This document shows, piece after piece, positions 1 to 64,000 of a stretch of 64,000 nt of DNA. The DNA lies in the NCBI GenBank assembly GCA_934085585.1, contig CAKOHI010000001.1, forward strand, positions 76,172 through 140,171. The letters run 5' to 3'. The translations under genes and the position numbers were made by a program. The notes below the pieces were generated by a model. The model searched no databases and had not been told where the DNA came from. It saw only the letters and a program-made list of their open reading frames with translations. Origin of the DNA: an uncultured Bacilli bacterium. GTDB lineage: Bacteria; Bacillota_I; Bacilli_A; RF39; UBA660. Positions within the stretch are counted from its first letter, which is position 1. The number at the start of each line of letters is the position of its first letter.

Positions 1-732
1 TGGTATAAAGTAAATAACATGATTTTTGATCTTCAATATTGTAACTTGCTTTGTAGTCATTTGAAAATGTCCATAATCTATTGTCACCTTTTTCTTCTTG
101 CATAACAGAAAAATCTATGGAATCTTTCTTTATTCTTTGTGGTGTACCTGTTTTTAATCTAATTATTTTTAGACCATATTCTTTTAATTTTGTAGATAAA
201 TAATTACTTCTTCTTTCTCCATGTGGTCCACCTGGGGTATTTTTGCTACCTACGAGTATATTTCCACATAAATATGTACCCGTTGTTAAAATAACAGTTT
301 TACTTTCAATTCTTTCGTTGTTTTCTGTAATTATTCCTTTAACTACATTATTTTCTATTATTAAATCTTCAACTAATGCTTCTTTTATTGTCAAGTTAGG
401 CATATTTTGTAAATATTCTTGCATCTTTTTGGGATATGTTACTTTATCAGCTTGAGCACGAAGACTTCTTACTGCTGGACCTTTAGAATTATTAAGCATT
501 TTAATTTGAATGTGAGATAAATCGGCGATGCGCCCCATTAAACCTCCGAGAGCATCTACTTCTCGCACTATTATACCTTTAGCTGTTCCTCCGATTGAGG
601 GATTACATGGCATATCTCCGATATTTTTTATATTTCCAGTTATAAGTAATGTCTTTTTTCCTAATTTGGCAGATATGTGACTAGCTTCAATTCCAGCATG
701 GCCTCCACCTACTACTATAACATCATACATTT
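1..732 (-). CDS. mnmG: tRNA uridine 5-carboxymethylaminomethyl modification enzyme MnmG (GidA), N-terminal part; gene continues past window start
   Basis: Minus-strand translation from ATG at 730-732 gives MYDVIVVGGGHAGIEASHISAKLGKKTLLITGN...NPSIGG...GERRSNYLSTKL, the FAD-binding GidA N-terminus; synteny with mnmE. Confidence 0.85.
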
Positions 733-739
733 AAATCAC

Positions 740-2089
740 CTACTTTCCTAAACAAAAATTACTAAATATTTTGTCTACTAATTCGCCTTCATAACTATCT
801 CCCATAATTTCTCCAAGATAGTCCCAGGCACTTTTTAAATCTATTTCAATCATATCTACAGAAAAACCAGCATCCAAATTATATTGAGCATTTTTTAATG
901 CTTCATGAGCTTTGTTAACTAAATCTATCTCTCTTAAATTGCATAAATAACTCATATCTTTATTTACAATGCTTTTTAAATCAAGTTTTTCTATTATTCT
1001 TTCTTTTAATTTGTCTAACCCACTTATTTCAATGGTATTACCATATATAACATCTTTTATATTATTTGGTAATATTAATCTTTGTTCAAGATCCATTTTA
1101 TTGACAAAAACAATTAATTTTTCATTATTATATTTTTCTAACATTAATTTTTCTTCTTCACTAATTCTTTCATTATTATTTAAAACAAATAAAATTATAT
1201 CTGCGGCATCAGCAGTTTTTTTACTCTTATCTACCCCGATTTTTTCAACAATATCTTCGGTTTCTCTGATTCCTGCGGTATCAATTAAATTTATAGCAAC
1301 GCCATTTAATGTAATTGTTCCTTCGACGATATCACGAGTTGTTCCTGGAATATTTGTTACAATTGCTTTTTCTTCATCAAGTAAAGTATTTAAAATACTA
1401 CTTTTTCCTACGTTTGGTTTACCAATTATAGCTACATTTACGCCATTTTTTATTAATCTACCATTTTTAGCACCGGAAACAAGTTTTTCTAGTTCATTAT
1501 TTATTTCATCTAAATATCCGTGCATTAAATCTTCGGTTACTTCAAGTTCATCAGTATATTCTGGATAATCTATATTTACTTCAATATTTGCAAGTATTTT
1601 AGCTGTTTTTTCTCGTAAGTTACTAATTTGTTTTGTTAATTTTCCATCAACATTATTGATTGCTAAAGTTCTTGCTGCATCAGTTTTAGCAATAATTAAA
1701 TCATTTACAGATTCAGCTTCAAGAAGATTAATTCTGCCATTTAAATATGCTCTTTTTGTAAATTCTCCTGGTTCTGCTAATCTACATCCATTTGCAAGTA
1801 ATATTTCCATTATTTTTTTAGTAGTATTAACTCCGCCATGGCAATTTATTTCAATTGTATCTTCAGTTGTATAAGTTTTAGGTCCACGCATTAACATTAC
1901 TAAAACTTCATCAATTATTTCATTTTGATATTTAATGTGTCCATAATGTATTGTGTGGCTTTGAGCATTTTTTAGGTCATGGTCAAAAATACTGTCAACA
2001 ATGTTGATAGTTTCAGGTCCAGTTACACGTACGATAGATATCGCTCCGATACCCATTGATGTTGATATAGCACAAATTGTATCTTCCAT
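740..2089 (-). CDS. mnmE: tRNA modification GTPase MnmE (TrmE)
   Basis: G-domain motifs GKPNVGKSS, DTAGIRE, NKMD and the C-terminal CLGK tail; start moved to the internal Met (MEDTICAIST) preceded by GGGAG RBS, since the ORF-track start adds a 14-aa extension. Confidence 0.9.
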   Translation of the reverse strand: MEDTICAISTSMGIGAISIVRVTGPETINIVDSIFDHDLKNAQSHTIHYGHIKYQNEIIDEVLVMLMRGPKTYTTEDTIEINCHGGVNTTKKIMEILLANGCRLAEPGEFTKRAYLNGRINLLEAESVNDLIIAKTDAARTLAINNVDGKLTKQISNLREKTAKILANIEVNIDYPEYTDELEVTEDLMHGYLDEINNELEKLVSGAKNGRLIKNGVNVAIIGKPNVGKSSILNTLLDEEKAIVTNIPGTTRDIVEGTITLNGVAINLIDTAGIRETEDIVEKIGVDKSKKTADAADIILFVLNNNERISEEEKLMLEKYNNEKLIVFVNKMDLEQRLILPNNIKDVIYGNTIEISGLDKLKERIIEKLDLKSIVNKDMSYLCNLREIDLVNKAHEALKNAQYNLDAGFSVDMIEIDLKSAWDYLGEIMGDSYEGELVDKIFSNFCLGK

Positions 2090-2188
2090 AAAAAAATACT
2101 CCCTTTCATCGGAAGTTATTATAACACACATTCACACAAAATTAAAGATTTATTGTAATTGAGTCATTCCCTTGATAACTTTATTGGG

Positions 2189-2302
2189 CTAGCTTATAAT
2201 CTTTTCTTCATATGAATTATTAGCGTTTATATAAGTAAAAACTACTAGAACTATTGCTATGACTAATATTATCATTGACATCATTTTTCTTTTATTTTTC
2301 AT
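2189..2302 (-). CDS. small hydrophobic protein (37 aa, MKNKRKMMSMIILVIAIVLVVF...)
   Basis: Short ORF below the ORF-track threshold with an AGAGGT RBS 6 nt upstream and a single TM helix; no homology recognised. Confidence 0.3.
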   Translation of the reverse strand: MKNKRKMMSMIILVIAIVLVVFTYINANNSYEEKIIS

Positions 2303-2418
2303 AGACTTACCTCTTATTATTCATTATCCTTATAATTAAAAATATTATCATAAAAAATATTTTTGCTATTTATAGTAAGCCATTTTGGAATATGTTATCC
2401 TAAATCCATTGTTGATAT

Positions 2419-2456
2419 AGAAAAAACAAGTTCAAAATAATTAATAAGAACTTGTT
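2419..2456 (-). terminator. rho-independent terminator downstream of the XRE regulator gene
   Basis: 9-bp inverted repeat AACAAGTTC...GAACTTGTT with a flanking A/T run. Confidence 0.4.
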
Positions 2457-2789
2457 TTAATTTGTAACTTTACTATTTAATGAATCAGCATAACCTATTA
2501 GCTTTAGTTGATCTTCTGTTGCTAAATAGATGAATTTATCTAACAATTCCTTTTCTTTATCATTTAGATTTCTATTCATAAACTTAATTGGTGTATCATC
2601 ATCTGTTAATCCTAGTAAATAATCCGTACTAGTTTCTAAATACTTTGCTAATTTTATTAATATTGTTGCACTTGGATAGCCAATACCTGATTCATACATA
2701 CTTATGGATTCTTGAGTAACTCCGACTGCTAATGCAACATTTAATTGATTTTTATGTCTTTTTTCTCTGATTATACGTAAATTTTCCAT
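2457..2789 (-). CDS. XRE-family helix-turn-helix transcriptional regulator (110 aa)
   Basis: N-terminal HTH_XRE pattern (LRIIREKRHKNQLNVALAVGVTQESISMYESG) followed by a C-terminal extension. Confidence 0.7.
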   Translation of the reverse strand: MENLRIIREKRHKNQLNVALAVGVTQESISMYESGIGYPSATILIKLAKYLETSTDYLLGLTDDDTPIKFMNRNLNDKEKELLDKFIYLATEDQLKLIGYADSLNSKVTN

Positions 2790-2984
2790 TTTACTTATTC
2801 CTTTCGTAAATAATTTTATAATATTAATTTATATTAGAAATAAGTATATATTATATTTATAATAAATTTAATTTATACAGATAATAATTTAATTTTATTT
2901 TTATGTTTTTTCTTTTAAAAATACACATTTACAAAAAATTCCTGTTTTTTTTGGCTATTTTTATTCATTTTTCCAAAATTTATT

Positions 2985-3013
2985 CAATTAAAAACCACTA
3001 TTTAAAGTGGTTT
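2985..3013 (-). terminator. terminator hairpin at the jag 3' end
   Basis: AAACCACT-ATTTAAA-GTGGTTT stem-loop overlapping the jag stop, with a T-run on the minus strand. Confidence 0.4.
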
Positions 3014-3607
3014 AATAACGATATGTCTGTTTGGTTCTTCCCCTTCACTTTCGGTTTTTACACCTTTAAAGTCTGTTAAAGCATTATGTATTATTCTTCT
3101 TTCATATGAAGTCATATTATCAAGTGCTACAGGAATGTTTGTACTCACTACTTCTTTAGCAGTTTTTTTAGCTAATCTTTCTAATCTTTTTATATTTTTT
3201 TCTTTGTAATTTGATACATCTAGATTAAATTTATAATATATTCCCGTTGTGTTTTGAATATATTGTTTTGCTAATGTTTCTAGGGCTTTTAATGTAGCAC
3301 CTTCCTTACCTATTAAAATATAATCTTTATTTGAATACATTCTAATAGTTACACGATCATCTTTGTTACTCATTTCCATGGTTACTTCAAGTCCCATGTT
3401 TTCTACGACTTTTCTTAAAAATTCTTTAATTTCATTATTGATATCTGTTTTTAAGTATGCTGTTACTTCATAGATTGTACCTTGAAAAAGTTTTCCCTTT
3501 TTAACTGTGCTTGTATAAAGAAATTCTTCTTTTGATAAATTGTTTTCTTCCATTAATGCACTTAACGCTAGTTCAACATCTTTTCCCTCTTTAATTATCT
3601 TTTCCAT
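3002..3607 (-). CDS. khpB: RNA-binding protein Jag/KhpB (KH + R3H domains)
   Basis: Typical Jag architecture and position downstream of yidC; C-terminal R3H-like ERRIIHNALTD... motif. Confidence 0.8.
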   Translation of the reverse strand: MEKIIKEGKDVELALSALMEENNLSKEEFLYTSTVKKGKLFQGTIYEVTAYLKTDINNEIKEFLRKVVENMGLEVTMEMSNKDDRVTIRMYSNKDYILIGKEGATLKALETLAKQYIQNTTGIYYKFNLDVSNYKEKNIKRLERLAKKTAKEVVSTNIPVALDNMTSYERRIIHNALTDFKGVKTESEGEEPNRHIVIKPL

Positions 3608-4631
3608 ACTTCATACCTTCTTTCTTAACTAATTTATCTTTAATTTTATCTTTTTTATTTTTATCTTGTTTTTTATTAGTTAAGTCTTTATTATTAACTT
3701 TATTTATAATAATATTTTGAATCGCTATAAATGCGTATGTTACTATCCAGTAGAATGCTAGTGCTGTTGGTAATGTTAATGACGCATATGTAATCACTAC
3801 GAGCATAACATATAACATTATTTTCATTTGTTTTGCTGCTTCTGGAGATTGTGATCCCGCTTGAGACATTGTTTGTCTAAATGAAAAGTATGTTGATACT
3901 GCAATTAAAACTAGAAGTAATAAATATAGATAATTACCGGTTTTAATACCAACAAGTGGTGTCATACCTAAATTAAATGTTAATAATGATTCTTCATATA
4001 TTGCTGGTGTTCTATAAATTGCTTGTAAGAATGCAAAGAATAGTGGTAATTGGATAAATGCCATGAGACACCCTACCATTGGATTTACCTTATATTTTTT
4101 ATAAACCATTATTGTTTCTTGACTTTTAGCCATTAATGATTCATTATCTGTTCTATTACGATATTTTCTTTCTATTTTTTCTATTTCAGGTTGAGCTTTT
4201 TTCATATTCATTGTTTGATTTGTACTTTTAATTGTAAATGGTAATAATACTAATCTTATAGCTAAACCTATTAATATTAATGATATACCTAGATTACCTA
4301 CGAGATTACCTAAAACTAATATTAAATATGCTAAAGGTTTAACAAATAAAAATTCCCATAATCCAGTTGATTCATTTGATGTTATTTTAAAATCTTCGCA
4401 AGCTGGTAAATCTTCAAAATCAATATTTAATTGATCACTATATTCTTTATATATATTATATAGTTCACTATCTTTTTCTGGTAAACACAAAATATCTTTT
4501 TCAAGCATTTGACCTGTTTCTTCATATGTAACTATTTTTTTATCTTTATCTTGTATATATTTGCTATTTCCACATCCACTAGTAAGTAATAATACAAATA
4601 CTAATAGAATTGCCATTATCTTTTTTTTCAT
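3591..4631 (-). CDS. yidC: membrane protein insertase YidC/OxaA family (lipoprotein)
   Basis: Lipobox LLTSGC at the N-terminus and multi-TM 60-kDa inner-membrane-protein core; conserved rnpA-yidC-jag order. Confidence 0.85.
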   Translation of the reverse strand: MKKKIMAILLVFVLLLTSGCGNSKYIQDKDKKIVTYEETGQMLEKDILCLPEKDSELYNIYKEYSDQLNIDFEDLPACEDFKITSNESTGLWEFLFVKPLAYLILVLGNLVGNLGISLILIGLAIRLVLLPFTIKSTNQTMNMKKAQPEIEKIERKYRNRTDNESLMAKSQETIMVYKKYKVNPMVGCLMAFIQLPLFFAFLQAIYRTPAIYEESLLTFNLGMTPLVGIKTGNYLYLLLLVLIAVSTYFSFRQTMSQAGSQSPEAAKQMKIMLYVMLVVITYASLTLPTALAFYWIVTYAFIAIQNIIINKVNNKDLTNKKQDKNKKDKIKDKLVKKEGMKYGKDN

Positions 4632-4957
4632 GAAATTCCTTTCTTTAGTGTATTTATTAAATCTTTTTCTAAATCACTATATGAAGCATTATTTGCTTCT
4701 CTTTTAATCATTATAATATAATTATGATTATTTTTAAAGAGAAATCTATTATTATCCACAATATTTCTAAATTGTCGTTTAAATTTATTTCTAACTACGG
4801 CATTGCCTAGTTTTTTTCCAACAGCTATACCAAAGTTAGGTTTTGGATATTCTTTTTCTTTTGAAAATATAAATACGTATTTTCCTTTTATTTTTGTACC
4901 TTTATTTATAATCTCATTAAATTCTTCATGAGATTTTACCATTTCATATCTTTTCAT
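4628..4957 (-). CDS. rnpA: ribonuclease P protein component
   Basis: 109-aa basic protein with the FGIAVGKKLGNAVVRNKFKR motif; 4-bp overlap with the yidC start; lies downstream of rpmH. Confidence 0.85.
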   Translation of the reverse strand: MKRYEMVKSHEEFNEIINKGTKIKGKYVFIFSKEKEYPKPNFGIAVGKKLGNAVVRNKFKRQFRNIVDNNRFLFKNNHNYIIMIKREANNASYSDLEKDLINTLKKGIS

Positions 4958-4968
4958 AATGATTTTTT

Positions 4969-4994
4969 CTAAAAAAAACCACGTTAAAGTGGTT
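4969..4994 (-). terminator. terminator/attenuator hairpin between rpmH and rnpA
   Basis: AACCAC-GTTAAA-GTGGTT stem-loop with an 8-nt U-run on the minus strand. Confidence 0.35.
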
Positions 4995-4995
4995 T

Positions 4996-5118
4996 TTATT
5001 TACATAAAACTTTACGTCCTTTTCTACGACGATTCTTTAATATATCAGTTTCTTTACGAGCAAAAAATCCATGTTTTTTAGCTGCTTTTCTTTTATTTGG
5101 TTGATATGTTCTTTTCAT
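4996..5118 (-). CDS. rpmH: 50S ribosomal protein L34
   Basis: Not in the ORF track; minus-strand translation gives [40 protein letters not shown] (40 aa) with a GGAGA RBS. Confidence 0.9.
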
Positions 5119-5217
5119 AATACAATTTCTCCTTTTCTTTAATAGCGTTATTATTATAATATTAAAGATGGGAATAAGTCAAGAAAAATCGTGTTTTGAT
5201 TATTGTTATGTGTCAAA

Positions 5218-5883
5218 TTATTTGTTTTTTAAATAATAATCTTGATGAAGTTGATGAGTAAAGGTTATTCCTGGCATAGTTCTTACTAGTTTTTGTTCTT
5301 TTCTAATAATTCTTAAATTTCTATTTATTTCTTTTGTATTTGTTACTGGACTCATACTTTCAAATGGAATTTTTTCTAAAGAAAGTTCTTGAAGTAATAA
5401 TGTATGTAATTTATGAGACATAGCACTTTTTTCTAAAAATTCATCTTTTATTTTTTGTGAAACATTACCATCGCATGATAGATAAATGTCATTTATAATA
5501 GAAATATTTTTATATTCATTAAAATTGTATAAAATTCTAATTAATCTACACAATATGTATTCATCACTACATGGTGGTTTTACTAATCCTTGCATCTCAT
5601 ATGAATCATTATTTGAAAATTCATCAAAACTAATAAATTTTGTAGTGTTTAAATTTGTTAATAATCTATCTATAATATGGTATATATTGTATAGAGCTAT
5701 TTGATAATAAAGATCATTTTCTATAAGTGATTCTCTTTCTTTTATACTTATATAATCTTTTGTAACTGCAAATTCAAGTTCTATAAGTGAATTTAAATAA
5801 TCGAATAATTCAGTTGTAAAATTATTTTTATTTGCTAATAATATTTGTTTTAATTCTTCTTTTCTTTCTAAAATATTTGCCAT
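5218..5883 (-). CDS. hypothetical protein (about 221 aa), first gene of a two-gene insertion between rpmH and oriC
   Basis: Long ORF; likely start is ATG at 5883 (MANILERK) with a GAAGGGAAG RBS, while the ORF-track start is an upstream TTG; no recognisable motif. Confidence 0.5.
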   Translation of the reverse strand: MANILERKEELKQILLANKNNFTTELFDYLNSLIELEFAVTKDYISIKERESLIENDLYYQIALYNIYHIIDRLLTNLNTTKFISFDEFSNNDSYEMQGLVKPPCSDEYILCRLIRILYNFNEYKNISIINDIYLSCDGNVSQKIKDEFLEKSAMSHKLHTLLLQELSLEKIPFESMSPVTNTKEINRNLRIIRKEQKLVRTMPGITFTHQLHQDYYLKNK

Positions 5884-5940
5884 ACCAAAACTTCCCTTCA
5901 AATTAATAGATATTTTATCATAATTTTTATAATTATGCCA

Positions 5941-6759
5941 CTATTTTAGGAAGGTTATATATAAATGTATAAATGTAAATTTATAATAATTCGTTTTAAG
6001 ACTTTTATTGTAGTCATACATTTTAGAAAATTTAGTGTTATACTCTATTCCATCTTTTAACATATATAGTATTATGTTTACCCATTCAGGATTTTCTTTA
6101 TAATAATTACTTTTTATATAATAGTCTTTTACTTCATTATAATCATATTCTAAAATAATTTGATCATATATTATTAATTCATCAGAAATGGAAATTATTC
6201 CAAACGTAGAAACTTTTCCTTTACCCACGAATAAATTTACTGCTCCGGAGTTTACAAATAACCTATTTTTGTAATTTGCTTCAAAACATCTGTGAGTGTG
6301 AGCAAATAGATAAATATCTGCATCGTAATTATCAATCAATTTATCAAATTTTTCATACGATGTTTTAGTTATTATATCCCTACTTTTATATGGACTTCCA
6401 TGAGATAGACATATTCTTTTATTAGCTATTTCAATAATTTTTGATGTTGGTAAGTTGTTTAAAAATTCTAAATTTTCTTTCGGTAAATTTTGATAAGTAT
6501 AATAAAATGAATAAAATTTTTCGGTTATTTCATTACTAGATGATGAAAGTTTTAATAATGATTCTTCTCTATTACCTAAGATTATTTCTGAATCTAGACT
6601 TTTTAGTGTATCTATTATTTTGTTATCGTCTGGACCATCCGTCAAAAAATCACCACAGATTAAAAATTTGGATATGTTTTTATCCTTTAAATAATCTAAA
6701 GCTTTATTAAGTAAAAATAAATTACCATGAATATCATTTAAAACTGCTATTTTCTCCAT
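5941..6759 (-). CDS. calcineurin-like metallophosphoesterase (YfcE/MJ0936-type phosphodiesterase) with a C-terminal extension
   Basis: Phosphoesterase motifs DIHGN, GDxxxxGP, GNRE, SHGSP and AHTHR. Confidence 0.75.
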   Translation of the reverse strand: MEKIAVLNDIHGNLFLLNKALDYLKDKNISKFLICGDFLTDGPDDNKIIDTLKSLDSEIILGNREESLLKLSSSSNEITEKFYSFYYTYQNLPKENLEFLNNLPTSKIIEIANKRICLSHGSPYKSRDIITKTSYEKFDKLIDNYDADIYLFAHTHRCFEANYKNRLFVNSGAVNLFVGKGKVSTFGIISISDELIIYDQIILEYDYNEVKDYYIKSNYYKENPEWVNIILYMLKDGIEYNTKFSKMYDYNKSLKTNYYKFTFIHLYITFLK

Positions 6760-6789
6760 TTTACATCTTTATTATTATATCATACTTTT

Positions 6790-7090
6790 TTGTTAATAAC
6801 TAGCCATTTTTGTGGATTGTGGATAATTTGTGGATAAGTATTAAAAATAATCCACATAATTAACAACATTTTATCAAAATTGGGTTTGTGAATAGTTTGG
6901 GGATAAGTATTAAGTGTATAATTTTTTGTTGATAGTGTTGATAACTTGTTTAAATAGGCATAAATATGGCTTTTTTTGTGTTGATAATTTTGGGGATTAA
7001 AAAAAAGTTATCAAAATTGCAAATTTAGTCTTTTTTTTTTTGGGAAAATAGAGTAAAATTTTAGTTAGGAAATTTAGTTAGCGGGGTGAG
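6790..7090. promoter_or_regulatory. oriC upstream segment: DnaA-box cluster plus AT-rich unwinding element
   Basis: Perfect TGTGGATAA boxes at 6818-6826 and 6829-6837; near-consensus TAATCCACA at 6848-6856 and TGGGGATAA at 6898-6906; TGTTGATAA variants at 6936-6944 and 6979-6987; A/T tracts at 7000-7050 directly upstream of dnaA. Confidence 0.7.
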
Positions 7091-7093
7091 GTT

Positions 7094-8437
7094 TTGAAAA
7101 CTGATGAGCTTTTTTTACGTTTTTTAAATGACATTCAGACACAAGTAAGTGAAACAGCATATACAATATGGTTTTCAAAATTAGAACTCTTGTCGATTGT
7201 CAACAATGTAGTAACAATAAAAGTACCAATGGAAGTACATAAACAAATGCTCGGTGAAACCTATAAAGATATTATAGATAATGCCTTTTTTGCAATGACT
7301 GGGATTAATTATACATTTAAATTTATTACTGAAGATGAAGTAGAAAACTTTATTCAACCAGTTGTACCAGAAGAAGTAATGGAAAAAGAAATAGAATGGA
7401 CTACAAATTTAAATCCTAAATTTACTTTTGATAATTATGTTGTAGGAAATTCAAATAGATTAGCATTCGTTGCTGCTAGAGCTGTTGCAGAAGCACCTGG
7501 AACAATACATAATCCATTATTTATTTATGGACGTAGTGGAATAGGGAAAACCCATTTAATGCAAGCAATTGGTAATTATATTAAGGATCATTCTAAACTT
7601 AAAGTATTATATACAACAAGTAATGAGTTTAGAGATGAATTTACTGGTATTGCCACAAGTAGTAATAAGATGGGATATGCTAATGATTTTAAAGATAAAT
7701 ATCGAAATGTTGATGTGTTAATAATTGATGATATACAGTTTTTAGTAGAAGCAGAAAAAACCCAACAAGAGTTCTTTCATACATTTAATGCACTTCATCA
7801 AGCCAATAAACAAATTATTATAAGTAGTGATAAGAGTCCAGATGACCTAAAAAAAATAGAAGAAAGATTAAGAAGTAGATTTATGTGGGGATTACCCGTA
7901 GATATTTATCCACCAGATTTTAATCTTCGATGTGATATAATAAGGTCGAAGGTAAAAAATACTAGTATTGAAGATAAATTAAATGATGATGTAATAGAAT
8001 ATATTGCAAATTCGTGTGTTAATGATGTTAGGCACATCGAAGGAACTATAAACAGGTTGCTAGCTTACACGGCAATGATGGTTCCTGATAAAATTACTTT
8101 GGATTTTGCTAATGAAGCTCTTAATGATTATGTTAATACTAACATATTTATCAACAATTCGATTGGCTCAATTCAAAATGCTGTGGCGGAATACTTTAAA
8201 ATATCGGTTGATGATTTAAAAAGTAAGCGAAGAACTAATACAGTAGTTAAACCAAGGCATATAGCAATGTACTTATGTAGGGTTGAAACAGATGAAAATT
8301 TACAGAAAATAGGGTTAGAATTCGGGGGTAGAGATCATTCTACAGTATCTACAGCATGTGATAAGATAAAAGAAGAGTTAGAAACAAATCCAAATTTAAA
8401 TAACATGCTAAAAGAAATAAAATCAAAGTTACAATAA
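7094..8437 (+). CDS. dnaA: chromosomal replication initiator protein DnaA
   Basis: AAA+ Walker A GIGKTHL and Walker B LIIDDIQF motifs; C-terminal DnaA-box-binding signature; TTG start with a GGGGTGAGG RBS. Confidence 0.95.
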   Translation: MKTDELFLRFLNDIQTQVSETAYTIWFSKLELLSIVNNVVTIKVPMEVHKQMLGETYKDIIDNAFFAMTGINYTFKFITEDEVENFIQPVVPEEVMEKEIEWTTNLNPKFTFDNYVVGNSNRLAFVAARAVAEAPGTIHNPLFIYGRSGIGKTHLMQAIGNYIKDHSKLKVLYTTSNEFRDEFTGIATSSNKMGYANDFKDKYRNVDVLIIDDIQFLVEAEKTQQEFFHTFNALHQANKQIIISSDKSPDDLKKIEERLRSRFMWGLPVDIYPPDFNLRCDIIRSKVKNTSIEDKLNDDVIEYIANSCVNDVRHIEGTINRLLAYTAMMVPDKITLDFANEALNDYVNTNIFINNSIGSIQNAVAEYFKISVDDLKSKRRTNTVVKPRHIAMYLCRVETDENLQKIGLEFGGRDHSTVSTACDKIKEELETNPNLNNMLKEIKSKLQ

Positions 8438-8565
8438 TGTTGATAAGTTGGGTATAAATTTGATATATTTTAGAAGAAAAAATAAGGTATTTTAAAAGTT
8501 ATCCACGTTATTAACGCTATTAATAAATATAATAATATAAACTTAAAAGAAAGAAGGAATAAAAA
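8438..8565. promoter_or_regulatory. dnaA-dnaN spacer carrying DnaA boxes (second oriC segment)
   Basis: TGTTGATAA at 8440-8448 and TTATCCACG at 8501-8509 in an AT-rich spacer, as in bipartite Firmicute origins. Confidence 0.5.
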
Positions 8566-9684
8566 ATGAAATGGACAATTGAAAAAAATGTTATTTTAGA
8601 AGCATTAAATAATGTTACTAAAGCTTTAAGTCAAAGAACAACTATTCCAGTATTAAATGGTATTGTTTTTGATGTAAATGAAAATGGTATGGAATTACTT
8701 GCAAGTGATTCAGAATTAACAATTAAAGTATTAATTCCTCATGAAAATATTAAAATGCTTGAAGGAAAAGGAAGAGTTATTATTCAAAGTAAATACTTTG
8801 TTGATATGATTAGAAAAATGCCTAGTGATGTAATTGATTTTGAAGTTGAAGATAATTTAAAAATAAAAATTAGTACACCTAATAATCAATATAGATTAAA
8901 TTGTTATAATCCAAGTGATTATCCAAATATTGGGTTAGATAAAAGTGGAGATGTAATTAATGTATCTTCTGAAAAGTTAAGAGAACTTATAAATCAAACT
9001 TCATATGCGTTGTCAACTCAAGAAGTAAGACCACTTCTTACAGGTATTAACTTTAAAATAAATGGAGATATTTTAGAATGTATTTGTACAGATTCTTATA
9101 GATTATCAAAGAAAAATATTAAATTAGATACACCATGTGGAAAACAAGTTAATATTGTTATACCTGGTAGAAGTATTACAGAACTTGAAAAAATACTTGT
9201 AGATGATGAAATAGTTGAAATATATGTATTTACTAATAAAATATTATTTGTATATAAAAATATCTTTATTCAAAGTAATTTGTTAAGTGGAACATATCCA
9301 GAAACTAGTCATTTTATACCAAATGATTTTGCTTATATGATTAATTTAAATATGAAAGAATTTTATGATGCTGTTGATAGAGCTTCATTGCTTGCTCAAA
9401 ATAAAGATAAGAATATTATAAAAATGCACATTCAAGATAAGGATATGGTTATTACATCAACGAGTAATGAATTAGGAAATGCTGAAGAAAAATTACATAT
9501 TGATTGTAATAATAAAGAAAAAATTGAAATATCTTTTTCTAGTAAGTTTATGATGGATGCCTTAAAGGTTATAAAGGAAGAAAATATCTTGTTACTTCTT
9601 AATACAGATGATAAACCAATATTAATAAAACCAGTGGTAGATGAAACATTAACAGAGTTGATTTTACCTATAAAAACATACTAA
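8566..9684 (+). CDS. dnaN: DNA polymerase III beta sliding clamp
   Basis: 372-aa protein of typical three-domain clamp length beginning MKWTIEKNVILEAL; conserved position after dnaA. Confidence 0.95.
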   Translation: MKWTIEKNVILEALNNVTKALSQRTTIPVLNGIVFDVNENGMELLASDSELTIKVLIPHENIKMLEGKGRVIIQSKYFVDMIRKMPSDVIDFEVEDNLKIKISTPNNQYRLNCYNPSDYPNIGLDKSGDVINVSSEKLRELINQTSYALSTQEVRPLLTGINFKINGDILECICTDSYRLSKKNIKLDTPCGKQVNIVIPGRSITELEKILVDDEIVEIYVFTNKILFVYKNIFIQSNLLSGTYPETSHFIPNDFAYMINLNMKEFYDAVDRASLLAQNKDKNIIKMHIQDKDMVITSTSNELGNAEEKLHIDCNNKEKIEISFSSKFMMDALKVIKEENILLLLNTDDKPILIKPVVDETLTELILPIKTY

Positions 9685-9698
9685 TTTTAAGAAAAATT

Positions 9699-9727
9699 GA
9701 ACAAATTGAACTTTGTTCTTTTTTTTC
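9699..9727 (+). terminator. rho-independent terminator after dnaN
   Basis: GAACAAA-TTGAAC-TTTGTTC hairpin followed by T9. Confidence 0.45.
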
Positions 9728-9782
9728 GACAAATTTTTTAAAAACTTTGTGATATTATAGCCCATTAAGAAAGGAGGATATT

Positions 9783-10211
9783 ATGTTTAGAATTAGTAAT
9801 AATACCCTTTTTATAGAGTTTAATGGCTATGAAACAGTAGTTAAAGAAATTGATACTGATTATAATTTTGCGGGTAATTTAATTAATTCAATTTTAAATA
9901 TGAGTTGTATATATTATGGAAGTTCTTTAAAAGGAAGGATAAAGGGTAGTAAAAGTATTTTAGGTGGAAGTTATAAATTACCAATTATGATTAGTGAAAA
10001 AAATAATATTATATTCTTTCCCATTAAAGATCAAAAGAATTATACTTGGATTAATTTTAATAATGTAAAAAGTTTTGAAAAGATGGATAGTGGTATAAAT
10101 GTGGTATTTAAAAACGAATTAAAGAAGTTTTTTAATGTAAGTTCTACGATATTTAATAATCAATTATTAAAATCTAGTAGATTGTGGTTAGTTTATTTAA
10201 CAAGAGGGTAA
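9783..10211 (+). CDS. comK: ComK-family competence transcription factor homologue (compact, 142 aa)
   Basis: By-eye alignment to B. subtilis ComK: CIYYGSSLKGRIKGS...YKLPIMISEKNNIIFFP...YTWINFNNVKSFE...RLWLVYL matches CRFFGSSYAGRKAGT...HKPPIMVDPSNQIFLFP...CGWISHVHVKEFK...TAWLRTKF. Confidence 0.55.
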   Translation: MFRISNNTLFIEFNGYETVVKEIDTDYNFAGNLINSILNMSCIYYGSSLKGRIKGSKSILGGSYKLPIMISEKNNIIFFPIKDQKNYTWINFNNVKSFEKMDSGINVVFKNELKKFFNVSSTIFNNQLLKSSRLWLVYLTRG

Positions 10212-10324
10212 ATTTTTGTAAATTTTTCTTTTATTAGGGCATTTTTTATGGTATAATTATTATGTGTATAGGTATACCAAAATGCCTTAAATTTTTATTA
10301 TAGGGCAACAGAGGGGGTTATTTA

Positions 10325-11413
10325 ATGAAATTAGATAGTTTATCACTAATGAATTTTAGAAATTATGAATCATTAAATATCTCATTTGGAAATTTAAACA
10401 TTATATATGGGTTAAATGGAAGTGGTAAAACTAACATAATTGAAGCTATATATATGCTTGCACTAACTAAATCATTTAGAATAAATAATGAAAAAGTATT
10501 GATTAAGAAAGGAAAAATTAAAAGTAAAATTAAGGGAAATGTTTTTAAAAAAAATGATGAAAATGAGTTTGGAGTAGAAATTAGTAATGAAGGGAAAATA
10601 GTTACAATTAATGGGGAAAAACAAGATAAAATAAGTGATTATGTATCAAGAATAAATGTTATTTTGTTTAATCCGAGTGATACGAGATTAATAGATGATG
10701 CTCCTTGTGAAAGAAGAAAAATGCTTAATATTGAAATAAGTCAAATATATAAAGAGTATTTAATTATTTTGGCTAATTATCAGAAAATTTTAAAACAGCG
10801 TAATTTTTACTTAAGAGGTATGTATGTTAATGGTAATTATACTAGTACATATTTGGATATTCTTACTAAAAAGTTGATTGAATATGGGAAAAGTATTTGT
10901 AAGTATAGAGAAAATTTTATAGAAAATATAAATAAGTATATTACAAGTAATTATGAGAAAATATTTGGTAGTGGAACTTTAAAAATAAGATATGTATCAA
11001 CATTTAAAAATAAAGATGAAGATGCTTTGTTTAAAAGATATCAAGAAAATTATCAAAAAGAACTTGGGATTGGTAAGACTTTAGAGGGAATTCATCATGA
11101 TGATATTGTATTTGTTTTAGATAATAATAATTTAAAAGAATGGGGAAGTGAAGGGCAAAGAAAGAATGCTATTATTTCCTTTAAGTTAGCGGAAATTAAT
11201 GTTATTAATGATATAAAGGGTTACTATCCAATACTTATTTTAGATGATTTGTTTAGTGAGTTAGATAAGGAAAAGATTACTAATTTGTTGGGGATGCTTG
11301 ATAGAGATATTCAGACATTTATTACAACTACGGATATTAAAAATGTTAGTAAAAAAGTAATCAATGATGCTAAAAAATTTAAAGTAATTAATGGTATATT
11401 AGAGGAGGAGTAA
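10325..11413 (+). CDS. recF: DNA replication and repair protein RecF
   Basis: Walker A GLNGSGKTN near the N-terminus; SMC-like signature and Walker B ILILDD toward the C-terminus. Confidence 0.9.
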   Translation: MKLDSLSLMNFRNYESLNISFGNLNIIYGLNGSGKTNIIEAIYMLALTKSFRINNEKVLIKKGKIKSKIKGNVFKKNDENEFGVEISNEGKIVTINGEKQDKISDYVSRINVILFNPSDTRLIDDAPCERRKMLNIEISQIYKEYLIILANYQKILKQRNFYLRGMYVNGNYTSTYLDILTKKLIEYGKSICKYRENFIENINKYITSNYEKIFGSGTLKIRYVSTFKNKDEDALFKRYQENYQKELGIGKTLEGIHHDDIVFVLDNNNLKEWGSEGQRKNAIISFKLAEINVINDIKGYYPILILDDLFSELDKEKITNLLGMLDRDIQTFITTTDIKNVSKKVINDAKKFKVINGILEEE

Positions 11414-11416
11414 AAA

Positions 11417-13339
11417 ATGAAAGAAACACATTATACTGATAGTGATATACAGGTTTTGGAAGGACTTGAAGCAGTTAGAAAAAGACCTGGTATGTATATA
11501 GGATCAACTGGTGAGCGAGGTTTACATCATTTAGTTTGGGAAATTGTGGATAATGCAGTTGATGAAGCTTTAGCTGGTTTTTGTGATGATATTGAGGTTA
11601 TGATTAATAAAGGCGATATTATTGAAATAAGAGATGATGGTAGAGGTATACCAACAGGTATTAATGCTAAAACTGGGTTATCAACAGTTGAAACAATATT
11701 TACTGTACTTCATGCTGGTGGTAAATTTGGTGGTGAAGGTTATAAAGTTTCTGGGGGACTTCATGGTGTTGGGGCTAGTGTTGTTAATGCTTTGTCTAAA
11801 TGGCTTGAAGTTAAGATTTATCGTGATGGGAATGTATACTATCAAAGATTTGAAAATGGTGGACATCCAGTTGAACCATTAAAAATTATTGATACTTGTG
11901 ATATTGAAAGAACAGGTAGTACGGTTAGATTTAAACCTGATGAAGAAATATTTACGGAAACAACTGTATATAACTATGATACTTTATATAAAAGATTACA
12001 AGAAATTGCATTTTTAAATAAGGGATTAAGAATTAATTTATATGATTTAAGAGAAACAGTAGAAAAACATGATACTTTCCTTTATAATGGAGGGATTATT
12101 GAATACGTTGAAATGCTTAATAAGAGTAAGACTCCGATTCATGATGATATAATTTATATGGATGGTTCTGAAAATGGTATTGAAGTTGAAGTTGCTTGTC
12201 AATATAATGAAACTTATTCACCAAGTATTTATTCATTTACTAATAATATTAATACTTATGAGGGCGGTACTCATGAAGATGGAGTTAAAGCTGCCTTAAC
12301 TAAAGTTATCAATAGTTATGCTAAAAATGCAAAGATTTTAAAAGAAAATGATGCTGCTTTAATTGGGGAAGATTGTCGCGAAGGTTTAACAATGATTATT
12401 TCTTGTAAGCATCCAGATCCTCAATTTGAAGGACAAACTAAGACTAAGTTAGGTAATAGTGAAGTTAGAAAAATAGCAAGTGATGTATTTTCACAAGGTT
12501 TCGAAAGATTTTTAATGGAAAATCCTAATGAAGCTAGAACTATTGTGGAAAAATGTATTAGTGCTTCACGTGGTAGAATTGCAGCTAAAAAAGCAAGAGA
12601 AGCAACAAGAAGAAAAAGTGATTTAGATATAGTTAACTTTGGTGGAAAACTAGTTGATTGTAAGGAAAAAGATCCAAGTGTTTGTGAAATATTTTTAGTC
12701 GAAGGGGATAGTGCAGGTGGTTCTGCAATTAAGGGAAGAAATAGTATGACACAAGCTATACTTCCTTTGAAAGGTAAAGTATTAAATGTTGAAAAAGCAA
12801 GACTTGATAGAGCTTTAAGTAATGATGAGATTAAAACAATTATTACGGCTTTTGGTACTGGAATTGGACAAGAATTTGATTTAAGTAAAATGAGATATCA
12901 TAAAGTTATTATCATGAGTGATGCCGATGTCGATGGTTCTCATATTAGAGTACTTCTTTTAACATTATTTTATCGTTTCTTTAAACCAATTGTAGAAGCA
13001 GGTTATGTTTATGCTGCTCAACCACCTTTATATTGTATTAAACATGGACAAACTATTAAATATGTTTTAAATGATGATGAAAGAGATGAATATATCAAAA
13101 CATTAAATGAAAAAAATGTTAGATATGATATAGCAAGAATGAAAGGTTTAGGGGAAATGGATGCTGAAGAATTAAATGAAACCACTATGGATATAGATCA
13201 TAGAATTCTTCGTAAAATAACTGTTGATGATGCTATTAGTGCTGATGCAGCATTTAGTAAATTAATGGGTGAAGAAGTTGAACCTAGACGTAAGTTTATT
13301 GAAGAAAATGCAACTTATGCAAAGAATTTGGATTTTTAG
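11417..13339 (+). CDS. gyrB: DNA gyrase subunit B
   Basis: GHKL ATPase motifs ([24 protein letters not shown]), the TOPRIM motif EGDSAGG and the conserved gyrB tail. Confidence 0.95.
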
Positions 13340-13348
13340 GAGGTTAAT

Positions 13349-15859
13349 ATGGATCATAGTAGAGATAGATTACAAGAAAATAATATTGTAAGTGAAATTG
13401 AATCATCTTTTATTGAATATTCAATGAGCGTTATTATTTCCAGAGCTTTACCAGATTTAAGGGATGGTTTAAAGCCAGTTCATAGAAGAATTATTTATGA
13501 TATGTTGGAAAATGGTTTAACACCAGATAAAAAGCATCGTAAGAGTGCGACGATAGTTGGGGATGTTATGGGGAAATATCATCCACATGGAGACTCATCA
13601 ATATATGATGCTATGGTAAGAATGGCACAAGACTTTAATTATCGTTATTTACTTGTTGATGGACACGGTAACTTTGGTAATATTGAATATCCTAGAGCAG
13701 CTGCTTATCGTTATACTGAAAGTAAGTTAGCAAAGATATCAATGGAACTTTTAAGAGATATCAACAAAAATACGGTTAATTTTGTACCAAATTATGATGA
13801 ATCAACTGAAGAACCTGAAGTTTTACCTTCAAGATTTCCAAATATTTTAGTTAATGGAACAATGGGGATTGCTGTAGGTATGGCAACAAATATTCCTCCA
13901 CATAATTTAGGTGAAGTTATTGATGGATGTATTGCTTATATAGATAATCCTGAAATTACGACAGAAGAATTAATGCAACATATTAAGGGTCCAGATTTTC
14001 CAACTGGTGGTATTATTCTAGGTAATTCTGGGATAAAGAAAGCTTATGAAACTGGTAGAGGATCAATAACTATTAGAAGTAAAGCAACAATTGAAGAAAA
14101 GAATGGTAGACATTACATTGTTATTGAAGAAGTACCTTATGGAGTTAATACTCTAGATTTAAAACAAAAAGTTGCGGATTTAGTACATAATAAAATACTT
14201 GAAGGTATTACTGATTATCATACTGATTTAAAAGATGGTATTAAGATTACTATAACACTTAAAAAAGATGCTAATCCTCAAGTAGTATTAAATAATTTAT
14301 ATAAACATACGGCTTTTCAAACAACTTTTGGTATTATCTTCTTAATGCTTGATAAACAAACACCTAGAACTTTAGGTTTAAAAGATATTATTAGTAAATA
14401 TGTAGATTATCAACAAGAAGTTATTATTAGAAGAACTCAATTTGAATTAGATAAAGCTGAAAAGAGAGTACATATCTTAGAAGGTTACCAAATTGTATTT
14501 GATAATTTAGATGAAGTTATTAAGATTATTAAAGAATCTAAAGCTGATGGTGAAGCAAAAGCTAAATTAATGGAACGTTTTGGATTAACTGAAGCTCAAA
14601 CTGATAATATTCTAGAAATGAAATTACGTCGTTTAACGGGTCTAGAACGTGAAAAGATTGAAGAAGAATTAAATGCTTTAAGAATTGAAATAGAACGCTT
14701 ACGTGGCATTTTAGCGGATAATAATAAGGTATTAGGTATTATTAAAGACGAAATGACTGAGATTAAGAATAAATATGGTGATGAAAGACGTACAAAAATT
14801 GATATGACTGCGGTTGATTATATTGAAGATGAATCATTAATTCCAGAAGAAAATATCTTGGTAGTACTTACTAACAAAGGTTATATTAAGAGAACTACAT
14901 CTGATACATTTAAGTCACAAAATCGTGGTGGCGTTGGAATCAAGGGAATGACTACGAATGATGAAGACTTTGTTGAACACATGATTAACTTATCAACACA
15001 TGATTATATTTTATTCTTTACTGATAAAGGTAAAGTCTATAGATTAAAAGGTTATGAAATTCCTGAATTCTCACGTCAATCAAAAGGAATTCCAATTGTT
15101 AACTTACTTCAAGTAGAAAAAGATGAAAGAGTTAATGCTGTTATCCAAATAAATCGTGAAGAAGAATGTAAATACTTATTATTTGCTACTGAAGGCGGAG
15201 TTGTTAAGAAAACATTAATTAGTGAATTTGCTAATATTAGAAATAGTGGTAAGATTTGTATCTCATTAAGAGATAATGATAAATTGATTGATGTTAAAAA
15301 AACAACTGGTAATGATTTAGTTCTTTTAGGTAGTGATAATGGAAGAATGGTTAAGTTTAATGAAGAAGAAATCAGAGTAATGGGACGTACAGCTTCAGGT
15401 GTTCGTGGTATTTCATTAGATGGAAGTAAGTGTATTTGTTCTGAAATTGTTAAAGAGGATGATACTATATTGCTTGTTACTGAAAAAGGTTTTGGTAAAC
15501 AAACAAAGGTAAGTGAATATCGTCAAACAAGAAGAGGTTCTAAAGGCGTTAAAGCTATGAATATTACGGAAAAGAACGGAAATCTTGTTAGTGTTAAAAT
15601 AGTTTATGAAAATAAAGAACTTGTTTTAATGACTAATTCAGGTATGACCATGAGAATGCCACTTGATCAAATATCATTATTAGGTCGTGTAACTCAAGGA
15701 TTAAGACTTATTAATTTAAAAGATAATCAAAAGGTTTCTACGATAAGTTTAGTAGATAAAGAAGAAAATGAACCTGAAAATACTACTGAACAAAGTGAAA
15801 ATGTTGCTAATGAAAATATGGAAACAGCGGATAGTATACAAAATAATGAGACTGAATAA
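13349..15859 (+). CDS. gyrA: DNA gyrase subunit A
   Basis: Active-site region AAYRYTE, a quinolone-resistance-determining region, and the C-terminal beta-pinwheel repeats. Confidence 0.95.
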
Positions 15860-15983
15860 GTCTTTTTATTTTTGAATTTATAGTATATACAATGTGTATA
15901 CTTAATAAATTTAATTTTTTGATAATATTTATAATCACTAATAAATATTATTGTAAGTATATTATATAGAATTATATATTTAT

Positions 15984-16759
15984 TGTTTCACGTGGAACAT
16001 AATGTTAGTAATAATTTTGTAATTTTTATATTTTAGTTATTATAAAATAATTTTATAATTAATTAAATTTTTTTAATTTAAAAATAATTTATATGTTTCA
16101 CGTGAAACATAGTGTTGATAACTTGTGAAATATTTATAATTTTTAATTTATTTATTTTTTTGATTATTATTAATAACAATGATGGATATGATGTTTCACG
16201 TGAAACATCATGTTGATAATTTGTTATTTTATATTAATAATTGTATGTTTTTTGATAATTATTAATTATTATTGATTATTATTTTGAAATGTTTCACGTG
16301 AAACATTGTTGATAAGTAGTTGATATTAATTAATTGGATTTTTTTAATATGATTGATTATAATTTTGCTTCATATACGTTTCACGTGGAACATAATGTTT
16401 ATAGTTTGTTTTTAAAAGTAATAGATTTTATCTTTAAATAATTTGGATTTGTCTATTTTTATTTATATTTACTATGTTCCACGTGAAACATAGTGTTAAT
16501 AATTTGTTAATTACTAGCATATTATAATAAACTAATACTCCTTTATTACAATTTTATAGGTAAATTAAGTGATGTTTCACGTGAAACATCATGTTGATAA
16601 AAAGTTTATTAATTTTAAATAGATCACGCAAATAAATTATATTGTTATCTAATAGCTATGTTCCACGTGAAACATTGTTAATAAATTGTTTATAAAATGA
16701 AGTCAATTTTATTAAGTTTGTTAATATGAAATTTATAAGTATATGTTTCACGTGGAACA
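15984..16759. repeat. tandem array of nine parS (ParB/Spo0J-binding) palindromes, each adjacent to a DnaA-box-like 9-mer
   Basis: 16-mers at 15984-15999, 16093-16108, 16192-16207, 16290-16305, 16377-16392, 16475-16490, 16573-16588, 16659-16674 and 16744-16759; all match TGTTNCACGTGAAACA or its reverse complement; the site at 16475-16490 is the exact B. subtilis consensus TGTTCCACGTGAAACA; the site at 16377-16392 has C in place of T at position 1; spacing 84-118 bp. Confidence 0.8.
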
Positions 16760-16984
16760 TTATATTTATAGAAGCTAGTATAATAAAGTGCCAAACAAAT
16801 GTTTGAAATAGATAAAAGCTATCTTGGGAAATGTTTGGTTGACATAATATTTTTATGAGTATTTAAAAAAATAGGAAATATTTAAAAATTATATTTTGGT
16901 TTTTGTAAGGTTAAATAAGGGATTTATGAAGATTTTGTTAATAGAAAAAATTAATATAATTTAATATTTGATTTTTATTAAAAT

Positions 16985-16998
16985 TATTTCCCGGGAAA
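16985..16998. promoter_or_regulatory. Noc-binding-site-like palindrome ATTTCCCGGGAAAT
   Basis: Perfect 14-bp palindrome identical to the B. subtilis NBS consensus; it extends to an 18-bp palindrome TTATTTCCCGGGAAATAA at 16983-17000. Confidence 0.5.
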
Positions 16999-17104
16999 TA
17001 ATTAGTTAACATAATATTTTTGTCGTTTTATGTGTTTTTGGTGATATTTATTGAGATTTTAGGTTACTTTGCTAAATTTAAAAATGAGTTATTAACAAAT
17101 AATC

Positions 17105-17133
17105 TTGACAGTTATTATATTATTTGGTAAGAT
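17105..17133 (+). promoter_or_regulatory. sigma-A-type promoter for ffs
   Basis: TTGACA, a 17-bp spacer, then TAAGAT; a transcription start around 17140 matches the SRP RNA 5' end. Confidence 0.6.
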
Positions 17134-17139
17134 GTAAAC

Positions 17140-17218
17140 GTGCAACAAATATGCTGTAAATTGGTCAGGATTGGAAAATAGCAGCCACATCAGCCTATGT
17201 TTGTGTGCACTTTTTTTT
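17140..17218 (+). ncRNA. ffs: signal recognition particle RNA (4.5S/small SRP RNA)
   Basis: Domain IV motif GGTCAGGATTGGAAAATAGCAGCC (compare E. coli GGUCAGGUCCGGAAGGAAGCAGCC); terminal helix GUGCAACAAAUAUGCUG paired with CAGCCUAUGUUUGUGUGCAC; U-run; consensus promoter upstream. Confidence 0.75.
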
Positions 17219-17228
17219 GGAGGAAATT

Positions 17229-17651
17229 ATGAATAACAATTATTTAGAAAAATTAATAGAATTAGCTAGTAAATCATTAGAAACAGATGATGTTCCGATT
17301 GGAGCTATTATAGTAAAAAATGATAACATAATTGCAGAAGGGGTTAATACCCGTCAAAAAGATCAAAATATATTGGGCCATGCTGAAATTAATGCAATTT
17401 TGCAAGCTCAAAAAATAATTAATAATTGGAATTTAAGTGATTGTGATTTGTATGTAACATTAAAGCCTTGTTCAATGTGTATGGAAATAATCAAACAAAG
17501 TAGACTTAAAACTGTTTATTATTTATTGGATAAACCTAGTTATAAGAAAGAATTTTATAAAACTGAAATAAAAGAAATAGATAATTTAGAAATAAAAGAA
17601 ATGTATGCTAAAAAATTAAGTGATTTTTTTAAAAAAATGAGAGAAAAGTAG
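17229..17651 (+). CDS. tadA: tRNA-specific adenosine deaminase TadA
   Basis: CDA zinc motifs HAEINAI and PCSMC; GGAGG RBS before MNNNYLEK, while the ORF-track start lies upstream inside the ffs terminator. Confidence 0.85.
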   Translation: MNNNYLEKLIELASKSLETDDVPIGAIIVKNDNIIAEGVNTRQKDQNILGHAEINAILQAQKIINNWNLSDCDLYVTLKPCSMCMEIIKQSRLKTVYYLLDKPSYKKEFYKTEIKEIDNLEIKEMYAKKLSDFFKKMREK

Positions 17652-17686
17652 AAGTATTTATGGTATAATGTATAGGGAGGTTTCTA

Positions 17687-19270
17687 ATGAATTACAAAGT
17701 TTTATATAGAAAATATCGACCTGATGGATTTGATACATTAATTGGTCAAAAACATGTTGTAGAAATATTGAAAAATTCTATTAAAGAAAACAAAATAGCT
17801 CATGCATATTTATTTTCTGGTCCAAGGGGGACAGGAAAAACATCTACGGCAAGAATTCTTGCAAAATCTATTAATTGTTTAAATCCCAAAAATGGAACAG
17901 CTTGTGAAGAATGCGAAAACTGTCTATCTTTTAATGGAAATCCAGATATAATTGAAATTGATGCAGCTTCAAATAATGGAGTAGATGAAATTAGAGAACT
18001 AATAAATAACGTTAAAATAATGCCAACAAGTTTAAAATATAAAGTATATATTATAGATGAAGTTCATATGTTAAGTCAAAGTGCTTTTAATGCTTTATTA
18101 TTAACTTTGGAAGAGCCACCGGAACATGTTATATTCATACTTGCTACGACAAATTTAGAAAGTGTTCCAATAACTATTGTATCTAGATGTCAAAGATTTG
18201 AATTTCATAGAATTAATGAACATGATATCATTGATAGATTAAAATATATTTGCGATAAAGAAAATATTAAATATGAAGAAGATGGGTTAAAAGAAATATC
18301 AGTTTTGGCTGATGGAGGACTTCGCGATGCCCTTAGTATTTTGGATCAATTATCAAAAAGTGATGAAGTTATTACAAGTACGTTAGTTTCTAATGAAGTT
18401 GGAAGTATTTCAAACAAAAAAATATCAGATTTAATAGAGAATTTGAATGATAATGAAATAGAAAATATAAATAAAATATTTAATGAGTTAGAAAGTGCTA
18501 ATTTAAGTTATAAAGTATTTGTAAAAAAATTAATATTAAGTTTAAGTGAATATAGTATTAAATTATTAGAAGATCCTGATCAATCTAGATTAAGTTTTGA
18601 TGATTGTAAAAATATTGTTATAGAATTAAATGATATTTTAATGAAAATTAATATAAGTGTTAACCCTTATTTAATAATAAAAATGATTTTTTTAAGTTAT
18701 ACAAAAAATGCAAAAATAGAGATAAATAAATCAGAAAAAAATATAAAAAGTAACGTCGAAAATTTGGCTGAAGTTCCAAGAAAAACTGAAGTAAAAAATG
18801 AAAAAAAATTAATAAAAAATGATGTTATGCAAATGGTGGATATTAGAATAAATAATTGTTTTGTAAATGCCACTAAAAATTATTTAAATGAAGTAAAGGA
18901 AAAATGGAATAATTTTGTTAGTGAGACAGAAGATGCTATTATAAAAGGGTTAGTAAGTGATACATTGATCGTGGCCGCTTCTGATAATTATGCAATTGTT
19001 GAAGTTACAATTCCACATAAAGATGAAGAATTGAATGATTCTATAGAAAAATTAGAAAATATGTTTAGTGAATTAAATAAAATGTATTATAAATTTGTTT
19101 TTATAGATGAAAGAAAGTGGAATGAAGAAAAAGGAAAATATATTAAAAATTTAAGAAATGGCTATAAATATGAGCTTATACCAGAAAATAAAAAAGTAGA
19201 AGATAAAAATGAATTAGATATATCTGATGTTGCGGATATATTTGATATAGAAAAAATTGAAATTGAATAA
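17687..19270 (+). CDS. dnaX: DNA polymerase III subunit tau/gamma
   Basis: AAA+ motif GPRGTGKTS, a CxxC zinc module, and Walker B/sensor motif IIDEVHML. Confidence 0.9.
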   Translation: MNYKVLYRKYRPDGFDTLIGQKHVVEILKNSIKENKIAHAYLFSGPRGTGKTSTARILAKSINCLNPKNGTACEECENCLSFNGNPDIIEIDAASNNGVDEIRELINNVKIMPTSLKYKVYIIDEVHMLSQSAFNALLLTLEEPPEHVIFILATTNLESVPITIVSRCQRFEFHRINEHDIIDRLKYICDKENIKYEEDGLKEISVLADGGLRDALSILDQLSKSDEVITSTLVSNEVGSISNKKISDLIENLNDNEIENINKIFNELESANLSYKVFVKKLILSLSEYSIKLLEDPDQSRLSFDDCKNIVIELNDILMKINISVNPYLIIKMIFLSYTKNAKIEINKSEKNIKSNVENLAEVPRKTEVKNEKKLIKNDVMQMVDIRINNCFVNATKNYLNEVKEKWNNFVSETEDAIIKGLVSDTLIVAASDNYAIVEVTIPHKDEELNDSIEKLENMFSELNKMYYKFVFIDERKWNEEKGKYIKNLRNGYKYELIPENKKVEDKNELDISDVADIFDIEKIEIE

Positions 19271-19289
19271 TGAATGGAGGAATTAATTT

Positions 19290-19586
19290 ATGAATATGCA
19301 ACAAATAATGCAACAAGCACAAAGAATGCAAAGAGAAATAACAAAGAAAAAAGAAGAAATTGACAATACTGATTTTAGTGGTAAATCAGAATGGGTAGAA
19401 ATAGTATTTAATGGGAAAAGAGAAATAAAATCTTTTAAAATCTTAAAAGATGGTGTTATTGATGCTGATGATAAAGAAATGCTTGAAGATATGATTATGA
19501 TAGCAATTAAGGATGCTTTTTCAAAAATTGATAAAGAAACTGAAAGTAAACTTGGTAATTATGCTTCAATGAGTGGATTATTTTAA
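19290..19586 (+). CDS. ybaB: nucleoid-associated protein YbaB/EbfC
   Basis: 98-aa protein between dnaX and recR with a typical MNMQQIMQQAQRMQ start. Confidence 0.85.
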   Translation: MNMQQIMQQAQRMQREITKKKEEIDNTDFSGKSEWVEIVFNGKREIKSFKILKDGVIDADDKEMLEDMIMIAIKDAFSKIDKETESKLGNYASMSGLF

Positions 19587-19588
19587 AA

Positions 19589-20188
19589 ATGATATATCCT
19601 GAATCATTAGAAAAACTAATAAATTATTATAAAAAATTACCAGGTATTGGAGAGAAAAATGCAGAAAGATTAGCATTAGCAACATTGAATTTTAAAGAAA
19701 AAGATATTGATTCTTTTTCAGAAGCATTGTTAGATATAAAAAAAATTCATAAGTGTAGTATTTGTGGACATTTAACAGAGTCAGATATTTGTAATGTTTG
19801 TAGTGATCCAAGTAGACAAAAGAATTTAATTTGTGTAATTGAAGATTATAAAAGTGTTTTTTCTTTTGAAAAAGCTGGTAATTACCATGGTGTTTATCAT
19901 GTTTTAAATGGTTTAATAAATCCTGCTGAAAATATAGGACCTGAAAATATTAATTTATCAAGTTTAATAAAAAGAGTAGAAGAAGTAGAAAATCCCGAGT
20001 TAATACTAGCTTTAAAATCAACAATTGAAGGCGAAACAACTACTTTATATATTAAGAAAATATTTGAAAAGAAAAACGTATTGATTTCTAGATTATCTTA
20101 TGGGTTACCAATGGGAGCTGAAATAGATTATTTAGATATAATTACACTAGATAAAGCATTGGAAGATAGAAAAAAAATTAGTGATTAA
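19589..20188 (+). CDS. recR: recombination protein RecR
   Basis: C4 zinc finger (CSICGHLTESDICNVC), TOPRIM domain and Walker-B-like region. Confidence 0.9.
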   Translation: MIYPESLEKLINYYKKLPGIGEKNAERLALATLNFKEKDIDSFSEALLDIKKIHKCSICGHLTESDICNVCSDPSRQKNLICVIEDYKSVFSFEKAGNYHGVYHVLNGLINPAENIGPENINLSSLIKRVEEVENPELILALKSTIEGETTTLYIKKIFEKKNVLISRLSYGLPMGAEIDYLDIITLDKALEDRKKISD

Positions 20189-20224
20189 TTATTCTTTTTT
20201 TCATATAGTTTAATGGAGAGACTT

Positions 20225-20413
20225 ATGAAAAAAGTAATTTTTGTAGTAATTAAAAAAATTGTATTAGCTATATGTTTAGTGTATGCTTTTAATTTATTAG
20301 CATCTGGACTTAAAGTATTTATTCCAATAAATGTAGTAACAGTAAGTGTAGTAGCATCTCTTGGAATGAGTGGTCTTTTAGCATTGGTAGCAATATATTT
20401 TGTTTTGTTGTAG
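20225..20413 (+). CDS. bofA: BofA-like small membrane protein (pro-sigma-K processing inhibitor family)
   Basis: IPINVVTVSVVASLGMSGLLALVAI aligns with B. subtilis BofA VPINLVTTAISGILGIPGIAALVVI; same position after recR as in Bacillus; GGAGAG RBS. Confidence 0.55.
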   Translation: MKKVIFVVIKKIVLAICLVYAFNLLASGLKVFIPINVVTVSVVASLGMSGLLALVAIYFVLL

Positions 20414-20421
20414 GAGGAAAA

Positions 20422-21288
20422 GTGGAAGTAAAAGAAATAAAAAATTTAGTTAAATATTATCATGAGAATAAAATGGCTCATGCTTATTTAATTGAAACAA
20501 ATAATATTGAAAAATGCTTATCAGATTTACTTGTTGTAATAAAGCAAATATTTTGTCAAAATGAATTTAAAGAAGACTGTAATAAGTGTAATATATGTAA
20601 TTTAATTAATCAAAATTATTTACCATCTTTAATAATAATATCTCCGGATGGAATGAACATAAAAAAAGATCAAATTATTGAATTAAAAAAGAAATTTAGT
20701 ACAGTACCTGTTTATACAAAAGAAAATATATATGTAATAAAAAATGCAGAAAAGTTAAATGGGGCATCTGCTAATACAATGTTAAAGTTTTTAGAAGAGC
20801 CTGAACCAAATATCTTGGGATTTTTTATTACAGATAATGCTAATAATGTAATATCAACTATAAGAAGTAGATGTGAAATAATAAAATTTATTTATGATAG
20901 TGATGAGCTTAATATAAACTCAATAAAAAATGAGTACAATGATAAGTATTTAGTAGCAATAGATTATATTTATGGATTAGAAGTAGAAAAAAGTAAGGGA
21001 ATATTATATAATAGAGATGTTATTTTATGTAAGTTTAAAGAACGAGATAATATTAAGTTAATATTTAAGATAATGCTTATAATTTATGAAGAGCTATTAA
21101 AAAAAGTAATGGGATTAGAAAATGATTTTGATTTTTTAAAAATTGATAAATTAAGTGAGTTAACAAAAAATGATATTTTAAAAAGAATTAATTTAATTAT
21201 CCAATTTATTGAAGATATAGATAGTAATGTAAATATAGAATTATTGTTAGATAAGTTTGTTATAGAATTAGGTGATTATTGTGAATAA
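20422..21288 (+). CDS. holB: DNA polymerase III delta' subunit
   Basis: Degenerate clamp-loader AAA+ fold (AHAYL, CxxC module, LKFLEEP); GTG start after an AGGAGG RBS. Confidence 0.8.
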   Translation: MEVKEIKNLVKYYHENKMAHAYLIETNNIEKCLSDLLVVIKQIFCQNEFKEDCNKCNICNLINQNYLPSLIIISPDGMNIKKDQIIELKKKFSTVPVYTKENIYVIKNAEKLNGASANTMLKFLEEPEPNILGFFITDNANNVISTIRSRCEIIKFIYDSDELNINSIKNEYNDKYLVAIDYIYGLEVEKSKGILYNRDVILCKFKERDNIKLIFKIMLIIYEELLKKVMGLENDFDFLKIDKLSELTKNDILKRINLIIQFIEDIDSNVNIELLLDKFVIELGDYCE

Positions 21289-22054
21289 AATATATGGTGT
21301 AATATTTAATGGTATTGATAAAAGGTTTTATTATAAATCGGAAGACGATTATGAAGTAGATTCTTTAGTTATAGTTGAAACTGAAAGAGGGCAACAATTA
21401 GTTAAAGTTGTACAAGTTTTAGATGATTATAAAGAAGAAATAACAGATGAAATTATTAGATTAGCAACTGCAGAAGAATATGAAAAGTATTTAGAAAACT
21501 TAAAAGATGCTGATAGAGCGTTAAAAAAATGTATTACGTTTGCAAAAGAACTTGAGCTAGATATGAATATTGTTAATGCTCAATTTAATTTAGATCGAAG
21601 CCAATTATTATTTAATTTCACTGCTGATGGAAGAATTGATTTTAGAGAATTAGCTAAAAAACTAGCTAGTATTTATCATACAAGAATTGAATTAAGACAA
21701 ATTGGAGCTAGAGATAAAGCTAAAGAAGTTGGTGGAATTGGTGTTTGTGGTGGAGAACTTTGTTGTTTGAGGTTCTTAAAAAAGATAGACACTATTAGTA
21801 TGAATATGGCAAAAAATCAAAATTTAGCTTTAAATCCTTCTAAAATAAATGGAGCATGTGGAAGACTTTTGTGTTGTCTTGCATATGAAGATGAAGCTTA
21901 TATTGAAGCTGCTAAAAAAATGCCGAAAGTCGGGGATAAGATTGATACTCAGGCTGGTGAGGCACAAGTTGTAAGTGTTGATATAATTAATCAACGAGGT
22001 AAAATAATGATTAATGGAGAAAAAGTTGATTATGACTTCAAAAGTGAAGAATGA
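21272..22054 (+). CDS. ricT: PSP1-domain protein YaaT/RicT
   Basis: PSP1 C-terminal domain with conserved Cys clusters (CGGELCC, CGRLLCC); position after holB. Confidence 0.8.
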   Translation: MIIVNKIYGVIFNGIDKRFYYKSEDDYEVDSLVIVETERGQQLVKVVQVLDDYKEEITDEIIRLATAEEYEKYLENLKDADRALKKCITFAKELELDMNIVNAQFNLDRSQLLFNFTADGRIDFRELAKKLASIYHTRIELRQIGARDKAKEVGGIGVCGGELCCLRFLKKIDTISMNMAKNQNLALNPSKINGACGRLLCCLAYEDEAYIEAAKKMPKVGDKIDTQAGEAQVVSVDIINQRGKIMINGEKVDYDFKSEE

Positions 22055-22754
22055 TTTATTTGATTATCCAAATAGATATATTATGCAAATGAAAGATGGT
22101 TTTAAATTTTCATTGGATTCTATTTTGCTTTCTGAATATGTTGTCATTAAGAAAAAAGATAAAAATATATTAGATATGTGTACTGGAAATGCTCCGGTTC
22201 CTTTGGTATTAAGTTTGAAAACTAATGCTCAAATTGTAGGTTTTGAAATACAAGAAGAAATTAGTAAATTAGCTATAGAATCAGTTAAGATTAATAGAAT
22301 TAACAATATAAAAATTGTTAATGATGATATAAAAAATATAAATAATTATTATGATAAAAATTATTTTGATATAATAACATGTAATCCACCATATTTTAAA
22401 ACAAAAGAAGGTGGATTTAGAAATAGAAATGATTACTTAACACTTGCAAGGCATGAAGTTTCCATAGATCTTGAAACAATTTTTAGCATTGTGGCTAAAT
22501 ATTTAAAAGATAATGGGGTATTTTATCTAATTCATCGAGTAGAAAGATTAGATGAAATAATTTTGTATGCTAATAAAAATAGAGTTAATGTTAAGGAAAT
22601 ACAATTTATATCGACGAAAAAAGGTGAAGTTGCTAATACGGTAATAGTAAAATGTGTTAAAAATAGCAAGTTAGGTGTTAAATTAAGAAAAATGGTATGT
22701 GTTGATAACGTAAGCACTTATCAACATATTTTTGAAGGGAGTAGTTCTAAATGA
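22014..22754 (+). CDS. N6-adenine-specific tRNA methyltransferase (TrmN6/YabB-like)
   Basis: SAM-binding motif DMCTGNAP and the NPPY catalytic motif (ITCNPPYF); the real start may be the internal ATG at 22032. Confidence 0.7.
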   Translation: MEKKLIMTSKVKNDLFDYPNRYIMQMKDGFKFSLDSILLSEYVVIKKKDKNILDMCTGNAPVPLVLSLKTNAQIVGFEIQEEISKLAIESVKINRINNIKIVNDDIKNINNYYDKNYFDIITCNPPYFKTKEGGFRNRNDYLTLARHEVSIDLETIFSIVAKYLKDNGVFYLIHRVERLDEIILYANKNRVNVKEIQFISTKKGEVANTVIVKCVKNSKLGVKLRKMVCVDNVSTYQHIFEGSSSK

Positions 22755-23302
22755 AATTAATTGTGGGATTGGGTAATCCAGGTAAACAATATGAAAATAC
22801 AAGACATAATATTGGATTTATGGTTTTGGATAATTATTTGAAAAATGAAAAATGGGGTAATAAATTTAATGCAATGTATGTTGAAAAAAACATTAATGGG
22901 GAGAAAGTTTTATTTGTTAAACCTTTGACATTTATGAATAACTCTGGGAATGCTGTCGGAGAATTTGTAAGATACTTTGATATTTTAGCAAGTGATATTT
23001 TAGTTATTCAAGATGATCTAGATTTAGCAGTTGGTAATTATAAATTAAAGGTTCATTCATCTAGTGGTGGACATAATGGAATAAAATCTATTATTTCTTG
23101 TTTAGGTAATCAAGATTTTCCTAGGTTAAAAGTAGGAATTGGAAGTGTTAATAAGGATCAAGTAATTGACTATGTGTTAGGAAAATTTAATAAGATAGAG
23201 TTAGAAATAATAAATAATTTAATGCCTACGTTTGTAAAAATAATAGATTCTTTTATAAATGATGGAATAGATAAAACAATGAATGTTTATAATACTAAAT
23301 AA
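22751..23302 (+). CDS. pth: peptidyl-tRNA hydrolase
   Basis: MKLIVGLGNPGKQYENTRHNIGF signature. Confidence 0.9.
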   Translation: MKLIVGLGNPGKQYENTRHNIGFMVLDNYLKNEKWGNKFNAMYVEKNINGEKVLFVKPLTFMNNSGNAVGEFVRYFDILASDILVIQDDLDLAVGNYKLKVHSSSGGHNGIKSIISCLGNQDFPRLKVGIGSVNKDQVIDYVLGKFNKIELEIINNLMPTFVKIIDSFINDGIDKTMNVYNTK

Positions 23303-23311
23303 AGAGGAAGT

Positions 23312-26300
23312 ATGAAATTTTTAGATGAATATTTTAAATATGAAATTGGTACAGAAATATCAGGTTTAACAAGTGAGTTAAACATTTTTTACATTCTAAA
23401 ATTATGTGAAAAAAATGATAGAAATATTATTGTGCTTACTAGTTCTTTATTTGAAGCAAATAAAATATATGATTCGTTATATATAATTCATGAAAATACT
23501 TTACTTTTTCCAATGGATGATTTTTTGTCATCAATGATTATTGCAAGTAGTCCTGAACTTAAATATAAAAGATTAGAAACATTAGATAAGTTAAAAGATA
23601 ATAAAAAGTATGTAATTATTACAAATTTAATGGGATATTTAAAATATTTACCTAATAAAGGTATAAAAAACTATTTAGAACTAAATACTGGCGATGAAAT
23701 AAAAAGAGATGAATTAGTATCTTCATTAAGTGCTTTAGGATATCATAGAGAATCTTTAGTAACAATGTCTGGTGAATATGCTGTTCGTGGTTTTATTGTG
23801 GATTTGTTCCCAATAGATTGTGATCATCCGATTAGAATTGAGTTTGATGGAAATAAAATAGATAATATTAAATATTTTAATGAAAATAGTCAAATGTCAA
23901 TGGATGAAGTAAAAAGTTTAAAAATTAAAGCTATTGATGAAATGATTTCAAATGATAAAAGTTCATTATATGAGTACGCTAATGAACCTTTGGTTGTTTA
24001 TGTTGATAAATCACAGATTGATGCTTCATATACTCACTTATATGATGATATTGTAGAATATAAAGAGTCTAATAATATTAATGAAGATTTAATGTTTACA
24101 ATGGATGATATTAATGATAAGGATAGAATCTATGTAAATTTATTTTCTACTAGTGGGATCAATTTAAAAGCAGAAAGTATTATAAATTATAAAGAAAATT
24201 TTGAAAAATTACAAAATGATTATGATAAATGGATTCGAGAAGGAAAAGAAGTATATTTTTATTTAAGTAGATTAGAAGAAAAGAAAAAAATATTGAAATT
24301 AATACCTAGTGCCAATGTAGTAATGAAGGAACTTGCTCATGGATTTATATTAGATAAATATGTAGTTATTTCTGAAAATGATATTGAAGAAGTAAAGAGT
24401 GTTCGTGGAGTATATAAAAATAATTTTCATGTTGGAAAGAGAATAAAAGATTTTAATCAATTAGAAAAGGGAGATTATGTTGTTCATGTTGCTCATGGAA
24501 TTGGTATTTATCAAGGAATTACAACACTAACAGTTCGTGGAGTTCAAAAGGACTTTTTAACAATTTATTATGAAGGTACAGATAAAATTTATGTTCCGGT
24601 GGAAAAAATAGATTTAATATATAAATATACTGGTAAAGATGGAATTAAACCAAAAATTAATAAACTTGGAAGTACAAATTGGGAAAAAACAAAGAAATAT
24701 ATAAGTGAAAAAGTAAAGGATATTTCTAGAGAGTTAATTCTTCTTTACAAAAAGAGATTGGAACTTAAAAAAAAGCCTTATAAAGATTATCCTGAAGAAG
24801 AAGTTTTTGCTAGTGAGTTTAAGTATTCGTTAACTAAAGATCAAGAAAAAAGTATTATAGAAATTAATAATGATTTAAGAAAAGATAATCCAATGGATAG
24901 ATTACTATGTGGTGATGTTGGTTTTGGCAAGACGGAAGTAGCGATGAGAGCAATGTTTAAAGCTGTGCTAAATAATGAACAAGTTCTTTATTTGTGCCCC
25001 ACGACGATTCTTTCTAAACAACAATATAATGTTGCAAAAGAAAGATTTAAAAATTGGCCAATTGAAATAGCACTTTTAAATCGACATATAAGTGCTAAAG
25101 AAACACATCGTATTTTAGATGATTTGAAAAAAGGTAGGATAGATATATTATTTGGTACACATAGAATATTAAGTGATGATGTGTCTTGTAAGAATTTAGG
25201 TATGCTTGTTGTAGATGAAGAACAAAGATTCGGAGTTACTCACAAAGAAAAAATTAAAACTATGAAAAGCGATGTTAATGTCTTAACTTTAAGTGCTACC
25301 CCGATTCCTAGAACTCTTAAAATGGCTATGTCGGGGCTACGTGATTTATCTGTAATTGATACCCCACCAGTTAATAGGTATCCAGTTCAAACTTATGTTG
25401 CTGTGGAAGATGATTTTTTAATTAAAGATGCAATATATAAAGAACTTGCTAGAAATGGTCAAGTATTTATTCTTTATAATAGAGTGGAAACGATAGAAAA
25501 ATATATGAATCATATTCATGAACTTGTGCCAGATGCTAGAATTACTTATGCTCATGGGAAGATGGAAAAAGATGAATTAGATGATATAATGACTTCATTT
25601 ATTAACAATGAATTTGATATTTTAATATGTACAACTATTATTGAAAGTGGCATAGATATACCAAATGTTAATACATTAATAATTCATGATGCAGATAGTT
25701 TTGGATTAAGTCAACTTTATCAAATTAGAGGTCGTGTAGGTAGAAGTGATAAAATTGCTTATGCTTATTTGATGTATGAAAAAAATAAAATGTTAAATGA
25801 TATAGCTATAAAAAGACTTAATACAATTAAAGAATTTACTGAACTTGGTAGTGGTTATAGAATTGCTATGCAAGATCTTAATTTACGTGGAGCAGGTGAT
25901 GTTTTTGGAGCTTCACAAGCTGGATTTGTTGATAGCGTAGGTATTTCGCTTTATATGAAAATGGTTGAAGATGAAATCAAACGTCAGCAAGGGGAAAATG
26001 TGGAAGAAGATGATACGGATACACAAGCTTTAATTAATGTTAATACTCACATAAGTGATAATTATGTATCAGATGAAGATATTAAAATTGAAATACATCA
26101 AAAGATTAATGAAATTGACTCTTATGAAAAAATGTTAGAAATAAAAAATGAACTAGAAGATAGATTCGGTAAAGTTACTGATGATATGCTTGTTTATATG
26201 TATGAAGAATGGTTTGAAAAACTTGCAAAGAAATATAATATTAAACAGGTTGTTCAAACGGATAGAAGTATTGAAATTACTTTGCCTGAAGAAATATCAA

Positions 26301-26461
26301 GTAATATTAAAGGAGATAAACTTTTAATTGAAGCGATGAATTTATCGAGATCTTTTAATATAAAATATGTTAATAAGAAAATTAGTATTTTACTGTATAC
26401 TAAAGATTTACCTAAACATTTTATATTTTATATAGTTACTTTGTTAGAAAAAATACTTTAA
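23312..26461 (+). CDS. mfd: transcription-repair coupling factor Mfd
   Basis: 1049 aa with UvrB-homology N-terminus, superfamily 2 helicase motifs (GDVGFGKTEVA, DEEQRFG) and TRCF C-terminal domain. Confidence 0.9.
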   Translation: MKFLDEYFKYEIGTEISGLTSELNIFYILKLCEKNDRNIIVLTSSLFEANKIYDSLYIIHENTLLFPMDDFLSSMIIASSPELKYKRLETLDKLKDNKKYVIITNLMGYLKYLPNKGIKNYLELNTGDEIKRDELVSSLSALGYHRESLVTMSGEYAVRGFIVDLFPIDCDHPIRIEFDGNKIDNIKYFNENSQMSMDEVKSLKIKAIDEMISNDKSSLYEYANEPLVVYVDKSQIDASYTHLYDDIVEYKESNNINEDLMFTMDDINDKDRIYVNLFSTSGINLKAESIINYKENFEKLQNDYDKWIREGKEVYFYLSRLEEKKKILKLIPSANVVMKELAHGFILDKYVVISENDIEEVKSVRGVYKNNFHVGKRIKDFNQLEKGDYVVHVAHGIGIYQGITTLTVRGVQKDFLTIYYEGTDKIYVPVEKIDLIYKYTGKDGIKPKINKLGSTNWEKTKKYISEKVKDISRELILLYKKRLELKKKPYKDYPEEEVFASEFKYSLTKDQEKSIIEINNDLRKDNPMDRLLCGDVGFGKTEVAMRAMFKAVLNNEQVLYLCPTTILSKQQYNVAKERFKNWPIEIALLNRHISAKETHRILDDLKKGRIDILFGTHRILSDDVSCKNLGMLVVDEEQRFGVTHKEKIKTMKSDVNVLTLSATPIPRTLKMAMSGLRDLSVIDTPPVNRYPVQTYVAVEDDFLIKDAIYKELARNGQVFILYNRVETIEKYMNHIHELVPDARITYAHGKMEKDELDDIMTSFINNEFDILICTTIIESGIDIPNVNTLIIHDADSFGLSQLYQIRGRVGRSDKIAYAYLMYEKNKMLNDIAIKRLNTIKEFTELGSGYRIAMQDLNLRGAGDVFGASQAGFVDSVGISLYMKMVEDEIKRQQGENVEEDDTDTQALINVNTHISDNYVSDEDIKIEIHQKINEIDSYEKMLEIKNELEDRFGKVTDDMLVYMYEEWFEKLAKKYNIKQVVQTDRSIEITLPEEISSNIKGDKLLIEAMNLSRSFNIKYVNKKISILLYTKDLPKHFIFYIVTLLEKIL

Positions 26462-26515
26462 TACATAAAAAAAATAATTTGCTCCACAATAAGTAATGAA
26501 GTGGAGTGAATTTTT

Positions 26516-27028
26516 TTGAAACAAACTGGTGTAACAAGAAAGATAGATGAACTTGGAAGAATAGTTATTCCAAAAGAAATTAGAAAGAATTTAGGTATTA
26601 GAGATGGAGAAACTTTAGAGATATTTACTAGTGAAGATAGTATTATATTAAAGAAATATTTTGAGGTTAGAAAGTATGAAGATTTAAGTAATAAGTTATG
26701 TGAACTTATTAAGAATATTTATAACATTGATTTAGTTATAACTGATAGAGAAAAGGTAATTACCTCATCAAATAAAGAAATTGTAGAAAACTCTAAACTT
26801 AATAACAAACTTTTAGAACTTATTGATAATAGAGAAATGTTTATAACTAAAGAGTTGTTAACAATAAATTTAGGTATTGATATAAGTGGATATTTTACCG
26901 TAATTCCAATTATTGCATCAAGTGATTCTTTGGGACTTGTTATTTTAATTAGTGAGACAAGAATTGATTATAGTTCTTTAGGAAAGTTACTAGCAAAGAT
27001 AATTGCTGATAAAATTGATATATTTTAA
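26516..27028 (+). CDS. spoVT: AbrB/SpoVT-family transition-state regulator (SpoVT-like, 170 aa)
   Basis: SpoVT/AbrB swapped-hairpin N-terminus (TGVTRKIDELGRIVIPKEIRKNLGIRDGETLEIF) plus a GAF-like C-terminus; location after mfd as in Bacillus; TTG start. Confidence 0.7.
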   Translation: MKQTGVTRKIDELGRIVIPKEIRKNLGIRDGETLEIFTSEDSIILKKYFEVRKYEDLSNKLCELIKNIYNIDLVITDREKVITSSNKEIVENSKLNNKLLELIDNREMFITKELLTINLGIDISGYFTVIPIIASSDSLGLVILISETRIDYSSLGKLLAKIIADKIDIF

Positions 27029-27064
27029 CTTGAATTAATCGTTAATATATGATAGACTATGTTT

Positions 27065-27265
27065 AGTTTAACAAAGAAGGAAAGAGTAGGTATCATTCGT
27101 TTCATAGAGATTTCTTGGTTGGTGGAAAAGAAAAAATGAAGATATACGAACATGGCTCTGGAGTTAAAATCGGGTAATTACGTTATAAATTTTAAGTTGC
27201 ATGATAAATCATGAATTAAGGTGGTACCGCGGGTTATACTCGTCCTTAGTTTGTGATTTTTTTTT
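27065..27265 (+). promoter_or_regulatory. T-box riboswitch leader (probable Met specifier) controlling dut-metG
   Basis: Conserved T-box sequence AATTAAGGTGGTACCGCGG at 27214-27232, an upstream AGAGTA GA-motif region, and terminator-like pairing ending in a U9 run at 27257-27265. Confidence 0.6.
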
Positions 27266-27275
27266 GGAGGTAAAT

Positions 27276-27773
27276 ATGAGAAAGTTTGAAAAAATAAGTT
27301 ATCCTGAATTTGTTAAAGTTTTTGGAGATAATAAAACTTTGTATGATGATTATATGCTCCCTTTAAGAGGGACAAAGTGTAGTGCAGGTTATGATTTTTT
27401 TGCTATAAAAGATTATGTTATAAAACCAAATGAAATTTTAAAAATACCAACTGGTTATAAAGCTACATTTGAAAGTGATGAAATGCTAATGCTTGTTGTA
27501 AGAAGTAGTATGGGTTTCAAATATAATGTTAGACTTACAAATCAAGTGGGAATAATTGAAAGTGATTATTATAATAATCCTGATAATGAAGGGCATATGT
27601 GGATTTGTCTTCAAAATCATGGAGATAAAGAATATATAATTAATAAGGGAGATGCTTATGCTCAAGGGATATTTGTTAAATTTTTAACAACAGATGATGA
27701 TTGTGTTAATAAAACAAGAATTGGTGGGCTAGGCAGTACAAATAAAAAGAAAGAAGGAAATGAAAATGAATAA
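27276..27773 (+). CDS. dut: dUTP diphosphatase (YncF-type dUTPase family)
   Basis: dUTPase motifs SAGYDF, VVRSSMG, GIIESDY and the C-terminal RIGGLGSTN; GGAGG RBS; the ORF-track start lies upstream inside the leader. Confidence 0.7.
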   Translation: MRKFEKISYPEFVKVFGDNKTLYDDYMLPLRGTKCSAGYDFFAIKDYVIKPNEILKIPTGYKATFESDEMLMLVVRSSMGFKYNVRLTNQVGIIESDYYNNPDNEGHMWICLQNHGDKEYIINKGDAYAQGIFVKFLTTDDDCVNKTRIGGLGSTNKKKEGNENE

Positions 27774-29298
27774 AAAATATTATATTACTACACCAATATA
27801 TTATCCAAGTGCGGATTTTCATATTGGACATTGTTATACAACAATTATTGCAGATGCTATTGCAAGATATAAAAGATTAAATGGCTATGATGTGTTTTTC
27901 CAAACAGGAACTGATGAACATGGAGCAAAAATTGAACAAAAGGCTAAAGATGCTGGTGTAACACCAAAAGAATATGTTGATGTTATAATTGAAAATGCTA
28001 AAAATTTATGGAAAAGTTTAAATATTTCATATGATTATTTTATTAGAACAACTGATGAATCACATGTTAAGGCTGTGCAAGCAATATTTAAAAAATTATA
28101 TGATAAAGGAGATATTTATAAAGGTTCTTATGAAGGTTTATATTGTGTTCCGTGTGAATCATTTTGGACTGAAACTCAACTTGTGGATGGAAAATGTCCA
28201 GATTGTGGTCGTGAAGTTAAAACAGTTACTGAAGAAGCTTACTTTTTTAGATTATCAAAATACCAAGACAAATTAATTGAATTATATGATAAGAATCCTG
28301 AATTTATTTTACCAGTTTCAAGAAAAAATGAACTTGTAAATAATTTCATTAAACCAGGACTTGAAGATTTATGCGTATCAAGAACTTCAGTTAAATGGGG
28401 AATTCCTGTAGATTTTGACCCTAAACACGTGATTTATGTTTGGATTGATGCTTTATCAAACTATATTACTTCTTTAGGTTATCCAGATGAAAATGCCCCA
28501 TTATTTAAAAAATATTGGCCAGCAGACTTACATTTAGTTGGTAAAGAAATTACAAGATTCCATGCAATTATTTGGCCTGCACTTTTAATGGCTTTAGGAA
28601 TTGAAATACCTCACCAAGTGTTTGGACATGGATGGTTAATTATTAATGGTGGTAAAATCTCTAAATCATTAGGTAATTATAAAGACCCTCGAGAATATAT
28701 AGAAGCTTATGGTGTTGATGCAGTTAGATATTTTGCATTAAGAGAGGTATCTTTTGGTAGTGATGGTAATTTCTCTGAAGAAGCTTTAATTAATAGAACA
28801 AATACAGATTTAGTAAATAATTTAGGAAACTTGATTAATAGAACTATAAGCATGAGTCATAAATACTTTGATGGAGTGGTAGAAAATCCAAAAGTAAATG
28901 AAGATATTGATACTGACTTAATTAGTGCTGTTACAAGTTTAAAATCTAAAGTTGATGAAAAAATGGATGGTTTAAAAGTAAATGAAGCTTTAGAAGAAAT
29001 ATTTGAAGTATTAAAAAGATGTAATAAATATATTGATGAAACTACACCATGGATTCTTGCTAAAGATGATGCAAAACATGACAGATTAAAAACGGTTTTA
29101 TATAATATTTTAGAAAGTATTAGAGTTTGTGCAATACTTCTTGAGCCATTTATTAATGTAACAAGTGAAAAAATATTAGATGAACTTAATACAAAGGAAA
29201 GAAGCATTGAAAGTATAAATGAATTTGGTAATTTAGAATGTGGAATTACTTTAAATAAACCAGAAATCTTATTTAATAGGATTGAGATAAATGAATAA
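27760..29298 (+). CDS. metG: methionine--tRNA ligase
   Basis: HIGH motif (DFHIGHCYT), KMSKS (KISKSLGN) and a CPDC zinc knuckle. Confidence 0.9.
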   Translation: MKMNKKYYITTPIYYPSADFHIGHCYTTIIADAIARYKRLNGYDVFFQTGTDEHGAKIEQKAKDAGVTPKEYVDVIIENAKNLWKSLNISYDYFIRTTDESHVKAVQAIFKKLYDKGDIYKGSYEGLYCVPCESFWTETQLVDGKCPDCGREVKTVTEEAYFFRLSKYQDKLIELYDKNPEFILPVSRKNELVNNFIKPGLEDLCVSRTSVKWGIPVDFDPKHVIYVWIDALSNYITSLGYPDENAPLFKKYWPADLHLVGKEITRFHAIIWPALLMALGIEIPHQVFGHGWLIINGGKISKSLGNYKDPREYIEAYGVDAVRYFALREVSFGSDGNFSEEALINRTNTDLVNNLGNLINRTISMSHKYFDGVVENPKVNEDIDTDLISAVTSLKSKVDEKMDGLKVNEALEEIFEVLKRCNKYIDETTPWILAKDDAKHDRLKTVLYNILESIRVCAILLEPFINVTSEKILDELNTKERSIESINEFGNLECGITLNKPEILFNRIEINE

Positions 29299-30061
29299 TT
29301 ATTTTGTTGATACACATTGTCATGTATTTAAATCTGATTATGCAAACATAGATGAAATACTAGAAAATGCAAGTAACAAATATATAAAATATGTTATTAA
29401 TAATGGAAGTAATAATGAAACTAATAAAGAGGTATTAGAATTGATTAAAAAATATCCGAATATGTATGGTGCAATTGGTATTCATCCAGAAGATGTTGAA
29501 GGGGTAATGCCAGATGACATTAAGTTTATAGAAGATAATTTAGGTAATGAAAAAATTGTTGCAATCGGAGAAATTGGTTTAGATTATTACTATACTAAAG
29601 AAAATAAAGAAGAACAAATTAAATTATTTGAATCTCAATTAGCTTTAGCAGAAAAATATAATATGCCCGTGATTGTTCATTCAAGAGATGCAACCGAAGA
29701 TACAATTAATTCTTTAAAAAAGTTTAAGTGTAAAGGTGTAATTCATTCTTTTTCTGGTAGTTTAGAAACTGCAAAAATTTATATTAAAATGGGTTATTTA
29801 TTAGGTGTTAATGGTGTTATTACATTTAAAAATGCTAAAATTAAAGATGTGATAAAAGAAGTTGGACTTAAAAATATTGTTTTGGAAACTGATAGTCCAT
29901 ATCTTACTCCGGTACCTTTTAGAGGTACACAAAACAATCCTGGTCATGTTTTAGAAATAGCACAATTTGTAGCAGATTTATATAATATTTCATTAGAAGA
30001 ATTAGCAGAACAAACAAATAAAAATATTACAGAAATGTATAAAAAGATAAAGTTGGATTAA
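29291..30061 (+). CDS. tatD: TatD-family metal-dependent DNase/hydrolase
   Basis: DTHCH start, GEIGLDYY motif and HSR/HSF metal ligands. Confidence 0.85.
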   Translation: MNNYFVDTHCHVFKSDYANIDEILENASNKYIKYVINNGSNNETNKEVLELIKKYPNMYGAIGIHPEDVEGVMPDDIKFIEDNLGNEKIVAIGEIGLDYYYTKENKEEQIKLFESQLALAEKYNMPVIVHSRDATEDTINSLKKFKCKGVIHSFSGSLETAKIYIKMGYLLGVNGVITFKNAKIKDVIKEVGLKNIVLETDSPYLTPVPFRGTQNNPGHVLEIAQFVADLYNISLEELAEQTNKNITEMYKKIKLD

Positions 30062-30080
30062 TTTTCAACTTTATCTTTTT

Positions 30081-30350
30081 TTGACTAATTTAAAGTAGAC
30101 TCCCTGACTAATTTAAAGTAGACCCCCTGACTAATTTAAAGTAGACCTCCTGACTAATTTAAAGTAGACCTCCTGACTAATTTAAAGTAGACCCCTTGAC
30201 TAATTTAAAGTAGACCCCTGACTAATTTAAAGTAGACCCCTTGACTAATTTAAAGTAGACCTCCTGACTAATTTAAAGTAGACCTCCTGACTAATTTAAA
30301 GTAGACCTCCTGACTAATTTAAAGTAGACCCCCTGACTAATTTAAAATTC
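30081..30350. repeat. tandem direct repeat, about 12 copies of the 23-bp unit TGACTAATTTAAAGTAGACCYCC
   Basis: TGACTA recurs at 30081, 30104, 30128, 30151, 30174, 30197, 30219, 30242, 30265, 30288, 30311 and 30335 (period 22-24 bp); variation is confined to the CYCC tail. Confidence 0.9.
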
Positions 30351-30370
30351 ACATATAAAGATATAGATTA

Positions 30371-30399
30371 TTGATATAGATTAAAAATTAGTGTATAAT
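30371..30399 (+). promoter_or_regulatory. sigma-A-type promoter for the downstream surface-protein gene
   Basis: TTGATA, 17-bp spacer, TATAAT; located between the repeat array and the RBS AAGGAG. Confidence 0.5.
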
Positions 30400-30422
30400 T
30401 AAATTAATAATAAGGAGTAGAA

Positions 30423-31883
30423 ATGAAAAAAAATATTTTGTTAGTTGGGCTATTATTATTAGTTGTATTCATGCCAAATAAAGTGTTTGCATTAAGTAAT
30501 GATGAGATTATTAATATAATAGCTACAGATGGAAAAAATGCGGTATTTAAAATGAAACAACCTACTAGTGAAAAAGAAGCAAAGGTAAATTTAAACAATT
30601 ATGTTAATTATGTGTTACAGAATTATGGATATTTTGCAGATATAATATGTGATAGTGAAACATATTCTAAATGTGATTTAAATATTTATAGTAGTGATTA
30701 TGAATCATCTTATGATGTAAATCTTAAAGATTATGTAACTAAAAAGGGATGGACAAGTAAGTATGCTATTAATGTAACTTATGATGCACCGAAAGAAAAT
30801 GCAAATATTAATAAAATTGTAGAAAATATTACTGGCCTTCCTGAAGAGTGGGATAGGAATGATGTTCCTAAATATTATATTTTATCGGATTTATCCTTGA
30901 TAAATTATCATTATAATTATTCAAAATATTTATATAATTTTGGATCTACTAAAATAGCATTTAAATATAGTTCTTTAAATAACTTTCTTTATGGAACTAA
31001 TATAGAAGTTTATTTGGATCTTGTTACTGGAGAAGATGATTCAGAAAATATGATAAGTTTTGGATTTGGGCCGATGAGCATATTTTATGATGGATACTTA
31101 TATGCCACAAAAAACGAAGGTATTTATTTAAGGAGATTATTATATATTCCAGAAGATACTCCGGATACACCGGAAGATTATGTGAAAGCTGCACAAAAGA
31201 GAATTAATGATTATTTAAAAAATGATTTTGTTAAAGTTACATATGGAGGTAAAATTGCTGATATAAGACCTAATGAAGAAGATGCTTATATACCAATAGA
31301 AACCGATGGAAATTATTATGATTTTCAATTTGGAGATAATCATTTTATGTTTTATATTGTAAAAGGAAATGCTGAACAATTAAAAGCGCCTGTATATTTA
31401 AGTAGTGATATAAATACAAATATAGAAGTTGAAACAAATGATTCATCAGTGCCTTTAGATACAATAATTAAAGTGAAAGATGTTACTTCCGAATTTACAA
31501 AGGAAATGATTGGAACAGAAAACTTTGTATCTTATGATATAAAATTATATTCTAATAGTTTAGCAGCACACGTTGAAAAGCTTGATTCAGGAACATTTGT
31601 TGTAAAAATACCTATACCTGAAATGTTAAATGGTAAAAAATTAATTGTTTATTATTTTGACGAGGATAATAATAAAATATCATATGATGTTACAATAAAA
31701 AATGGGTTTGCTGAATTTAATACTAATCATTTTAGTGTTTATACTTTAGCTGAATACGAAGATAATGTTAATGAAGTCATAGAAAATCCTTCTACATCAG
31801 ATAGTGTAATGTTGTATTTTTCTTTAAGTTTATTAAGTGTGGTAGGAATGGTTATTGTTTCAAAAAAAATAATTAATAAATAA
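30423..31883 (+). CDS. secreted/cell-surface protein with signal peptide and C-terminal membrane anchor (486 aa)
   Basis: Signal peptide MKKNILLVGLLLLVVFMPNKVFA; C-terminal hydrophobic segment followed by basic KKIINK; no LPXTG motif. Confidence 0.6.
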   Translation: MKKNILLVGLLLLVVFMPNKVFALSNDEIINIIATDGKNAVFKMKQPTSEKEAKVNLNNYVNYVLQNYGYFADIICDSETYSKCDLNIYSSDYESSYDVNLKDYVTKKGWTSKYAINVTYDAPKENANINKIVENITGLPEEWDRNDVPKYYILSDLSLINYHYNYSKYLYNFGSTKIAFKYSSLNNFLYGTNIEVYLDLVTGEDDSENMISFGFGPMSIFYDGYLYATKNEGIYLRRLLYIPEDTPDTPEDYVKAAQKRINDYLKNDFVKVTYGGKIADIRPNEEDAYIPIETDGNYYDFQFGDNHFMFYIVKGNAEQLKAPVYLSSDINTNIEVETNDSSVPLDTIIKVKDVTSEFTKEMIGTENFVSYDIKLYSNSLAAHVEKLDSGTFVVKIPIPEMLNGKKLIVYYFDEDNNKISYDVTIKNGFAEFNTNHFSVYTLAEYEDNVNEVIENPSTSDSVMLYFSLSLLSVVGMVIVSKKIINK

Positions 31884-31985
31884 AAAATTAGGATGCAAAA
31901 CTCTAATTTTTTTTGTAAAATATTGTCAATTGCTTTATTAACATAATAATGATATAATTAAGTTGTCCAGAAAGGTGGATAATTA

Positions 31986-32513
31986 ATGAGAATTATAAAT
32001 TATTTTATTAGAATGTCAGTAATTATATTTGTTTTAGTAATTGCTAAAAGTAGTTCTGATATAAAAATAGCTACGGTAGAAAATGATAATTTAAATAAAA
32101 CTGTTAATTTAACTACGATGGCTATGAAAATAATAGAAGTTGAAGATACAATTAAATATACTCCGATAGCAACTTATACTGGAGATTTAACTGGGTATGC
32201 TTATAATTGTCCTTTGTGTGGAGGGACACTTGGGTGTATGCCAAAATATAATATTAAAGATGGAACAACAACTTATGATGACTATGAATATGGTACAGTT
32301 AATATTGTTGCATCAAGTAAAAACTTACCATGTGGTTCTATTGTTAGATTTTCTAGTAATAAAGTTGGTGAAGGAGAAAGTTTTGCAATTGTATTAGATC
32401 GTGGAGTTCGTGGTTATTCATTAGATTTACTTACTCCGAGTGAAGAATATGCTTCTAAATATATTGGAAGAAGTCAAATAACATATGATGTTTTAAGGAG
32501 CGGGTGGGAATAA
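31986..32513 (+). CDS. 3D-domain protein (YabE/MltA-like)
   Basis: N-terminal signal anchor and C-terminal 3D-domain pattern (TGYAYNCPLCGG...VASS...GS...LDRGVRG...LDL); position after tatD matches Bacillus yabE. Confidence 0.6.
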   Translation: MRIINYFIRMSVIIFVLVIAKSSSDIKIATVENDNLNKTVNLTTMAMKIIEVEDTIKYTPIATYTGDLTGYAYNCPLCGGTLGCMPKYNIKDGTTTYDDYEYGTVNIVASSKNLPCGSIVRFSSNKVGEGESFAIVLDRGVRGYSLDLLTPSEEYASKYIGRSQITYDVLRSGWE

Positions 32514-32531
32514 ACCCCACTCGAATTTTTT

Positions 32532-33317
32532 ATGAAAGCAAAAAAAAGGTTAGGACAAAATTTTTTAATTGATAATAATGTCATTAACAAAATTGTTGAT
32601 GAAGTTTCAGCATGTAAAGATGATCTAATAATAGAAATAGGTCCTGGTAAAGGGGCTTTAACAAGCAAACTAAAAAATAAAGGATGTAAAATTATTGCAT
32701 ATGAACTAGATACTGATTTAAAGAATGTATTAAATTCTTTAGAAGATAGTAATTTACATGTAATATATGGAGATTTTTTAAAGAGTAATATTAATGATGA
32801 TATTAAAGAAATAGAGTATAAAGATTTATATTTGGTTGGGAATTTGCCATATTATATAACTACTCCGATAATAGAGCATATTATTTTACAAAAAATTAAA
32901 TTTAAAAAATTTACAATTATGATTCAAAAAGAAGTAGCAGATAGATTTATGGCTCAAAGTGGAAGCAAAGATTATGGTTATATAACATTAGTATTAAGAT
33001 ATTATTTTAATGTATATAAAGTATGTGACGTATCTAGATTTGCATTTAATCCAGTACCTAAAGTGGAAAGTAGTGTTATAAGCTTTGTTTTAAGACATGA
33101 TATACCAAATATTGATAGTAATAAATATTTTCAGTTTTTAAAAATAGCATTTAAACAAAAACGTAAGAATTTAAAAAATAATTTGAGTGGATTGTATGAT
33201 TTAGATAAAGTATTGAAAGTATTAGAAAAGTATAACTTAAATTTAAGTGTTAGGGCAGAAGCTTTAGATGAAAAAGTATTAATTGAAATATTTAAAAGTG
33301 TAGTGAATGATTCCTGA
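32532..33317 (+). CDS. rsmA: 16S rRNA (adenine1518/1519-N6)-dimethyltransferase RsmA/KsgA
   Basis: LGQNFLID start, SAM motif EIGPGKGALT, and NLPY catalytic motif. Confidence 0.9.
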   Translation: MKAKKRLGQNFLIDNNVINKIVDEVSACKDDLIIEIGPGKGALTSKLKNKGCKIIAYELDTDLKNVLNSLEDSNLHVIYGDFLKSNINDDIKEIEYKDLYLVGNLPYYITTPIIEHIILQKIKFKKFTIMIQKEVADRFMAQSGSKDYGYITLVLRYYFNVYKVCDVSRFAFNPVPKVESSVISFVLRHDIPNIDSNKYFQFLKIAFKQKRKNLKNNLSGLYDLDKVLKVLEKYNLNLSVRAEALDEKVLIEIFKSVVNDS

Positions 33318-33359
33318 TATAGGAATTTTTTTTTGTAATTTTCATAAAATTTATTGGTG

Positions 33360-34145
33360 ATGAATATTTTGAATATAGAAAAGGGAGATTATGTAACTAG
33401 AAATAGTTATGATAATGATACGGTTTTTAAAGTAATAAATATTAAAAACGGCATTGTATATTTAAAGGGTGTGGAAGTAAGACTTATAGCTGATGCTGAT
33501 ATTACGGATTTAAGAAAAGAAGAAGATATTGTGTCTGATGATGTCATAGATGATATTGATTTACTTGATGATAATTTAGAGCGGGGAGAGTTTTTTTATT
33601 TGCCTGCGAAAGCTTTACATATTGATTCTGATGAAGAGTATTTGGCGAGATGTTTAAAGTTTTATAAAAGAAATGGCATTATGGCTGTGGGTAAAAAAAT
33701 AAATGAAAAAAATGTTTATGAACAGTTGCCAACGCTATTAAAAGAATTTAAACCTGATATTGTGGTAATAACTGGACATGATGCTTATTACAAGAAAAAG
33801 GGAGATATTAAAGATATAAAGAATTATAAAAATTCAGCATATTTTGTTAAAGCTGTGAAAGCTGCTAGAAATTATGAAAAAAGTCATGAAAAATTGGTTA
33901 TAATTGCTGGGGCTTGTCAAAGTGATTATGAAGATTTAATTAAAGCTGGAGCAAATTTTGCTTCAAGTCCCAAGAGAGTAAATATACATGCTTTGGATCC
34001 AGCTATTATTGCTAGTACAGTTGCTTTGACAGAACGCAATAAAGAAATAGATTTAAAGAAATTACTCGAAAAAACTAAATATAAAGAAGAGGGTATGGGG
34101 GGGCTTATTTGTAATGGACTTATGTATGTTGGGTATCCAAGATAA
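33360..34145 (+). CDS. yabG: sporulation-specific protease YabG
   Basis: N-terminus GDYVTRNSYDNDTVFKVI...VRLIADADITDL aligns with B. subtilis YabG GDMVARKSYQMDVLFRII...VRLIADSDFSDL; ksgA-yabG-veg order. Confidence 0.75.
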   Translation: MNILNIEKGDYVTRNSYDNDTVFKVINIKNGIVYLKGVEVRLIADADITDLRKEEDIVSDDVIDDIDLLDDNLERGEFFYLPAKALHIDSDEEYLARCLKFYKRNGIMAVGKKINEKNVYEQLPTLLKEFKPDIVVITGHDAYYKKKGDIKDIKNYKNSAYFVKAVKAARNYEKSHEKLVIIAGACQSDYEDLIKAGANFASSPKRVNIHALDPAIIASTVALTERNKEIDLKKLLEKTKYKEEGMGGLICNGLMYVGYPR

Positions 34146-34154
34146 GGAGATTTT

Positions 34155-34367
34155 ATGAATATTAATATTATAAAAGAAGAAATAAAAAGTAAATTAAATA
34201 AAAAAGTATTAATATCTGTTTATGGAATGCGTAATAGAGTAAATAGGTTAGAGGGTATTTTATATAAATCATATCCAAATTTATTTACTGTAATGGTTGA
34301 TGGTGAAGAAAAAAGTTTTTGCTATAGAGATGTTATTACAGGTGATGTGAAAATTAAATATTTATAA
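34155..34367 (+). CDS. veg: Veg protein (DUF1021)
   Basis: 70-aa protein with the Veg-like SYPNLFTV core; conserved position after yabG. Confidence 0.75.
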   Translation: MNINIIKEEIKSKLNKKVLISVYGMRNRVNRLEGILYKSYPNLFTVMVDGEEKSFCYRDVITGDVKIKYL

Positions 34368-34446
34368 AATATAATAAAAAAATATTGCAAAAATTAAAAA
34401 TATGCTTTAAAATTAGATTAGTAATACAACATAAGGAGGTAAAGTT

Positions 34447-34722
34447 ATGGAAATTACAAGATTAGAAATTCATAGAAGAGAAAAGGAAGGTTCAAGACTT
34501 AAAGCTTTTGTTGATTTTACCCTTGATGATTGTTTAGCAATTAGAGGGGCTAAAATTATTGAAGGAAATTCAAGAATATTTGTTTCAATGCCAGGTAAAA
34601 TGAATAAAGATGGTAAAGAGGATAATGTAGTATTTCCAACTAATCAAGAAACTAGAGAAAAATTTGAAAAAGTAATCTTGGATGAATATAATAAATTATT
34701 AAATGAAGAAACTAACGAATAA
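34447..34722 (+). CDS. spoVG: septation/regulatory protein SpoVG
   Basis: MEITRLEIHRREKEGSRLKAFVDFTLDDCLAIRGAKIIEGNSRIFVSMPGKMNKDG pattern. Confidence 0.85.
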   Translation: MEITRLEIHRREKEGSRLKAFVDFTLDDCLAIRGAKIIEGNSRIFVSMPGKMNKDGKEDNVVFPTNQETREKFEKVILDEYNKLLNEETNE

Positions 34723-34819
34723 TGTTAGTTTTTTTAATTAAGTTCATAAATAATATTTTGTTGACATATAATCTATATGTGGTATAATTAAGTTCGTCGC
34801 TTAAAAAGGAGTGAAAAAA

Positions 34820-35302
34820 ATGTTATATAGTATAGAATATGTTACTGATAAAGATAAAAATGAAAAAGAAGTTCTAAAAGGTGCTAAAATCTTTGGATTT
34901 AATGGAGAAGATATTAGTGTTAAAGAAGTTTATGTTGGATTAAAATATAGTTTGGAAGAAATATTAAATAATGAAATAATAGCTAAATTTTTAGGAATTA
35001 ATAACTTGGAAGTTTTTAAAGCTAAATATGAAAAAGTTGGAGCTACAGGAGTTATATACTTTCCTGAATTAAATAAATATGAATATTTAGAAGAAGGAGA
35101 TGTAGTTATACCTTTTGTAAATTCTAGATTAGTTAAAGATTCATTAGATAAAGTTTTACGACCATACAAAAAAGCAGCGACGAATAGAATTGTAAAACAA
35201 AAATTAGAATCTAAAAAAGTTTGTAGAGAAGATTTAGATCCAGCAGATCCATTAATTGAACTAAAAGATTTATCTTTAAGTAGACATGTTTCAAGTAGAT
35301 AG
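34820..35302 (+). CDS. hypothetical protein (about 160 aa)
   Basis: ORF with an AAGGAGTG RBS before MLYSIEY; no recognised motif. Confidence 0.5.
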   Translation: MLYSIEYVTDKDKNEKEVLKGAKIFGFNGEDISVKEVYVGLKYSLEEILNNEIIAKFLGINNLEVFKAKYEKVGATGVIYFPELNKYEYLEEGDVVIPFVNSRLVKDSLDKVLRPYKKAATNRIVKQKLESKKVCREDLDPADPLIELKDLSLSRHVSSR

Positions 35303-35345
35303 AATAAAATATCTACTTTTTTCATATTATTTAATGGTGATATTT

Positions 35346-35624
35346 ATGGGAGAAGCAAGCTATGGTAATCAAGAAGTAAAAATGATTGATAGAAGTAGCA
35401 TAAGTATTAATGGAGTTAATAAACTGATTAGTTTTGATGATGAAGAATTTTTAATGGAAACGGTAATGGGAAATTTAAGAATTCTTGGAAGTAGTTTAGA
35501 ATTACTTAAACTAGATACAACCGAGGGTATTGTAAAAATAAAGGGTAAAATTAATTCATTTATGTATATAGATGGCAAACATAAAAACAAAGAAGAAAGT
35601 ATAATAAATAAACTATTTAAATGA
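35346..35624 (+). CDS. yabP: sporulation protein YabP
   Basis: ISINGVNKLISFDDEEFLMETVMGNLRILGSSLELLKLDTTEGIVKIKGKINSFMY aligns with B. subtilis YabP (EISGVQEVESFDNEEFLLETVMGFLSIRGQNLQMKNLDVDKGIVSIKGRV); start position approximate. Confidence 0.65.
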   Translation: MGEASYGNQEVKMIDRSSISINGVNKLISFDDEEFLMETVMGNLRILGSSLELLKLDTTEGIVKIKGKINSFMYIDGKHKNKEESIINKLFK

Positions 35625-35932
35625 ATAGTTATGTTCAAGTTTTGTCTTTTGTAGTTTCTTTTATTTATGGATTAGTTTTTTATTTGTTATCTTATGTTAA
35701 TAAAATAATGATTAATAATAAAAATAATGTTATTAAATTGTTAATAACATTAGTATTTGTTATAGATATGGTAATTTTATATATTTATATTATGTATAAA
35801 ATTAATTATGGAATGATACATCCTTATTTTGTTGCTGTGGTATTTATTGGATATATAGTTATGATGTTTACATTTGATAAGTGTATATTATGTTTTAAAA
35901 ATATTTTAAAAAATTTAAAAAGACCATCATAG
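35621..35932 (+). CDS. yabQ: YabQ-like small integral membrane protein (spore cortex biogenesis family)
   Basis: Three predicted TM helices, translationally coupled to yabP (4-bp overlap). Confidence 0.55.
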   Translation: MNSYVQVLSFVVSFIYGLVFYLLSYVNKIMINNKNNVIKLLITLVFVIDMVILYIYIMYKINYGMIHPYFVAVVFIGYIVMMFTFDKCILCFKNILKNLKRPS

Positions 35933-35942
35933 GTCCTTTTTT
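35918..35942. terminator. possible bidirectional terminator hairpin at the convergent yabQ/membrane-protein gene ends
   Basis: AAAAAGACC-ATCATA-GGTCCTTTTT imperfect stem with A/T runs on both sides. Confidence 0.3.
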
Positions 35943-36547
35943 CTTGATCTTATTAATGGTCTATCTTTTTGCAATTCAGTTTTATTTGGTAAATTATTTG
36001 CTGTTTGTATTTTTTTTGATAGTTCTTCTTGAATCTTTTCTAAATAGTTATTAAATTCCATAATTTGTGAGTCATAACTTATTTGGGTTAAATCTATATC
36101 AGTAAAAGATTTTGAGCCTAAGTTTTCTAATAATTGATTTTTAGTTGCTTGTATTTCTGATATATATTTGTTTTTTTCTTCTTCTGGTAATTGATTTAAT
36201 AAACATTTAATTGTTTTAAATTCTTCTAAAATATTTTGTTTTATATTTATCTTTTTGTTTTCTTGTTGTAATGAATTTTGTATTTGATCTTCTTCAATTT
36301 GACTCATATTATTAGATTTTATTACATTTATAATTGTTCCAATTGCTAGTGCTATAATATCAGCAGTTAAAACTAATGATAATCCAAATAATAAGATAAT
36401 TGCTGGAAATCCCATGATTAAACCTAATATTAATAAGATAAAAACAGCTGGTGCTTCCGATAAAGTTAATGTTAGTACATAATCATTAATAAATGTTTTC
36501 ATATTTTTTTTGAAAAGTTCAAATTTAGATATTTTTTCTTTTTCCAT
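35927..36547 (-). CDS. hypothetical membrane protein with coiled-coil C-terminal half (206 aa)
   Basis: Two TM helices (FILLILGLIMGFPAIILLFGL, ADIIALAIGTIINVI) followed by a Q/E/K-rich heptad region; no homology recognised. Confidence 0.55.
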   Translation of the reverse strand: MEKEKISKFELFKKNMKTFINDYVLTLTLSEAPAVFILLILGLIMGFPAIILLFGLSLVLTADIIALAIGTIINVIKSNNMSQIEEDQIQNSLQQENKKINIKQNILEEFKTIKCLLNQLPEEEKNKYISEIQATKNQLLENLGSKSFTDIDLTQISYDSQIMEFNNYLEKIQEELSKKIQTANNLPNKTELQKDRPLIRSRKKDL

Positions 36548-36753
36548 AATATTTCCCTTTCTTTGATTAGATATTATAACACGTATAATACTGATTAGTA
36601 AATGAATTGTTTTTAAAAATTTGATTATTTCTTCATTTGCTTATAATATTTATTAGCATATTAGTAAAATATACGTAAAGATAAAACAAAATAACATTAT
36701 AATTATTTACAAGAAAAAAAATATTAATTATAATTCTGGTAAGAATGGGGAGG

Positions 36754-37047
36754 ATGTCGGAAATGAAAAAAACTAAAAAAGAAAAAAAACGGCTTTTTGT
36801 TATTTCAACCGTTATTATTCTTCTTATTGTGTCTTTAATTAGTTCCGTTGCTGGTGATTGGACTAAAATTATGGAAAATAAAAGCAAAATTACTAGTTTA
36901 AATAAAAAATATAATGATTTATTAAGTGATGAGGAAAAATTAGTTAGTGAAGTTACTAAATTGCAAGATGATGAATATATTTTAAGATATGCAAAAGAAA
37001 AATTTATGTATTCTGAAAATGGAGAAATTATTATTAGAATGAACTAA
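36754..37047 (+). CDS. divIC: septum formation initiator DivIC/FtsB family
   Basis: Basic N-terminus, one TM helix, then coiled coil ([28 protein letters not shown]); GGGGAGG RBS; the ORF-track start at 36745 is an alternative. Confidence 0.6.
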
Positions 37048-37061
37048 AATTCATTCTTTTT
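37034..37061. terminator. bidirectional terminator spanning the overlapping divIC/clpP stop codons
   Basis: Perfect 8-bp stem AGAATGAA/TTCATTCT whose loop CTAAAA contains both stop codons (TAA on + strand, TAG on - strand), followed by T6. Confidence 0.5.
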
Positions 37062-37622
37062 TATGATGTCATCTATTAAGCCATATTCTTTAGCTTCTTT
37101 AGCACTTAAAAAATTATCTCTTTCAGTATCTTCGTATATTTTTTCAAGTGGTTGATTAGTGTTGTCTGATAAAATTTTATTTAATTTTTCTTTTAATTTT
37201 ATGATGCGTTCAGCAGCGATTTTAATGTCTGTTGCTTGACCTTGGGCTCCGCCGAGTGGTTGATGAATCATGACTTCTGCATTAGGTAAAGCATATCTTT
37301 CATCTCCGCTTGATAATAGGAATGCTGCCATACTTGCACACATACCAACACCGATTGTAATTACTTTACTTTCAATAAATCTCATTGTATCATAAATACC
37401 CATTCCAGATGTAATAGCCCCACCGGGAGAATTTATATAAATATAAATATTTTCATGATTAATATTATCTAAATAAAGTAGTTCACTTATAATAATGTTT
37501 GACATAGTATCATCAATTTCACCAGTAAGAAAAATAATTCTGTCTTGTAAAAGTCTAGAATATAAATCATAAGCATATTCTTTATTATTAGTCTTTTCGA
37601 TAACTGTTGGAATAATATTCAA
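37044..37622 (-). CDS. clpP: ATP-dependent Clp protease proteolytic subunit
   Basis: Catalytic Ser-His-Asp context ([17 protein letters not shown]; MIHQPLGG). Confidence 0.9.
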
Positions 37623-37718
37623 AATAGATCACCTAAGTAAATAATAGTAAATAATGTTAATTTTTATTCACAAATTTAGAAAAAATTGATATAATTATAA
37701 AGAATAGAGGGAGATTAG

Positions 37719-39365
37719 ATGGATATAGTTAAAGTTACATTTAATGATAACCAAGTTCATGAGTACAAAAAAGGTACTTCGTTTTATGATGCTAGTAAAG
37801 ATTATAATATGGAAGATATTGTAGGTTATAAAATAAATAATGAAGTATTTTCTTTAGATAATAAAATATTAGAAGATGTTAAAATTGAATTTATAAATAC
37901 TAATGATTTAATTGGAAATAGAATGTATAAATCAGGACTTAAATTTTTGTTTTTAGTGGCACTTCAAGAAGTATTTAAAGGTTTTGATGTATCATATGAG
38001 CATAGTGTACCTAGAGGAATGCTGGGAATTATTGAAGGTCCAAGAATACTTACTCACGAAGATATTTCATTAATAAAATCTAGAATGTGTAAGATTATTA
38101 GTGATAATGAAGTTATTACAAAACTTAATGTATCGCCGAAAGATGTAATAAAATATTATAATGAAAAAAAAGAGTATGAAAAAGCAAATAATATCCAAAA
38201 TATAAGTGATAAGGTAGTTAATTTATATAAATTAAAAAATAATATTAATTATTTTTATACATTGATGCCTTATAGTACAGGAGTGCTAGGTAAATTTGAA
38301 CTAGTTTACTTGGGAAATAATAGAATCATTTTACTTTTTCCAACTACAAGAAGTCATGGTGTTGTTCCTGAATATGTACATTATGATAAAATTATTGAAA
38401 GCTTTAGTGATGGTAAAAATTGGCTTAATAATTTAAATATGCCATATATTACTGATTTAAATAAAAATATTGGTAATGGTAAAATAATAAATTTTATTAA
38501 ATCATGTGAGCTTATGTTTAATTTAAATATTTCTGATGTAGCAAGAAAAATTGAAGAAAAAAAAGATATAAAATTTATTTTAATTGCAGGTCCTTCTTCG
38601 AGTGGTAAAACTACGACAACGAGTAGGTTAGCATCTTTCTTTGATGCTATGGGGTATAATCCGATTAAGATTAGTTTGGATGATTACTTTGTTAATAGAG
38701 ACGATAATCCAAAAGATGAAAATGGAAATTATGATTTTGAGTGTTTAGAGGCTTTAGATGTTAAGCTCTTTAATGAAAATTTAAATAAATTATTAAATGG
38801 TGAAAGTGTAGTTTTTCCAAAATATAATTTTATGACAGGTTTAAGAGAGTATTATAAAGATAAAGTTACTATGACTGAAAAAAGTATATTTTTAATTGAA
38901 GGATTACATGCGTTAAATGAAGAATTAACTAAAGAAATTGATGATAAATATAAATATAAAATATATTTAAGTCCATTTATTCCTTTAAGTATAGATAAGT
39001 ATAATTATGTGTCAACTCTTGATTTGAGATTATTACGTAGAATTGTTAGAGATAATAGAACAAGAGGATATGATGTTATTAAAACAATAGATAATTGGCA
39101 AAATGTTAGGAATGGAGAAGAAAAACATATATTTCCATATATCCATCAAGCTGATGTGATAGTAAATACGGCATTGCCTTATGAAGTCGGGGTTTTGAAG
39201 GTTTATGTTGAACCGCTTCTTTTGTCGGTAAGTGTAGAAAGCATTTATTATGAAGAAGCAAGAAGATTAGTGGATTTCTTAAAACAATTTTTCCCAATCC
39301 CGGGTGAATATGTTAATGATGAATCAATATTGCGTGAATTTATAGGAGGAAGATATAATGATTAA
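37719..39365 (+). CDS. uridine/nucleoside kinase family protein with N-terminal TGS/ThrRS-like domain (548 aa)
   Basis: N-terminal TGS-like fold and a C-terminal P-loop kinase domain (ILIAGPSSSGKTTTTSRLA). Confidence 0.7.
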   Translation: MDIVKVTFNDNQVHEYKKGTSFYDASKDYNMEDIVGYKINNEVFSLDNKILEDVKIEFINTNDLIGNRMYKSGLKFLFLVALQEVFKGFDVSYEHSVPRGMLGIIEGPRILTHEDISLIKSRMCKIISDNEVITKLNVSPKDVIKYYNEKKEYEKANNIQNISDKVVNLYKLKNNINYFYTLMPYSTGVLGKFELVYLGNNRIILLFPTTRSHGVVPEYVHYDKIIESFSDGKNWLNNLNMPYITDLNKNIGNGKIINFIKSCELMFNLNISDVARKIEEKKDIKFILIAGPSSSGKTTTTSRLASFFDAMGYNPIKISLDDYFVNRDDNPKDENGNYDFECLEALDVKLFNENLNKLLNGESVVFPKYNFMTGLREYYKDKVTMTEKSIFLIEGLHALNEELTKEIDDKYKYKIYLSPFIPLSIDKYNYVSTLDLRLLRRIVRDNRTRGYDVIKTIDNWQNVRNGEEKHIFPYIHQADVIVNTALPYEVGVLKVYVEPLLLSVSVESIYYEEARRLVDFLKQFFPIPGEYVNDESILREFIGGRYND

Positions 39366-40362
39366 AGTAGCAATTAATGGTTTTGGTAGAATAGGTAGAT
39401 TAGCATTTAGACAAATAGTTACACAAACTGATTTTGATATTGTAGCTATTAATGACTTGACTAGTGCAGAAGATTTAGCATATTTAGTAAAATATGATAC
39501 TGTTCATGGATCATTTCATGAAGATGAAATTAAAGCAGAAGGCAATGAAATTGTTGTAGCTGGTGTTAAAAGAATTAAAGTTTTTAGTGAAACTGATCCA
39601 GCAAATCTTCCATGGGGAGAACTTGGAATTGATTTAGTACTTGAATGTACTGGAAAATTTACTCAAAAAGAAGATGCAATGAAACATATTACAGCTGGTG
39701 CTAAAAAGGTTTTAATTAGTGCTCCAGGAAAAGGAGAAATGAAAACTGTTGTTTATGGAGTAAATGATAATATTTTAACCAATGATGATGTTATAGTTAG
39801 TGCTGCAAGTTGTACAACAAATTGTTTAGCTCCGGTTCTTAATATAATACATAAAAATATTGGGGTTAAAAAAGGATTTATGACAACAGTTCATGCTTAT
39901 ACAAATGATCAAGCAACACTAGATATTGCTCATAAAAAAGGTATTAAATCAAGACGTGGTAGAGCTTGTGCTCAAAATATCGTACCATCTAGTACAGGCG
40001 CTGCAAAAGCTATTGGTTTGGTTATTCCTGAACTTCTTGGTAAGCTTGATGGTAATGCTTTAAGGGTTCCAACTGCGGATGGTTCTGTTGTGGATTTAAC
40101 TTTAGAACTAAATAGGAATACAAGTGTTGATGAAATTAACAAGTTGTTTCAAGATAATCAAAATGAAACAATTAAGTTTACAATGGATCCGATTGTTTCA
40201 AGCGATTGTTTGGGAAAAAAGGTTGGTGCTATAGTTGATGGACTTTCAACAAGTATTGTTGAAGCTGAAGGAGCTCAACTTGTTAAAGTAATAGCTTGGT
40301 ATGATAATGAATATGGTTATACTGCTCAAATGCTTAGAACAGCAAAGAAAATGTTTCAATAA
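39358..40362 (+). CDS. gap: glyceraldehyde-3-phosphate dehydrogenase
   Basis: NAD-binding motif INGFGRIGR and active-site motif ASCTTNCLAP. Confidence 0.9.
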   Translation: MIKVAINGFGRIGRLAFRQIVTQTDFDIVAINDLTSAEDLAYLVKYDTVHGSFHEDEIKAEGNEIVVAGVKRIKVFSETDPANLPWGELGIDLVLECTGKFTQKEDAMKHITAGAKKVLISAPGKGEMKTVVYGVNDNILTNDDVIVSAASCTTNCLAPVLNIIHKNIGVKKGFMTTVHAYTNDQATLDIAHKKGIKSRRGRACAQNIVPSSTGAAKAIGLVIPELLGKLDGNALRVPTADGSVVDLTLELNRNTSVDEINKLFQDNQNETIKFTMDPIVSSDCLGKKVGAIVDGLSTSIVEAEGAQLVKVIAWYDNEYGYTAQMLRTAKKMFQ

Positions 40363-40370
40363 AAAATAAT

Positions 40371-40396
40371 CTCTCATTAATTTGAGAGTTTTTTTG
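40371..40396 (+). terminator. rho-independent terminator after gap
   Basis: CTCTCA-TTAATT-TGAGAG hairpin followed by T8. Confidence 0.5.
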
Positions 40397-40469
40397 TTAA
40401 AACAAATGATAATAAGCCAACTATGTTTACAAAAGTTGACAGAAGTTTTTGGGGGGGAAAGCTGGTATA

Positions 40470-40498
40470 TTGACTTTTTTCTTTTATTTTTATATAAT
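40470..40498 (+). promoter_or_regulatory. sigma-A-type promoter
   Basis: TTGACT, 17-bp spacer, TATAAT, about 30 bp upstream of the 40531 ORF. Confidence 0.45.
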
Positions 40499-40530
40499 TT
40501 TAGTGTAAAGTATTTACAAGGAGGAAAATA

Positions 40531-41208
40531 ATGAGAACATTTGAAGAAGCAAAGTCAAAAGTGATGTCTAGTTTAATGAGAAATATGGAACGTTATAAAA
40601 AAGAATTAGAAGATCAAAGATTAAATGAAGGAGTAAAAGCGGCTGTAAAAAAAAATTTGCTATTCACTCAACATGAAATTGAAAATATTGATGAACTTAC
40701 ATTAATAGAAATAGGAGCTGCTGTAAATTATTTAATTGAAAAAATAAAAATGTATTATAGAAATAATGGCAATAATGGTACTATGTACTTTCAACAATTT
40801 GATTCTTTTATGGAAGAATTTTGTTTAAAAGAAGTTCCTGGAAGAGATCTTGTCTGCATACAAGCTGATTTGTTGGGCTTATCTAAAGAAGATTTGCAAT
40901 GTCTTAAAGACACAGTGCCAATCAACGCTAATTTTGGAGACGAATTACGACAAAAAGTTAATTTTGCGATGGGAACTAAAATACCAACTAGTGAAGAGAT
41001 GCTTATGTTACAGACAGAATTTAATAATACTCAAAGATTAGATATTAATGTTAGTGAAGAAATTAAAGATCAAGCTCTTGTGGATTACATGGAGATGCGA
41101 AGAAATGCTGGAATGGATAAACGCTTAATGCCTGTTGATAGTCCTTTTTTAGCAGATAATCCTAAATATCAAGCTGCAAAAGATCGTCTTTCAGGAAGAT
41201 CATTATAA
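40531..41208 (+). CDS. hypothetical protein (225 aa)
   Basis: ORF with a strong AAGGAGG RBS; locally higher GC than surrounding genes; no recognised motif. Confidence 0.5.
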   Translation: MRTFEEAKSKVMSSLMRNMERYKKELEDQRLNEGVKAAVKKNLLFTQHEIENIDELTLIEIGAAVNYLIEKIKMYYRNNGNNGTMYFQQFDSFMEEFCLKEVPGRDLVCIQADLLGLSKEDLQCLKDTVPINANFGDELRQKVNFAMGTKIPTSEEMLMLQTEFNNTQRLDINVSEEIKDQALVDYMEMRRNAGMDKRLMPVDSPFLADNPKYQAAKDRLSGRSL

Positions 41209-41265
41209 TTAGTTCTTGATAAATATAATATATTTGTGTTTTAAACTTAAATAAATTGCAAAATA

Positions 41266-41290
41266 AAATCTCTCTTTATTTGAGGGATTT
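41266..41290. terminator. bidirectional terminator hairpin
   Basis: AAATCTCTC-TTTATT-GAGGGATTT stem-loop with A-run upstream and T-run downstream, between convergent genes. Confidence 0.4.
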
Positions 41291-41325
41291 TATTTTGCAT
41301 AAAAATGTATTAATTAATTTTATAT

Positions 41326-41556
41326 CTATTTTAATATTGATTTTTGGTATGGTTTTCTTTGATCGGTTCTGTAAGTGAGATAATCTATGCTAGTTTTGTA
41401 ATAGTCTGCGAGTATGTTTATTTTTTCTAAGGGGATAGCATTTATTCCTAATTCATATTTATTATATTGTTGTTGTGTGATTCCGAGAATATTGGCAATA
41501 TCTTTTTGATATAAATCATTATCTTCACGAATTTCTTTAAGTCTTGAAATGTTCAT
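41326..41556 (-). CDS. XRE-family HTH regulator (76 aa); paralogue of the gene at 47802-48032
   Basis: MNISRLKEIREDNDLYQKDIANILGITQQQYNKYELG HTH; AGAGGTGA RBS; ORF-track start trimmed to the internal Met. Confidence 0.7.
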   Translation of the reverse strand: MNISRLKEIREDNDLYQKDIANILGITQQQYNKYELGINAIPLEKINILADYYKTSIDYLTYRTDQRKPYQKSILK

Positions 41557-41673
41557 AAAGTTCACCTCTAAATAAATTTTACTATACAACTAAAAATTGT
41601 ATTGAATTATACAACTTTAGGTAGTATAATAAAATTAGTGTACAACTGTAAGTTGTTTGGATTGGGGTAAGTA

Positions 41674-43161
41674 ATGAAAAGAAAGTATATTGTGATTTTA
41701 GGATTGGTGTTAGTAACTTTAATGTTATCAACAATATTATTTAAAAACAAAGTATTATTAGATGATTATAACCAATTTGGTAAGAATGATAATACGATGT
41801 TATCGATGATGCTTGAAACAGATGATGGTAGTGGAGAATATAAAGCTACAACAATGAGTTCTTGGCCAACAGATGGATATACATTTAATAAAGAATTATC
41901 AAGATGTGAAAATGGCGGAGAGTTATCATGGGATGATACAAAGAAAATTGTTATCATGAGTGGTAATGTTTCTGATAAATGTTATGTTTATTTTGATGTA
42001 AATACTGTAAAGCCTTTAATTGATTATGTAAAGTCAAAATATACTGGTGTACAGGGAGATAATAGTTTGTATTATCATGATTCTAGTCTAACTAATGGAA
42101 TTAATGATAATTCATACAGATATGTAGGAAGTGATTATCTTTTAACAGATGTTGGAAAAGCAACAGGTGCAACAATGTTAGTTGGTTATGATGCAACTGC
42201 TACGACAGCATTAATAGATTTTTATTGTAATGGAACAAAATCGTATGTTGGTTATGCTTGTGCAAGTTCATATTCTCATTATTATTTAGTAAAGGGAGAT
42301 ACAACACAATATCAAACTTATAATGAAACTCTGAATGTTGCTTTAACTAAGGGTTATATTACTAAAGATAATGTTAAAAATTTTGTATGTTTTGGAACTG
42401 ATGCCACTACCTGTCCAATAGATAATTTATATCGCATCATCGGAGTAATAGATGAAAAGGTGAAATTAATAAAATGGGATTATGCAAAAGCTAGTTTACT
42501 TGGTACTAATGGTGATTATGCACGGGAATATTCTTATAGTTATTTTAGTGGAGAACGAGGGGAAAGTCCAGCTAGTAATGCAACTTATTATTGGAATAAT
42601 ACAACAAAAACAAATACATGGAGTGAAAGTAATTTAAATAAAGTTAATTTAAATACTAACTATTTAAATAATATTGGAACTGAGTGGGCGAATAAAATAG
42701 TCACAACAACGTGGAAAGTCGGAGGTAATACATTTAGCAATATTGCAAATGTTACTCCGTCGTCATCATATAAAAATGAGATAAAATCTCCGGCGGCATC
42801 AACAACGTATAGTGCCAAAATAGGATTAATGTATGTAAGTGAATATTTGTATTCTGCAAATCCATCTTATTGGATGTATATAGTTAGCACTTCATATAAT
42901 GATGGAACTCCATCAAACGACTATAGAGCTACGAAGGGAGATAATTGGTTATACGGAGGCAGTTGGGAAGGAATGATTACACGGGTTTCTGATGATACCA
43001 CGCTAGCTTTTTATATAGATTATAATGGGTTTGTGGGTAATAATAGTGTATCTATTGCTCCGAATAGTGGTAAAGGAATTAGGCCTACATTTAATTTAGA
43101 TACTTCAGTAAATTATACAGGTGGTACAGGAACTATGGATGATCCAATCCGCATAAATTAA
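41674..43161 (+). CDS. secreted/membrane-anchored Cys-containing protein, unknown function (495 aa)
   Basis: N-terminal signal anchor MKRKYIVILGLVLVTLMLSTILF; Cys pairs; Ser/Thr/Asn/Tyr/Gly-rich extracellular-type composition. Confidence 0.55.
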   Translation: MKRKYIVILGLVLVTLMLSTILFKNKVLLDDYNQFGKNDNTMLSMMLETDDGSGEYKATTMSSWPTDGYTFNKELSRCENGGELSWDDTKKIVIMSGNVSDKCYVYFDVNTVKPLIDYVKSKYTGVQGDNSLYYHDSSLTNGINDNSYRYVGSDYLLTDVGKATGATMLVGYDATATTALIDFYCNGTKSYVGYACASSYSHYYLVKGDTTQYQTYNETLNVALTKGYITKDNVKNFVCFGTDATTCPIDNLYRIIGVIDEKVKLIKWDYAKASLLGTNGDYAREYSYSYFSGERGESPASNATYYWNNTTKTNTWSESNLNKVNLNTNYLNNIGTEWANKIVTTTWKVGGNTFSNIANVTPSSSYKNEIKSPAASTTYSAKIGLMYVSEYLYSANPSYWMYIVSTSYNDGTPSNDYRATKGDNWLYGGSWEGMITRVSDDTTLAFYIDYNGFVGNNSVSIAPNSGKGIRPTFNLDTSVNYTGGTGTMDDPIRIN

Positions 43162-43171
43162 AAACTTCAGC

Positions 43172-44794
43172 TTATCTTGCTGAGGTTTTCTTTCTTTTAA
43201 GTTTATTTATAAATCTATTACCAACTAATTCGTTTAATAACTCTTTATTCATTAAGTAGTAAAGTATTAATGAAACAAGTCCAATACATGCTAGAGCAAG
43301 TAACATAGGCATTTTTCTAGTTATGTGATTAAATATTAATGGTTTTAAAATTAGGCATATGATTATTAAAATAACTATTGTTACTACTAGTTTGGGTATT
43401 GATTTAATAGTATCTTTATAACTAAAGCTATATTTGTGATGTAATGTGTAAAGTGGAATAGCAAGTGATAGTAAATAACCTATTGTAGTTGCTAGTATTG
43501 CACCATGGAATGGATAAATGCCTAATTTGTTAAATAAGAATATTAATGGTATATCTAATATTGTTTTGGTAATTAAACCAGTTGCACAAGATATATAAAT
43601 TAGTTTGGTTTTAGATAGTCCTTGAAGAGCACTGCATATCATAATATAGGCTGAGTCTAATATTGCAAGTAAGATTGTATATTTAAATATTAATGGTCCA
43701 TAGAAACTTTCACCATAAAATATTGTCCATACTTGTTTTGAGAATATGCTCAAGAAAATTGATAAAGGAAGGATTACATAAAGCAAAACTTGTAATGTTT
43801 TATTAAATTGAGAGTTTACTTCTTTCATATCTTTTTTAGTGTATGATTCTACGATTGTAGGTATTAAACTTATTACTAAGCCAGTCGCTATTGCTGTTAC
43901 TACACTTACGAGTTTACTTCCCCAGGTGGTAAATACTGATGAAATTGTTTCAATATCACTGGCAGGATAACCTATCCAATTTAATCCTTTGATTACTAGA
44001 ATCATATCAACAGTGTTATAAATACTATTAGCAACATTTATAATAATAAATGGGATACAATAACCAATTAATTTTTTTAAAATTGTTTTCTTTTCAGATG
44101 CAGATACTTCTTCATATGGCACAAATAATTCATTTTTTACTTTGTTTGTTTTAATAAGTAAGTATGCGTATGATACTAAAGCCCCAGCACAGGCTCCGAA
44201 TACTGCAATACCAACAGCTTGAGCAGTTGATAAGTGAAATACTTTTAAAGCAAGAAAAGAACCAACAATAATAACTAAAACTCTTACAAATTGTTCAATA
44301 ACTTGACCAATTGATGGTGCTGAAATATAGTGATGGCCTTGTAAATAGCCTCTGAAAATACTTAATAGGGGTACAACTAATATGGCAAATGATACACATT
44401 TAATTACAAAAGCAACATCTGATACAGTATTTCCTCCGGTTAAATCTCCGACGATAGCATTAGCTATTAAGTTTGCTCCGAAAAAACATATACAAAATGA
44501 TACAATAGAAAATATTCTAATTATTTTTTTAGAGTATTTAAACATATAAGTTTTTTCTTTTAATTTTCCTAATGTGTTATATTCACTAGTAATTTTACTT
44601 ATAGCAAGTGGTATACCTGCGGATGATATAATTAAGAAAAAGTTATATATATTGTAAGCATAGCCATAAAGGGATCCTCCGTTTTCACCGATTATATTGT
44701 AAAATGGAATTACATAAAGAACTCCGAGAATTTTTGATAAAATTATAGCTATTGTGGCAATTAATGCTCCTTCGATAAATTCATTTTTTTTCAA
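43172..44794 (-). CDS. MOP-superfamily polysaccharide/lipid II flippase (YabM/SpoVB/MurJ-like)
   Basis: 540 aa with about 14 TM helices; the N-terminal motif GALIATIAIILSKILGVLYVIPF is typical of Wzx/MurJ/SpoVB flippases. Confidence 0.75.
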   Translation of the reverse strand: MKKNEFIEGALIATIAIILSKILGVLYVIPFYNIIGENGGSLYGYAYNIYNFFLIISSAGIPLAISKITSEYNTLGKLKEKTYMFKYSKKIIRIFSIVSFCICFFGANLIANAIVGDLTGGNTVSDVAFVIKCVSFAILVVPLLSIFRGYLQGHHYISAPSIGQVIEQFVRVLVIIVGSFLALKVFHLSTAQAVGIAVFGACAGALVSYAYLLIKTNKVKNELFVPYEEVSASEKKTILKKLIGYCIPFIIINVANSIYNTVDMILVIKGLNWIGYPASDIETISSVFTTWGSKLVSVVTAIATGLVISLIPTIVESYTKKDMKEVNSQFNKTLQVLLYVILPLSIFLSIFSKQVWTIFYGESFYGPLIFKYTILLAILDSAYIMICSALQGLSKTKLIYISCATGLITKTILDIPLIFLFNKLGIYPFHGAILATTIGYLLSLAIPLYTLHHKYSFSYKDTIKSIPKLVVTIVILIIICLILKPLIFNHITRKMPMLLALACIGLVSLILYYLMNKELLNELVGNRFINKLKRKKTSAR

Positions 44795-44931
44795 AAGTTA
44801 TCATCTCCGTATGTATATTATATTAAAATTAAGCTTATCTAGCAAGAGTGGACAAGTTAAATCTATGTAAATTACATAAATTTGCCATTTATAAAATTTA
44901 AAAATGATGCTATAATTAGTATGGAGGATCC

Positions 44932-45634
44932 TATGAAGTTTATAGAATTTAAAAATGTTAATAAAACTTATAAAAACGGAATTACTGCGGTTGCTGATAT
45001 GACAGTAAGTGTTTCAAAGGGTGAGTTTGTTTTTGTTATAGGTCTTACTGCAAGTGGTAAATCTACATTTATTAAAATGCTTTATAGAGAGGAAAAACCT
45101 ACGAGTGGAACTGTTTATGTAGGTGGTTTAAATGTGGGAAAAATTAGAAACAGAAAAGTGTATAAATTAAGAAGAAAAGAAGGAATAGTTTTTCAAGATT
45201 TTAAATTATTACCTAGACAAACTGTTTATGAAAATGTAGCATTTGCTCTTGAATGTATGGGATTAAAAGGATCAGAAATAAGACCTAAAGTTATGAATGC
45301 TTTAGAGCTTGTTGGTTTAAAAGAAAAAGTTCGTTCATTTCCTGGGGAATTATCTGGTGGAGAACAACAAAGAGTTTGTATTGCTAGAGCTATAGTTAAT
45401 GAACCTAAATTATTAATTTGTGATGAACCAACTGGTAATTTGGACCCTGAAACTAGTGAAGAAATTATGAAAGTTATTGAAAAAATTAACAAAGAACTTG
45501 GTACAACAATAATTATGGCAACTCATGATAAAGATATTGTAAATAGAATGAAAAAAAGAGTTTTAGTTATTAATCATGGTGTACTAGTTGGAGATTATGT
45601 GAAAGGAAGTTATAAGACAAATGAGAGCGTTTAG
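44932..45634 (+). CDS. ftsE: cell division ATP-binding protein FtsE
   Basis: Walker A GLTASGKST, ABC signature LSGGEQQR and Walker B LLICDEPTGNLD; GGAGGA RBS; ORF-track start trimmed. Confidence 0.85.
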
Positions 45635-46514
45635 AATATTTTTTAGAAGTATAAGAGACGCTTTTAAGAGCGTTATTAGAAACTTTTCTTTAAGTTTTGC
45701 ATCTATTATGTGTACCACAATTACATTAATTTTAGTAGCTGTGGCAGTTGTTTGTGCTGCGAATATTAATAATGCTACGAAAATGATAGAAAATGAATTA
45801 ACTATTATAACTTATTTAAAAAAGGATGTAACGGAAGAACAAATAGATAATATTACAACTGAATTAAAAAGCTATAAGAACATTGAAGAAGTAGTTTATA
45901 AAAGTAAAGATGAATGGAAAATGGAAATGAGTAATCTAGCAGATGAATATAAAACAATATTAGATTATTTTGATGAAAATCCATTGATGGATTCATTTGT
46001 ATTAAAAGTTAATGATGTTAAAAAATTAAGTGAAACTAGCGAATATATTAAAGCAATTGATGGTGTAGATACTGTTAAGTATGGTGAAGAAATGGTTGAA
46101 CAAGTAATATCAGTATTTGATGTTGTTCAAAAAATTGTAGTAGTTGTAGTTATTGCTTTAATATTAGTAACAGGATTTTTAATAAGTAATACTATAAAAT
46201 TAACAATATTTAGCAGAAGAAATGAAATTGAAATAATGAGACTTGTTGGTGCAAGTAATATAACTATAAAACTTCCGTTTTTATTTGAAGGGTTTATTAT
46301 TGGGTTAATCGGAGCGATTATTCCGGTTTGTATAACAATATATGGTTATGTAATTCTTCATTCAATATTACATGGTAAATTATTTTCTAATATGATTATG
46401 TTAATAAAACCTTATCCATTTGTATTTGGAGTATCCTTGATTATAGTTTTAATCGGAGCTTTAGTTGGTATGTATGGAAGTATTAAAGCTGTTAGAAAGT
46501 ATCTGAAGGTGTAG
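45621..46514 (+). CDS. ftsX: cell division permease FtsX
   Basis: FtsX topology of one N-terminal TM, a large extracellular loop and three C-terminal TMs; translationally coupled to ftsE. Confidence 0.8.
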   Translation: MRAFRIFFRSIRDAFKSVIRNFSLSFASIMCTTITLILVAVAVVCAANINNATKMIENELTIITYLKKDVTEEQIDNITTELKSYKNIEEVVYKSKDEWKMEMSNLADEYKTILDYFDENPLMDSFVLKVNDVKKLSETSEYIKAIDGVDTVKYGEEMVEQVISVFDVVQKIVVVVVIALILVTGFLISNTIKLTIFSRRNEIEIMRLVGASNITIKLPFLFEGFIIGLIGAIIPVCITIYGYVILHSILHGKLFSNMIMLIKPYPFVFGVSLIIVLIGALVGMYGSIKAVRKYLKV

Positions 46515-46516
46515 AT

Positions 46517-47770
46517 ATGAATGTAAAAAAGTTAAGTGGATATTTTTTGAGATATTTTTTAGCGATATTTATTTTTGTATCTTCTTTTATATTTAAACCC
46601 ATGGTTAGTGAGGCTAAATCGGCGAATACTTTGGCTGGTTTAAGGGCAGATTTAAAAGATTTGGAAGCTCAAAAAAGAGCAAATGATAATCAAAAAAGTT
46701 TAACACAAGGACAAATTAATAGTAATAAAAATGCTATTAATAATGCGAATCAAGAAATTGATAATTCGAGAAAGAAAATTGAAGATGCAAAAGTCTTAAT
46801 TGAAGAAACAAATAATAAGATTAAAGATTTAGAAGTAAAAAATGAAAATTTAATGGCTTATTTTCAAATAATGCAAGGTAATAATTTATATATGGAATTT
46901 ATTACAGAATCAACTAGTATGACAGAACTTATAATGCGAGTTGATGCTATTAAAGAGTTAGCTAGTTATCAACAAGATAAGTTAAAGGAAATGGATACTT
47001 TAATAAATGAACAAGAACAATTACAAGTTGATATGAAAAAATATGAAGATACGTTAGAACAAAATATTGTTACATATCAAAATGCTGTGTATTCTTTACA
47101 AGGTAATTTAGCAAATTTAAATGAGATTAGTATGGATATTAGTTCCCAAATAAGTTCTCAAAAAGAATTAATTAAAGTTTATGAAGATATGGGCTGTAGA
47201 GAAGATGAAGATTTAGATGAATGTTCAAGAGTTATGGGTAATGCTTTATGGTTGAAGCCTTTAAATAAAGGAAGAGTAAATAGTAACTTTGGTAGAAGAG
47301 AAAATCCTTTGAAACCAGGTACTTATAAAGTTCATCAAGCTGTAGATATTGGAGGTAATGGAGAAGGAACTAAAGTTTATGCAGTAGGTTCAGGTTCTGT
47401 TGCTATGGTAATAAATGCTGAACAAGTTTATAATAATAAAAAAACTAAAACTTGTGGTGGAAATCAAGTATATATTTGGATGAAAGTCGGAGGAAAATAT
47501 TATACTGTTCAATATGCTCATTTGCTTCAAATATATGTTAAAACTGGGGATGTTGTAACTAAAGATACTGTTATAGGTCTTCAAGGTGGTGGATCTGGTA
47601 CTAGAAAATGGGAAAGTTGTTCAACTGGAACACATCTTCATTTTGGAGTATCGGAAGGCAAAATTGCAAATAATAAATATTTTATTAGTAATTGGATGGC
47701 ACATGCTGTAAAACCGGAAGGTTATCCATCTGCAGGCGGTTGGTTCTATTCAAGAACACAATGGTTTTAA
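46517..47770 (+). CDS. M23-family peptidoglycan endopeptidase with N-terminal coiled coil (PcsB/EnvC-like FtsEX partner)
   Basis: Signal peptide, long coiled-coil region, and C-terminal LytM motifs (HQAVDIGG; HLHFGV). Confidence 0.75.
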   Translation: MNVKKLSGYFLRYFLAIFIFVSSFIFKPMVSEAKSANTLAGLRADLKDLEAQKRANDNQKSLTQGQINSNKNAINNANQEIDNSRKKIEDAKVLIEETNNKIKDLEVKNENLMAYFQIMQGNNLYMEFITESTSMTELIMRVDAIKELASYQQDKLKEMDTLINEQEQLQVDMKKYEDTLEQNIVTYQNAVYSLQGNLANLNEISMDISSQISSQKELIKVYEDMGCREDEDLDECSRVMGNALWLKPLNKGRVNSNFGRRENPLKPGTYKVHQAVDIGGNGEGTKVYAVGSGSVAMVINAEQVYNNKKTKTCGGNQVYIWMKVGGKYYTVQYAHLLQIYVKTGDVVTKDTVIGLQGGGSGTRKWESCSTGTHLHFGVSEGKIANNKYFISNWMAHAVKPEGYPSAGGWFYSRTQWF

Positions 47771-47796
47771 AAAAACGCAAATTTTGCGTTTTTTTT
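47771..47796. terminator. bidirectional rho-independent terminator
   Basis: AACGCAAA-TTT-TGCGTT perfect stem flanked by A7 and T8. Confidence 0.55.
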
Positions 47797-47801
47797 AAGG
47801 C

Positions 47802-48032
47802 TTATTTTAATACTGATTTAGGATAGGGTTTTCTTTGATCTGTTTTTCCTAATAAATAATCTATTGAGGTACTGTAGAAATCAGCTAAATCTGATAAGTA
47901 ATTTATTGGGATTAATCTTTTTCCAATTTCATATTCACTATATTGTTGCTGTTTGATGCCTAAAGCTTTAGCCACTTCACTTTGTTTTAAATCTTTATCT
48001 TCTCTAATCTCTTTTAATCTATTTATGTTCAT
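47802..48032 (-). CDS. XRE-family HTH regulator (76 aa); paralogue of the gene at 41326-41556
   Basis: MNINRLKEIREDKDLKQSEVAKALGIKQQQYSEYEIG...TDQRKPYPKSVLK; most positions match the 41326-41556 protein by eye. Confidence 0.7.
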   Translation of the reverse strand: MNINRLKEIREDKDLKQSEVAKALGIKQQQYSEYEIGKRLIPINYLSDLADFYSTSIDYLLGKTDQRKPYPKSVLK

Positions 48033-48251
48033 AAAACACCTAAACGATATAAGCGCAGCATTCAGTTCATCCTACATTTTTCCTTTTATCATCTGTAATT
48101 TATGATTCTGGAGATGGGACTTTTGAAAACCCAATTCATATGAGCCTATCAAGTTAACTAGACCTTTTGTAAGAACGCATGATAATTTAGTTTAAGAATT
48201 TTTCTCTTTTATTTTTAAGAAAAATAGTGTAATATTTAATTGGTGATATTA

Positions 48252-48749
48252 ATGGATATTAAAGTATTAGTTGTTGGTGCTTTGCAAGAAAATTGCTATG
48301 TATGTAGTGTTGGAGATAAAGCCTTTATTGTTGATCCTGGTGATGAAGCTGATAAAATAATCGAAGCATGTAAAGATAAAAATGTTGTTGAGATAATTGT
48401 TACTCATCATCATTTTGATCATATTGGAGCTTTAGATGAGTTAAAAAAATATTTTGGAATTGAAGAAAATGTAAAAAGTGGAATGTTTGATTATGAAGTA
48501 ATTGAAACTCCGGGTCATACAAGTGATAGTAGAAGTATATATTTTAAAAATGAAAAAGTGATGTTTACCGGAGACTTTTTGTTTTATCGTTCAATTGGAA
48601 GAACTGATTTAGATACTGGTAGTGATATAGATATGATTAAAAGTTTAGAAAATATTAGTAAATATCCAGATGATGTAACTATTTATCCGGGACATGGACC
48701 TAAAAGTATATTGGGAAGAGAAAAGAATAATTTTAAATATTATTTTTGA
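48252..48749 (+). CDS. MBL-fold metallo-hydrolase
   Basis: THHHFDHIGA metal-binding motif. Confidence 0.7.
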   Translation: MDIKVLVVGALQENCYVCSVGDKAFIVDPGDEADKIIEACKDKNVVEIIVTHHHFDHIGALDELKKYFGIEENVKSGMFDYEVIETPGHTSDSRSIYFKNEKVMFTGDFLFYRSIGRTDLDTGSDIDMIKSLENISKYPDDVTIYPGHGPKSILGREKNNFKYYF

Positions 48750-48767
48750 AATATTTGAAAATTAAAA

Positions 48768-48797
48768 CTGATAGATTGTGCTATCAGCTATTTTTTT
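48768..48797 (+). terminator. rho-independent terminator after the MBL hydrolase gene
   Basis: CTGATAG-ATTGTG-CTATCAG hairpin followed by T7. Confidence 0.45.
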
Positions 48798-49158
48798 AAT
48801 AAGTTTTTTCTGAAAAACTATGAGAGTAAATAATAGGTTCCATGAATTCTACATAATTTAGATAAATAATTCTTATTAAATACCACAAATTATTGGTGTT
48901 ATCACGTACTATTAAATGATCTCGTCCGGCTTCTTCAATAATGCCTTCGTAAATTTTGTTTTGCCAAGCACTACTGTCTGGATATGACACATATGCTTTT
49001 ATTTTTCTTCCTTTGTTAAGTCTTAAAATATTTTCGATGTAACTTTGTTCTGTAGGCAAAGTATTGTTGTTATTAACTTCTGTTACAGACATATTTCCTG
49101 GTGGCGTTTGAAAACTTTGCGTAGGAAATGTTGGATTTTGGTAAAAATTACCATTCAT
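48796..49158 (-). CDS. gerQ: spore coat protein GerQ-like
   Basis: Q/P/N/T-rich N-terminus, then YIENILRLNKGRKIKAYVSY...QNKIYEGIIEEAGRDHLIVRD...YLIRIIYLNYVEF matching B. subtilis GerQ(YwdL) from memory. Confidence 0.65.
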   Translation of the reverse strand: MNGNFYQNPTFPTQSFQTPPGNMSVTEVNNNNTLPTEQSYIENILRLNKGRKIKAYVSYPDSSAWQNKIYEGIIEEAGRDHLIVRDNTNNLWYLIRIIYLNYVEFMEPIIYSHSFSEKTY

Positions 49159-49257
49159 TTATAAATTCACCTCTAAAACAATATATGTTTTTTTATAATA
49201 ATAATTGCTAAAAAATTTATAATAGTTTATAATTATTATAGAAAAGTGGTTGAGAAT

Positions 49258-50133
49258 ATGGAAAAAATTAATTACAAAGAAATAATTATTGATGGATGTT
49301 CTTTAGTGTTTGGATTATTTTTTTATGCTTTATGTTTTAATTTATTTTTAACTCCGAATGATTTGGTTGTTTCAGGTTTTAGTGGAGTATCAATTGTTAT
49401 GCAAAGACTTTTTGGATGGACGCCTTCAATATTTTTGTTATGTTCTAACATAATTTTATTAATAATTTGTTATATCTTTTTGGGTTGGAAAACTACCAAA
49501 AAAAATATTATTGGTTCACTTTTATATCCTTTGATGGTTATAATTACAACTCCGATTGCTTTGTTTTTAACTCCATATTTAATAACAGATGATTTTTATT
49601 TAACTTTGCTTTTTGCGATTGTCTTATATGGTATTAGTAGTGGTTTTATTTATAGAAGTGGTTTTACAGCTGGAGGATCTGATATTATAATGCAATTAAT
49701 TAATAAATACTGTAAAGTTAGTGAATCAAAGGCTATGTTATTTGCAAATGGCTTAATTATTCTTTGCGGAATGCTTGTTTTTGGTTTTACTAAAGGTGTT
49801 TATTCATTTATAATTTTATATTGTTCAACTTATTTTGTAGATAAAATTATGTTTGGCATATCTGATAGTAAATTATTTTATATTCATACAAAGAAAACTA
49901 GAAAGATTAAAAGCTTAATATTAAATGAATTTGAAACGGGATTTACCACAATACCAGGTACTGGTGGATATTCACATAAAAATGGTATCTTAATAATGTG
50001 TGCTGTATCTAATAATGATTATTATCAATTAAAGAAAAGAATATTAGAAATTGATCCGAATGCTTTTATGATTATTGATAAGTGTTATGAAGTAAATGGA
50101 GGAGTTAAAAGAAGTAATATTCCATTTTTATAA
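49258..50133 (+). CDS. YitT-family membrane protein (DUF161/DUF2179)
   Basis: Multi-TM N-terminal domain plus a C-terminal DUF2179-like soluble domain. Confidence 0.7.
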   Translation: MEKINYKEIIIDGCSLVFGLFFYALCFNLFLTPNDLVVSGFSGVSIVMQRLFGWTPSIFLLCSNIILLIICYIFLGWKTTKKNIIGSLLYPLMVIITTPIALFLTPYLITDDFYLTLLFAIVLYGISSGFIYRSGFTAGGSDIIMQLINKYCKVSESKAMLFANGLIILCGMLVFGFTKGVYSFIILYCSTYFVDKIMFGISDSKLFYIHTKKTRKIKSLILNEFETGFTTIPGTGGYSHKNGILIMCAVSNNDYYQLKKRILEIDPNAFMIIDKCYEVNGGVKRSNIPFL

Positions 50134-50164
50134 CATTTGTGATAAACTAGTATTGTGATTGCTT

Positions 50165-51118
50165 ATGAAAAAGATTGTTATATTTGGTGGGGGAAGTGGT
50201 CTTTCTCAACTCTTAAAAGGAATAAAGCTATTTCCGGTAGAAATAACTGCAGTAGTTTCCGTGGCTGACAATGGTGGAAGCACAGGACTTCTTCGTCGTG
50301 AGTTAAAAATACCTGCGGTCGGAGATATTACTAAAGTAATGTTAAGTATGGCTGATACAAATCAAGACGTTATAGATTTGATGAATTATAGATTTACTAA
50401 ATCAAAAACTTTGGGAATACATTCTGTAAAGAATTTGCTTTTGATTGCCTTGATGGATTTAAAGGGAAATTTTGCTAATGCAATGCCTGTGATGGAAAAA
50501 TTACTTGATGTAAAAGGAAATATTTTACCTTTAACTGAAGATAATGTTAATTTAGTAGGTATTACATCGAATGGAAAAAAGGTTATCGGAGAATATCAAT
50601 TAACTAAATGTGCAAGTAAAATTGTAGAAGTTAAATATGATAAAGATATAACTGTTAATCCAAAGGTTATAAAAGCTGTTAATGAAGCTGATTTAATTAT
50701 TTTTTCATCTGGAAGTCTTCTTACAAGTGTTGTGCCTCATTTAATTGATAAGGGTTTAGTTAATATAATAAATAAAGCTAAAGCAGAAAAAGTTTATATT
50801 TGTAATTTATTTACTCAACCTGGAGAAACTGATGATTTTACTGTCAAAGATCATATTGATTATATAGAAAAATATCTAGGTAAAGGTAATTTAGATGTTG
50901 TAATTGCTAATAATGAAATAATAAATAGTGATTTAGCAGAAAAGTATGCAACGGAAGAACAAAAAGATCCGGTTATTTTAGATATGCACGAACTTGTTGA
51001 TAGTGATATTTATGTTATTCAAGATAAATTGTTTACTATTGAAGATGGTTGGTATAGACATGATGCTTTAAAAACAGGTTATTTGTTATTTTCATATTTA
51101 ATGGATGGTAGAAAATGA
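50165..51118 (+). CDS. yvcK: gluconeogenesis factor / UPF0052 family protein YvcK
   Basis: IVIFGGGSGLSQLLKG start and VSVADNGGSTG motif. Confidence 0.85.
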   Translation: MKKIVIFGGGSGLSQLLKGIKLFPVEITAVVSVADNGGSTGLLRRELKIPAVGDITKVMLSMADTNQDVIDLMNYRFTKSKTLGIHSVKNLLLIALMDLKGNFANAMPVMEKLLDVKGNILPLTEDNVNLVGITSNGKKVIGEYQLTKCASKIVEVKYDKDITVNPKVIKAVNEADLIIFSSGSLLTSVVPHLIDKGLVNIINKAKAEKVYICNLFTQPGETDDFTVKDHIDYIEKYLGKGNLDVVIANNEIINSDLAEKYATEEQKDPVILDMHELVDSDIYVIQDKLFTIEDGWYRHDALKTGYLLFSYLMDGRK

Positions 51119-52053
51119 CTTTTACAACTAGTATAAAAGAAGAAATTGCTAAAACTGATATTAATGTAATTGAAGCTAGATATGAGCTTATTGCATTTTT
51201 AAATAGTGTGGCAAAATTTAATAAAGATGAAATAAATATTACACTTGAAAACGCAAGTATTACTAGAAGAATATATAAAGAGATAAAAGAAATATATGAT
51301 GTTAATCCAAATATAATAATACGAATTCAAAAGAGATTTAAAGTAAAACAAATATATATATTAAATATTAAAGATAAAGTGGAATTTATAAAAAAGGATA
51401 TTAGTTTGGGAACAAAAATAAATGTTGAAGATTTAGTTAGTGATGAAGAAAAAATTGCTTTTTTACAAGGAGCATTTTTGGCAAGTGGTAATATTTCAAA
51501 TCCTAGTACAAGTGGTTATCATATGGAATTTATATTTACTAAAGAAAGATTAGCTAAACAAGTATTGAATCTACTTACATATTTTAATTTAAATGCTAAA
51601 ATTATAAAAAGAGGTTATAAAAATATTGTTTATATAAAAGCTAGTGAACATATAAGTGATTTAATAAAGAGATTTAAAGCTATAAATTCATTGTTTTATT
51701 TTGAAGATATAAGAATATATAGAGATCATAAAAATATGGTTAATAGACTAAATAATTGTGAAATTGCTAATCAAGAAAAGACATTTAGAACTGGACAAAT
51801 TCAACTTGCTAATATTAATTATTTAAAAGATAATGATTTATATAATTTACTTGATGAAAAATCACAGATAGTTGCTAATGCTAGAGAAAAATATCCAGAG
51901 GTTTCAATGCAAGAGCTTGCTGATATTATAACTTTAGAAGAAGGATATAAAATTGGAAAATCTGGAGTTAATCATCATTTTATTAAAATAGCTAATTTAG
52001 TAAAAAGACATAAAGAAAGAAGTGATTGTAATGGTGGTAAGACTAGCTGCTGA
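51115..52053 (+). CDS. whiA: DNA-binding protein WhiA
   Basis: Degenerate LAGLIDADG-type N-terminal domain and C-terminal HTH; conserved yvcK-whiA linkage. Confidence 0.85.
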   Translation: MTFTTSIKEEIAKTDINVIEARYELIAFLNSVAKFNKDEINITLENASITRRIYKEIKEIYDVNPNIIIRIQKRFKVKQIYILNIKDKVEFIKKDISLGTKINVEDLVSDEEKIAFLQGAFLASGNISNPSTSGYHMEFIFTKERLAKQVLNLLTYFNLNAKIIKRGYKNIVYIKASEHISDLIKRFKAINSLFYFEDIRIYRDHKNMVNRLNNCEIANQEKTFRTGQIQLANINYLKDNDLYNLLDEKSQIVANAREKYPEVSMQELADIITLEEGYKIGKSGVNHHFIKIANLVKRHKERSDCNGGKTSC

Positions 52054-52528
52054 TATACAACCTGATAGCATATTAGATGGTAGTGGAATTAGAACTGTTA
52101 TATGGTTTCAAGGTTGTTTACATAATTGTAAAGGTTGTCAAAATCCTGAAACACATGATTTAAATGGTGGTATTGTTTTTGATGTTGATGAAATAAAGAA
52201 AAAACTTAAAAAATTGAAATATCAAAGCGGTATTACTTTATCTGGTGGAGATCCTTTTTTTCAACCAGATGCTGCCTTGGAAATAGCTAAATTTGCTAAA
52301 GAAATTGGATTAAATATTTGGGCTTATACGGGTTTTACATATGAAGCTTTACTTAATGGCGATAAAAAAAGATTGGAATTACTAAAGCTGGTAGATGTAT
52401 TAGTTGATGGCAAATTTATAATGGATAAAAAAAGTTTAAACTGTAAATTTAGAGGAAGTACAAATCAAAGATTAATTGATGTAAAGAAAAGTTTGGAAAA
52501 TGGTGGTGTGGTTTTATATGATGTTTGA
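52031..52528 (+). CDS. nrdG: anaerobic ribonucleoside-triphosphate reductase activating protein (radical SAM)
   Basis: DGSGIRTVIWFQGCLHNCKGCQNPET motif (CxxxCxxC cluster). Confidence 0.8.
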   Translation: MVVRLAADIQPDSILDGSGIRTVIWFQGCLHNCKGCQNPETHDLNGGIVFDVDEIKKKLKKLKYQSGITLSGGDPFFQPDAALEIAKFAKEIGLNIWAYTGFTYEALLNGDKKRLELLKLVDVLVDGKFIMDKKSLNCKFRGSTNQRLIDVKKSLENGGVVLYDV

Positions 52529-52994
52529 TGAAGGTGTTAATTATACAATACTTGCTAATAATGCAGATAAGGTTTTTATGTCAAAACTGGGAAGTTTTCC
52601 AATTATTGAAGGAGACTTTAGTTATGAAAAATTAAAAGAAAAATTAGAAATGTTTCCGAATAAAAGATTAATTTTTAAAAATAGTTTGTATGGATTAAAA
52701 AAAGAAGAAAAAAAAGACATTATAAATTTATTAGCTAAACAAAATATTAATTTTGTAAATGTTACTTGTGATGTAGAAGAATCAATATTAAGTGATTATA
52801 TAGTTGTTTATGATGAAGATAAAAAAGTATTAGAAGGAAATATGGAATCAGTATTAAGAAATGAAAAAGTGTTAAAAAAATTAGGTTTTGGTGTTCCTTT
52901 TGTAGTTGATTTATCAATACAACTTAATTATTATGATGTTTTAAAAAGAGTTTATTTTGATTTAGATGAATTAGTAGGTGTTTTATGGAATTAA
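52518..52994 (+). CDS. degenerate EcfA-like protein lacking Walker motifs (about 158 aa)
   Basis: C-terminal segment VLEGNMESVLRNEKVLKKLGFGVPFVVDLSIQL resembles the EcfA C-terminal tail; no P-loop present. Confidence 0.4.
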   Translation: MMFDEGVNYTILANNADKVFMSKLGSFPIIEGDFSYEKLKEKLEMFPNKRLIFKNSLYGLKKEEKKDIINLLAKQNINFVNVTCDVEESILSDYIVVYDEDKKVLEGNMESVLRNEKVLKKLGFGVPFVVDLSIQLNYYDVLKRVYFDLDELVGVLWN

Positions 52995-53527
52995 AGGGAA
53001 GTATTATTGGTATTGTAAGCAATGATTATATAGAAGAAGGATTAAAGGGAACGGTTAAGGATATAGTTCTAAAAAAAAGTAGTGATGCTTTAAAGATGGT
53101 GGGACTTGATGATTCATATTTAGATAAAGATTTTAGTGATTTATCAGATAGAGATAAGAATAAAATTATTTTAGCAAGTAAGTTACAAAATAAAGAAATA
53201 AAATTAATAAATTTTAGTAAAGGGTTAACTAATAAAGATATTGAATTTTTTAAAAAATTATTTAAAAAAATTGTTAGTTATGGAAGAAAAATTATTTTAG
53301 TTGATAAAAATAGTAATATGTTTATGAATTGTGTTGATAACTTATATGTTATTAACAAAGAAATAATTTTAGAAACAGATGATTTATATAATGAGGAATT
53401 AAAAAAATATATAGATGTTCCAAGTATTGTTGAATTTACACATAAATCTTTAGAAAATGGAATTAAGTTAAATCATTATAATGATTTAGATGATTTGTTG
53501 AAAGCTATTTATAGGATTAAATCATGA
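52985..53527 (+). CDS. degenerate ABC/EcfA-like pseudo-ATPase (180 aa)
   Basis: A degenerate Walker-A-like segment GSIIGIVSNDYIEEG and an LSDRDKNKIILASKL segment where the ABC signature (LSGGQ) would be expected; located where ecfA1-ecfA2-ecfT normally precede truA. Confidence 0.45.
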   Translation: MELKGSIIGIVSNDYIEEGLKGTVKDIVLKKSSDALKMVGLDDSYLDKDFSDLSDRDKNKIILASKLQNKEIKLINFSKGLTNKDIEFFKKLFKKIVSYGRKIILVDKNSNMFMNCVDNLYVINKEIILETDDLYNEELKKYIDVPSIVEFTHKSLENGIKLNHYNDLDDLLKAIYRIKS

Positions 53528-54240
53528 GATATTTAATTAGATTTAGTTATGCTGGTACAAAGTTTCATGGCTTTCAAAGACAAAATGATGTTAGAAATGT
53601 TCAAGGTACATTAGAGAATATTTTATCTAATGTTTTAAAGGAAAATATTCTTATTAAAGGGAGTGGAAGAACTGATGCTGGTGTTCATGCTCATGATCAA
53701 TGTGCTCATTTTGATTGTAGTGGTAAAATTTTATTTAAAGATATTGAAAAAATAAATTATTTGTTAGGTAAAGATATTGTTATTAATAAATGTGTACCTG
53801 TTAAAGATGAATTTCATGCTAGATATGATGTTAAAAAGAAGATGTATGTTTATAAAATAAATAATGGAAAATATAAAAATGAATATGAAGGATATTATTA
53901 TCAATCTAAATGTAATTATGATATAAAAAAGATGAAAAAAGCTAGTAAATTATTAATAGGGACTCATGATTATCATAATTTTGTTAGTGGTTATAGAGAT
54001 GAATATACCTCGACGATTTATAAAATTAGTATTAAGAAACGTGGAGATATTATTATTTTAAAGTTTATTGGTATTGGCTTTTATAGATATATGGTAAGAC
54101 ATTTAGTTGGGTCTTTACTTGATGTTGGTAAAGGTAAAGTAGATGTACATGTTATTGAAAATATGCTAGATAAAGATATTAATAAAACTTTAAGTGTCGT
54201 TCCAGCGGATGGTTTGTATTTAGAAAAAATTTGGTTTTAA
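53524..54240 (+). CDS. truA: tRNA pseudouridine(38-40) synthase TruA
   Basis: YAGTKFHGFQRQ start and catalytic motif GSGRTDAGVHA. Confidence 0.85.
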   Translation: MRYLIRFSYAGTKFHGFQRQNDVRNVQGTLENILSNVLKENILIKGSGRTDAGVHAHDQCAHFDCSGKILFKDIEKINYLLGKDIVINKCVPVKDEFHARYDVKKKMYVYKINNGKYKNEYEGYYYQSKCNYDIKKMKKASKLLIGTHDYHNFVSGYRDEYTSTIYKISIKKRGDIIILKFIGIGFYRYMVRHLVGSLLDVGKGKVDVHVIENMLDKDINKTLSVVPADGLYLEKIWF

Positions 54241-54354
54241 AAATAGCGGAGTATGTTTGTATTTTGCTATTTTATATTTATTTTTTTGTTTCTTCGATAA
54301 ACAAAACACAAACAATTAAAAAGACTTGAAAATTGTTTGTCAAAAATGGCCAAT

Positions 54355-54383
54355 TTGACAAAATACGTAAAATGTTGTATAAT
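54355..54383 (+). promoter_or_regulatory. consensus sigma-A promoter overlapped by an inverted-repeat operator
   Basis: TTGACA, 17-bp spacer, TATAAT (perfect consensus); inverted repeat TTGTCAAA-N9-TTTGACAA at 54337-54361 overlaps the -35 element. Confidence 0.55.
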
Positions 54384-54406
54384 GTGTCTAATTAGAGGGG
54401 GATTTT

Positions 54407-54697
54407 ATGGATAATACTAAAAATACTTGCCGTTTAAATATGTTTAATCTTGTTACCTTGGATGACGATAAAAAATATTTAGTGGTAAATACTATAAAAG
54501 TTGACAACAATAATTATGTTTTATTGGTTGAAGAAAACAATGTTAATAATTCAAAGCTGCTTGAGGAAGTTTTGGTAGACGGTGAACTTATTTTAAGAGA
54601 AGTTTTAGATGAAATAAAATTAGAAAAAATTAAACTACAAGTTTTAAAAAATAGTGCGGAAATACTTAAAAAATTAAAATCAGAAAATATAGTTTAG
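54407..54697 (+). CDS. DUF1292-like small acidic protein (96 aa)
   Basis: Composition and pattern (L..LVTLDDDKKYLVV...YVLLVEEN...) resemble the DUF1292/UPF0473 family. Confidence 0.45.
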   Translation: MDNTKNTCRLNMFNLVTLDDDKKYLVVNTIKVDNNNYVLLVEENNVNNSKLLEEVLVDGELILREVLDEIKLEKIKLQVLKNSAEILKKLKSENIV

Positions 54698-54709
54698 GGG
54701 GAATTTGAA

Positions 54710-55282
54710 ATGGAAAAGGAAAAAGAAATTAAAACACCCAGAGAATATAAAATAAAGAAAATAGAAGAATTGAAGGAAAAATTGCCAGAACGTTGGGAAG
54801 AAATTGCATTTAAATTTTTGAATTTCATATATGTGTGGAATATTAATGGTGTAGAAAAATCTACATTCCAACCACTTTTTTCAATTATGCCAATTGTTGT
54901 TTTGACAGCTTTTCTAAATAAGAAAATTTATAAATATCGTAATTTAATGGAAATAGATAAGTTAGAAACAGATTTGAAATTAGATGGAGTAACAGAAAGC
55001 GAGTTTATAAAAATACTTGAAGATAAAAAACAAGAATTGTCTGAATTAAACGATGATAATTATAGTAAATTTATTTTTTATGGTGCTTTAGGAATTATAT
55101 CAATCATATCGGCATGTGCTCTACAAGCTTTGGATGCCCCGATGCCTTTATTATCTTTGGTTTCAGCGTATGGTTTTTTAGAATTTATTGATAAAAATTA
55201 TGAAATGAGAGAAATCGATGCAAGAATTAATCAAGTTGAAGAAAAACAAGAAATGTTTGAATTAACAAGAAAAAGAAAATAA
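54710..55282 (+). CDS. hypothetical membrane protein (190 aa)
   Basis: Three hydrophobic segments with charged helical linkers; GGGGG RBS. Confidence 0.5.
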   Translation: MEKEKEIKTPREYKIKKIEELKEKLPERWEEIAFKFLNFIYVWNINGVEKSTFQPLFSIMPIVVLTAFLNKKIYKYRNLMEIDKLETDLKLDGVTESEFIKILEDKKQELSELNDDNYSKFIFYGALGIISIISACALQALDAPMPLLSLVSAYGFLEFIDKNYEMREIDARINQVEEKQEMFELTRKRK

Positions 55283-55495
55283 TATACAATATGAAGAAAA
55301 ATGAAAAAATTAGATAATACTGTTCTTGCAAAAGAACTTAAATATATTGTTCAAAGTAATGATGGTTCAATATTGTAGGGCAAAAAAATTACTAATATAG
55401 TGGTAAAATTGATGATGATGAGTTAATATCTAGAGATGATTTTGCTCTTAAAATAGTAAAAATGTAATAAAATTTTGAAAAATGGCTAAAAAGAT

Positions 55496-55524
55496 TTGAC
55501 TTTTTGCTATTTTTTTCATATAAT
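55496..55524 (+). promoter_or_regulatory. sigma-A promoter of the rplM-rpsI operon
   Basis: TTGACT, 17-bp spacer, TATAAT. Confidence 0.55.
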
Positions 55525-55602
55525 TTTAATCGGTACATTTTATTTATGTGATTTGTTTAGTCGTGGGAAAATTAAACAATGAACATAGTGAAAGGATTAG
55601 TA

Positions 55603-56034
55603 ATGAAAACATTTATGCAAAAAAAAGAAAATATCGAACGTAACTGGTATGTAATTGATGCTGAAGGTAAAACTTTAGGTCGTGTTGCAACTAAAGCTGC
55701 TCATGTATTACGTGGAAAACACAAAGTTACTTATACTCCATATGTTGATTGTGGAGATTATGTAATTATTGTAAACGCTGATAAAGTAGTTTTAACTGGT
55801 AATAAACTAGAAGATAAGAAATATTATAATCATAGTGGATTCCCAGGAGGATTAAGAGAACGTAATGCTAAAGAAATGATTGAAAAATACCCAGAAGAAA
55901 TGGTTGAAAGAGCTGTTAAAGGTATGCTTCCTCACAATAGATTAGGAAGAGCTATGGGTAAAAAATTATTTGTATATCGTGATGCAAATCATAAGCATGA
56001 AGCTCAAAAGCCAAAGGCTTTAGAAATTAATTAG
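55603..56034 (+). CDS. rplM: 50S ribosomal protein L13
   Basis: [29 protein letters not shown] matches the L13 N-terminus; the ORF-track start lies upstream. Confidence 0.9.
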
Positions 56035-56042
56035 GAGGAATT

Positions 56043-56462
56043 ATGGCTAAAAAACAAGAATGGACAGCAACTGGTAGAAGAAAAAGAAGTGTAGCAAGAG
56101 TTAGACTTGTAGGTGGTACTGGTAATATTACTGTTAATGGTGTTGATGTTAATGACTATATGCCTTATGCAACATTAGTAATGGATTTAAAACAACCATT
56201 AGTAGCTACTGGAAATGAAAACAGATTTGACATTGATATTAATGTTAAAGGTGGTGGATTTTCTGGACAAACTGGAGCAATCCGTTTAGGTATTACAAGA
56301 GCATTATTATTATTTGATGCTAATACTGATCAAACTAGAGAAGATAGCTATAGACATATTCTTAAAAATGCTGGATTTATTACAAGAGATCCAAGAGTTA
56401 AAGAACGTAAGAAATATGGTCTTAAAAAAGCAAGAAGAGCTCCACAATTTAGTAAACGTTAG
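56043..56462 (+). CDS. rpsI: 30S ribosomal protein S9
   Basis: [10 protein letters not shown] motif and C-terminal [14 protein letters not shown]. Confidence 0.9.
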
Positions 56463-56475
56463 TAGATATTTATTT

Positions 56476-56497
56476 CCACGGGTTTCCGTGGTTTTTC
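56476..56497 (+). terminator. rho-independent terminator after rpsI
   Basis: CCACGG-GTTT-CCGTGG hairpin followed by T5. Confidence 0.6.
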
Positions 56498-56627
56498 TTT
56501 GTAAAAAATGTAAAGTTTTTTATTTGCAATATTGTATATACTAAAATAAAATGATAGAATAAATTTATAGATAATAGCTAGTGAAAAGTTTATTTATTGA
56601 CTAGCTTTTAATTAAGTAGGTGATATT

Positions 56628-58643
56628 ATGAAATTTTTAAAAGAAAAAAAAGGATTTTCTTTAACAGAGTTGATCGCTGTTTTAGTAATTTTGTCTATTT
56701 TAATAACTTTAGGGGTTGCCATATATATGAATACTAGAAATAGTGTTTTAAATAAGTCATATGAAAATTTAAAAACTTATTTAGAAGCAAAAGCTATTGA
56801 GTATGCAAATGAAACTAGTATCACTACGATTAGTGTTGAAGATTTAATTAAAAATGGATATGTTATACCTGATGATCAAACTGATATTTATAATCCAATT
56901 AATAGAGAAAGTATGAATTGCTTTATTATAAAATCTAAATTAGTTGATGGAGAATATATTGCTGAATTATCTGAAAATTTGGATCGTAATAGTGAAGGTA
57001 AATGTAATGAATATACTCAAACAAGTGATTTCCAAATTTGTAGATTTGATGAAGAAAAAAATGAATGTTTAGATATTGATGAAAATTATTGGTTTAATGA
57101 TAATATATTCTTGGGAGTTAAGAAAATTAATGTTGATTTGACTAATGCAAAATATAGTTGGAGTAATAATATGGGATTTTCTGATGATAAAGAAATAATT
57201 AAAACTAATGTTGTATCAGTAAGTAGTAGTATTTATAAATGCGAGATAGTTTTGTCAAATAATGAGAATGGTGTAGCTACAAAGAAAATCCAAATAGATA
57301 AAGAACCACCACAAATTAAAGAAATCATTTTTGATAAAAATGTAAGTACCAAAAAAATTGTAGAGATTATTGCTAGTGATGGTACTGGTTCTGGTATAGG
57401 TGGATATAAAATTGTTAAAAATGGAGAAGCTTGTGAAGGTACTTTTGAAAAAGATAATAAAATATCTGTAACTGAAAAAGGTAATTATACAGTTTGTGTA
57501 AAAGATAAAGCGGGTAATGTAGCAAAAAAAGAAAATATAGATATTACTTCGATTGATAATACACAAATAAAAATAACATCTAAAGGCTCTGATACGATTT
57601 TTGTTGGAGTTAACAATGAAACAATATCTTATTTTAATGTAGAATACCCTGATAGTGGTGGTTATGTGATTTGTGATCCTGAAACCACTGGAAAATTAAA
57701 GGTTGGCAAACATACCCTTAAATGTACTGCTTATGGGAATAATGGTACAAAAGCAGAAGCTACAAGTGAATTGACAGTAAAATCTAGAATTCCTTCAACT
57801 CCTAAAATTGTAGCAAAATATGAAAATAGAAATGGTGCTGTATATACTGGTGCTTTAACTAATAAATCAATATTTGTTAGTTTTGAACCGGGAGAAGAAA
57901 CGGATCTTGTTACTAACTATTATTATAAGTATGGAAATGGTTCTTGGCAAAGTCCTAGTTGGATTTCTATGAATAATAGTGTTGGAACTTTTACTTATAC
58001 TACTGATATTGATAAAACGGTTTATATTAAAGCTTGTTATAAGGATGAAAGTGGTGAGAAATGTAGTGCCTCTTCTTCTGGTCAAGTTTTAAGAATTGAT
58101 AAAACATCACCGACATGTAAATTATCTGTTGGAAGTACAGTTTCAATAGGAACTAAATCATCTGATGTAGCTAAATATGGCGTTTCTAGAAGCTCTACGG
58201 TAAGTTATGGTACTTCAAGTTTAAGTACAAGTACAGGTACATTTTATGGATATGTTATAGATAACGCTGGTAATACTGGAAACTGTAGTGCATCTGTAAC
58301 TAGTACAACTAAAGTTGAAATAAATAGTACGTGTTCGGAGGATTGCAGTAAAACTGAACCAGTATGTAAGTATGTTTGTTATAGATATATGACAGATGAA
58401 GAAAAGAAAAAGAATAAATGTAATGGAACTGCATTAGAACCAAGTTATGGTACTTGTTGGAGGTGGAGTTCAACATCAAATTGTACATCCCCACTTCCGT
58501 ATCGTGATACATCACCAAATGCTACACAATGTCAATCAGTAAACGTTCCAAGTACCTGTGATGTTCCATGTGTTAAAACTAGCTATACATGTTCTAGTGG
58601 TTACTCAAAAGCTAATAATAGTTATTGCTATAAATTAAGTTAA
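56628..58643 (+). CDS. large type IV pilin-like / competence pseudopilin-like protein (671 aa) with Cys-rich C-terminus
   Basis: Class III prepilin leader and N-methylation motif KKGFSLTELIAVLVILSILITLGVAIY (G|FSLTE); large Ig-like, Thr/Ser-rich extracellular region; C-terminal segment with more than 20 Cys. Confidence 0.65.
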   Translation: MKFLKEKKGFSLTELIAVLVILSILITLGVAIYMNTRNSVLNKSYENLKTYLEAKAIEYANETSITTISVEDLIKNGYVIPDDQTDIYNPINRESMNCFIIKSKLVDGEYIAELSENLDRNSEGKCNEYTQTSDFQICRFDEEKNECLDIDENYWFNDNIFLGVKKINVDLTNAKYSWSNNMGFSDDKEIIKTNVVSVSSSIYKCEIVLSNNENGVATKKIQIDKEPPQIKEIIFDKNVSTKKIVEIIASDGTGSGIGGYKIVKNGEACEGTFEKDNKISVTEKGNYTVCVKDKAGNVAKKENIDITSIDNTQIKITSKGSDTIFVGVNNETISYFNVEYPDSGGYVICDPETTGKLKVGKHTLKCTAYGNNGTKAEATSELTVKSRIPSTPKIVAKYENRNGAVYTGALTNKSIFVSFEPGEETDLVTNYYYKYGNGSWQSPSWISMNNSVGTFTYTTDIDKTVYIKACYKDESGEKCSASSSGQVLRIDKTSPTCKLSVGSTVSIGTKSSDVAKYGVSRSSTVSYGTSSLSTSTGTFYGYVIDNAGNTGNCSASVTSTTKVEINSTCSEDCSKTEPVCKYVCYRYMTDEEKKKNKCNGTALEPSYGTCWRWSSTSNCTSPLPYRDTSPNATQCQSVNVPSTCDVPCVKTSYTCSSGYSKANNSYCYKLS

Positions 58644-58756
58644 ATTAATTCAAGGTATAATCCTTGGATTTTTTTAAAATTTACTTGATAGCTAAAAAAA
58701 CGTGTGTTACAATATGGTTGTTTTATATTTTAATATCATTAATAAGTGAGGTATAT

Positions 58757-59623
58757 ATGAGAATTAGCAATGAATGGAAAGATTATGAATGTATAAATGC
58801 TGGAGATGGGGAAAAATTAGAACGATGGGGAGAAGTTATTTTAAGACGTCCTGAACCTTTAGCAATGTGGCCAATAGAAAAAGATAAATCATGGAATATG
58901 GTAGATGGTATTTATTATAGATTTAAAGATGGCGGTGGTCATTGGGAATTTAGAAAAAAATTACCTGATTATTGGACAGTTAATTATAAAGATTTAAAGT
59001 TTAAAGTAAGTCCTACCAATTTTAAACATACTGGACTTTTTCCCGAACAAGCTGTTAATTGGGATTTTATGATGAATAAAATAAAAAATGCTAATAGACC
59101 TATTAAAGTACTAAATTTGTTTGCCTATACAGGTGGTGCTACGATCGCATGTAGTAAAGCTGGTGCTTCTTTGGTGGTTCATGTTGATGCTGCTAAAGGT
59201 ATGGTTGAGTGGGCAAAAGAAAATGCTAAATTATCTGGAGTTGAAGATAATTATATTAGATTTTTAGTTGATGATTGTTTAAAATTTGTAGAAAGAGAAA
59301 TTAGAAGAGGAAATAAGTACGATGCAATTGTAATGGATCCTCCGAGTTATGGAAGAGGACCTAATGGAGAAGTTTGGAAGTTAGAACATAATCTTTTGGA
59401 ATTGGTGAGTAGATGCGTATTGCTTTTAAGTGATAAACCATTATTTTTCCTAATTAATGCTTATACCACTGGGGTTTCTAGTACAGTACTTTATAATATT
59501 TTAAAACTTACAGTTGGTGCTTCATATGGTGGCAATATTGATGCTGGTGAAATTGGACTTCCAATAAGTAATAATGATCTAGTTTTACCATGTGGAATTT
59601 ATGGAAGATGGCAAGATGAATAA
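58757..59623 (+). CDS. class I SAM-dependent rRNA methyltransferase (RlmI/RlmK-like, no PUA domain)
   Basis: SAM-binding motif LNLFAYTGGATIA and catalytic motif DAIVMDPPSYGRG; GTGAGG RBS; ORF-track start trimmed. Confidence 0.7.
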   Translation: MRISNEWKDYECINAGDGEKLERWGEVILRRPEPLAMWPIEKDKSWNMVDGIYYRFKDGGGHWEFRKKLPDYWTVNYKDLKFKVSPTNFKHTGLFPEQAVNWDFMMNKIKNANRPIKVLNLFAYTGGATIACSKAGASLVVHVDAAKGMVEWAKENAKLSGVEDNYIRFLVDDCLKFVEREIRRGNKYDAIVMDPPSYGRGPNGEVWKLEHNLLELVSRCVLLLSDKPLFFLINAYTTGVSSTVLYNILKLTVGASYGGNIDAGEIGLPISNNDLVLPCGIYGRWQDE

Positions 59624-60284
59624 TGTTATATATGAAGATAATCATTTGTTAGTTGTAGAAAAACCAAGAAATGTTTTAGTACAAAGTGATAATACTCATG
59701 ATGATGATTTGCTTTCGATGTTAAAAAAATATTTAAAAGAAAAATATAATAAACCTGGAGCTGTGTATTTGGGATTAGTTCATAGATTAGATCGCCCAGT
59801 TGGTGGTGTTATGGTATTTGCTAAAACTAGTAAGTCATCCGGCAGATTAAGTGAAATGGTAAGAAATCATTCATTTCAAAAAACTTATTTTGCAATTGTT
59901 GAAGGAAAAATAAAAGAATCTGGTATTTTTGAAGATTATTTATTAAAAAATGAAAAAGAAAATAAAACTGTTGTAGATAATCGTGGCAAATATGCCAAAT
60001 TAGAATATAGAGTAATAAAATATATAAATGGATTAAGTTTAGTTAAAATAAATTTAGAGACTGGAAGATCTCATCAAATAAGAGTTCAATTTTCATCGCG
60101 GGGATTTCCGCTTTGGGGAGATCAAAAATATAATAATAATGCAAAAACTGGTGAGCAAATTGCCTTGTGGGCTTATAAATTAGAATTCAATCATCCCGTT
60201 ACTAAAGAATTATTAACATTTAAATGTAATCCTTATATAAATGAATATCCATGGAATTTATTTGGGAGCGATTGTTTTGAATAA
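59616..60284 (+). CDS. RluA-family pseudouridine synthase
   Basis: VVEKP, the catalytic Asp motif HRLDRPVGGVMVFAK and a C-terminal GRSHQIR motif. Confidence 0.75.
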   Translation: MNNVIYEDNHLLVVEKPRNVLVQSDNTHDDDLLSMLKKYLKEKYNKPGAVYLGLVHRLDRPVGGVMVFAKTSKSSGRLSEMVRNHSFQKTYFAIVEGKIKESGIFEDYLLKNEKENKTVVDNRGKYAKLEYRVIKYINGLSLVKINLETGRSHQIRVQFSSRGFPLWGDQKYNNNAKTGEQIALWAYKLEFNHPVTKELLTFKCNPYINEYPWNLFGSDCFE

Positions 60285-61011
60285 TCAAAAAATATTTTTA
60301 GAATATGTAAGTAAATTTAATTGTAAAGAAAAAGAAATAAAAAGAAAAGTTGATCATTCTATTCGAGTTAGTAAACTTTGCAGAAACATTGCTGAAAATT
60401 TATCTTTGACTAAAGGAATAATCGAAGTAGTGGAATTTATAGGTTTAGTTCATGATATAGGTAGGTTTACACAGTGGCAAGAGTATAAAACTTTTGATGA
60501 TTTAAAAAGTGATGATCATGCTTTGATAGGTTTGCGTGTATTATTTGATAACAATTTAATTGATTTATTTAATATAGATAGATTTTGGTATAAAACAGTA
60601 TTTTTGGCAATTAAAAATCATAACCAATATGATATTTCTAGTGATACAAAAGATTTAGATTTGGTTATATCAAAAATATTAAGAGACGCTGATAAAGCTG
60701 ATATATTATATTTAATAAAAACTAAAGAATTGATTTTAGAAGAAGATAATAGTAATATTAGTAGGAAAGTAAACAAAGCTTTTTTAAGCAATGAAGAGAT
60801 ACGGCATACAATAAAGATGACGGTTTCGGAGAAAATATTATTAAAATTTGGATTTATATATGATATAAACTATAAATGGACTTTAAATTATATAAGAAAT
60901 GAATGTATATTAGAAAGTATTTATAATGGTTTAAAATATAAAGATAAAATTAAAAAATATTATATACATGTAAATAAATATTTGATGGAGGCATGTAATG
61001 GAAAGATATAA
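60241..61011 (+). CDS. HD-domain phosphohydrolase
   Basis: HS...H...GLVHDIGR HD motif. Confidence 0.65.
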   Translation: MNIHGIYLGAIVLNNQKIFLEYVSKFNCKEKEIKRKVDHSIRVSKLCRNIAENLSLTKGIIEVVEFIGLVHDIGRFTQWQEYKTFDDLKSDDHALIGLRVLFDNNLIDLFNIDRFWYKTVFLAIKNHNQYDISSDTKDLDLVISKILRDADKADILYLIKTKELILEEDNSNISRKVNKAFLSNEEIRHTIKMTVSEKILLKFGFIYDINYKWTLNYIRNECILESIYNGLKYKDKIKKYYIHVNKYLMEACNGKI

Positions 61012-61825
61012 AGAAATAGAAAGAAGTATTATAAAAAAATATAGAAAAGATATTTGGGCTAAATTTGTTAAAGCTGTTAAAGATTATAAACTTATTAATG
61101 AAAATGATAAAGTGATGGTTTGTATTTCAGGGGGGAAGGATTCTTTTTTGCTTGCTAAATGTGTCCAAGAATTACAAAAACATGGAGGTATACCGTTTGA
61201 AGTATCTTATGTGTGTATGAATCCTGGGTATAATGAAATAAATAAAAAGAAGATATTAGAAAATGCTAAAATACTTAATATTAATTTAGAGATGTTTGAT
61301 AGTGATATATTTGATGTTGCTAATAGTTTAAATGAAAAAAGTCCTTGTTATATGTGTGCTAGAATGAGAAGAGGACATTTGTATAATAAAGCAAAAGAGT
61401 TGGGATGTAATAAAATTGCTTTAGGACATCATTTTGATGATGTAATAGAAACTACATTACTATCTATGTTTTATGGTAGTGAGGTTAAAACAATGTTACC
61501 AAAACTTCATAGTGAAAATTTTCAAGGATTAGAGCTTATTAGACCACTTTATTTAGTGAAAGAATATAGTATTATATCTTGGGCAAAATATAATAATCTA
61601 GAATTTATTAATTGTGCATGTAAGTTTACTGAAAAAGTAAGTAATAGTGATGAATCTATAAGCAAGAGAAAAGAAATGAAGGAACTAATAAAACATTTAA
61701 GAGAATTAAATCCAGATATTGATTATAATATATTTAAATCTTTAGATAATATTAATTTGAATTGTGTGTTAGGTACTAAAAAAAATGGAGTTTATAAAAG
61801 TTTTATGGATGAATATGACAAATAA
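60998..61825 (+). CDS. PP-loop ATPase of the TtcA/tRNA-thiolation family
   Basis: PP-loop motif CISGGKDS and CxxC Fe-S/zinc motifs (SPCYMC, NCACK). Confidence 0.7.
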   Translation: MERYKEIERSIIKKYRKDIWAKFVKAVKDYKLINENDKVMVCISGGKDSFLLAKCVQELQKHGGIPFEVSYVCMNPGYNEINKKKILENAKILNINLEMFDSDIFDVANSLNEKSPCYMCARMRRGHLYNKAKELGCNKIALGHHFDDVIETTLLSMFYGSEVKTMLPKLHSENFQGLELIRPLYLVKEYSIISWAKYNNLEFINCACKFTEKVSNSDESISKRKEMKELIKHLRELNPDIDYNIFKSLDNINLNCVLGTKKNGVYKSFMDEYDK

Positions 61826-61891
61826 AAACTAGAAAGTTAATTTGAAAATTAATGTCAGGTAATTGTTTCTATGATATAATAAAAGTTAGAG

Positions 61892-63565
61892 GTGATTACT
61901 TTGCATAAAAATATAGAAGAACTAAATAGAATTTTGGATGAACTATTATTAAATCCAGAAAATGAATGTGTAGAATTTAAAAAGGCAAAAAATAGTTTCG
62001 ATATGGATGTATTAGGTAAATATTTTTCCGCTTTGGGTAATGAAGCAAATTTAAAAAATAAGCAATATTCTTGGATAATTTTGGGTATTGATGACAAATC
62101 ACATGAATTAACTGGTACTAATTATTTTAATGATAATAATTTTAATAAAGTGAAGAAACAAATTTCTGATAATACAACTGATAATATAGGTTTTATTGAA
62201 ATATATGAGTTTAAGAAAAATAATAAAAGAGTTATTATGTTTCAGGTTCCTGCTGCTTCTGGTACACCAATTAATTGGAAAGGGTTTCCATATGGAAGAA
62301 ATGGCGAATCCATCGTTCCATTAACTTTAAATAAAATTGAACAAATTAAATCAACTGCTAATTGTGATTGGTCTAGACAAGTAATTGATGAAGCCACAAT
62401 AACTAATTTGGATAAAGAAGCAATTGAAGTTGCTAGGCAACAGTTTAAAATAAAACATAAAGGTAAAAATATAGCACTTGAGATAGACAGTTTATCTGAT
62501 ATAGATTTTTTAAATAAAGTAAAATTAACATTGAATAGTAAAATTACTATGGCTTGTATGTTGCTTTTGGGTAAAAATGCTGATGATTATTTAATGAATG
62601 GTTATACACCAAAGTTGACTTGGAAACTTTATGATGAATTTAATGTTGTTGATTATGAACATTTTGGTATACCATTTATTATTAATGTGGAAAAATTAAA
62701 ATCAAAAATACGAAATTTAAGGTATAGATATATGGTTAATGATAATTCTTTGTTTCCAAATGAAGTAGATCAATACGATAACTATATTCTCCGAGAGTTA
62801 ATAAATAATTGTATTGTACATCAAGATTATAGATTACATGGCAATGTAAATGTTATGGAGTATAAGGATAAGTTAATAATAACTAATGAAGGTAATTTTA
62901 TTCCTGAAACGATAGAAAATGTTTTAAAAGACGGTTTTTCATCGCCATATTACAGAAATCAGTTTTTAGCTAATGCTATGGTTAATTTAAATATGATTGA
63001 TACTGTTGGTAGTGGAATAAAAAGAGTTTATGATATTCAGAAGAAAAAGTTTTTTCCGTTGCCTGATTATGATTTAAGTAAGCCTAGTCGTGTTAAAGTT
63101 ACTTTGTATGGAAAGGTAATAGATGAAAAATATAGTAAGATATTATTTGAAAAAACTAATTTGGATATAGATAAAGTAATGTTGTTAGATAGAGTACAAA
63201 AAGGATTTGAAATTACAAAAGAACAAAGTGATTATTTAAGAAAAGACAATTTAATTGAAGGAAGATATCCTTACATTTATATTTCGTCTGATATTGCAAA
63301 AATAACAAATAAAGAAAAGGATTATATTGATAATAAAGGTTTAAACAATACATATTATAAAGATTATATTTTAACATATATTGAAAAGTTTGGAAAAGCT
63401 ACAAGGGAAGATATTAATAATTTGATTTACCCTAAATTGCCAATAAATATGAGTGATAAAAATAAAAATAATAGGGTTAGATATATTATATCTCAATTGA
63501 AAAAAGAAAATAAAATAGAAAATCAAGGTTCGTTAACAAAATCCTCTTGGGTTAAAAAAAAATAA
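61892..63565 (+). CDS. AlbA_2 (Schlafen-like divergent AAA) domain protein with RecG-C-terminal-like/HATPase_c_4 region; putative DNA-binding regulator (about 555 aa)
   Basis: N-terminal E.ECVEFKKAK...LGKYFSALGNEANL pattern typical of AlbA_2 domain proteins; TTG at 61901 is a possible alternative start. Confidence 0.45.
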   Translation: MITLHKNIEELNRILDELLLNPENECVEFKKAKNSFDMDVLGKYFSALGNEANLKNKQYSWIILGIDDKSHELTGTNYFNDNNFNKVKKQISDNTTDNIGFIEIYEFKKNNKRVIMFQVPAASGTPINWKGFPYGRNGESIVPLTLNKIEQIKSTANCDWSRQVIDEATITNLDKEAIEVARQQFKIKHKGKNIALEIDSLSDIDFLNKVKLTLNSKITMACMLLLGKNADDYLMNGYTPKLTWKLYDEFNVVDYEHFGIPFIINVEKLKSKIRNLRYRYMVNDNSLFPNEVDQYDNYILRELINNCIVHQDYRLHGNVNVMEYKDKLIITNEGNFIPETIENVLKDGFSSPYYRNQFLANAMVNLNMIDTVGSGIKRVYDIQKKKFFPLPDYDLSKPSRVKVTLYGKVIDEKYSKILFEKTNLDIDKVMLLDRVQKGFEITKEQSDYLRKDNLIEGRYPYIYISSDIAKITNKEKDYIDNKGLNNTYYKDYILTYIEKFGKATREDINNLIYPKLPINMSDKNKNNRVRYIISQLKKENKIENQGSLTKSSWVKKK

Positions 63566-63573
63566 TTTGTTTT

Positions 63574-63628
63574 GCAAAGAATTCGCAAAGAATTCGCAAA
63601 GAATTCGCAAAGAATTCGCAAAGAATTA
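63574..63628. repeat. 11-bp tandem repeat GCAAAGAATTC, five copies (each carries an EcoRI site)
   Basis: Perfect period-11 direct repeats immediately downstream of the 61892-63565 gene. Confidence 0.85.
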
Positions 63629-63764
63629 AATAATGTCGTTTAAAGTATAAATAGATTTTTTAGGTTACTAATTAATAAATAGAGTTAGATAACATAGATT
63701 TAAATATTTATTGATATTTATATGTAATTTTAAATTAAAACAAAAATGAAGCATAATATTTAAT

Positions 63765-64000
63765 ATGAAAAGATATTATGTTGGTGTTATTTTTGTTTTT
63801 TTTGTTTTATTTTTAGCTATGTATAGTTATCCAGTTAGGGCTGATTTGCCTTTGCAAGGAAAAGTTATAGCAATTGATAGTGGACATGGTGGTTTGGATC
63901 CTGGTTCTTTATATAAGGATATATATGAAAAAGATATCACTCTTTCAATTGGAAAATATTTAGAAAAATATTTAAGTGAAATGGGTGCTACGGTTATTAT
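63765..64000 (+). CDS. cwlD: N-acetylmuramoyl-L-alanine amidase (CwlD-like, Amidase_3), N-terminal part; gene continues past window end
   Basis: Signal anchor followed by VIAIDSGHGGLDPGS, the Amidase_3 zinc-ligand motif. Confidence 0.65.
   Translation, partial: MKRYYVGVIFVFFVLFLAMYSYPVRADLPLQGKVIAIDSGHGGLDPGSLYKDIYEKDITLSIGKYLEKYLSEMGATVI

Follow-up and report, generated by a model that had tools for sequence, protein, structure and literature searches.

A short, tail-less ComK-family protein encoded between dnaN and recF in uncultured RF39 Bacilli and its possible control by Spo0A

ComK is the textbook example of a bistable competence switch, and this switch depends on the tail of the protein, which serves in the degradation by MecA/ClpCP, the relief by ComS and the activation of transcription. 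In Bacillus subtilis, the comK gene is located elsewhere than in the slot between dnaN and recF by oriC. According to statements in PMC3128618 that cite Susanna 2006, B. subtilis ComK can bind DNA without its last ~25 residues, but needs them to activate comG. The MecA/ClpCP recognition sequence (FMLYPK...) is placed within the same tail by the statements of PMC8138137 that cite Prepiak and Dubnau 2007. A precedent for a tail-less ComK that behaves differently is given by ComK2 of B. cereus (BC5250), a homologue naturally shortened by 22 C-terminal residues, for which a lowered expression of comG was described (PMC3128618). Furthermore, Spo0A~P binds directly to five sites within the B. subtilis comK promoter (PMC3297582).

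Here, a short-form comK-like gene is described, which lies on the forward strand at positions 9783..10211 (stop codon included) of a 64-kb stretch of DNA, referred to as the window. The open reading frame starts with the ATG at 9783, its stop ends at 10211, and it was called as a protein of 142 aa. As read from the sequence, a strong consensus ribosome binding site AAGGAGG is present on the same strand 5 nt ahead of the ATG (9771..9777), and the same site is kept in relatives. The first-pass annotation of this DNA had proposed a ComK homologue and suggested an HMM search, which gave a clear match of the 142-aa protein to the Pfam family PF06338 (ComK) with 81.1 bits compared to a cutoff of 22.3 and an E of 9.5e-23. 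In this match, residues 20-135 of the protein are aligned with positions 25-144 of the 152 positions of the profile. With E values up to 10, ComK was the only Pfam family matching the protein, with neither LytTR (PF04397) nor an S4 domain among the matches, and no NCBIfam family was matched at the same limit.

The alignment comprised B. subtilis ComK and two Bacillaceae ComKs of 186 and 178 aa read from genome loci. Compared to these three proteins, S41, C42, G46, S47, S48, G51, R52, P67, W89 and L134 were invariant, and most of the hallmark columns were also kept in other short forms. The window protein comprises the motifs YYGSSLKGRIKGS, KLPIMI, IIFFP, WINFNNVKSF and SRLWLVYL. The strings originally quoted for it (FFGSSYAGRKAG, KPPIMV...) belong to B. 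subtilis ComK instead, although the homology itself was correctly recognized. With B. subtilis ComK the window protein shares the Pfam family, the predicted core fold and the hallmark residues SCxYYGSSxxGR, KxP, FFP, W, NQ and RL. Altogether, the 142-aa protein is almost certainly a member of the ComK family.

In contrast to these similarities, the window protein is ~50 residues shorter than B. subtilis ComK and lacks the C-terminal tail. The alignment with the B. subtilis sequence showed an N-terminus that is shorter by ~10 residues, an internal gap of 3-4 residues and 35 C-terminal residues without a counterpart. Compared to the ComK of Peribacillus (locus L037), ~25 C-terminal residues are absent. 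The short form stops directly after the last conserved C-terminal helix. A motif like FMLYPK, searched as [FILMV][FILMV]LYP[KR], was found in none of the 270 collected family proteins. Since the long forms among them also lack this motif, the motif search alone cannot divide short from long forms.

Among 5.8 billion proteins, 53 close relatives were found, all of which comprise PF06338 and mostly have a length of 141-145 aa; one of them is annotated as "comK family protein [Firmicutes bacterium CAG:460]". An exhaustive profile search in 1.84 billion cluster representatives, with an E limit of 1e-3, resulted in 1606 members of the family. The length distribution was determined for the best 148 of the 50%-identity representatives, where 123 proteins fell into the range of 130-165 aa and only 9 into the range of 185-205 aa. 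In a neighbour-joining tree, five long forms (190-196 aa) clustered together and separately from the short forms. As judged from these sequence comparisons, the short-form ComK proteins represent a distinct and widespread subfamily of uncultured genome-reduced Bacilli, comprising RF39 and relatives.

The dN/dS of short comK ranged from 0 to 0.39 in 14 orthologue pairs, with values of 0.18-0.35 in three comparisons including the window and mostly lower values elsewhere, which indicates purifying selection. The designation of the gene as truncated, as originally proposed, therefore applies only in part. The difference in size is real (~10 N-terminal and 25-35 C-terminal residues), but the protein is neither damaged nor recently shortened, since more than 100 sequence clusters share the short form and since purifying selection acts on the gene. 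Since the core-only form is intact, conserved and always located between dnaN and recF, short comK is, on the comparative data, a lineage-wide variant and not a broken gene.

The upstream neighbour is dnaN (8566..9684, forward strand), for which the equivalent gene of related loci showed the Pfam domain DNA_pol3_beta; it is invariable and follows dnaA (7094-8437). The downstream neighbour recF (10325..11413, forward strand) heads recF-gyrB-gyrA, with gyrB at 11417-13339 and gyrA at 13349-15859. Since gyrB starts 4 nt past the stop of recF, there is no yaaB/remB in between. Clusters of DnaA boxes upstream of dnaA (6818-6987) and in the spacer between dnaA and dnaN (8438-8507) mark this part of the window as the oriC region. 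Past gyrA, a non-coding stretch of 1.27 kb carries an array of nine parS-like palindromes TGTTNCACGTGNAACA (15984-16759; 0 expected), mostly 98 bp apart, and many of the palindromes are followed by a DnaA-box-like TGTTGATAA. Related loci carry the same kind of array after gyrA.

The location between dnaN and recF, as given in the first-pass annotation, is confirmed by the flanking open reading frames as well as by synteny. For the latter, one genome per species (GTDB) was scanned, resulting in 39 loci. The order dnaA-dnaN-comK-recF-gyrB-gyrA was found in all 37 non-Bacillaceae loci, in which the identity of DnaA to that of the window ranged from 94% down to 46%; the two exceptions were Peribacillus and Metabacillus, both with a long ComK. 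Six further distant clusters of short forms, with 33-41% identity to the window protein, showed the same order without exception. The placement, which had been regarded as unusual, is hence the rule for the subfamily, with 43 of 43 related loci examined. These loci are labelled as uncultured Bacilli, uncultured Tenericutes, Firmicutes bacterium CAG:460, Candidatus Onthocola and, in a few cases, uncultured Muribaculaceae MAGs. Between the window and CAG:460 (L004), the housekeeping proteins show an identity of 87-98%, and CAG-460 is a member of the order RF39, family UBA660 (PMC13155120). The order dnaN-comK-recF thereby offers a simple genomic marker of the clade.

Five loci (L012, L014, L015, L032 and L047) have acquired one or two additional genes in the comK-recF interval, none of which is yaaA; comK follows directly after dnaN in every locus, including these five. 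An S4-domain gene was absent from the dnaN-recF slot, and none was evident by eye among the small open reading frames of the window. Likewise, neither the window nor the related loci showed a long paralogue of ComK. Short comK sits in the slot that is occupied by yaaA (rlbA) in B. subtilis, as had been noted; it may have replaced yaaA, as proposed, or the two genes may never have co-occurred. The product of yaaA is an unrelated protein with an S4 RNA-binding fold compared to the beta-rich ComK-like fold, and nothing points to a functional equivalence. The fixed place of comK beside very conserved genes may reflect historical inertia and not a functional link.

The structure of the protein was predicted by AlphaFold2 using an alignment of 19 sequences. 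The model showed a pLDDT of 92.2 and a pTM of 0.86 and is compact, with no dangling segments; it is built from nine beta strands and two short helices, and residues 121-141 form a long helix at the C-terminus. When the PDB was searched with the family profile, none of the solved structures proved to be related by sequence. Using Foldseek, the top 12 PDB matches were all LytTR domains, including AgrA, ComE and a regulator of B. cereus (3d6w), with probabilities of 0.99-1.0. LytTR proteins bind to 9-bp direct repeats, and ComE is a competence regulator as well. The matches themselves are weak but consistent, with E values of 4e-3 to 5e-2 for these 12 and up to 8e-2 among the top matches altogether, a target-normalised TM of 0.27-0.57, a query-normalised TM of 0.38-0.45 and an rmsd of 4.6-7 A. 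They agree with a 2026 preprint, in which the AlphaFold model of ComK was noted to be like AgrA-LytTR, RemA and SwrD (PMC13232269). Based on the model, the ComK core adopts a beta-rich fold for which the LytTR DNA-binding domains are the closest among solved structures. Both are beta-rich, and the LytTR domains (AgrA, ComE; PF04397) belong to the DNA-binding folds. In contrast to this weak structural likeness, there is no kinship at the sequence level, the TM-scores are modest and the short ComK comprises no receiver domain.

Contrary to the assumption that comK is embedded in a core replication operon, the sequence between dnaN and comK comprises a terminator-like hairpin, and comK and recF have conserved predicted promoters of their own. 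The hairpin GAACAAA/TTTGTTC followed by T8 (9699..9726, forward strand) was recognized from sequence and fold. With -6 kcal/mol and a z of -1.9 it is weak, besides being AT-rich, and was not called by the terminator scanner, but an equivalent of hairpin and T-run is present in relatives. The generic scan for promoters and terminators resulted in 26 sites compared to 27 expected and no terminators, and is uninformative in DNA this rich in AT. As inferred from the sequence, the comK-like gene has an extended -10 element TGaTATTAT at 9750..9758 (forward strand), and TGnTATTAT or TGnTAAAAT is found at the same place in relatives. A perfect Spo0A box TTCGACA, the reverse complement of TGTCGAA, is located at 9725..9731 (forward strand), 21 nt ahead of the -10 hexamer, and represents the single occurrence of this sequence on either strand of the 64 kb.

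Tandem 0A boxes are bound by Spo0A at a distance of 3 bp, resulting in a period of 10 bp, and Spo0A-activated sigma-A promoters such as that of spoIIG have an over-long gap separating the -10 from a -35-like element. The Spo0A-type box is conserved in the same orientation, with the 21-nt distance to the -10 remaining constant. Across the 43 related loci, [TA][TA]CGAC[ATC] reached 10.2 copies per kb in the dnaN-comK spacer compared to 0.49 per kb elsewhere, which corresponds to a 21-fold enrichment, and all but a single spacer copy have one orientation. In several deep lineages the box is tripled: L034 comprises three head-to-tail boxes with a 10-bp period (TTCGACAAAA TTCGACATAT TTCGACACAA). 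Triple arrays with 10-bp phasing were also found in L045 and L046, and degenerate versions in L018, L021, L033, L043 and L047. Thus, the putative comK promoter, as deduced from sequence, resembles spoIIG-type promoters, in which 0A boxes lie at or near the -35 region, in its perfect 0A box or boxes, the head-to-tail 10-bp arrays, the over-long 21-nt gap and the extended -10.

In a few lineages TTGACA is found in place of TTCGACA, for example in L008 with an 18-nt spacer, and these variants could be a plain -35. In the two Bacillaceae loci L037 and L038, neither perfect 0A boxes nor K-boxes were found in the 350 nt upstream of the assigned comK start, which may be off, and these loci were thus of no use for a comparison. 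In principle, the boxes might also serve as sites for a different factor or for the ComK-like protein. In Bacillus as well as in Clostridioides, Spo0A recognises a conserved 0A-box core, TGTCGAA (PMC3485338), and RF39 bacteria are predicted as spore formers (PMC10868615). The window itself codes for the sporulation proteins GerQ (103 bits), YabG (297 bits), YabP, SpoVT and SpoVG as well as for a weak match to YabQ; spo0A is not among the genes of the window. Based on the unique and conserved box, the phased arrays, the precedent of the comK promoter in B. subtilis, the sporulation genes and the predicted spore formation in RF39, it appears somewhat more probable that short comK is under the control of Spo0A than that it is not.

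A second conserved promoter was found in front of recF, with the extended -10 TGgTATAAT at 10249-10257 and a conserved element GTATAGGTATAC at about +1 (10266-10277), both on the forward strand and both determined from sequence and conserved columns. In 27 aligned lineages, the columns of TGnTATAAT and GTATAGGnnTA were invariant. GTATAGG(T/A)(A/G)TA is kept in nearly all lineages and is essentially unique to the recF site of each locus. Four interpretations of this element were rejected. As an RNA, it gave only sub-threshold noise in Rfam, a 4-bp hairpin with no covariation in RNAalifold and a fold z of -1.0 compared to shuffles. As a leaderless mini-ORF (MCIGIP...), it would have lost frame or start in L006, L007 and L025-type lineages, in which the nucleotides are kept, as judged by eye. 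Its invariant part is GTATAGG and not the TGTGNAWAA of a DnaA box, and a regulon motif is contradicted by the missing enrichment elsewhere in the window or the loci. The element may function as an operator, as a supercoiling-sensitive start region or as a stabiliser of the mRNA 5' end.

For a connection to competence, the search for ComK boxes proposed in the first-pass annotation was carried out on the window. No K-box, defined as a pair of AAAA-N5-TTTT with a spacer of 8 or 18 bp and up to 1 mismatch, was found in the 64 kb, and the half-sites were not enriched (31 compared to 35 expected). At the 26% GC content of the genome, this test is weak either way; moreover, a distant ComK may have another specificity. 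Operons of comG, comE, comF or dprA were likewise absent from the 64-kb window. A protein of 671 aa encoded at 56628, which had been taken as a hint at a competence or pilus regulon, comprises a prepilin-type N-terminus KGFSLTELIAVLVIL with a match to PF07963 of 22.3 bits compared to a cutoff of 21.2. Its gene follows rplM-rpsI as an isolated gene, and no assembly genes were present in its vicinity. In the literature, full-text searches found no report tying RF39 to ComK or competence. Taken together, the window data speak neither for nor against a link to competence or a pilus regulon, and a competence regulon for short ComK can only be proposed tentatively, with the odds somewhat against it.

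Among the possible roles of the protein, that of a master activator of natural competence, which would switch on the uptake pilus, comE/comF and the pilin-like gene at 56628, is the most obvious one from its family. Membership in PF06338, the type IV prepilin methylation motif (PF07963) on a large protein of the window and the direct control of B. subtilis comK by Spo0A~P (PMC3297582) agree with it. Nonetheless, we consider this role rather doubtful, since the short form lacks the C-terminal region that is needed for comG in B. subtilis according to the statements in PMC3128618, since no K-box is present in the window or upstream of the pilin-like gene, and since this gene is isolated, with no late-competence operon in the 64 kb and no reports on competence found for RF39. 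The same missing region could instead turn the protein into a repressor or competitive modulator like ComK2 of B. cereus, which would bind ComK-type sites without activation. The lowered comG expression described for ComK2 with its 22 missing residues and the B. subtilis ComK that, minus its 25 C-terminal residues, binds DNA yet cannot activate, as given in the same statements (PMC3128618), point in this direction, and the window protein misses even more of the tail. The comparison with ComK2, drawn from its description, is limited in that ComK2 lacks only 22 residues and coexists as a paralogue with the full-length ComK1, whereas the window and the related loci showed none of the long paralogues. 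In addition, the short forms did not arise by recent truncation, but form a deep clade of their own, the genomic position of which is fixed, and a repressor of this type appears unlikely.

A local action is suggested by the position of the gene. Short ComK might act on the promoter of recF-gyrB-gyrA via GTATAGGnnTA, or, when sporulation begins, on oriC and replication, for which Spo0A-induced replication control would be a functional analogue. The dnaN-recF position is invariant over deep divergence, the recF promoter combines an invariant extended -10 with a site-unique element at about +1, no convincing terminator is present between comK and recF in the window, and the DnaA-box clusters of oriC and the parS array are found at a distance of a few kb. 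All of this is guilt by association, and the order of genes in the oriC region is conserved across Firmicutes generally. The +1 element stays with recF where genes intervene (the five loci with insertions) and is unlike known ComK sites, so that a local action appears quite improbable. The lowest probability is assigned to a decaying, truncated pseudogene of full-length comK. Such a pseudogene could explain why the gene is shorter than Bacillus comK and why its sequence changes more quickly than those of the neighbours (66-71% identity compared to 87-99% for DnaA, DnaN, RecF, GyrB and GyrA in the closest genomes). However, length and frame are kept in more than 100 clusters, the dN/dS is well below 1, the ribosome binding site and the promoter are conserved, and the fold is compact and confidently predicted. 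Decay is effectively refuted by this conservation and the dN/dS.

Weighing these possibilities, the product of short comK is best explained as an intact, minimal, "core-only" DNA-binding transcription factor of the ComK family, with DNA binding being predicted, and we assign a probability of roughly 0.6 to this explanation as a whole. That the protein is a functional regulator of some kind is considered highly probable. Since the tail is absent, the known mode of proteolytic switching by ComS, MecA and ClpCP cannot apply to the short form. For the same reason, any activation by the short form must use a different surface, and it may be a repressor or modulator, or activate via a different contact.

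How such a core-only regulator could work can be outlined from the features of its promoter. The gene would be transcribed alone from an extended -10 that has no canonical -35, but a Spo0A box in its place. Because of this place of the box, the amount of protein is probably under transcriptional control by Spo0A~P, and it would probably be set when the cells enter stationary phase or sporulation. Such a control would stand in for the proteolytic switch of MecA, ClpCP and ComS. The protein would then bind to DNA, probably as an oligomer like ComK, and regulate a set of genes, for which DNA uptake and recombination would be the default expectation by homology. In its most specific form, the origin-proximal short ComK would couple the entry into sporulation or stationary phase, gated by Spo0A and without the MecA/ClpCP/ComS switch, to DNA transactions. 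These could be competence-like uptake and recombination, or the control of recF-gyrBA or of replication. This coupling is a speculative proposal that we regard as unlikely in its entirety. If true, a major lineage of uncultured gut bacteria would have a ComK switch of another and perhaps ancestral design.

In case the protein is a generic regulator only, the finding would amount to a modest refinement of the annotation. In general, the data point to a large, previously undescribed subfamily of tail-less ComK proteins, whose genes hold a fixed place at the replication origin and comprise canonical Spo0A boxes. This makes it testable what a bare ComK domain is able to do on its own and whether ComK-type regulation can proceed without proteolysis. 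Furthermore, it makes testable whether DNA uptake or repair is tied to sporulation in RF39, an abundant group of uncultured genome-reduced gut Bacilli.

The promoter of recF-gyrB-gyrA is located between the comK-like gene and recF (window 10249-10277), and its extended -10, TGnTATAAT, was invariant. About 8 nt past this extended -10, a conserved element, GTATAGG(T/A)(A/G)TA(C), was found, which within each locus occurred at the recF promoter only and was retained even in lineages with a DnaA identity of only about 46%. The element had no match in Rfam, and neither a covarying RNA structure nor a consistent mini-ORF was observed in it.

Five related loci have additional genes inserted between the comK-like gene and recF, namely L012 (3545-4102), L014 (6473-7273), L015 (6474-7025), L032 (6476-7036) and L047 (4799-6257; all in locus positions). 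They comprise an ORF of approximately 185 aa, which is conserved, and another of 266 aa, and the insert of L047 includes an HTH_38 transposase-like gene. In all five loci, comK has kept its place next to dnaN, and recF has kept its conserved promoter.

DnaA boxes with at most one mismatch were enriched in the window, with 47 found compared to 27 expected. One cluster of DnaA boxes is located 5' of dnaA (6818-6987) and another between dnaA and dnaN (8438-8507); the clusters include three perfect TTATCCACA boxes, of which the 6818-6987 cluster has two. The two clusters flanking dnaA mark a bipartite oriC.

On the other side of the gyrase genes, the non-coding stretch 15860-17130 located 3' of gyrA contains an array of parS-like palindromes (15984-16759). 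Nine copies of TGTT(T/C)CACGTG(A/G)AACA were found in this array, while none would be expected by chance, and their spacing was 98 bp in most cases. The palindrome agrees with the parS consensus of B. subtilis. Many of the copies are followed by TGTTGATAA, which on the minus strand reads as a DnaA-box-like TTATCAACA. Arrays of 1-5 such palindromes, with counts limited by the extent of each locus, were likewise located 3' of gyrA in 24 related loci. Altogether, the palindromes appear to make up a conserved and densely packed parS array adjoining oriC. A small SRP RNA was observed at 17134-17219, 5' of a tadA-like gene and dnaX.

At 56628-58643, alone and 3' of rplM-rpsI, the window encodes a pilin-like protein of 671 aa, the N-terminus of which resembles that of type IV prepilins (KGFSLTELIAVLVIL), with an N_methyl motif that was barely above the threshold. 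Its large, Cys-rich C-terminal part had no match in Pfam, and no pilus assembly genes were found near the gene. A protein of 557 aa with Schlafen/AlbA_2 and HATPase_c_4 domains, which typically occur together in putative DNA-binding or defence-associated proteins, is encoded at 61892-63565. Furthermore, a T-box leader was identified at 27065-27250, 5' of the genes at 27201-29298, which include a metG-like tRNA synthetase.

Sporulation-associated genes were observed at 26516-27028, 33354-34145, 34447-34722, 35286-35932 and 48796-49158 (-). The window encodes SpoVT, the YabG peptidase, SpoVG, YabP and GerQ, while the match to YabQ was weak. Spore formation by RF39 bacteria has been predicted before (PMC10868615), and the sporulation-associated gene set of the window is in line with this prediction.

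Follow-up and report, generated by a model that had tools for sequence, protein, structure and literature searches.

The spacer between gyrA and the small SRP RNA gene ffs of an uncultured member of the Bacilli holds a dense array of nine parS sites. It is the local representative of a hub that is conserved in the gyrA-ffs-tadA-dnaX neighbourhood across a large clade of low-GC uncultured Bacilli. The repeat unit is composite: parS is joined at a fixed offset by a variant of the DnaA box, and a Noc-binding site (NBS) lies in the same spacer. The array is probably an origin-proximal ParB loading zone of this low-GC species, composite in nature and coupled to DnaA and Noc. The stretch of DNA analysed, referred to as the window, is 64 kb long, and all positions given without a locus name refer to it.

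The parS array in the gyrA-ffs spacer

As stated in the preliminary description of this DNA, the array is flanked by gyrA and ffs, and all nine of the parS 16-mers that had been reported for this gap were recovered. The features of the spacer and its edges are the following:

13349..15859, plus strand: gyrA, left edge of the spacer
15984..15999: parS 1, TGTTTCACGTGGAACA, with the flank TGTTAGTAA, a degenerate box
16094..16109: parS 2, TGTTTCACGTGAAACA, a perfect palindrome
16192..16207: parS 3, within the 24-bp palindrome at 16188-16211
16290..16305: parS 4
16377..16392: parS 5, CGTTTCACGTGGAACA, deviating at the outermost base
16475..16490: parS 6, TGTTCCACGTGAAACA, with TGTTAATAA (2 mismatches to a DnaA box) after it at 16494-16502
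16573..16588: parS 7, within the 22-bp palindrome at 16570-16591
16659..16674: parS 8, followed after a gap of 1 nt by TGTTAATAA at 16676-16684
16744..16759: parS 9, TGTTTCACGTGGAACA
16985..17000: perfect NBS, TATTTCCCGGGAAATA, the only one in the window, 226 bp past the last parS
17105-17133: promoter-like TTGACA-17-TAAGAT, upstream of ffs
17134..17219, plus strand: ffs (small SRP RNA, Rfam RF00169), right edge of the spacer

Searching the 64-kb window with the pattern TGTTNCACGTGAAACA and up to two mismatches gives nine parS sites, starting at 15984, 16094, 16192, 16290, 16377, 16475, 16573, 16659 and 16744, and none outside 15984-16759. Eight of the nine match TGTTNCACGTGNAACA exactly, and in the ninth, at 16377, the outermost base is the sole mismatch. 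Counted as strand-matches, the pattern was observed 18 times against a mean of 0.09 in shuffled sequence; a chance origin of an exact parS array is statistically impossible. By their sequence, the nine sites are canonical parS of the ParB/Spo0J type near oriC, which is what had been proposed for them, and the site at 16475-16490, singled out earlier as the exact consensus, does read TGTTCCACGTGAAACA. Two of the earlier measurements are corrected here. The start-to-start distances are 110, 98, 98, 87, 98, 98, 86 and 85 bp, so that the spacing of 84-118 bp given before was slightly off and is 85-110 bp. Extended palindromes enclosing parS exist as described, at a length of 24 bp (16188-16211) and 22 bp (16570-16591) rather than 18-20 bp.

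The 1275-bp spacer is also present in four other metagenome assemblies with the same GyrA, with 100% identity in all but one, which has 99.6%, and the offsets of the nine parS are unchanged in these four independent assemblies. The array is therefore no assembly artefact; it is real and stable within the species. This species is also represented by the NCBI MAG GCA_964329755.1, and judging by MAG labels its nearest named relative is Candidatus Onthocola, Bacilli incertae sedis.

The repeat unit and its spacers

When the nine units are aligned on parS, the motif A-parS-T is kept throughout and is followed by TGTT.ATAA..T.TT, either with or without a 3-nt insert. Conservation ends about 16 nt past parS, and the masked spacers resemble each other no more than shuffled sequences do (z = -0.8). 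The earlier statement that the spacers are not conserved holds for the DNA beyond parS and these ~16 nt and had overlooked the conserved downstream flank, and with it the composite make-up of the unit and the NBS further along the spacer. The accompanying claim that it is the site, not the spacer, that is maintained agrees with unrelated spacers around an invariant parS.

Several other explanations of the repeat pattern were considered and rejected. Tandem Repeats Finder returns just 1.9 copies of a 98-bp period in the array, and simple tandem duplication was ruled out, as the masked spacers are not alike above chance and the period found is a short 98-bp stretch. A plasmid centromere of the sopC type was discarded on the same two grounds, dissimilar spacers and a 98-bp period of 1.9 copies, and on the lack of a ParA motif or parS-type ParB gene nearby. 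The label “plasmid-centromere-like” that had been given to the array does not fit, as its tandem units differ from one another and a parAB operon is absent nearby. For helical phasing, the array offers just 8 intervals, with spacing classes that differ by 11-13 bp, and parS-parS distances across the clade are broad.

A neutral or selfish repeat, an array of operators for gyrA or ffs, or a CRISPR-like array would all deprive the locus of a centromere role. The units do stand head to tail at regular spacing, and the palindromes of the array score like terminator hairpins, yet an origin of this kind is highly improbable. The 16-mer is the exact universal parS, it stays invariant among unrelated spacers, it has no further copies in the 64 kb and its position is kept in relatives down to ~45% GyrA identity. 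Promoter-like hits, which could be read into the TTGATA flank, stay at shuffle level (20 against 19.1), and the spacers that such promoters would need are inconsistent across units. For CRISPR, the criteria used were identical repeats of 28-37 bp, unique spacers of 30-40 bp and cas genes; the array has a conserved core of 16-32 bp and gaps of 69-94 bp, lengths unlike CRISPR, and no cas-like ORFs flank it.

The origin neighbourhood

Two features define the origin in the window:

6810..6990: oriC DnaA-box cluster upstream of dnaA, with two copies of TGTGGATAA and variants that include two copies of TGTTGATAA
7094-8437: dnaA

The GC-skew minimum and the DnaA-box cluster fall at ~6760-7090, just 5' of dnaA, and the GC content is 26%. 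The array lies 9 kb from oriC as marked by the box cluster and skew minimum; its distance to the end of dnaA is 7.5 kb. Gene order is Bacillus-like, with mnmG, mnmE, jag, yidC, rnpA, rpmH, oriC, dnaA, dnaN, recF, gyrB and gyrA leading up to the parS hub, and ffs, tadA, dnaX, ybaB, recR, holB, yaaT, mfd, spoVT, metS, ksgA, yabG and spoVG to the right of it. SpoIIR is encoded nearby, and the organism therefore carries sporulation genes.

A ComK-family ORF of 142 aa (PF06338; 9783-10211, plus strand) lies between dnaN and recF, where Bacillus has yaaA. Two genes on the minus strand are inserted between rpmH and oriC/dnaA (5218-6759), a metallophosphoesterase gene (5941-6759) and a 227-aa ORF without a family match (5218-5901), and the DnaA-box cluster therefore adjoins the phosphoesterase gene and not rpmH. 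Further to the right, a T-box leader (RF00230, 106 bits; 27065-27250) precedes the methionyl-tRNA synthetase gene (27760-29298), and a 190-aa ORF that overlaps this leader (27201-27773) is probably spurious. At the right end of the window, a 557-aa protein with SLFN_AlbA_2 and HATPase_c_4 domains (61892-63565) has matches on short contigs only, unlike its neighbours, and the region may be a strain-variable island.

Conservation of the hub

Dense parS arrays were searched for in 185,579 species genomes as two parS 66-96 nt apart, which gave at least 120 loci. Among the matches listed, 33 of 120 have at least 5 parS per kb, several of them with 8-10, and they come from many phyla, including Parcubacteria, Paceibacterota, Lachnospiraceae, Bacteroidetes and Acidobacteria; outside the clade of the window, most of the listed arrays lie near a parB gene. 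In most bacteria, the parS sites are grouped within 5-40 kb (PMC8357415). Myxococcus xanthus has 24 parS, most of which lie in ~3 kb at ~30 kb from oriC. The view that the array is unusual thus does not hold, given the M. xanthus cluster, the general clustering of parS and the spread across many phyla of arrays with 5 or more sites per kb.

At least ~20 low-GC loci, labelled Bacilli, Erysipelotrichaceae or Mycoplasmatota (a few of them probably mislabelled), are syntenic with the window, and among the matches listed these loci hold clusters of 2-11 parS between gyrA and dnaX, placed either ahead of ffs and tadA or behind them. A metagenome scan for NBS within 5-35 nt of parS yielded at least 120 further loci; 117 of the 120 listed are below 33% GC, nearly all belong to the gyrA-tadA-dnaX neighbourhood and ~115 have their parS clusters between gyrA and dnaX. 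Among the listed matches, GyrA identity to the window ranges from 42 to 79% across hub loci and from 42 to 75% in the metagenome set. From this synteny in both metagenomes and genomes it follows that the hub is a hallmark of a large clade. The comparison with related genomes that the preliminary description had called for thus brought up arrays in the same neighbourhood in at least ~20 species genomes and ~115 metagenome contigs.

Some relatives carry fresh amplifications with units of 42, 44, 55, 82 or 106 bp, while others have diverged like the array in the window; fresh amplifications and unrelated spacers together indicate that the parS copy number has been regenerated repeatedly. In at least 12 syntenic species loci, perfect NBS lie interspersed among the parS, for instance in L070 (6 + 6), L099 (8 + 7) and L003 (4 + 5). 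In one distant relative (L186:7910-14323) the origin is rearranged, with recF directly after mnmE-jag-yidC-rnpA on one strand and dnaA divergent; the parS/NBS hub has nevertheless kept its place between gyrA and tadA. A Parcubacteria MAG (L036:7008-7813) has 10 parS in 0.8 kb directly downstream of gyrA, with 48% identity of its GyrA to that of the window, and the association of gyrA with a parS array may extend beyond the Bacilli clade.

DnaA boxes at fixed distances from parS

The conserved flank downstream of parS is TGTTGATAA at four of the nine sites, and the weaker TGTTAATAA is found at two more. The four copies are:

16113..16121, plus strand: DnaA-box variant TGTTGATAA, 3 nt after parS 2
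16211..16219, plus strand: DnaA-box variant TGTTGATAA, 3 nt after parS 3
16307..16315, plus strand: DnaA-box variant TGTTGATAA, 1 nt after parS 4, the modal geometry of the clade
16592..16600, plus strand: DnaA-box variant TGTTGATAA, 3 nt after parS 7

A single mismatch separates this 9-mer from the DnaA box TGTGGATAA (TTATCCACA). The window has 17 copies where 2.6 would be expected, a ~6.5-fold excess (the maximum in 100 shuffles was 7), and 11 of the 17 copies lie in the first 17 kb, with 3 in the two oriC intergenic regions. Considered as a DnaA-box cluster, the array contains four copies of a 9-mer that is used in the species' own oriC. The 17-mer TAGTGTTGATAACTTGT is common to unit 2 of the array and oriC (~6932-6948). 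An inverted pair of TGTTGATAA, 9 nt apart, is found at 22700 and 22718 (22700-22726) near the end of a methyltransferase gene.

In the clade, the same arrangement recurs with a defined geometry. Among the matches listed, 68 of 411 parS in metagenome loci have a DnaA box (at most 1 mismatch) within 20 bp, compared with 12.6 expected. Over 533 parS with both sides considered, again among the listed matches, a box in the TGTGGATAA orientation occurs 37 times at a gap of 1 nt and 9 times at a gap of 3 nt, and control offsets of 8-30 nt have 0-1 boxes each, except for 3 at offset 30; both paralogous units and related species contribute to these counts, which do not represent independent events. The sharp offset peak is the robust part of the evidence linking parS and the DnaA box. 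The listed parS-adjacent boxes of the clade are TGTGGATAA, the perfect consensus, in 18 cases, TGTTGATAA in 16 and TGTGAATAA in 5.

In its complete form, the arrangement is a module of parS, a t, TGTGGATAA, aat and NBS (with TGTTTCACGTGAAACA as parS and TATTTCCCGGGAAATA as NBS), which is present in five copies in locus L138 and in four in L211, ~400 bp apart. Relative to gyrA, the module is inverted in some species with its internal geometry unchanged. The units of the window have the same parS-box geometry, but with the TGTTGATAA variant of their own oriC.

The prominence of DnaA boxes raises the question of whether the locus serves replication control in the first place. As an element for DnaA titration or replication control, comparable to datA of E. 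coli or the DnaA-box clusters of B. subtilis, it would have ParB as a mere modulator, and segregation would be independent of it. The fixed offset between box and parS across the clade, the replication of a hub 9 kb from oriC immediately after initiation and the absence of ParA nearby would all suit such an element. The distribution of the boxes makes it unlikely, however. Box adjacency is found in 24 of ~138 hub loci among the matches listed, which leaves ~114 with parS and no adjacent box, and it is therefore not obligatory for hub function; in the window, a box with at most one mismatch is missing at five of the nine sites. Across the loci, the box is optional, and parS is what stays invariant.

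The Noc-binding site and the Noc-like protein

The NBS of the window is identical to the NBS DNA that was crystallised with Noc (PMC7383237), and within the window and its ~20 kb flanks both parS and NBS occur in this one spacer only. The right half of the NBS with the 21 nt after it (GGGAAATAATTAGTTAACATAATATTTTT, 16993-17021) forms an 86% direct repeat of 16826-16854, a segment which carries just the half-site-like GGGAAAT.

A ParB-family protein of 407 aa is encoded after rsmG, ~4 kb to the left of the window start (L121:13991-15214). Its scores are higher against Noc structures than against Spo0J (190 vs 176 bits), and the GERRFKA and ENIQR motifs are intact. The recognition region, S-Q-S...SN-K-L...LL-T...SE-R-H, corresponds to Q173, K179, T184 and R201. 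In parS readers, R173 is invariant and G201 is mostly present (Jalal et al. 2020, PMC7383237), and Q173 and R201 read two NBS-specific bases provided that there is one lysine at 179 or 184 (PMC7383237). With Q173, K179 and R201, the 407-aa protein is therefore predicted to read NBS and not parS; the specificity of this QKTR variant was taken from the rules in the text of the published scan (PMC7383237).

In this protein 9 residues precede the NTD, and its alignment to 7nfu begins at residue 27 of that structure; the protein is devoid of the first ~26 residues of Noc, including the membrane-targeting amphipathic helix. Due to the missing helix and a TIGR04285 score of 271 bits, below the cut-off of 315, it is called Noc-like here and not Noc. 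A C-terminal insertion of 200 residues has the strongly conserved stretch ITPDxFFSNPEKMPNKFFNFLEDTAANM, within which PNKFFNFLED.AANM is invariant; the conserved PNKFFNFLEDTAANM also lies within this insertion.

No soj or spo0J follows the Noc-like gene, and neither a second ParB paralogue nor ParA was found beside the rsmG-adjacent gene; the sister species is arranged alike. In that sister species (L123-L125:4489-5787), an ORF of 431 aa resembling PT-HINT domains or inteins lies between HTH genes and mnmE, and it is missing from the species of the window. The search for a parS reader combined six-frame scans for the GERR and ENxQR motifs with contig walks to the left and right and with the sister species. 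In the window and its ~20 kb flanks (~85 kb), no ParB with R173/G201 of the parS type was found, the Noc-type protein being the only family member there, and a tblastn search of the window and of all 254 loci with this protein found only the Noc-like gene within the clade. The upstream regions of the distant relatives L146, L176 and L186 are rearranged. For ParA, no KGGxGK[ST] Walker motif was present in the window or flanks. With no ParA and no parS-type ParB gene within ~85 kb, the system is probably ParA-independent, and Streptococcus pneumoniae and Staphylococcus aureus provide precedents for ParA-independent systems. We infer a cognate ParB because parS is conserved; it would be encoded elsewhere in the genome.

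It could also be argued that this lineage has no ParB-family protein besides the Noc-like one, which would either recognise parS as well as NBS or have assumed the centromere role; the array would then load a clamp derived from Noc in place of a canonical ParB. The Noc-like gene is the only one of its family in ~85 kb around oriC in both the window species and the sister species, the usual soj and spo0J do not follow noc, a classical nucleoid-occlusion tether would require the N-terminal membrane helix that the protein lacks, and its only NBS in 80 kb lies in the parS hub. Variants of dual specificity are, moreover, known from mutational scans (PMC7383237). A takeover of this kind is nonetheless improbable: the parS-specific variants of these scans have an invariant R173, whereas the Q173 of this protein, found together with R201, directs it to an NBS base, and more than 100 loci keep two distinct perfect motifs next to each other, without intermediates, which points to two readers.

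A proposed composite loading zone

As CTP-dependent clamps, both ParB and Noc nucleate at 16-bp sites, from which they then slide off, and ParB-parS loads SMC (PMC8357415, PMC8429893). In the preferred reading, the array as an origin-proximal ParB loading zone, ParB dimers would recognise each 16-bp palindrome, bind CTP, close as clamps and slide off. Nine sites at 85-110 bp from each other would raise the loading rate several-fold at a single point, 9 kb from oriC, and a single partition complex would then extend over the oriC-dnaX region and load the SMC condensin.

The composite nature of the unit would bring DnaA and a Noc-like CTP clamp into direct contact with the ParB nucleation sites. 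A DnaA molecule bound at 1-3 nt from the palindrome would have to contact the ParB dimer, keep it off or obstruct the escape of the clamp to that side. By mutual exclusion or by a roadblock at the edge of parS, DnaA availability and replication initiation could thereby be coupled to the loading of the centromere. As the hub is copied right after initiation, it could also titrate DnaA. The Noc-like clamp, in turn, would load in the same zone as ParB.

A more specific version of this model is put forward tentatively, as less likely than not. Here, the clade, with members in gut and rumen, would possess a site of fixed geometry, parS followed after 1 nt by the DnaA box and after a further ~3 nt by NBS, at which ParB, DnaA and a Noc paralogue without the helix would meet at one spot 9 kb from oriC, so that initiation of replication, loading of the centromere and Noc would be coupled physically. 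The Noc paralogue would act as a second centromere clamp and not as a nucleoid-occlusion tether. In the window this site would be partly dissociated.

Comparison with known systems

The predicted sites of three proteins are juxtaposed at distances fixed to the base pair, and this juxtaposition is kept in many species. The tripartite module is a single DNA of 45 bp, TGTTTCACGTGAAACAtTGTGGATAAaatTATTTCCCGGGAAATA, and would make in-vitro tests simple. The locus also bears on the divergence of Noc from ParB, as it shows a natural Noc homologue that has no membrane helix and has its predicted sites at the centromere. In a limited literature search, no published description was found of the hub position between gyrA and dnaX, of the composite of parS, DnaA box and NBS at fixed offsets, or of a helix-less Noc with centromere sites.

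The dense parS array alone is ordinary; with it, a design that is known and evidently widespread gains a further lineage. The M. xanthus cluster is alike in being a dense group of canonical chromosomal parS that lies near but separate from oriC and forms one ParB loading zone. It differs in having parAB and ParA-dependent segregation, and no DnaA-box or NBS partners are reported for it, whereas the array of the window packs 9 sites into 0.8 kb of the gyrA-ffs gap with no ParA or parS-type ParB gene nearby. Centromere arrays of plasmids, such as sopC of the F plasmid with its 12 repeats of 43 bp, also have many ParB-family sites head to tail in less than 1 kb. Plasmid units, however, are near-identical and adjoin parAB, while the units of the window have unrelated spacers, follow the chromosomal consensus and have no par operon.

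B. subtilis has the same 16-bp parS and NBS sequences, the ParB/Noc family of CTP clamps and a similar gene order at the origin. There, 8-10 parS are spread across ~0.75 Mb and NBS lie around the chromosome, in contrast to the window, where both occur in one spacer. In addition, the Noc homologue of the window species is without the amphipathic helix and has the 200-residue C-terminal insertion, and noc does not have soj and spo0J as neighbours.

Genetic work has revealed crosstalk between DnaA, ParB/ParA and Noc in Caulobacter, B. subtilis and S. aureus. DnaA of Caulobacter crescentus binds DnaA boxes in the parS centromere (Mera et al. 2014, via PMC6399470), so that DnaA boxes embedded in the centromere region are a shared feature. 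In the window, which belongs to a Firmicute and has putative DnaA sites, the box is fixed at 1 or 3 nt from the palindrome and repeated together with parS. Noc of S. aureus restrains DnaA-dependent initiation by an unknown mechanism (PMC5540599), and this provides a functional Noc-DnaA link in a Firmicute. The link in S. aureus is a genetic one, while the window presents a physical juxtaposition of the predicted sites.

Follow-up and report, generated by a model that had tools for sequence, protein, structure and literature searches.

Probable composite array of parS sites and DnaA-box-like 9-mers near the replication origin of an uncultured low-G+C gut bacterium

The intergenic region downstream of gyrA in the window, meaning the whole 64 kb stretch of DNA that was analysed, raises the question of why parS sites, bound by the partition protein ParB, should repeatedly stand beside 9-mers that resemble boxes for the initiator DnaA. 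The two elements may have been selected together, or the 9-mer may belong to a longer ParB site, to another regulator, to promoters or to a passively amplified repeat. The bacterium, on record from human-gut metagenomes only, has a G+C content of 26%; the window covers its origin region, and the genes there run from left to right as jag-yidC-rnpA-rpmH, dnaA-dnaN-comK-like-recF-gyrB-gyrA, the array, and SRP RNA-tadA-dnaX-ybaB-recR. GC skew switches and gene orientation flips at ~6.8-7.1 kb, immediately upstream of dnaA, and the array, at 15.98-16.76 kb, lies ~9-10 kb to the right of the skew switch, an origin-proximal position for parS. Its host spacer measures 1.3 kb, has 18% G+C and extends from the end of gyrA (15859) to the SRP RNA (17134). 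The spacers between the parS sites contain no ORFs and no Rfam RNAs, the only Rfam matches elsewhere in the window being the SRP RNA and a T-box. The array is unlikely to be a replication origin in its own right, because the skew switch and the orientation flip sit at dnaA, 9 kb away. Two neighbouring genes deserve mention. The gene at 9783-10211, between dnaN and recF, which we take to encode a ComK-family protein at the place where B. subtilis has yaaA, is kept in the sister species. The sister species, represented by four strains (L125-L128; relatives are cited by L numbers), has a well conserved oriC intergenic region and proteins close to those of the window (GyrA 95%, GyrB 98% and DnaA 91% identity), versus 56% for TadA (window 17205-17651 against L125 13698-14141); tadA, which lies just past the array, is thus diverging unusually fast or has been replaced.

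A palindrome search recovered nine parS sites based on the 16-bp palindrome TGTTNCACGTGNAACA, eight exact and one with a single mismatch, at intervals of 85-110 bp; the 64 kb window contains no parS beyond these nine, and none is expected by chance. The array period is ~98 bp, and TRF finds a 98-bp repeat over units 2-3. The palindromes are listed without a strand, and the 9-mers adjoining them, like the second boxes described below, lie on the + strand, 3' of parS. Unit 1 pairs parS (TGTTTCACGTGGAACA, 15984-15999) with the degenerate DnaA-box-like 9-mer TGTTAGTAA 3 bp further on (16003-16011). The DnaA-box variant TGTTGATAA follows parS 2 (16094-16109), parS 3 (16192-16207) and parS 7 (16573-16588) after 3 bp, at 16113-16121, 16211-16219 and 16592-16600, respectively, and parS 4 (16290-16305) after 1 bp, at 16307-16315. 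Its counterpart TGTTAATAA, with two mismatches to TGTGGATAA, stands 3 bp from parS 6 (16475-16490) at 16494-16502 and 1 bp from parS 8 (16659-16674) at 16676-16684. Unit 5 combines the mismatched parS (CGTTTCACGTGGAACA, 16377-16392) with the degenerate 9-mer TGTTTATAG at a gap of 3 bp (16396-16404) and, 2 bp past it, TGTTTTTAA (16407-16415), and unit 9 (parS at 16744-16759) has the most degenerate 9-mer, TATTTATAG, again at 3 bp (16763-16771).

TGTTRATAA is found close to the 3' side of parS in six of the nine units, the gap being 1 bp in two of them and 3 bp in the other four, with 0 and 2 bp both absent, and the remaining units (1, 5 and 9) all have the right half-site GTGGAACA and their degenerate 9-mers at the same offset. 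The first-pass annotation had described this pairing in six of the nine units, and the motif search confirmed it; three of its 9-mer coordinates were right, three had been read 1 bp too low (true starts 16113, 16307 and 16494), and of the gap of 0-3 bp that it gave only the two values above occur. Additionally, and absent from the first-pass annotation, a second, weaker TGTT... box begins exactly 11 bp from the start of the first, leaving a 2-bp gap, in 21 of 27 distinct units of the genus (P ~3e-26). In the window these second boxes are weak in unit 2 (TGTGAAATA, 16124-16132), unit 3 (TGTTATTTT, 16222-16230), unit 4 (AGTTGATAT, 16318-16326) and unit 7 (AGTTTATTA, 16603-16611), and are represented by TGTTAATTA (16505-16513) in unit 6 and TGTTTATAA (16687-16695) in unit 8. 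The 18-mer ATAGTGTTGATAACTTGT of unit 2 is identical to oriC 6931-6948.

Spacer shuffling yielded a mean of 0.005 paired units against the six observed, and 0 of 20,000 shuffles reached six. The mirror (left) side of parS contains 0 TGTTRATAA, the strict motif being one-sided and confined to one strand; relaxed matching of the spacers gives 13 hits on the + strand versus 1.7 expected, and 2 on the - strand. Because information outside the core amounts to only ~0.1-0.4 bits per column, the spacers can be regarded as otherwise unconserved, which also agrees with the earlier description. The six exact copies of TGTTRATAA form a putative DnaA-box cluster: they are near oriC, intergenic, on one strand and within ~800 bp. 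Across the window, TGTTRATAA is over-represented (36 versus 7.4 expected), mainly on the + strand and inside genes. This general excess probably stems in part from codon or oligonucleotide usage, and it does not account for the array result, because the array was tested against local shuffles.

The comparison with oriC bears on the identity of the 9-mer. The oriC box cluster upstream of dnaA (6809-6987, + strand), which serves as a reference outside the array, contains pairs of boxes separated by 2 bp, and the 11-bp box spacing recurs there in TGTGGATAAttTGTGGATAA and TGTTGATAActTGTTTAAAT. Canonical TGTGGATAA occurs at 6818 and 6829, and beside these canonical boxes TGTTGATAA is the commonest one-mismatch box of the window oriC, with copies at 6936 and 6979; a third copy, placed at 8440 by the first-pass annotation, which had the other two right, lies directly after the dnaA stop codon at 8438-8446 (+ strand) and is kept in the sister species. 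In the oriC alignment, the box orthologous to window 6829 is TGTGGATAA in L126 and L127 and TGTTGATAA in L125 and L128, and the TGTTGATAA of window 6979 is GGTGAATAA at the aligned position in the sister strains. In some relatives nearly all oriC boxes are TGTTGATAA (7 of 7 in L149, 6 of 7 in L160). In other bacteria, TGTTGATAA is labelled a DnaA box in an EMSA oligonucleotide from Thermoanaerobacter oriC (PMC1888806), and work on Cyanothece takes TTATCAACA and TTTTCCACA as DnaA boxes (PMC4674748). The DnaA encoded in the window is of the standard kind, and its domain IV bears the conserved signature RDHSTV. The place of the 9-mer in the DnaA-box repertoire of the clade, an earlier suggestion, is thus supported by its use in oriC, its orthologous exchange with TGTGGATAA and the canonical boxes that relatives have at the corresponding place, and we consider it likely that the array 9-mers are DnaA boxes.

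Their strength is another matter. Four of the nine units (TGTTGATAA) are within one mismatch of TTATCCACA (TGTGGATAA), two units have two mismatches, and three are more degenerate. The stringent E. coli DnaA-box consensus is TTATNCACA. TGTTGATAA (TTATCAACA) fails this consensus, with A for C at position 6, and the array 9-mers are probably of low affinity because of that departure; TGTGAATAA and TGTGGATAA of the sister species, L110 and L197 satisfy it. That the window array contains 0 canonical boxes, and that two of its six adjacent 9-mers are two mismatches off, also indicates that affinity may be low. The 9-mers are therefore best described as candidate sites, probably of low affinity and relying on cooperativity. 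A separate observation concerns DnaA itself: among L131-L210, the C-terminus GGKDH[ST]TVMHS accompanies TGTGGAAAA-dominated oriCs, and GGRDHSTVIHA (or STA) accompanies TGTGGATAA/TGTTGATAA oriCs. Domain IV thus appears to co-vary with the oriC box type, and a change in the recognition helix may track the change of box.

Conservation was followed first in the sister species, whose strains each carry 5-6 units from a pool of about 7 (L125-L128, about 12677-13330). In its arrays, TGTTGATAA, TGTGAATAA or TGTTAATAG+TGTGAATAG lies 1-3 bp past each parS apart from the last. The strains differ in which units are present, which suggests that units are often gained and lost by recombination between conserved cores. 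Comparison of the window array with the sister species by blastn gave core-to-core and AT-rich matches only, and no orthologous units could be assigned. Wider recurrence was assessed in two samples chosen without regard to the 9-mer: genomes were scanned for parS pairs, and metagenomes were scanned with the C-terminal domain of GyrA. A large clade, made up of low-GC MAGs that bear the labels Bacilli, Mycoplasmatota or Candidatus Onthocola, shares the gyrA-parS array-tadA layout. Across 73 species-level clusters of this clade, 64 one-mismatch boxes lie within 10 bp of 362 parS sites versus 4.4 expected (P ~1e-50), the expectation being drawn from non-adjacent positions inside the same arrays; this corresponds to a 15-fold enrichment beside parS, and 19 of the 73 clusters have at least two box-adjoined parS. 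Multi-parS clusters near the origin are common across many phyla, and outside the clade there is no box excess near parS (6 versus 4.3 expected, 492 parS).

The form of the pairing differs among lineages. In L197, TGTGGATAA, TGTGGATAT, TGTGTATAA or TGTTGATAA occurs at +1 after 7 of 8 parS; in L110, 4 of 6 parS have TGTGGATAA or TGTGAATAA; in L137, xGTxxATAAc precedes 8 of 9 parS; L175 and L189 have an inverted TTATCAACA at +3/+4 of parS; and the parS-adjacent box of L071, L165 and L181 is TGTGGAAAA. The geometry (side, orientation and gap) is stereotyped inside each array but changes from lineage to lineage, the gap ranging over 1-4 bp in the window's genus, 1-6 bp in L067 and 0-8 bp clade-wide. 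The box type of the array tends to equal the dominant oriC type, namely TGTGGAAAA in L165 and L181, TGTGGATAA/T in L197, and TGTTGATAA in the window's genus and L189, with mismatches in L142, L145 and L141, in a comparison that leaves aside L071, L067 and L110. Since parS arrays with no adjoining one-mismatch box occur in ~half to three-quarters of the related species, including L149 and L160 with their TGTTGATAA-rich oriC, the pairing is dispensable. Other arrangements also occur. Downstream of gyrA, L166 (1762-2700) packs 23 parS tightly in tandem at 41-42 bp, with no DnaA boxes. In L149 (10967-11650), where oriC has exclusively TGTTGATAA, a different conserved element (tttt.cctaa.atatgcc.aaaa) comes after every parS, and the slot beside parS can thus hold other accessory motifs. 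The flanks of parS in the clade often prolong the palindrome by 2-4 bp (CAA..TTG, TCAA..TTGA, TA..TA; for example in L197, L022, L088 and L019), which suggests longer ParB contacts or cruciform potential.

Because the two-part module is kept across the fully diverged spacers of the sister species and recurs in many lineages, we conclude, in line with the first-pass annotation, that the adjacency of parS and DnaA box is very probably selected. One rival treats the box as a functionless passenger, a founder parS and 9-mer having been tandemly amplified and the core homogenised by unequal crossing-over. The ~98-bp period with its TRF repeat over units 2-3, the differing unit numbers of the sister-species strains, which imply ongoing recombination, and the recently amplified arrays with arbitrary conserved flanks in L079, L055, L033 and L166 all fit such a history. 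However, the box has been kept while spacers were randomised within and between species, and the pairing is found in at least 19 species-level clusters with differing geometries, although a founder parS is expected to have a one-mismatch box within 10 bp by chance only ~1% of the time. The enrichment beside parS moreover shows that boxes are not at the arbitrary offsets that a passenger predicts, and we regard this history as improbable. Another possibility, already named at first pass as one that would undo the composite reading, makes the 9-mer part of an extended ParB site or a third degenerate half-site (TGTTGATA versus TGTTTCAC), with no second protein involved. It draws on the initial TGTT that the 9-mer shares with the parS half-site, on their separation of 1-3 bp and on the prolonged palindromes of the clade (CAA..TTG, TA..TA), whereby ParB contacts may exceed 16 bp. 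A palindromic parS with the motif on one side only is difficult to reconcile with it, as are gaps that vary over the ranges given above, with neither spacing nor symmetry fixed, and a side and orientation that flip between lineages. In addition, relatives have TGTGGATAA, TGTGAATAA or TGTGGAAAA in this place, sequences that look like DnaA boxes and unlike parS half-sites and that loosely track their own oriC boxes, and oriC contains the identical 9-mer at places with no parS in the vicinity. The variable gap, side and orientation accordingly disfavour an extended ParB site, which we rate as very improbable.

Two further readings assign the 9-mer to other proteins. TGTTGATAA-nn-TGTT could be the 11-bp direct-repeat site of a different regulator active at oriC too, for example one of the WalR/OmpR family (TGTWAH-N5-TGTWAH), given that a TGT lies one helical turn past the first in 21 of 27 genus units and that unit 6 (16494-16510) matches the consensus exactly. 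That match is nevertheless the only one among the nine units, and the window contains 4 matches versus 1.8 expected; TGTTGA, TGTGGA and TGTGAA break TGTWAH, the +11 partner is missing in L067 and L197, and canonical DnaA boxes take the place of the 9-mer at an orthologous site in oriC, so that we give this reading hardly any weight. Slighter still is the chance that the 9-mers serve as -35-like elements (TTGATA) in promoters which ParB represses or insulates. TTGATA does occur inside TGTTGATAA, and 16213-16241 scores 10/12 as promoter-like, but promoter-like sites in the region number 19 versus 18.7 expected, a suitably spaced -10 exists for one 9-mer only, the spacers have no ORFs or Rfam RNAs, and the boxes of relatives occur in either orientation.

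The partition genes themselves were sought around the origin. Neither soj nor spo0J turned up in the window or over the ~6 kb past jag (L129), and a search of the 64 kb window for ParB motifs gave none. A single ParB-family gene came to light, beside rsmG on the window's contig beyond its left end (L129:15509-16732); it encodes 407 aa. This protein has the Noc-type residues Q173, K179 and R201, versus R173/G201 of parS-specific ParB, scores 271 bits on the Noc model, under the cut-off of 315, and bears a ~190-aa low-complexity C-terminal extension; its gene is followed by neither soj nor spo0J. The Soj/Spo0J modulation of DnaA that the first-pass annotation brought up would thus be no more than a possibility in this genome. 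A perfect Noc-binding site (ATTTCCCGGGAAAT) is present at 16986-16999, 225 bp past the last parS, with the conserved GTTAACATAATATTTT downstream of it at about 17005-17020. The sister species has two Noc sites (L126 ~13350 and ~13506), each with the same conserved 16-mer downstream, and the parS arrays of many relatives have Noc sites interspersed in them (L137, L071, L088, L101, L105, L007 and L055 are listed). Because of this interleaving, parS, Noc-binding sites and DnaA boxes can be viewed as one origin-proximal hub.

The reading that we favour, with moderate confidence and from sequence comparison, is that of a selected composite ParB-site/DnaA-box array. The intergenic region between gyrA and scr would act as an origin-proximal centromere with nine ParB-binding parS sites, each held beside the low-affinity, clade-typical box TGTTGATAA and usually a weaker box 2 bp further on, head-to-tail as in oriC. 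On each unit, a ParB dimer would be loaded and a short DnaA oligomer nucleated alongside, growing away from parS, and the whole would amount to a DnaA-box cluster, like a B. subtilis DBC or datA, embedded in the ParB partition complex. DnaA might then be held at or released from the array according to the state of the centromere and its early duplication; titration or coupling of this specific kind is put forward only tentatively. Alternatively, as has been reported in Caulobacter, DnaA occupancy may act on the centromere, through ParB loading, sliding or the start of segregation. Since side, orientation and gap vary between lineages, the selected property appears to be closeness and not a stereospecific ParB-DnaA contact, and a defined contact is unlikely given such free geometry. 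A more elaborate scheme is direct coupling in cis, in which DnaA-ATP beside parS would gate ParB clamp loading or sliding and a ParB condensate would sequester DnaA after centromere duplication, the arrangement replacing the Soj(ParA) route of B. subtilis in this lineage of small-genome gut Bacilli; its repeated re-invention in many lineages, whatever the geometry, would then mark the pairing as a general solution. We think this scheme unlikely.

The coordination of origin firing with origin segregation in bacteria is only partly understood, and for Firmicutes the main explanation of the link between initiation and segregation has been the action of Soj/Spo0J on DnaA in trans. If the composite array is what it appears to be, it would offer natural comparative evidence, from dozens of species with lineage-specific geometry, that selection acts on how close the initiator and the partition protein lie to each other. 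The compact, synthesizable unit of ~35 bp suits in vitro tests of competition or cooperation between DnaA and ParB, or of DnaA as a roadblock to ParB sliding. Beyond the array, TGTTGATAA as a major DnaA-box type of the clade matters for oriC prediction in low-GC MAGs.

The first-pass annotation regarded such a composite array as undescribed, which stands in part: no description of a one-to-one array of parS and DnaA boxes recurring across a clade was found in the literature searched. The concept, conversely, is not new, because Caulobacter and Vibrio chromosome 2 already provide cases of an initiator that binds at a centromere, as outlined in a review (PMC6399470). The present locus resembles ordinary chromosomal parS clusters in having several canonical parS near the origin, and differs from those outside the clade in its excess of neighbouring DnaA boxes, an excess absent from the 492 sites reported above. 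A further likeness is to the arrays of low-affinity DnaA sites in E. coli oriC, which Rozgaja et al. in 2011 reportedly described as spaced by 2 bp in the same orientation: here too a weaker box stands 2 bp beyond a stronger one in the same orientation, a layout thought to guide growth of the DnaA-ATP oligomer, whereas the boxes in the window lie outside oriC, beside parS, and only two per unit.

Three systems known from other bacteria come closer in function. In B. subtilis, origin-proximal DnaA-box clusters (DBCs) work jointly with Spo0J/Soj and show a genetic interaction with spo0J (Okumura et al. 2012, PMC3245932). Like the present array, they are intergenic DnaA-box clusters outside oriC in a Firmicute, and they restrain initiation in a position-dependent manner (PMC3245932); they are not, however, reported as interleaved with parS, the array boxes of the window are all non-canonical, and no soj was found near its origin over the stretch searched. 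At rctA/parS2 of V. cholerae chromosome 2, RctB and ParB2 bind side by side and the locus titrates the initiator, according to the same review (PMC6399470). The likeness lies in a centromere site with adjacent zones for initiator and ParB, and the difference in that the initiator there is RctB and not DnaA, at a single locus and not an array, on a plasmid-derived replicon. The centromere region of Caulobacter crescentus, a few kb from the origin, has DnaA boxes in parS to which DnaA binds (Mera, Kalogeraki & Shapiro 2014, as reviewed in PMC6399470), and this shared initiator/ParB locus has been proposed to couple initiation with segregation. The parallel is drawn at the level of the review's summary. 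Caulobacter is an alphaproteobacterium, whereas the present array belongs to the Bacillota and gives nearly every parS its own candidate box at 1-3 bp, in an arrangement repeated nine times.

What the first reader, a model, noticed from the sequence alone, without database searches (positions are those of the whole stretch)
30081..30350. Twelve-copy 23-bp tandem repeat immediately upstream of the promoter of a secreted-protein gene
The unit TGACTAATTTAAAGTAGACCYCC repeats head-to-tail about 12 times with period 22-24 bp, and variation is confined to the C/T-rich tail. The array ends about 20 bp before a consensus-like promoter (TTGATA-17-TATAAT at 30371-30399) of a gene for a signal-peptide protein with a C-terminal membrane anchor. 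It is neither CRISPR-like (no spacers) nor coding. Candidate roles are an iterated transcription-factor binding array, a curvature/UP-type element, or a variable-number repeat giving phase or strength variation of the surface protein.
Basis: seen in the sequence. Interest (0 to 1): 0.6.

Follow-up and report, generated by a model that had tools for sequence, protein, structure and literature searches.

The report
Orphaned defence-gene operator repeat array
The 12-copy 23-bp repeat is real and varies in copy number between strains, but it is a stranded, expanded copy of the repeated promoter/binding-site module that normally precedes a very common candidate phage-defence ATPase gene, which in this genome has been replaced by a secreted-protein gene.

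Summary
The array is confirmed: window 30081-30347 holds 11 full units and one truncated unit, period 23 bp, in an uncultured gut Bacilli genome (26% GC). It lies directly after the tatD terminator.

Sister lineages carry the same array at the same place with 2-6 copies. There the last copy's TTGACT is the -35 box of a TTGACT-17-TGnTATAAT promoter. That promoter drives an AAA_14/DUF4143 ATPase-nuclease gene (PADLOC candidate defence system PDC-S01).

The same core, read on the other strand, recurs at 22-bp phasing at the promoters of ATPases only 30% identical. These are in GC-rich freshwater bacteria and on Rhizobium, Mesorhizobium and Tateyamaria plasmids. Repeat pairs are enriched upstream of the family generally (23/40 against 1/40 controls).

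The 13-bp core is invariant and the tail varies. Only the promoter-proximal copy is held to TTGACT. So the unit is most likely an iterated operator for the ATPase itself; binding is inferred, not shown.

In the window the ATPase gene and its -10 box are gone. A 486-aa secreted-protein gene with its own promoter occupies the slot. The orphan array has expanded to 12 or at least 13 copies, against 2-3 in other conspecific contigs.

The functional link to the secreted-protein gene is not.

The parts
29291..30061 (+). tatD-family gene; fixed left border of the variable slot
   Evidence: ORF of 256 aa. Pfam TatD_DNase, E 3.2e-77. Syntenic in all related loci.
30041..30080 (+). Terminator-like hairpin of tatD. 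It spans the stop codon, and its T-run continues into the first TTGACT of the array.
   Evidence: Fold energy -18.2 kcal/mol, z -7.1. The hairpin is kept in L002 (-18.5) and L085 (-12.4) despite sequence changes in both arms. The consensus terminator scan missed it; its criteria require a loop of 3-8 nt.
30081..30347 (+). The array: 11 full units of [T/C]TGACTAATTTAAAGTAGACCYC plus a truncated 12th unit (CTGACTAATTTAAAA). The core GACTAATTTAAAG is invariant.
   Evidence: The core is invariant in 48/48 units of arrays found independently of the motif, while the tail varies up to 1.76 bits. No sigma-70-like site is called inside the array.
30333..30359 (+). Decayed remnant of the ancestral ATPase promoter (inferred): CTGACT, a 15-nt spacer, then TATAAA
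   Evidence: Read from the sequence. Compared with the intact TTGACT-17-TGnTATAAT at the same position in L001, L002 and L003. The last copy starts CT in 5/5 window-type arrays but TT in 18/19 ATPase-linked arrays.
30371..30399 (+). Own promoter of the 486-aa gene: TTGATA-17-TATAAT
   Evidence: Promoter scan, 11/12 matches. This segment is absent from lineages with other cargo.
30412..30417 (+). Ribosome-binding site AAGGAG of the 486-aa gene
   Evidence: Read from the sequence, 5 nt before the ATG at 30423.
30423..31883 (+). Cargo gene of this lineage: a 486-aa secreted or membrane-anchored protein of unknown family
   Evidence: ORF. No Pfam, NCBIfam or PADLOC hit. 158 homologs in uncultured Bacilli. 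Absent from all 80 syntenic loci. Homologs sit in other contexts without arrays.
31898..32513 (+). Right border of the slot: conserved promoter region and 175-aa gene (31986-32513) shared by all lineages
   Evidence: Homology with the other lineages resumes about 15 nt after the cargo stop codon. ORF.

Best explanation
The array is an orphaned and expanded copy of a promoter-embedded, iterated operator. That operator belongs to a single-gene cassette encoding an AAA_14 / winged-helix / DUF4143 (PD-(D/E)XK) ATPase-nuclease, which is PADLOC candidate defence system PDC-S01.

In the intact state, seen in sister lineages, each 23-bp unit has three parts: a hexamer (TTGACT), a 13-bp binding core, and a short C-rich spacer. 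The unit length equals the -35 to -10 distance (6 + 17). So the last unit's hexamer serves as the -35 box of a TTGACT-17-TGnTATAAT promoter.

Inferred steps: the ATPase's own winged-helix domain binds the cores. Several protomers load side by side at 2.1-2.2 helical turns, and the gene is autoregulated by occupancy of its -35 box.

Shown by comparison: in the window's lineage the ATPase gene and its -10 box were replaced by a 486-aa secreted-protein gene that has its own promoter. The array was left behind, and its last -35 hexamer decayed to CTGACT.

The array then grew from 2-6 copies to 12 or more, by slippage or unequal recombination between identical units (inferred mechanism). Today it behaves as a copy-number-variable repeat. 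It is probably transcriptionally inert. At most it acts as a decoy for a PDC-S01-type protein encoded elsewhere in the genome.
For: Same array, same place, different cargo. L001, L002 and L003 were found by MetG synteny, not by the motif. They carry 3-5 cores directly after the tatD terminator, and the last core runs into TGTTATAAT and an ATPase gene.

Across 41 distinct arrays the downstream content falls into four classes: the ATPase gene (19 arrays, 2-6 cores), a different insert (6), nothing (2), or the 486-aa gene (5).

More distant relatives have tatD directly followed by the 175-aa gene, with no motif and no cargo. Array plus ATPase is therefore a derived insertion.

The same species can have or lack the ATPase: L183 and L086 have 98% identical flanks. 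A second slot, after a PBP gene, shows the same polymorphism: L092 has the ATPase, while L084, L102 and L110 have only 2 cores.

The link to the ATPase family is deep. ATPases in 62-64% GC freshwater contigs are only 30% identical to the gut Bacilli one, yet carry the identical 16-nt core at 22-bp phasing next to their start codon. On R. etli CFN42 p42f and on Mesorhizobium and Tateyamaria plasmids, 3-4 direct TTTCAAWTNGTCA repeats at 22 bp have TTGACT fused to one repeat. Near-perfect repeat pairs occur upstream of 23/40 family members against 1/40 coding controls (p = 4e-8), or 17/34 when motif-ascertained loci are excluded. The neighbouring genes differ in every case, so the ATPase is the only constant partner.

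Evidence for a binding site rather than a promoter element. The core is invariant in 48/48 units while the tail varies. TT is kept in 18/19 promoter-proximal copies against 31/61 other copies (p = 4e-4).

The protein plausibly binds DNA. ArsR, MarR, HTH_24, HTH_36, GntR and IclR models weakly hit family members, at residues 222-251 in the L001 protein. A PDB MarR regulator matches profile positions 225-275, and the Card1 nuclease matches 289-383.

Expansion in the orphan state: 12 cores in the window and in the independent contig L171, and at least 13 in L169.
Against: No binding or expression experiment exists. The structure prediction failed (pLDDT 35), so the winged helix rests on weak profile matches.

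The Bacilli arrays are inverted relative to the gene compared with the proteobacterial and PVC-type arrays. This needs an orientation-tolerant binder.

The putative recognition helices of the two clades differ although their core is identical (sequences).

Orphan arrays keep perfect cores. That could mean continuing selection, and so a present function, rather than decay. However, loci found through the motif search are biased towards perfect cores.

The 3-core contigs L116 and L170 consist of units 1, 2 and the last unit, which is what a short-read collapse would produce. Part of the apparent copy-number variation may therefore be technical.

Whether the source genome encodes a PDC-S01 ATPase outside the 64-kb window is unknown. 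None is found inside it.
Confidence: 0.66

Rival explanations
1. One reading: the array is a cis-regulatory element of the 486-aa secreted-protein gene. It would be a transcription-factor landing array, a UP/curvature element, or a copy-number switch that tunes or phase-varies the surface protein.
For: The array ends 23 bp upstream of that gene's -35 box. Copy number differs among conspecific contigs: 2, 3, 12 and at least 13. The longest arrays are seen only in this lineage. That is compatible with selection after co-option.
Against: The array is older than the gene at this locus and accompanies three other cargo states. Homologs of the 486-aa protein in three other contexts have no motif or 23-bp repeat upstream. 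The gene has a complete 11/12 promoter and RBS of its own. The repeats lie outside the -35/-10 spacer, so they cannot change promoter geometry. A 23-bp period is out of helical phase, about 69 degrees per unit, so planar curvature is not expected.
Confidence: 0.17
2. The array is still functional in trans or as a DNA site. One version: a decoy or titration array for a PDC-S01-type protein encoded elsewhere or brought in by mobile elements. Another version: a recombination or cleavage hot spot, a 'landing pad' at whose promoter-proximal edge cargo genes are exchanged.
For: Cores stay perfect in orphan arrays while tails diverge. Three cargo states (different insert, empty, 486-aa gene) all have their left breakpoint within about 15 bp of the end of the last core. 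A second chromosomal slot shows arrays with and without the gene. The protein carries a PD-(D/E)XK nuclease domain next to the putative DNA-binding domain.
Against: There are only three or four events. The breakpoints may descend from one ancestral empty allele. Perfect cores in motif-ascertained loci are biased, and identical units in the window reflect recent expansion. No PDC-S01 gene is present in the window, and the rest of the genome cannot be searched.
Confidence: 0.13
3. The array is an iteron-type replication origin or a partition centromere of an integrated plasmid-like element.
For: The anatomy resembles lactococcal theta-plasmid origins: 22-bp direct repeats x3.5, then a TGNTATAAT promoter, upstream of the gene for the binding protein (PMC3138775). 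L001 has 3.65 units followed by TGTTATAAT.
Against: The downstream gene is AAA_14/DUF4143, not a Rep or Par protein. The flanks are conserved chromosomal housekeeping genes: metG, tatD and ksgA. No match in 72,556 plasmid records. No rep, par or mobilisation gene lies in the slot.
Confidence: 0.02
4. It is an artefact or another class of repeat: an assembly error, a degenerate CRISPR array, or a structured or small-RNA gene.
For: Short-read assemblers do mishandle such repeats: L172 breaks inside the array and L169 has a scaffold gap within it.
Against: L171 is an independent contig of different length and reproduces all 12 units with the same internal variants. The units are contiguous with no spacers. 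Rfam gives no hit there. Both strands fold worse than shuffles, z +2.05 and +1.81.
Confidence: 0.02

Closest known systems
Iterons of lactococcal theta-replicating plasmids (pCI305 family): 22-bp direct repeats x3.5 upstream of repB
   Same: Direct head-to-tail repeats of 22-23 bp, 3.5-5 copies. A partial last copy merges into an extended -10 (TGNTATAAT) promoter of the adjacent gene. The repeats are thought to be bound by that gene's product (PMC3138775; compare L001).
   Different: The locus is chromosomal. The adjacent gene is an AAA_14/DUF4143 ATPase-nuclease, not a Rep protein. No AT-rich unwinding region or origin function is evident. In the window the partner gene is absent and the copy number is 12.
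Centromere/operator arrays of plasmid partition and omega-type regulators: R1 parC with ParR, pSM19035 omega heptads (from my own knowledge, not checked here)
   Same: Many short direct or inverted repeats overlap the promoter of the operon. They are bound cooperatively by the encoded DNA-binding protein for autoregulation. Orientation-tolerant sites occur for omega.
   Different: Those binders are small ribbon-helix-helix proteins and their units are 7-11 bp. Here the presumed binder is a winged helix inside an AAA+ ATPase-nuclease, the units are 22-23 bp, and no segregation ATPase or filament partner is present.
Promoter-proximal variable-number repeats controlling surface proteins: H. influenzae hmw1A/hmw2A 7-bp repeats, N. 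meningitidis nadA TAAA tract (from my own knowledge, not checked here)
   Same: A copy-number-variable tandem repeat upstream of a surface or secreted protein gene, with differences between strains.
   Different: Those units are 1-7 bp and act on the adjacent promoter. Here the unit is 23 bp and derives from another gene's operator and -35 box. It lies outside the downstream promoter, and no effect on expression is shown.
Clusters of initiator-binding sites next to AAA+ initiator genes and titration loci: DnaA boxes at the dnaA promoter, datA; ORB elements next to orc1/cdc6 (from my own knowledge, not checked here)
   Same: An AAA+ protein with a helix-turn-helix type domain. Arrays of its sites lie at its own gene's promoter for autoregulation. 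Separate site clusters can act as sinks.
   Different: There is no evidence that PDC-S01 proteins are initiators. The sites are strictly phased tandem repeats. The family carries a PD-(D/E)XK nuclease domain and is classed as a defence candidate.

Membership tests
Promoter-embedded repeat operator of PDC-S01 (AAA_14/DUF4143) genes, as defined here | Core motif GACTAATTTAAAG(T), equal to the reverse complement of ACTTTAAATTAGTC | tested here: met
   11 perfect cores and 1 with a single mismatch in the window. The core aligns with ATPase-linked arrays in L001-L003, L081, L107 and L111, and with the related TTTCAAWTNGTCA repeats on alphaproteobacterial plasmids.
Promoter-embedded repeat operator of PDC-S01 (AAA_14/DUF4143) genes, as defined here | Direct repeats phased at 22-23 bp | tested here: met
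   Spacings are 23 bp ten times and 22 bp once. Sister arrays use 23 bp. Freshwater, plasmid and L149 arrays use 22 bp.
Promoter-embedded repeat operator of PDC-S01 (AAA_14/DUF4143) genes, as defined here | Directly upstream of an AAA_14/DUF4143 ATPase gene | tested here: not met
   tblastn finds no ATPase homolog in the window. The downstream gene is an unrelated 486-aa protein. The feature is met in the sister lineages. The window array is therefore filed as an orphan derivative, not an intact member.
Promoter-embedded repeat operator of PDC-S01 (AAA_14/DUF4143) genes, as defined here | Last repeat supplies the TTGACT -35 box of a promoter with a proper -10 box at 16-17 nt | tested here: not met
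   The window's last copy is CTGACT, followed after 15 nt by TATAAA. The scan calls no promoter-like site there. 18/19 ATPase-linked arrays keep TTGACT.
Promoter-embedded repeat operator of PDC-S01 (AAA_14/DUF4143) genes, as defined here | Bound by the ATPase's winged-helix domain | not testable with these tools
   Only indirect evidence: weak wHTH profile matches. The structure model was unusable.
Iteron-type plasmid replication origin | Adjacent gene encodes a Rep initiator | tested here: not met
   Pfam finds only AAA_14 and DUF4143 in the sister-lineage gene. The window gene has no family hit.
Iteron-type plasmid replication origin | Located on a plasmid or integrated replicon | tested here: not met
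   The flanks are conserved chromosomal genes: metG, tatD and ksgA. No match in the plasmid collection.
CRISPR array | Repeats separated by unique spacers of similar length | tested here: not met
   The units abut head-to-tail with no spacer.
Variable-number tandem repeat (VNTR / contingency-type repeat) | Copy number differs among strains of one species | tested here: met
   Conspecific contigs with 97-98.5% identical flanks carry 2, 3, 12 and at least 13 cores. An identical ATPase is paired with 4 or 5 cores. Caveat: the 3-core versions could be assembly collapses.
Variable-number tandem repeat (VNTR / contingency-type repeat) | Copy number changes expression of the adjacent gene | not testable with these tools
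   This needs reporter fusions or matched transcriptomes. The repeats lie outside the -35/-10 spacer of the downstream promoter.
Described RNA family or structured RNA | Match to an Rfam model, or a fold more stable than shuffles | tested here: not met
   The only Rfam hits in the window are a T-box and SRP RNA, both elsewhere. Fold z-scores are +2.05 and +1.81.

The most novel reading that the evidence does not exclude
PDC-S01 ATPase-nucleases, reported as the fourth most common defence candidate in prokaryotes and still uncharacterised, would be sequence-specific DNA-binding proteins. Their 13-16-bp site has been kept from Bacilli to Proteobacteria and PVC-type bacteria, and is always arranged in 22-23-bp phased arrays at their own promoter. 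Phages have copied the identical 22-bp unit into their tRNA clusters, either as decoys or as co-opted promoters. The chromosomal arrays would double as cleavage or recombination hot spots where cargo genes are swapped. Orphan arrays such as the 12-copy one in the window would remain active as protein sinks.
Probability: 0.15. Interest if true: 0.8.

Novelty: new variant of a known kind. Interest (0 to 1): 0.55.

Why it matters
Three reasons.

1. The repeat is a footprint of gene turnover at a small variable slot between tatD and a conserved 175-aa gene. It is not a regulator designed for the surface protein.

2. It exposes a conserved cis-element for the AAA_14/DUF4143 (COG1373, PDC-S01) family. 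The searchable literature lists this family's function as unknown (PMC3424549). It is reported to be among the most abundant defence candidates, with experimental validation still pending for most such candidates (PMC12988326). A defined 13-16-bp site makes direct experiments possible: EMSA or footprinting, autoregulation assays, and tests of whether the nuclease acts next to its binding site. Cultured hosts are available, for example Rhizobium etli CFN42 p42f locus RHE_RS29360.

3. Orphan operator arrays that persist and expand after loss of their gene could serve as markers of past defence-gene occupancy. They could also serve as strain-typing loci in uncultured gut Bacilli.

Tried and rejected
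- **Exact 20-mer scan of 185,579 species-representative genomes:** no hit. The source species is not represented with this unit there. Relatives were reached through MetG synteny instead.
- **BLAST of the array against plasmids, and of the phage-type unit pair against cultured phages:** no match. The low-complexity filter may contribute.
- **Rfam scan of the whole window:** only a T-box and SRP RNA, both elsewhere.
- **RNA folding of both strands of the intergenic region:** less stable than shuffles. The structured-RNA idea was rejected.
- **Sigma-70 promoter reading of each unit:** rejected. The scan finds no site inside the array. The next unit's TTGACT lacks the A at position 2 that a -10 box needs.
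- **AlphaFold2 of the ATPase with 26 close homologs:** pLDDT 35, pTM 0.23. The model was discarded and no fold search was run on it.
- **Profile search of solved structures:** no homolog at E 0.01 or below with 8 sequences. With 20 diverse sequences only P-loop, MarR-like and Card1-like fragments matched.
- **Higher-order 137-bp period reported by TRF:** judged uninformative. All units are about 95% alike, so any multiple of the unit scores well.
- **Is the 486-aa gene the ancestral occupant of the slot?** Rejected. It is absent from all 80 syntenic loci, and distant relatives have an empty slot.
- **Literature searches for DUF4143, COG1373, AAA_14 and PDC-S01:** no description of upstream repeats or DNA binding was found in the papers I read; function is listed as unknown.
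Full report
**1.

Window 30081-30347 contains 11 full 23-bp units and one truncated unit of [T/C]TGACTAATTTAAAGTAGACCYC.
- TRF reports period 23, 11.6 copies, 95% matches.
- The 20-mer matches 11 times against 0.02 expected. A 15-mer with up to 2 mismatches matches 12 times, and there is no copy anywhere else in the 64 kb.
- Spacings are 23 bp ten times and 22 bp once.
- Variation is limited to the first base and the C/T tail.

The array begins where the T-run of a strong hairpin ends. That hairpin spans the tatD stop codon (-18.2 kcal/mol, z -7.1) and is conserved in relatives despite changes in both arms.

The array ends 23 bp before TTGATA-17-TATAAT at 30371-30399. An AAGGAG ribosome-binding site and a 486-aa ORF follow.

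**2. Organism and locus.**

The window is 23-31% GC. Its MetG is 97% identical to that of an uncultured Bacilli MAG from Hadza gut metagenomes (L001), and 94% identical to two other gut or rumen MAGs.

The local gene order is metG, tatD, a slot, a conserved 175-aa gene, then ksgA.

**3. The same array sits at the same place in relatives, in front of a different gene.**

L001, L002 and L003 were retrieved by synteny alone. They carry 4, 5 and 3 cores directly after the tatD terminator.

There the last copy reads TTGACT-AATTTAAAGTGTAATGT-TATAAT. This is a near-consensus promoter with a 17-nt spacer and an extended -10 box. A ribosome-binding site and a 404-aa gene follow.

So the repeat unit is the -35 hexamer plus the spacer of that promoter. 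Its 23-bp length is exactly 6 + 17.

The gene product is AAA_14 + DUF4143 (Pfam E 1e-28 and 6e-45). It is a strong match to PADLOC's candidate single-gene defence system PDC-S01 (E 7e-107).

**4. The slot is variable and the array is its constant left edge.**

A metagenome scan for two adjacent cores with free tails, plus protein-based look-ups, gave 41 distinct arrays. After the last core come four alternatives:
- (a) the ATPase promoter and gene: 19 arrays, 2-6 cores;
- (b) about 0.7 kb of unrelated sequence without an intact gene: 6 arrays, 3-6 cores;
- (c) the promoter of the 175-aa gene directly: 2 arrays, 2 cores;
- (d) the window's 486-aa gene with its own promoter: 5 arrays, 2 to at least 12 cores.

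All classes share the right-hand promoter region, and homology resumes about 15 nt after the cargo stop codon. L183 (with the ATPase) and L086 (class b) have 97-98% identical flanks, so the gene is present or absent within one species.

More distant relatives have tatD directly followed by the 175-aa gene, with no motif. The 486-aa gene occurs in none of the 80 syntenic loci.

The most economical history has three steps. An [array + ATPase] cassette entered the slot in an ancestor of this subclade. The gene was later deleted or replaced several times. The array stayed behind each time.

A second slot, downstream of a penicillin-binding-protein gene, shows the same pattern. L092 has 3 cores plus the ATPase. 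L084, L102 and L110 share the same upstream flank and have 2 cores and no ATPase.

**5. The core is a conserved partner of this ATPase family across phyla.**

In 62-64% GC freshwater contigs (L081, L107, L111, L119), three copies of CTGACTAATTTAAAGTC at 22-bp phasing abut the start codon of a 408-409-aa AAA_14/DUF4143 protein. That protein is only 30% identical to the gut Bacilli one. Sixteen bases are identical, in an AT-rich island within GC-rich DNA.

On plasmids of cultured bacteria (Rhizobium etli CFN42 p42f, Mesorhizobium sp. AR02, Tateyamaria omphalii), homologous ATPase genes are preceded by 3-4 direct repeats of TTTCAAWTNGTCA at 22 bp. TTGACT is fused to one repeat, and the -10 box lies between repeats.

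The viral-collection contig L149 has four such repeats. Other clades carry their own direct or inverted pairs over the promoter, for example GACTAATCTAAAAT...TATATTAGTC in L126.

Quantitatively, a 12-mer pair with at least 11 matches lies within 110 bp upstream of 23 of 40 non-redundant family members. The figure is 1 of 40 for coding controls (p = 4e-8), and 17 of 34 after removing loci that were found through the motif.

The genes flanking these ATPases differ every time: soxR, an integrase, a Fic protein and an antitoxin, a histidine kinase, an ABC transporter. The ATPase is therefore the only constant partner.

One complication remains. The Bacilli arrays are the reverse complement of the proteobacterial and PVC-type ones relative to the gene. 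The site is a TGACT-N7-AGTCA quasi-palindrome, and some clades use inverted pairs. An orientation-tolerant binder is therefore plausible, but this is inference.

**6. Binding site, not just a promoter.**

In arrays found without reference to the motif, the 13 core positions are invariant in 48/48 units. Tail positions reach 1.76 bits of entropy.

The two bases that complete TTGACT are TT in 18/19 promoter-proximal copies of ATPase-linked arrays, but in only 31/61 other copies (p = 4e-4). In the window-type arrays the last copy is always CT.

So sigma-factor contact is selected only where a -10 box follows. The core is selected everywhere, which points to a different reader.

The ATPase itself is the obvious candidate. 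ArsR, MarR, HTH_24, HTH_36, GntR and IclR models weakly match family members, at residues 222-251 in the L001 protein. A MarR regulator in the PDB matches profile positions 225-275. The C-terminal part matches the Card1 PD-(D/E)XK nuclease. The invariant columns include E332, D334, E347 and K349.

The DUF4143 domain was already classed in the PD-(D/E)XK superfamily, with function unknown (PMC3424549).

Binding, cooperativity and autorepression are inferred. They were not shown, and the structure prediction was unusable.

**7. What the window holds.**

The ATPase gene and its -10 box are gone, and tblastn finds no homolog in the window.

The last unit is cut after CTGACTAATTTAAAA. It is followed by 15 nt and TATAAA, a plausible decayed remnant of the old promoter. 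The scan calls no promoter-like site inside the array.

The 486-aa gene brought its own promoter. Its homologs (44-48% identical) sit in three unrelated contexts and have neither the motif nor any 23-bp repeat upstream.

The array region is not a structured RNA.

**8. Copy-number behaviour.**

Contigs with 97-98.5% identical flanks, or encoding exactly the same 486-aa protein, show the following:
- 12 cores in L171, identical to the window unit by unit;
- at least 13 cores in L169, interrupted by a scaffold gap (the tatD-to-gene distance is 503 bp against 361 bp in the window);
- a contig end inside the array in L172;
- 3 cores in L116 and L170;
- 2 cores with a different tail in L122.

The 3-core versions equal units 1, 2 and the last unit. 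Because unit 2 is identical to unit 11, this is what a de Bruijn collapse would produce, so they are weak evidence.

The difference between the L122 allele and the 12 or more copy alleles appears real. So do the compositionally distinct 2-6-core arrays in sister species, including 4 versus 5 cores in front of an identical ATPase.

ATPase-linked arrays never exceed 6 cores in this sample. The only arrays with 12 or more are orphans. This fits expansion after release from promoter and operator constraint, by slippage or unequal exchange among identical units (inferred).

**9. Comparison with known systems.**

The closest anatomical match is the origin region of lactococcal theta plasmids. It has 22-bp direct repeats x3.5 followed by a TGNTATAAT promoter of repB, and the repeats are thought to bind RepB (PMC3138775). 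Membership fails on the defining features: there is no Rep gene, the context is chromosomal, and there is no plasmid match.

Functionally it resembles promoter-embedded operator or centromere arrays (ParR/parC, omega) and site clusters next to AAA+ initiator genes. These comparisons come from my own knowledge and are leads, not tests.

As a strain-variable repeat upstream of a surface-protein gene, it superficially resembles contingency repeats. However, its unit is far longer, and it lies outside the downstream promoter.

In the papers I searched and read, I found no description of a conserved upstream repeat or of DNA binding for DUF4143/COG1373/PDC-S01. PDC-S01 is reported as the fourth most common defence candidate across prokaryotes, with validation pending for most such candidates (PMC12988326).

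**10. Verdict.**

The feature is real, and its origin is explained with good confidence. It is an orphaned, expanded operator and -35 array of a PDC-S01 cassette, sitting at a small cargo-exchange slot.

Its present role is most likely none, or that of a passive protein sink. A regulatory effect on the 486-aa gene is possible but unsupported.

The wider observation is the more valuable result and is directly testable: a phylum-spanning, phased repeat operator tied to an abundant uncharacterised defence candidate, with the identical unit also present in phage tRNA clusters.

Noticed in passing
window 15984-16759: Nine parS-like sites (TGTTTCACGTGAAACA, 0-2 mismatches) at roughly 86-110-bp spacing in one AT-rich non-coding stretch, against 0.04 expected by chance. 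TRF also reports a 98-bp period at 16047-16224. The cumulative GC skew has its minimum near 6 kb, so this is probably the origin-proximal region. Such a dense, regularly spaced parS cluster looked unusual to me.
   Followed up: partly
window 63574-63627: A perfect 11-bp tandem repeat GCAAAGAATTC x4.9, each unit containing GAATTC. It starts 9 bp after the stop of a 557-aa ORF (61892-63565) and lies in an AT-rich intergenic region.
   Followed up: no
L123 2688-2722 (also L124, L099; related pairs in L088 and L103): Freshwater phage-type contigs carry two copies of the same 22-bp unit (CTGACTAATTTAAAGTCTAAAC) that precedes the ATPase gene in L111. In the phage the pair lies inside a cluster of eight tRNA genes, between tRNA-Ser and tRNA-Lys. 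It abuts the 5' end of tRNA-Lys in the same orientation as at the ATPase start codon. It could be a captured promoter/operator, a decoy or a target.
   Followed up: partly
L092 versus L084, L102 and L110 (array at L084 3341-3376): A second chromosomal slot in gut Bacilli, downstream of a penicillin-binding-protein gene and upstream of efp. L092 has 3 cores plus the ATPase gene (apparently frameshifted). The other three contigs share the same upstream flank but have only 2 cores and no ATPase.
   Followed up: partly
window 30347; L086 about 3586; L083 and L108 after the last core: The left breakpoints of three different cargo states (486-aa gene, unrelated insert, empty) all fall within about 15 bp of the end of the last core. 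This could mean one ancestral empty allele, or a recombination-prone edge of the array next to a nuclease-encoding gene.
   Followed up: partly
L105 2711-2769; L121 1111-1147; L118 926-984: Further motif pairs or triplets without an intact ATPase gene nearby. By eye, the flank of L105's array matches the start of the L081 ATPase gene, but no intact ATPase ORF follows. L121 is a GC-rich contig and L118 is a 24% GC gut contig; neither has an ATPase within 2.5 kb. These are probably more orphan arrays.
   Followed up: no
window 27065-27250: A T-box leader (106 bits) lies upstream of a 190-aa ORF (27201-27773) that directly precedes metG. The listed ORF start overlaps the leader, so the true start is probably an internal methionine.
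   Followed up: no
L183 2450-2626 (also L184, L185, L186): In the lineage whose ATPase is 88% identical to L001's, a 58-aa ORF on the opposite strand lies just downstream of the ATPase gene. Homology with the ATPase-less allele (L086) resumes inside this region.
   Followed up: no
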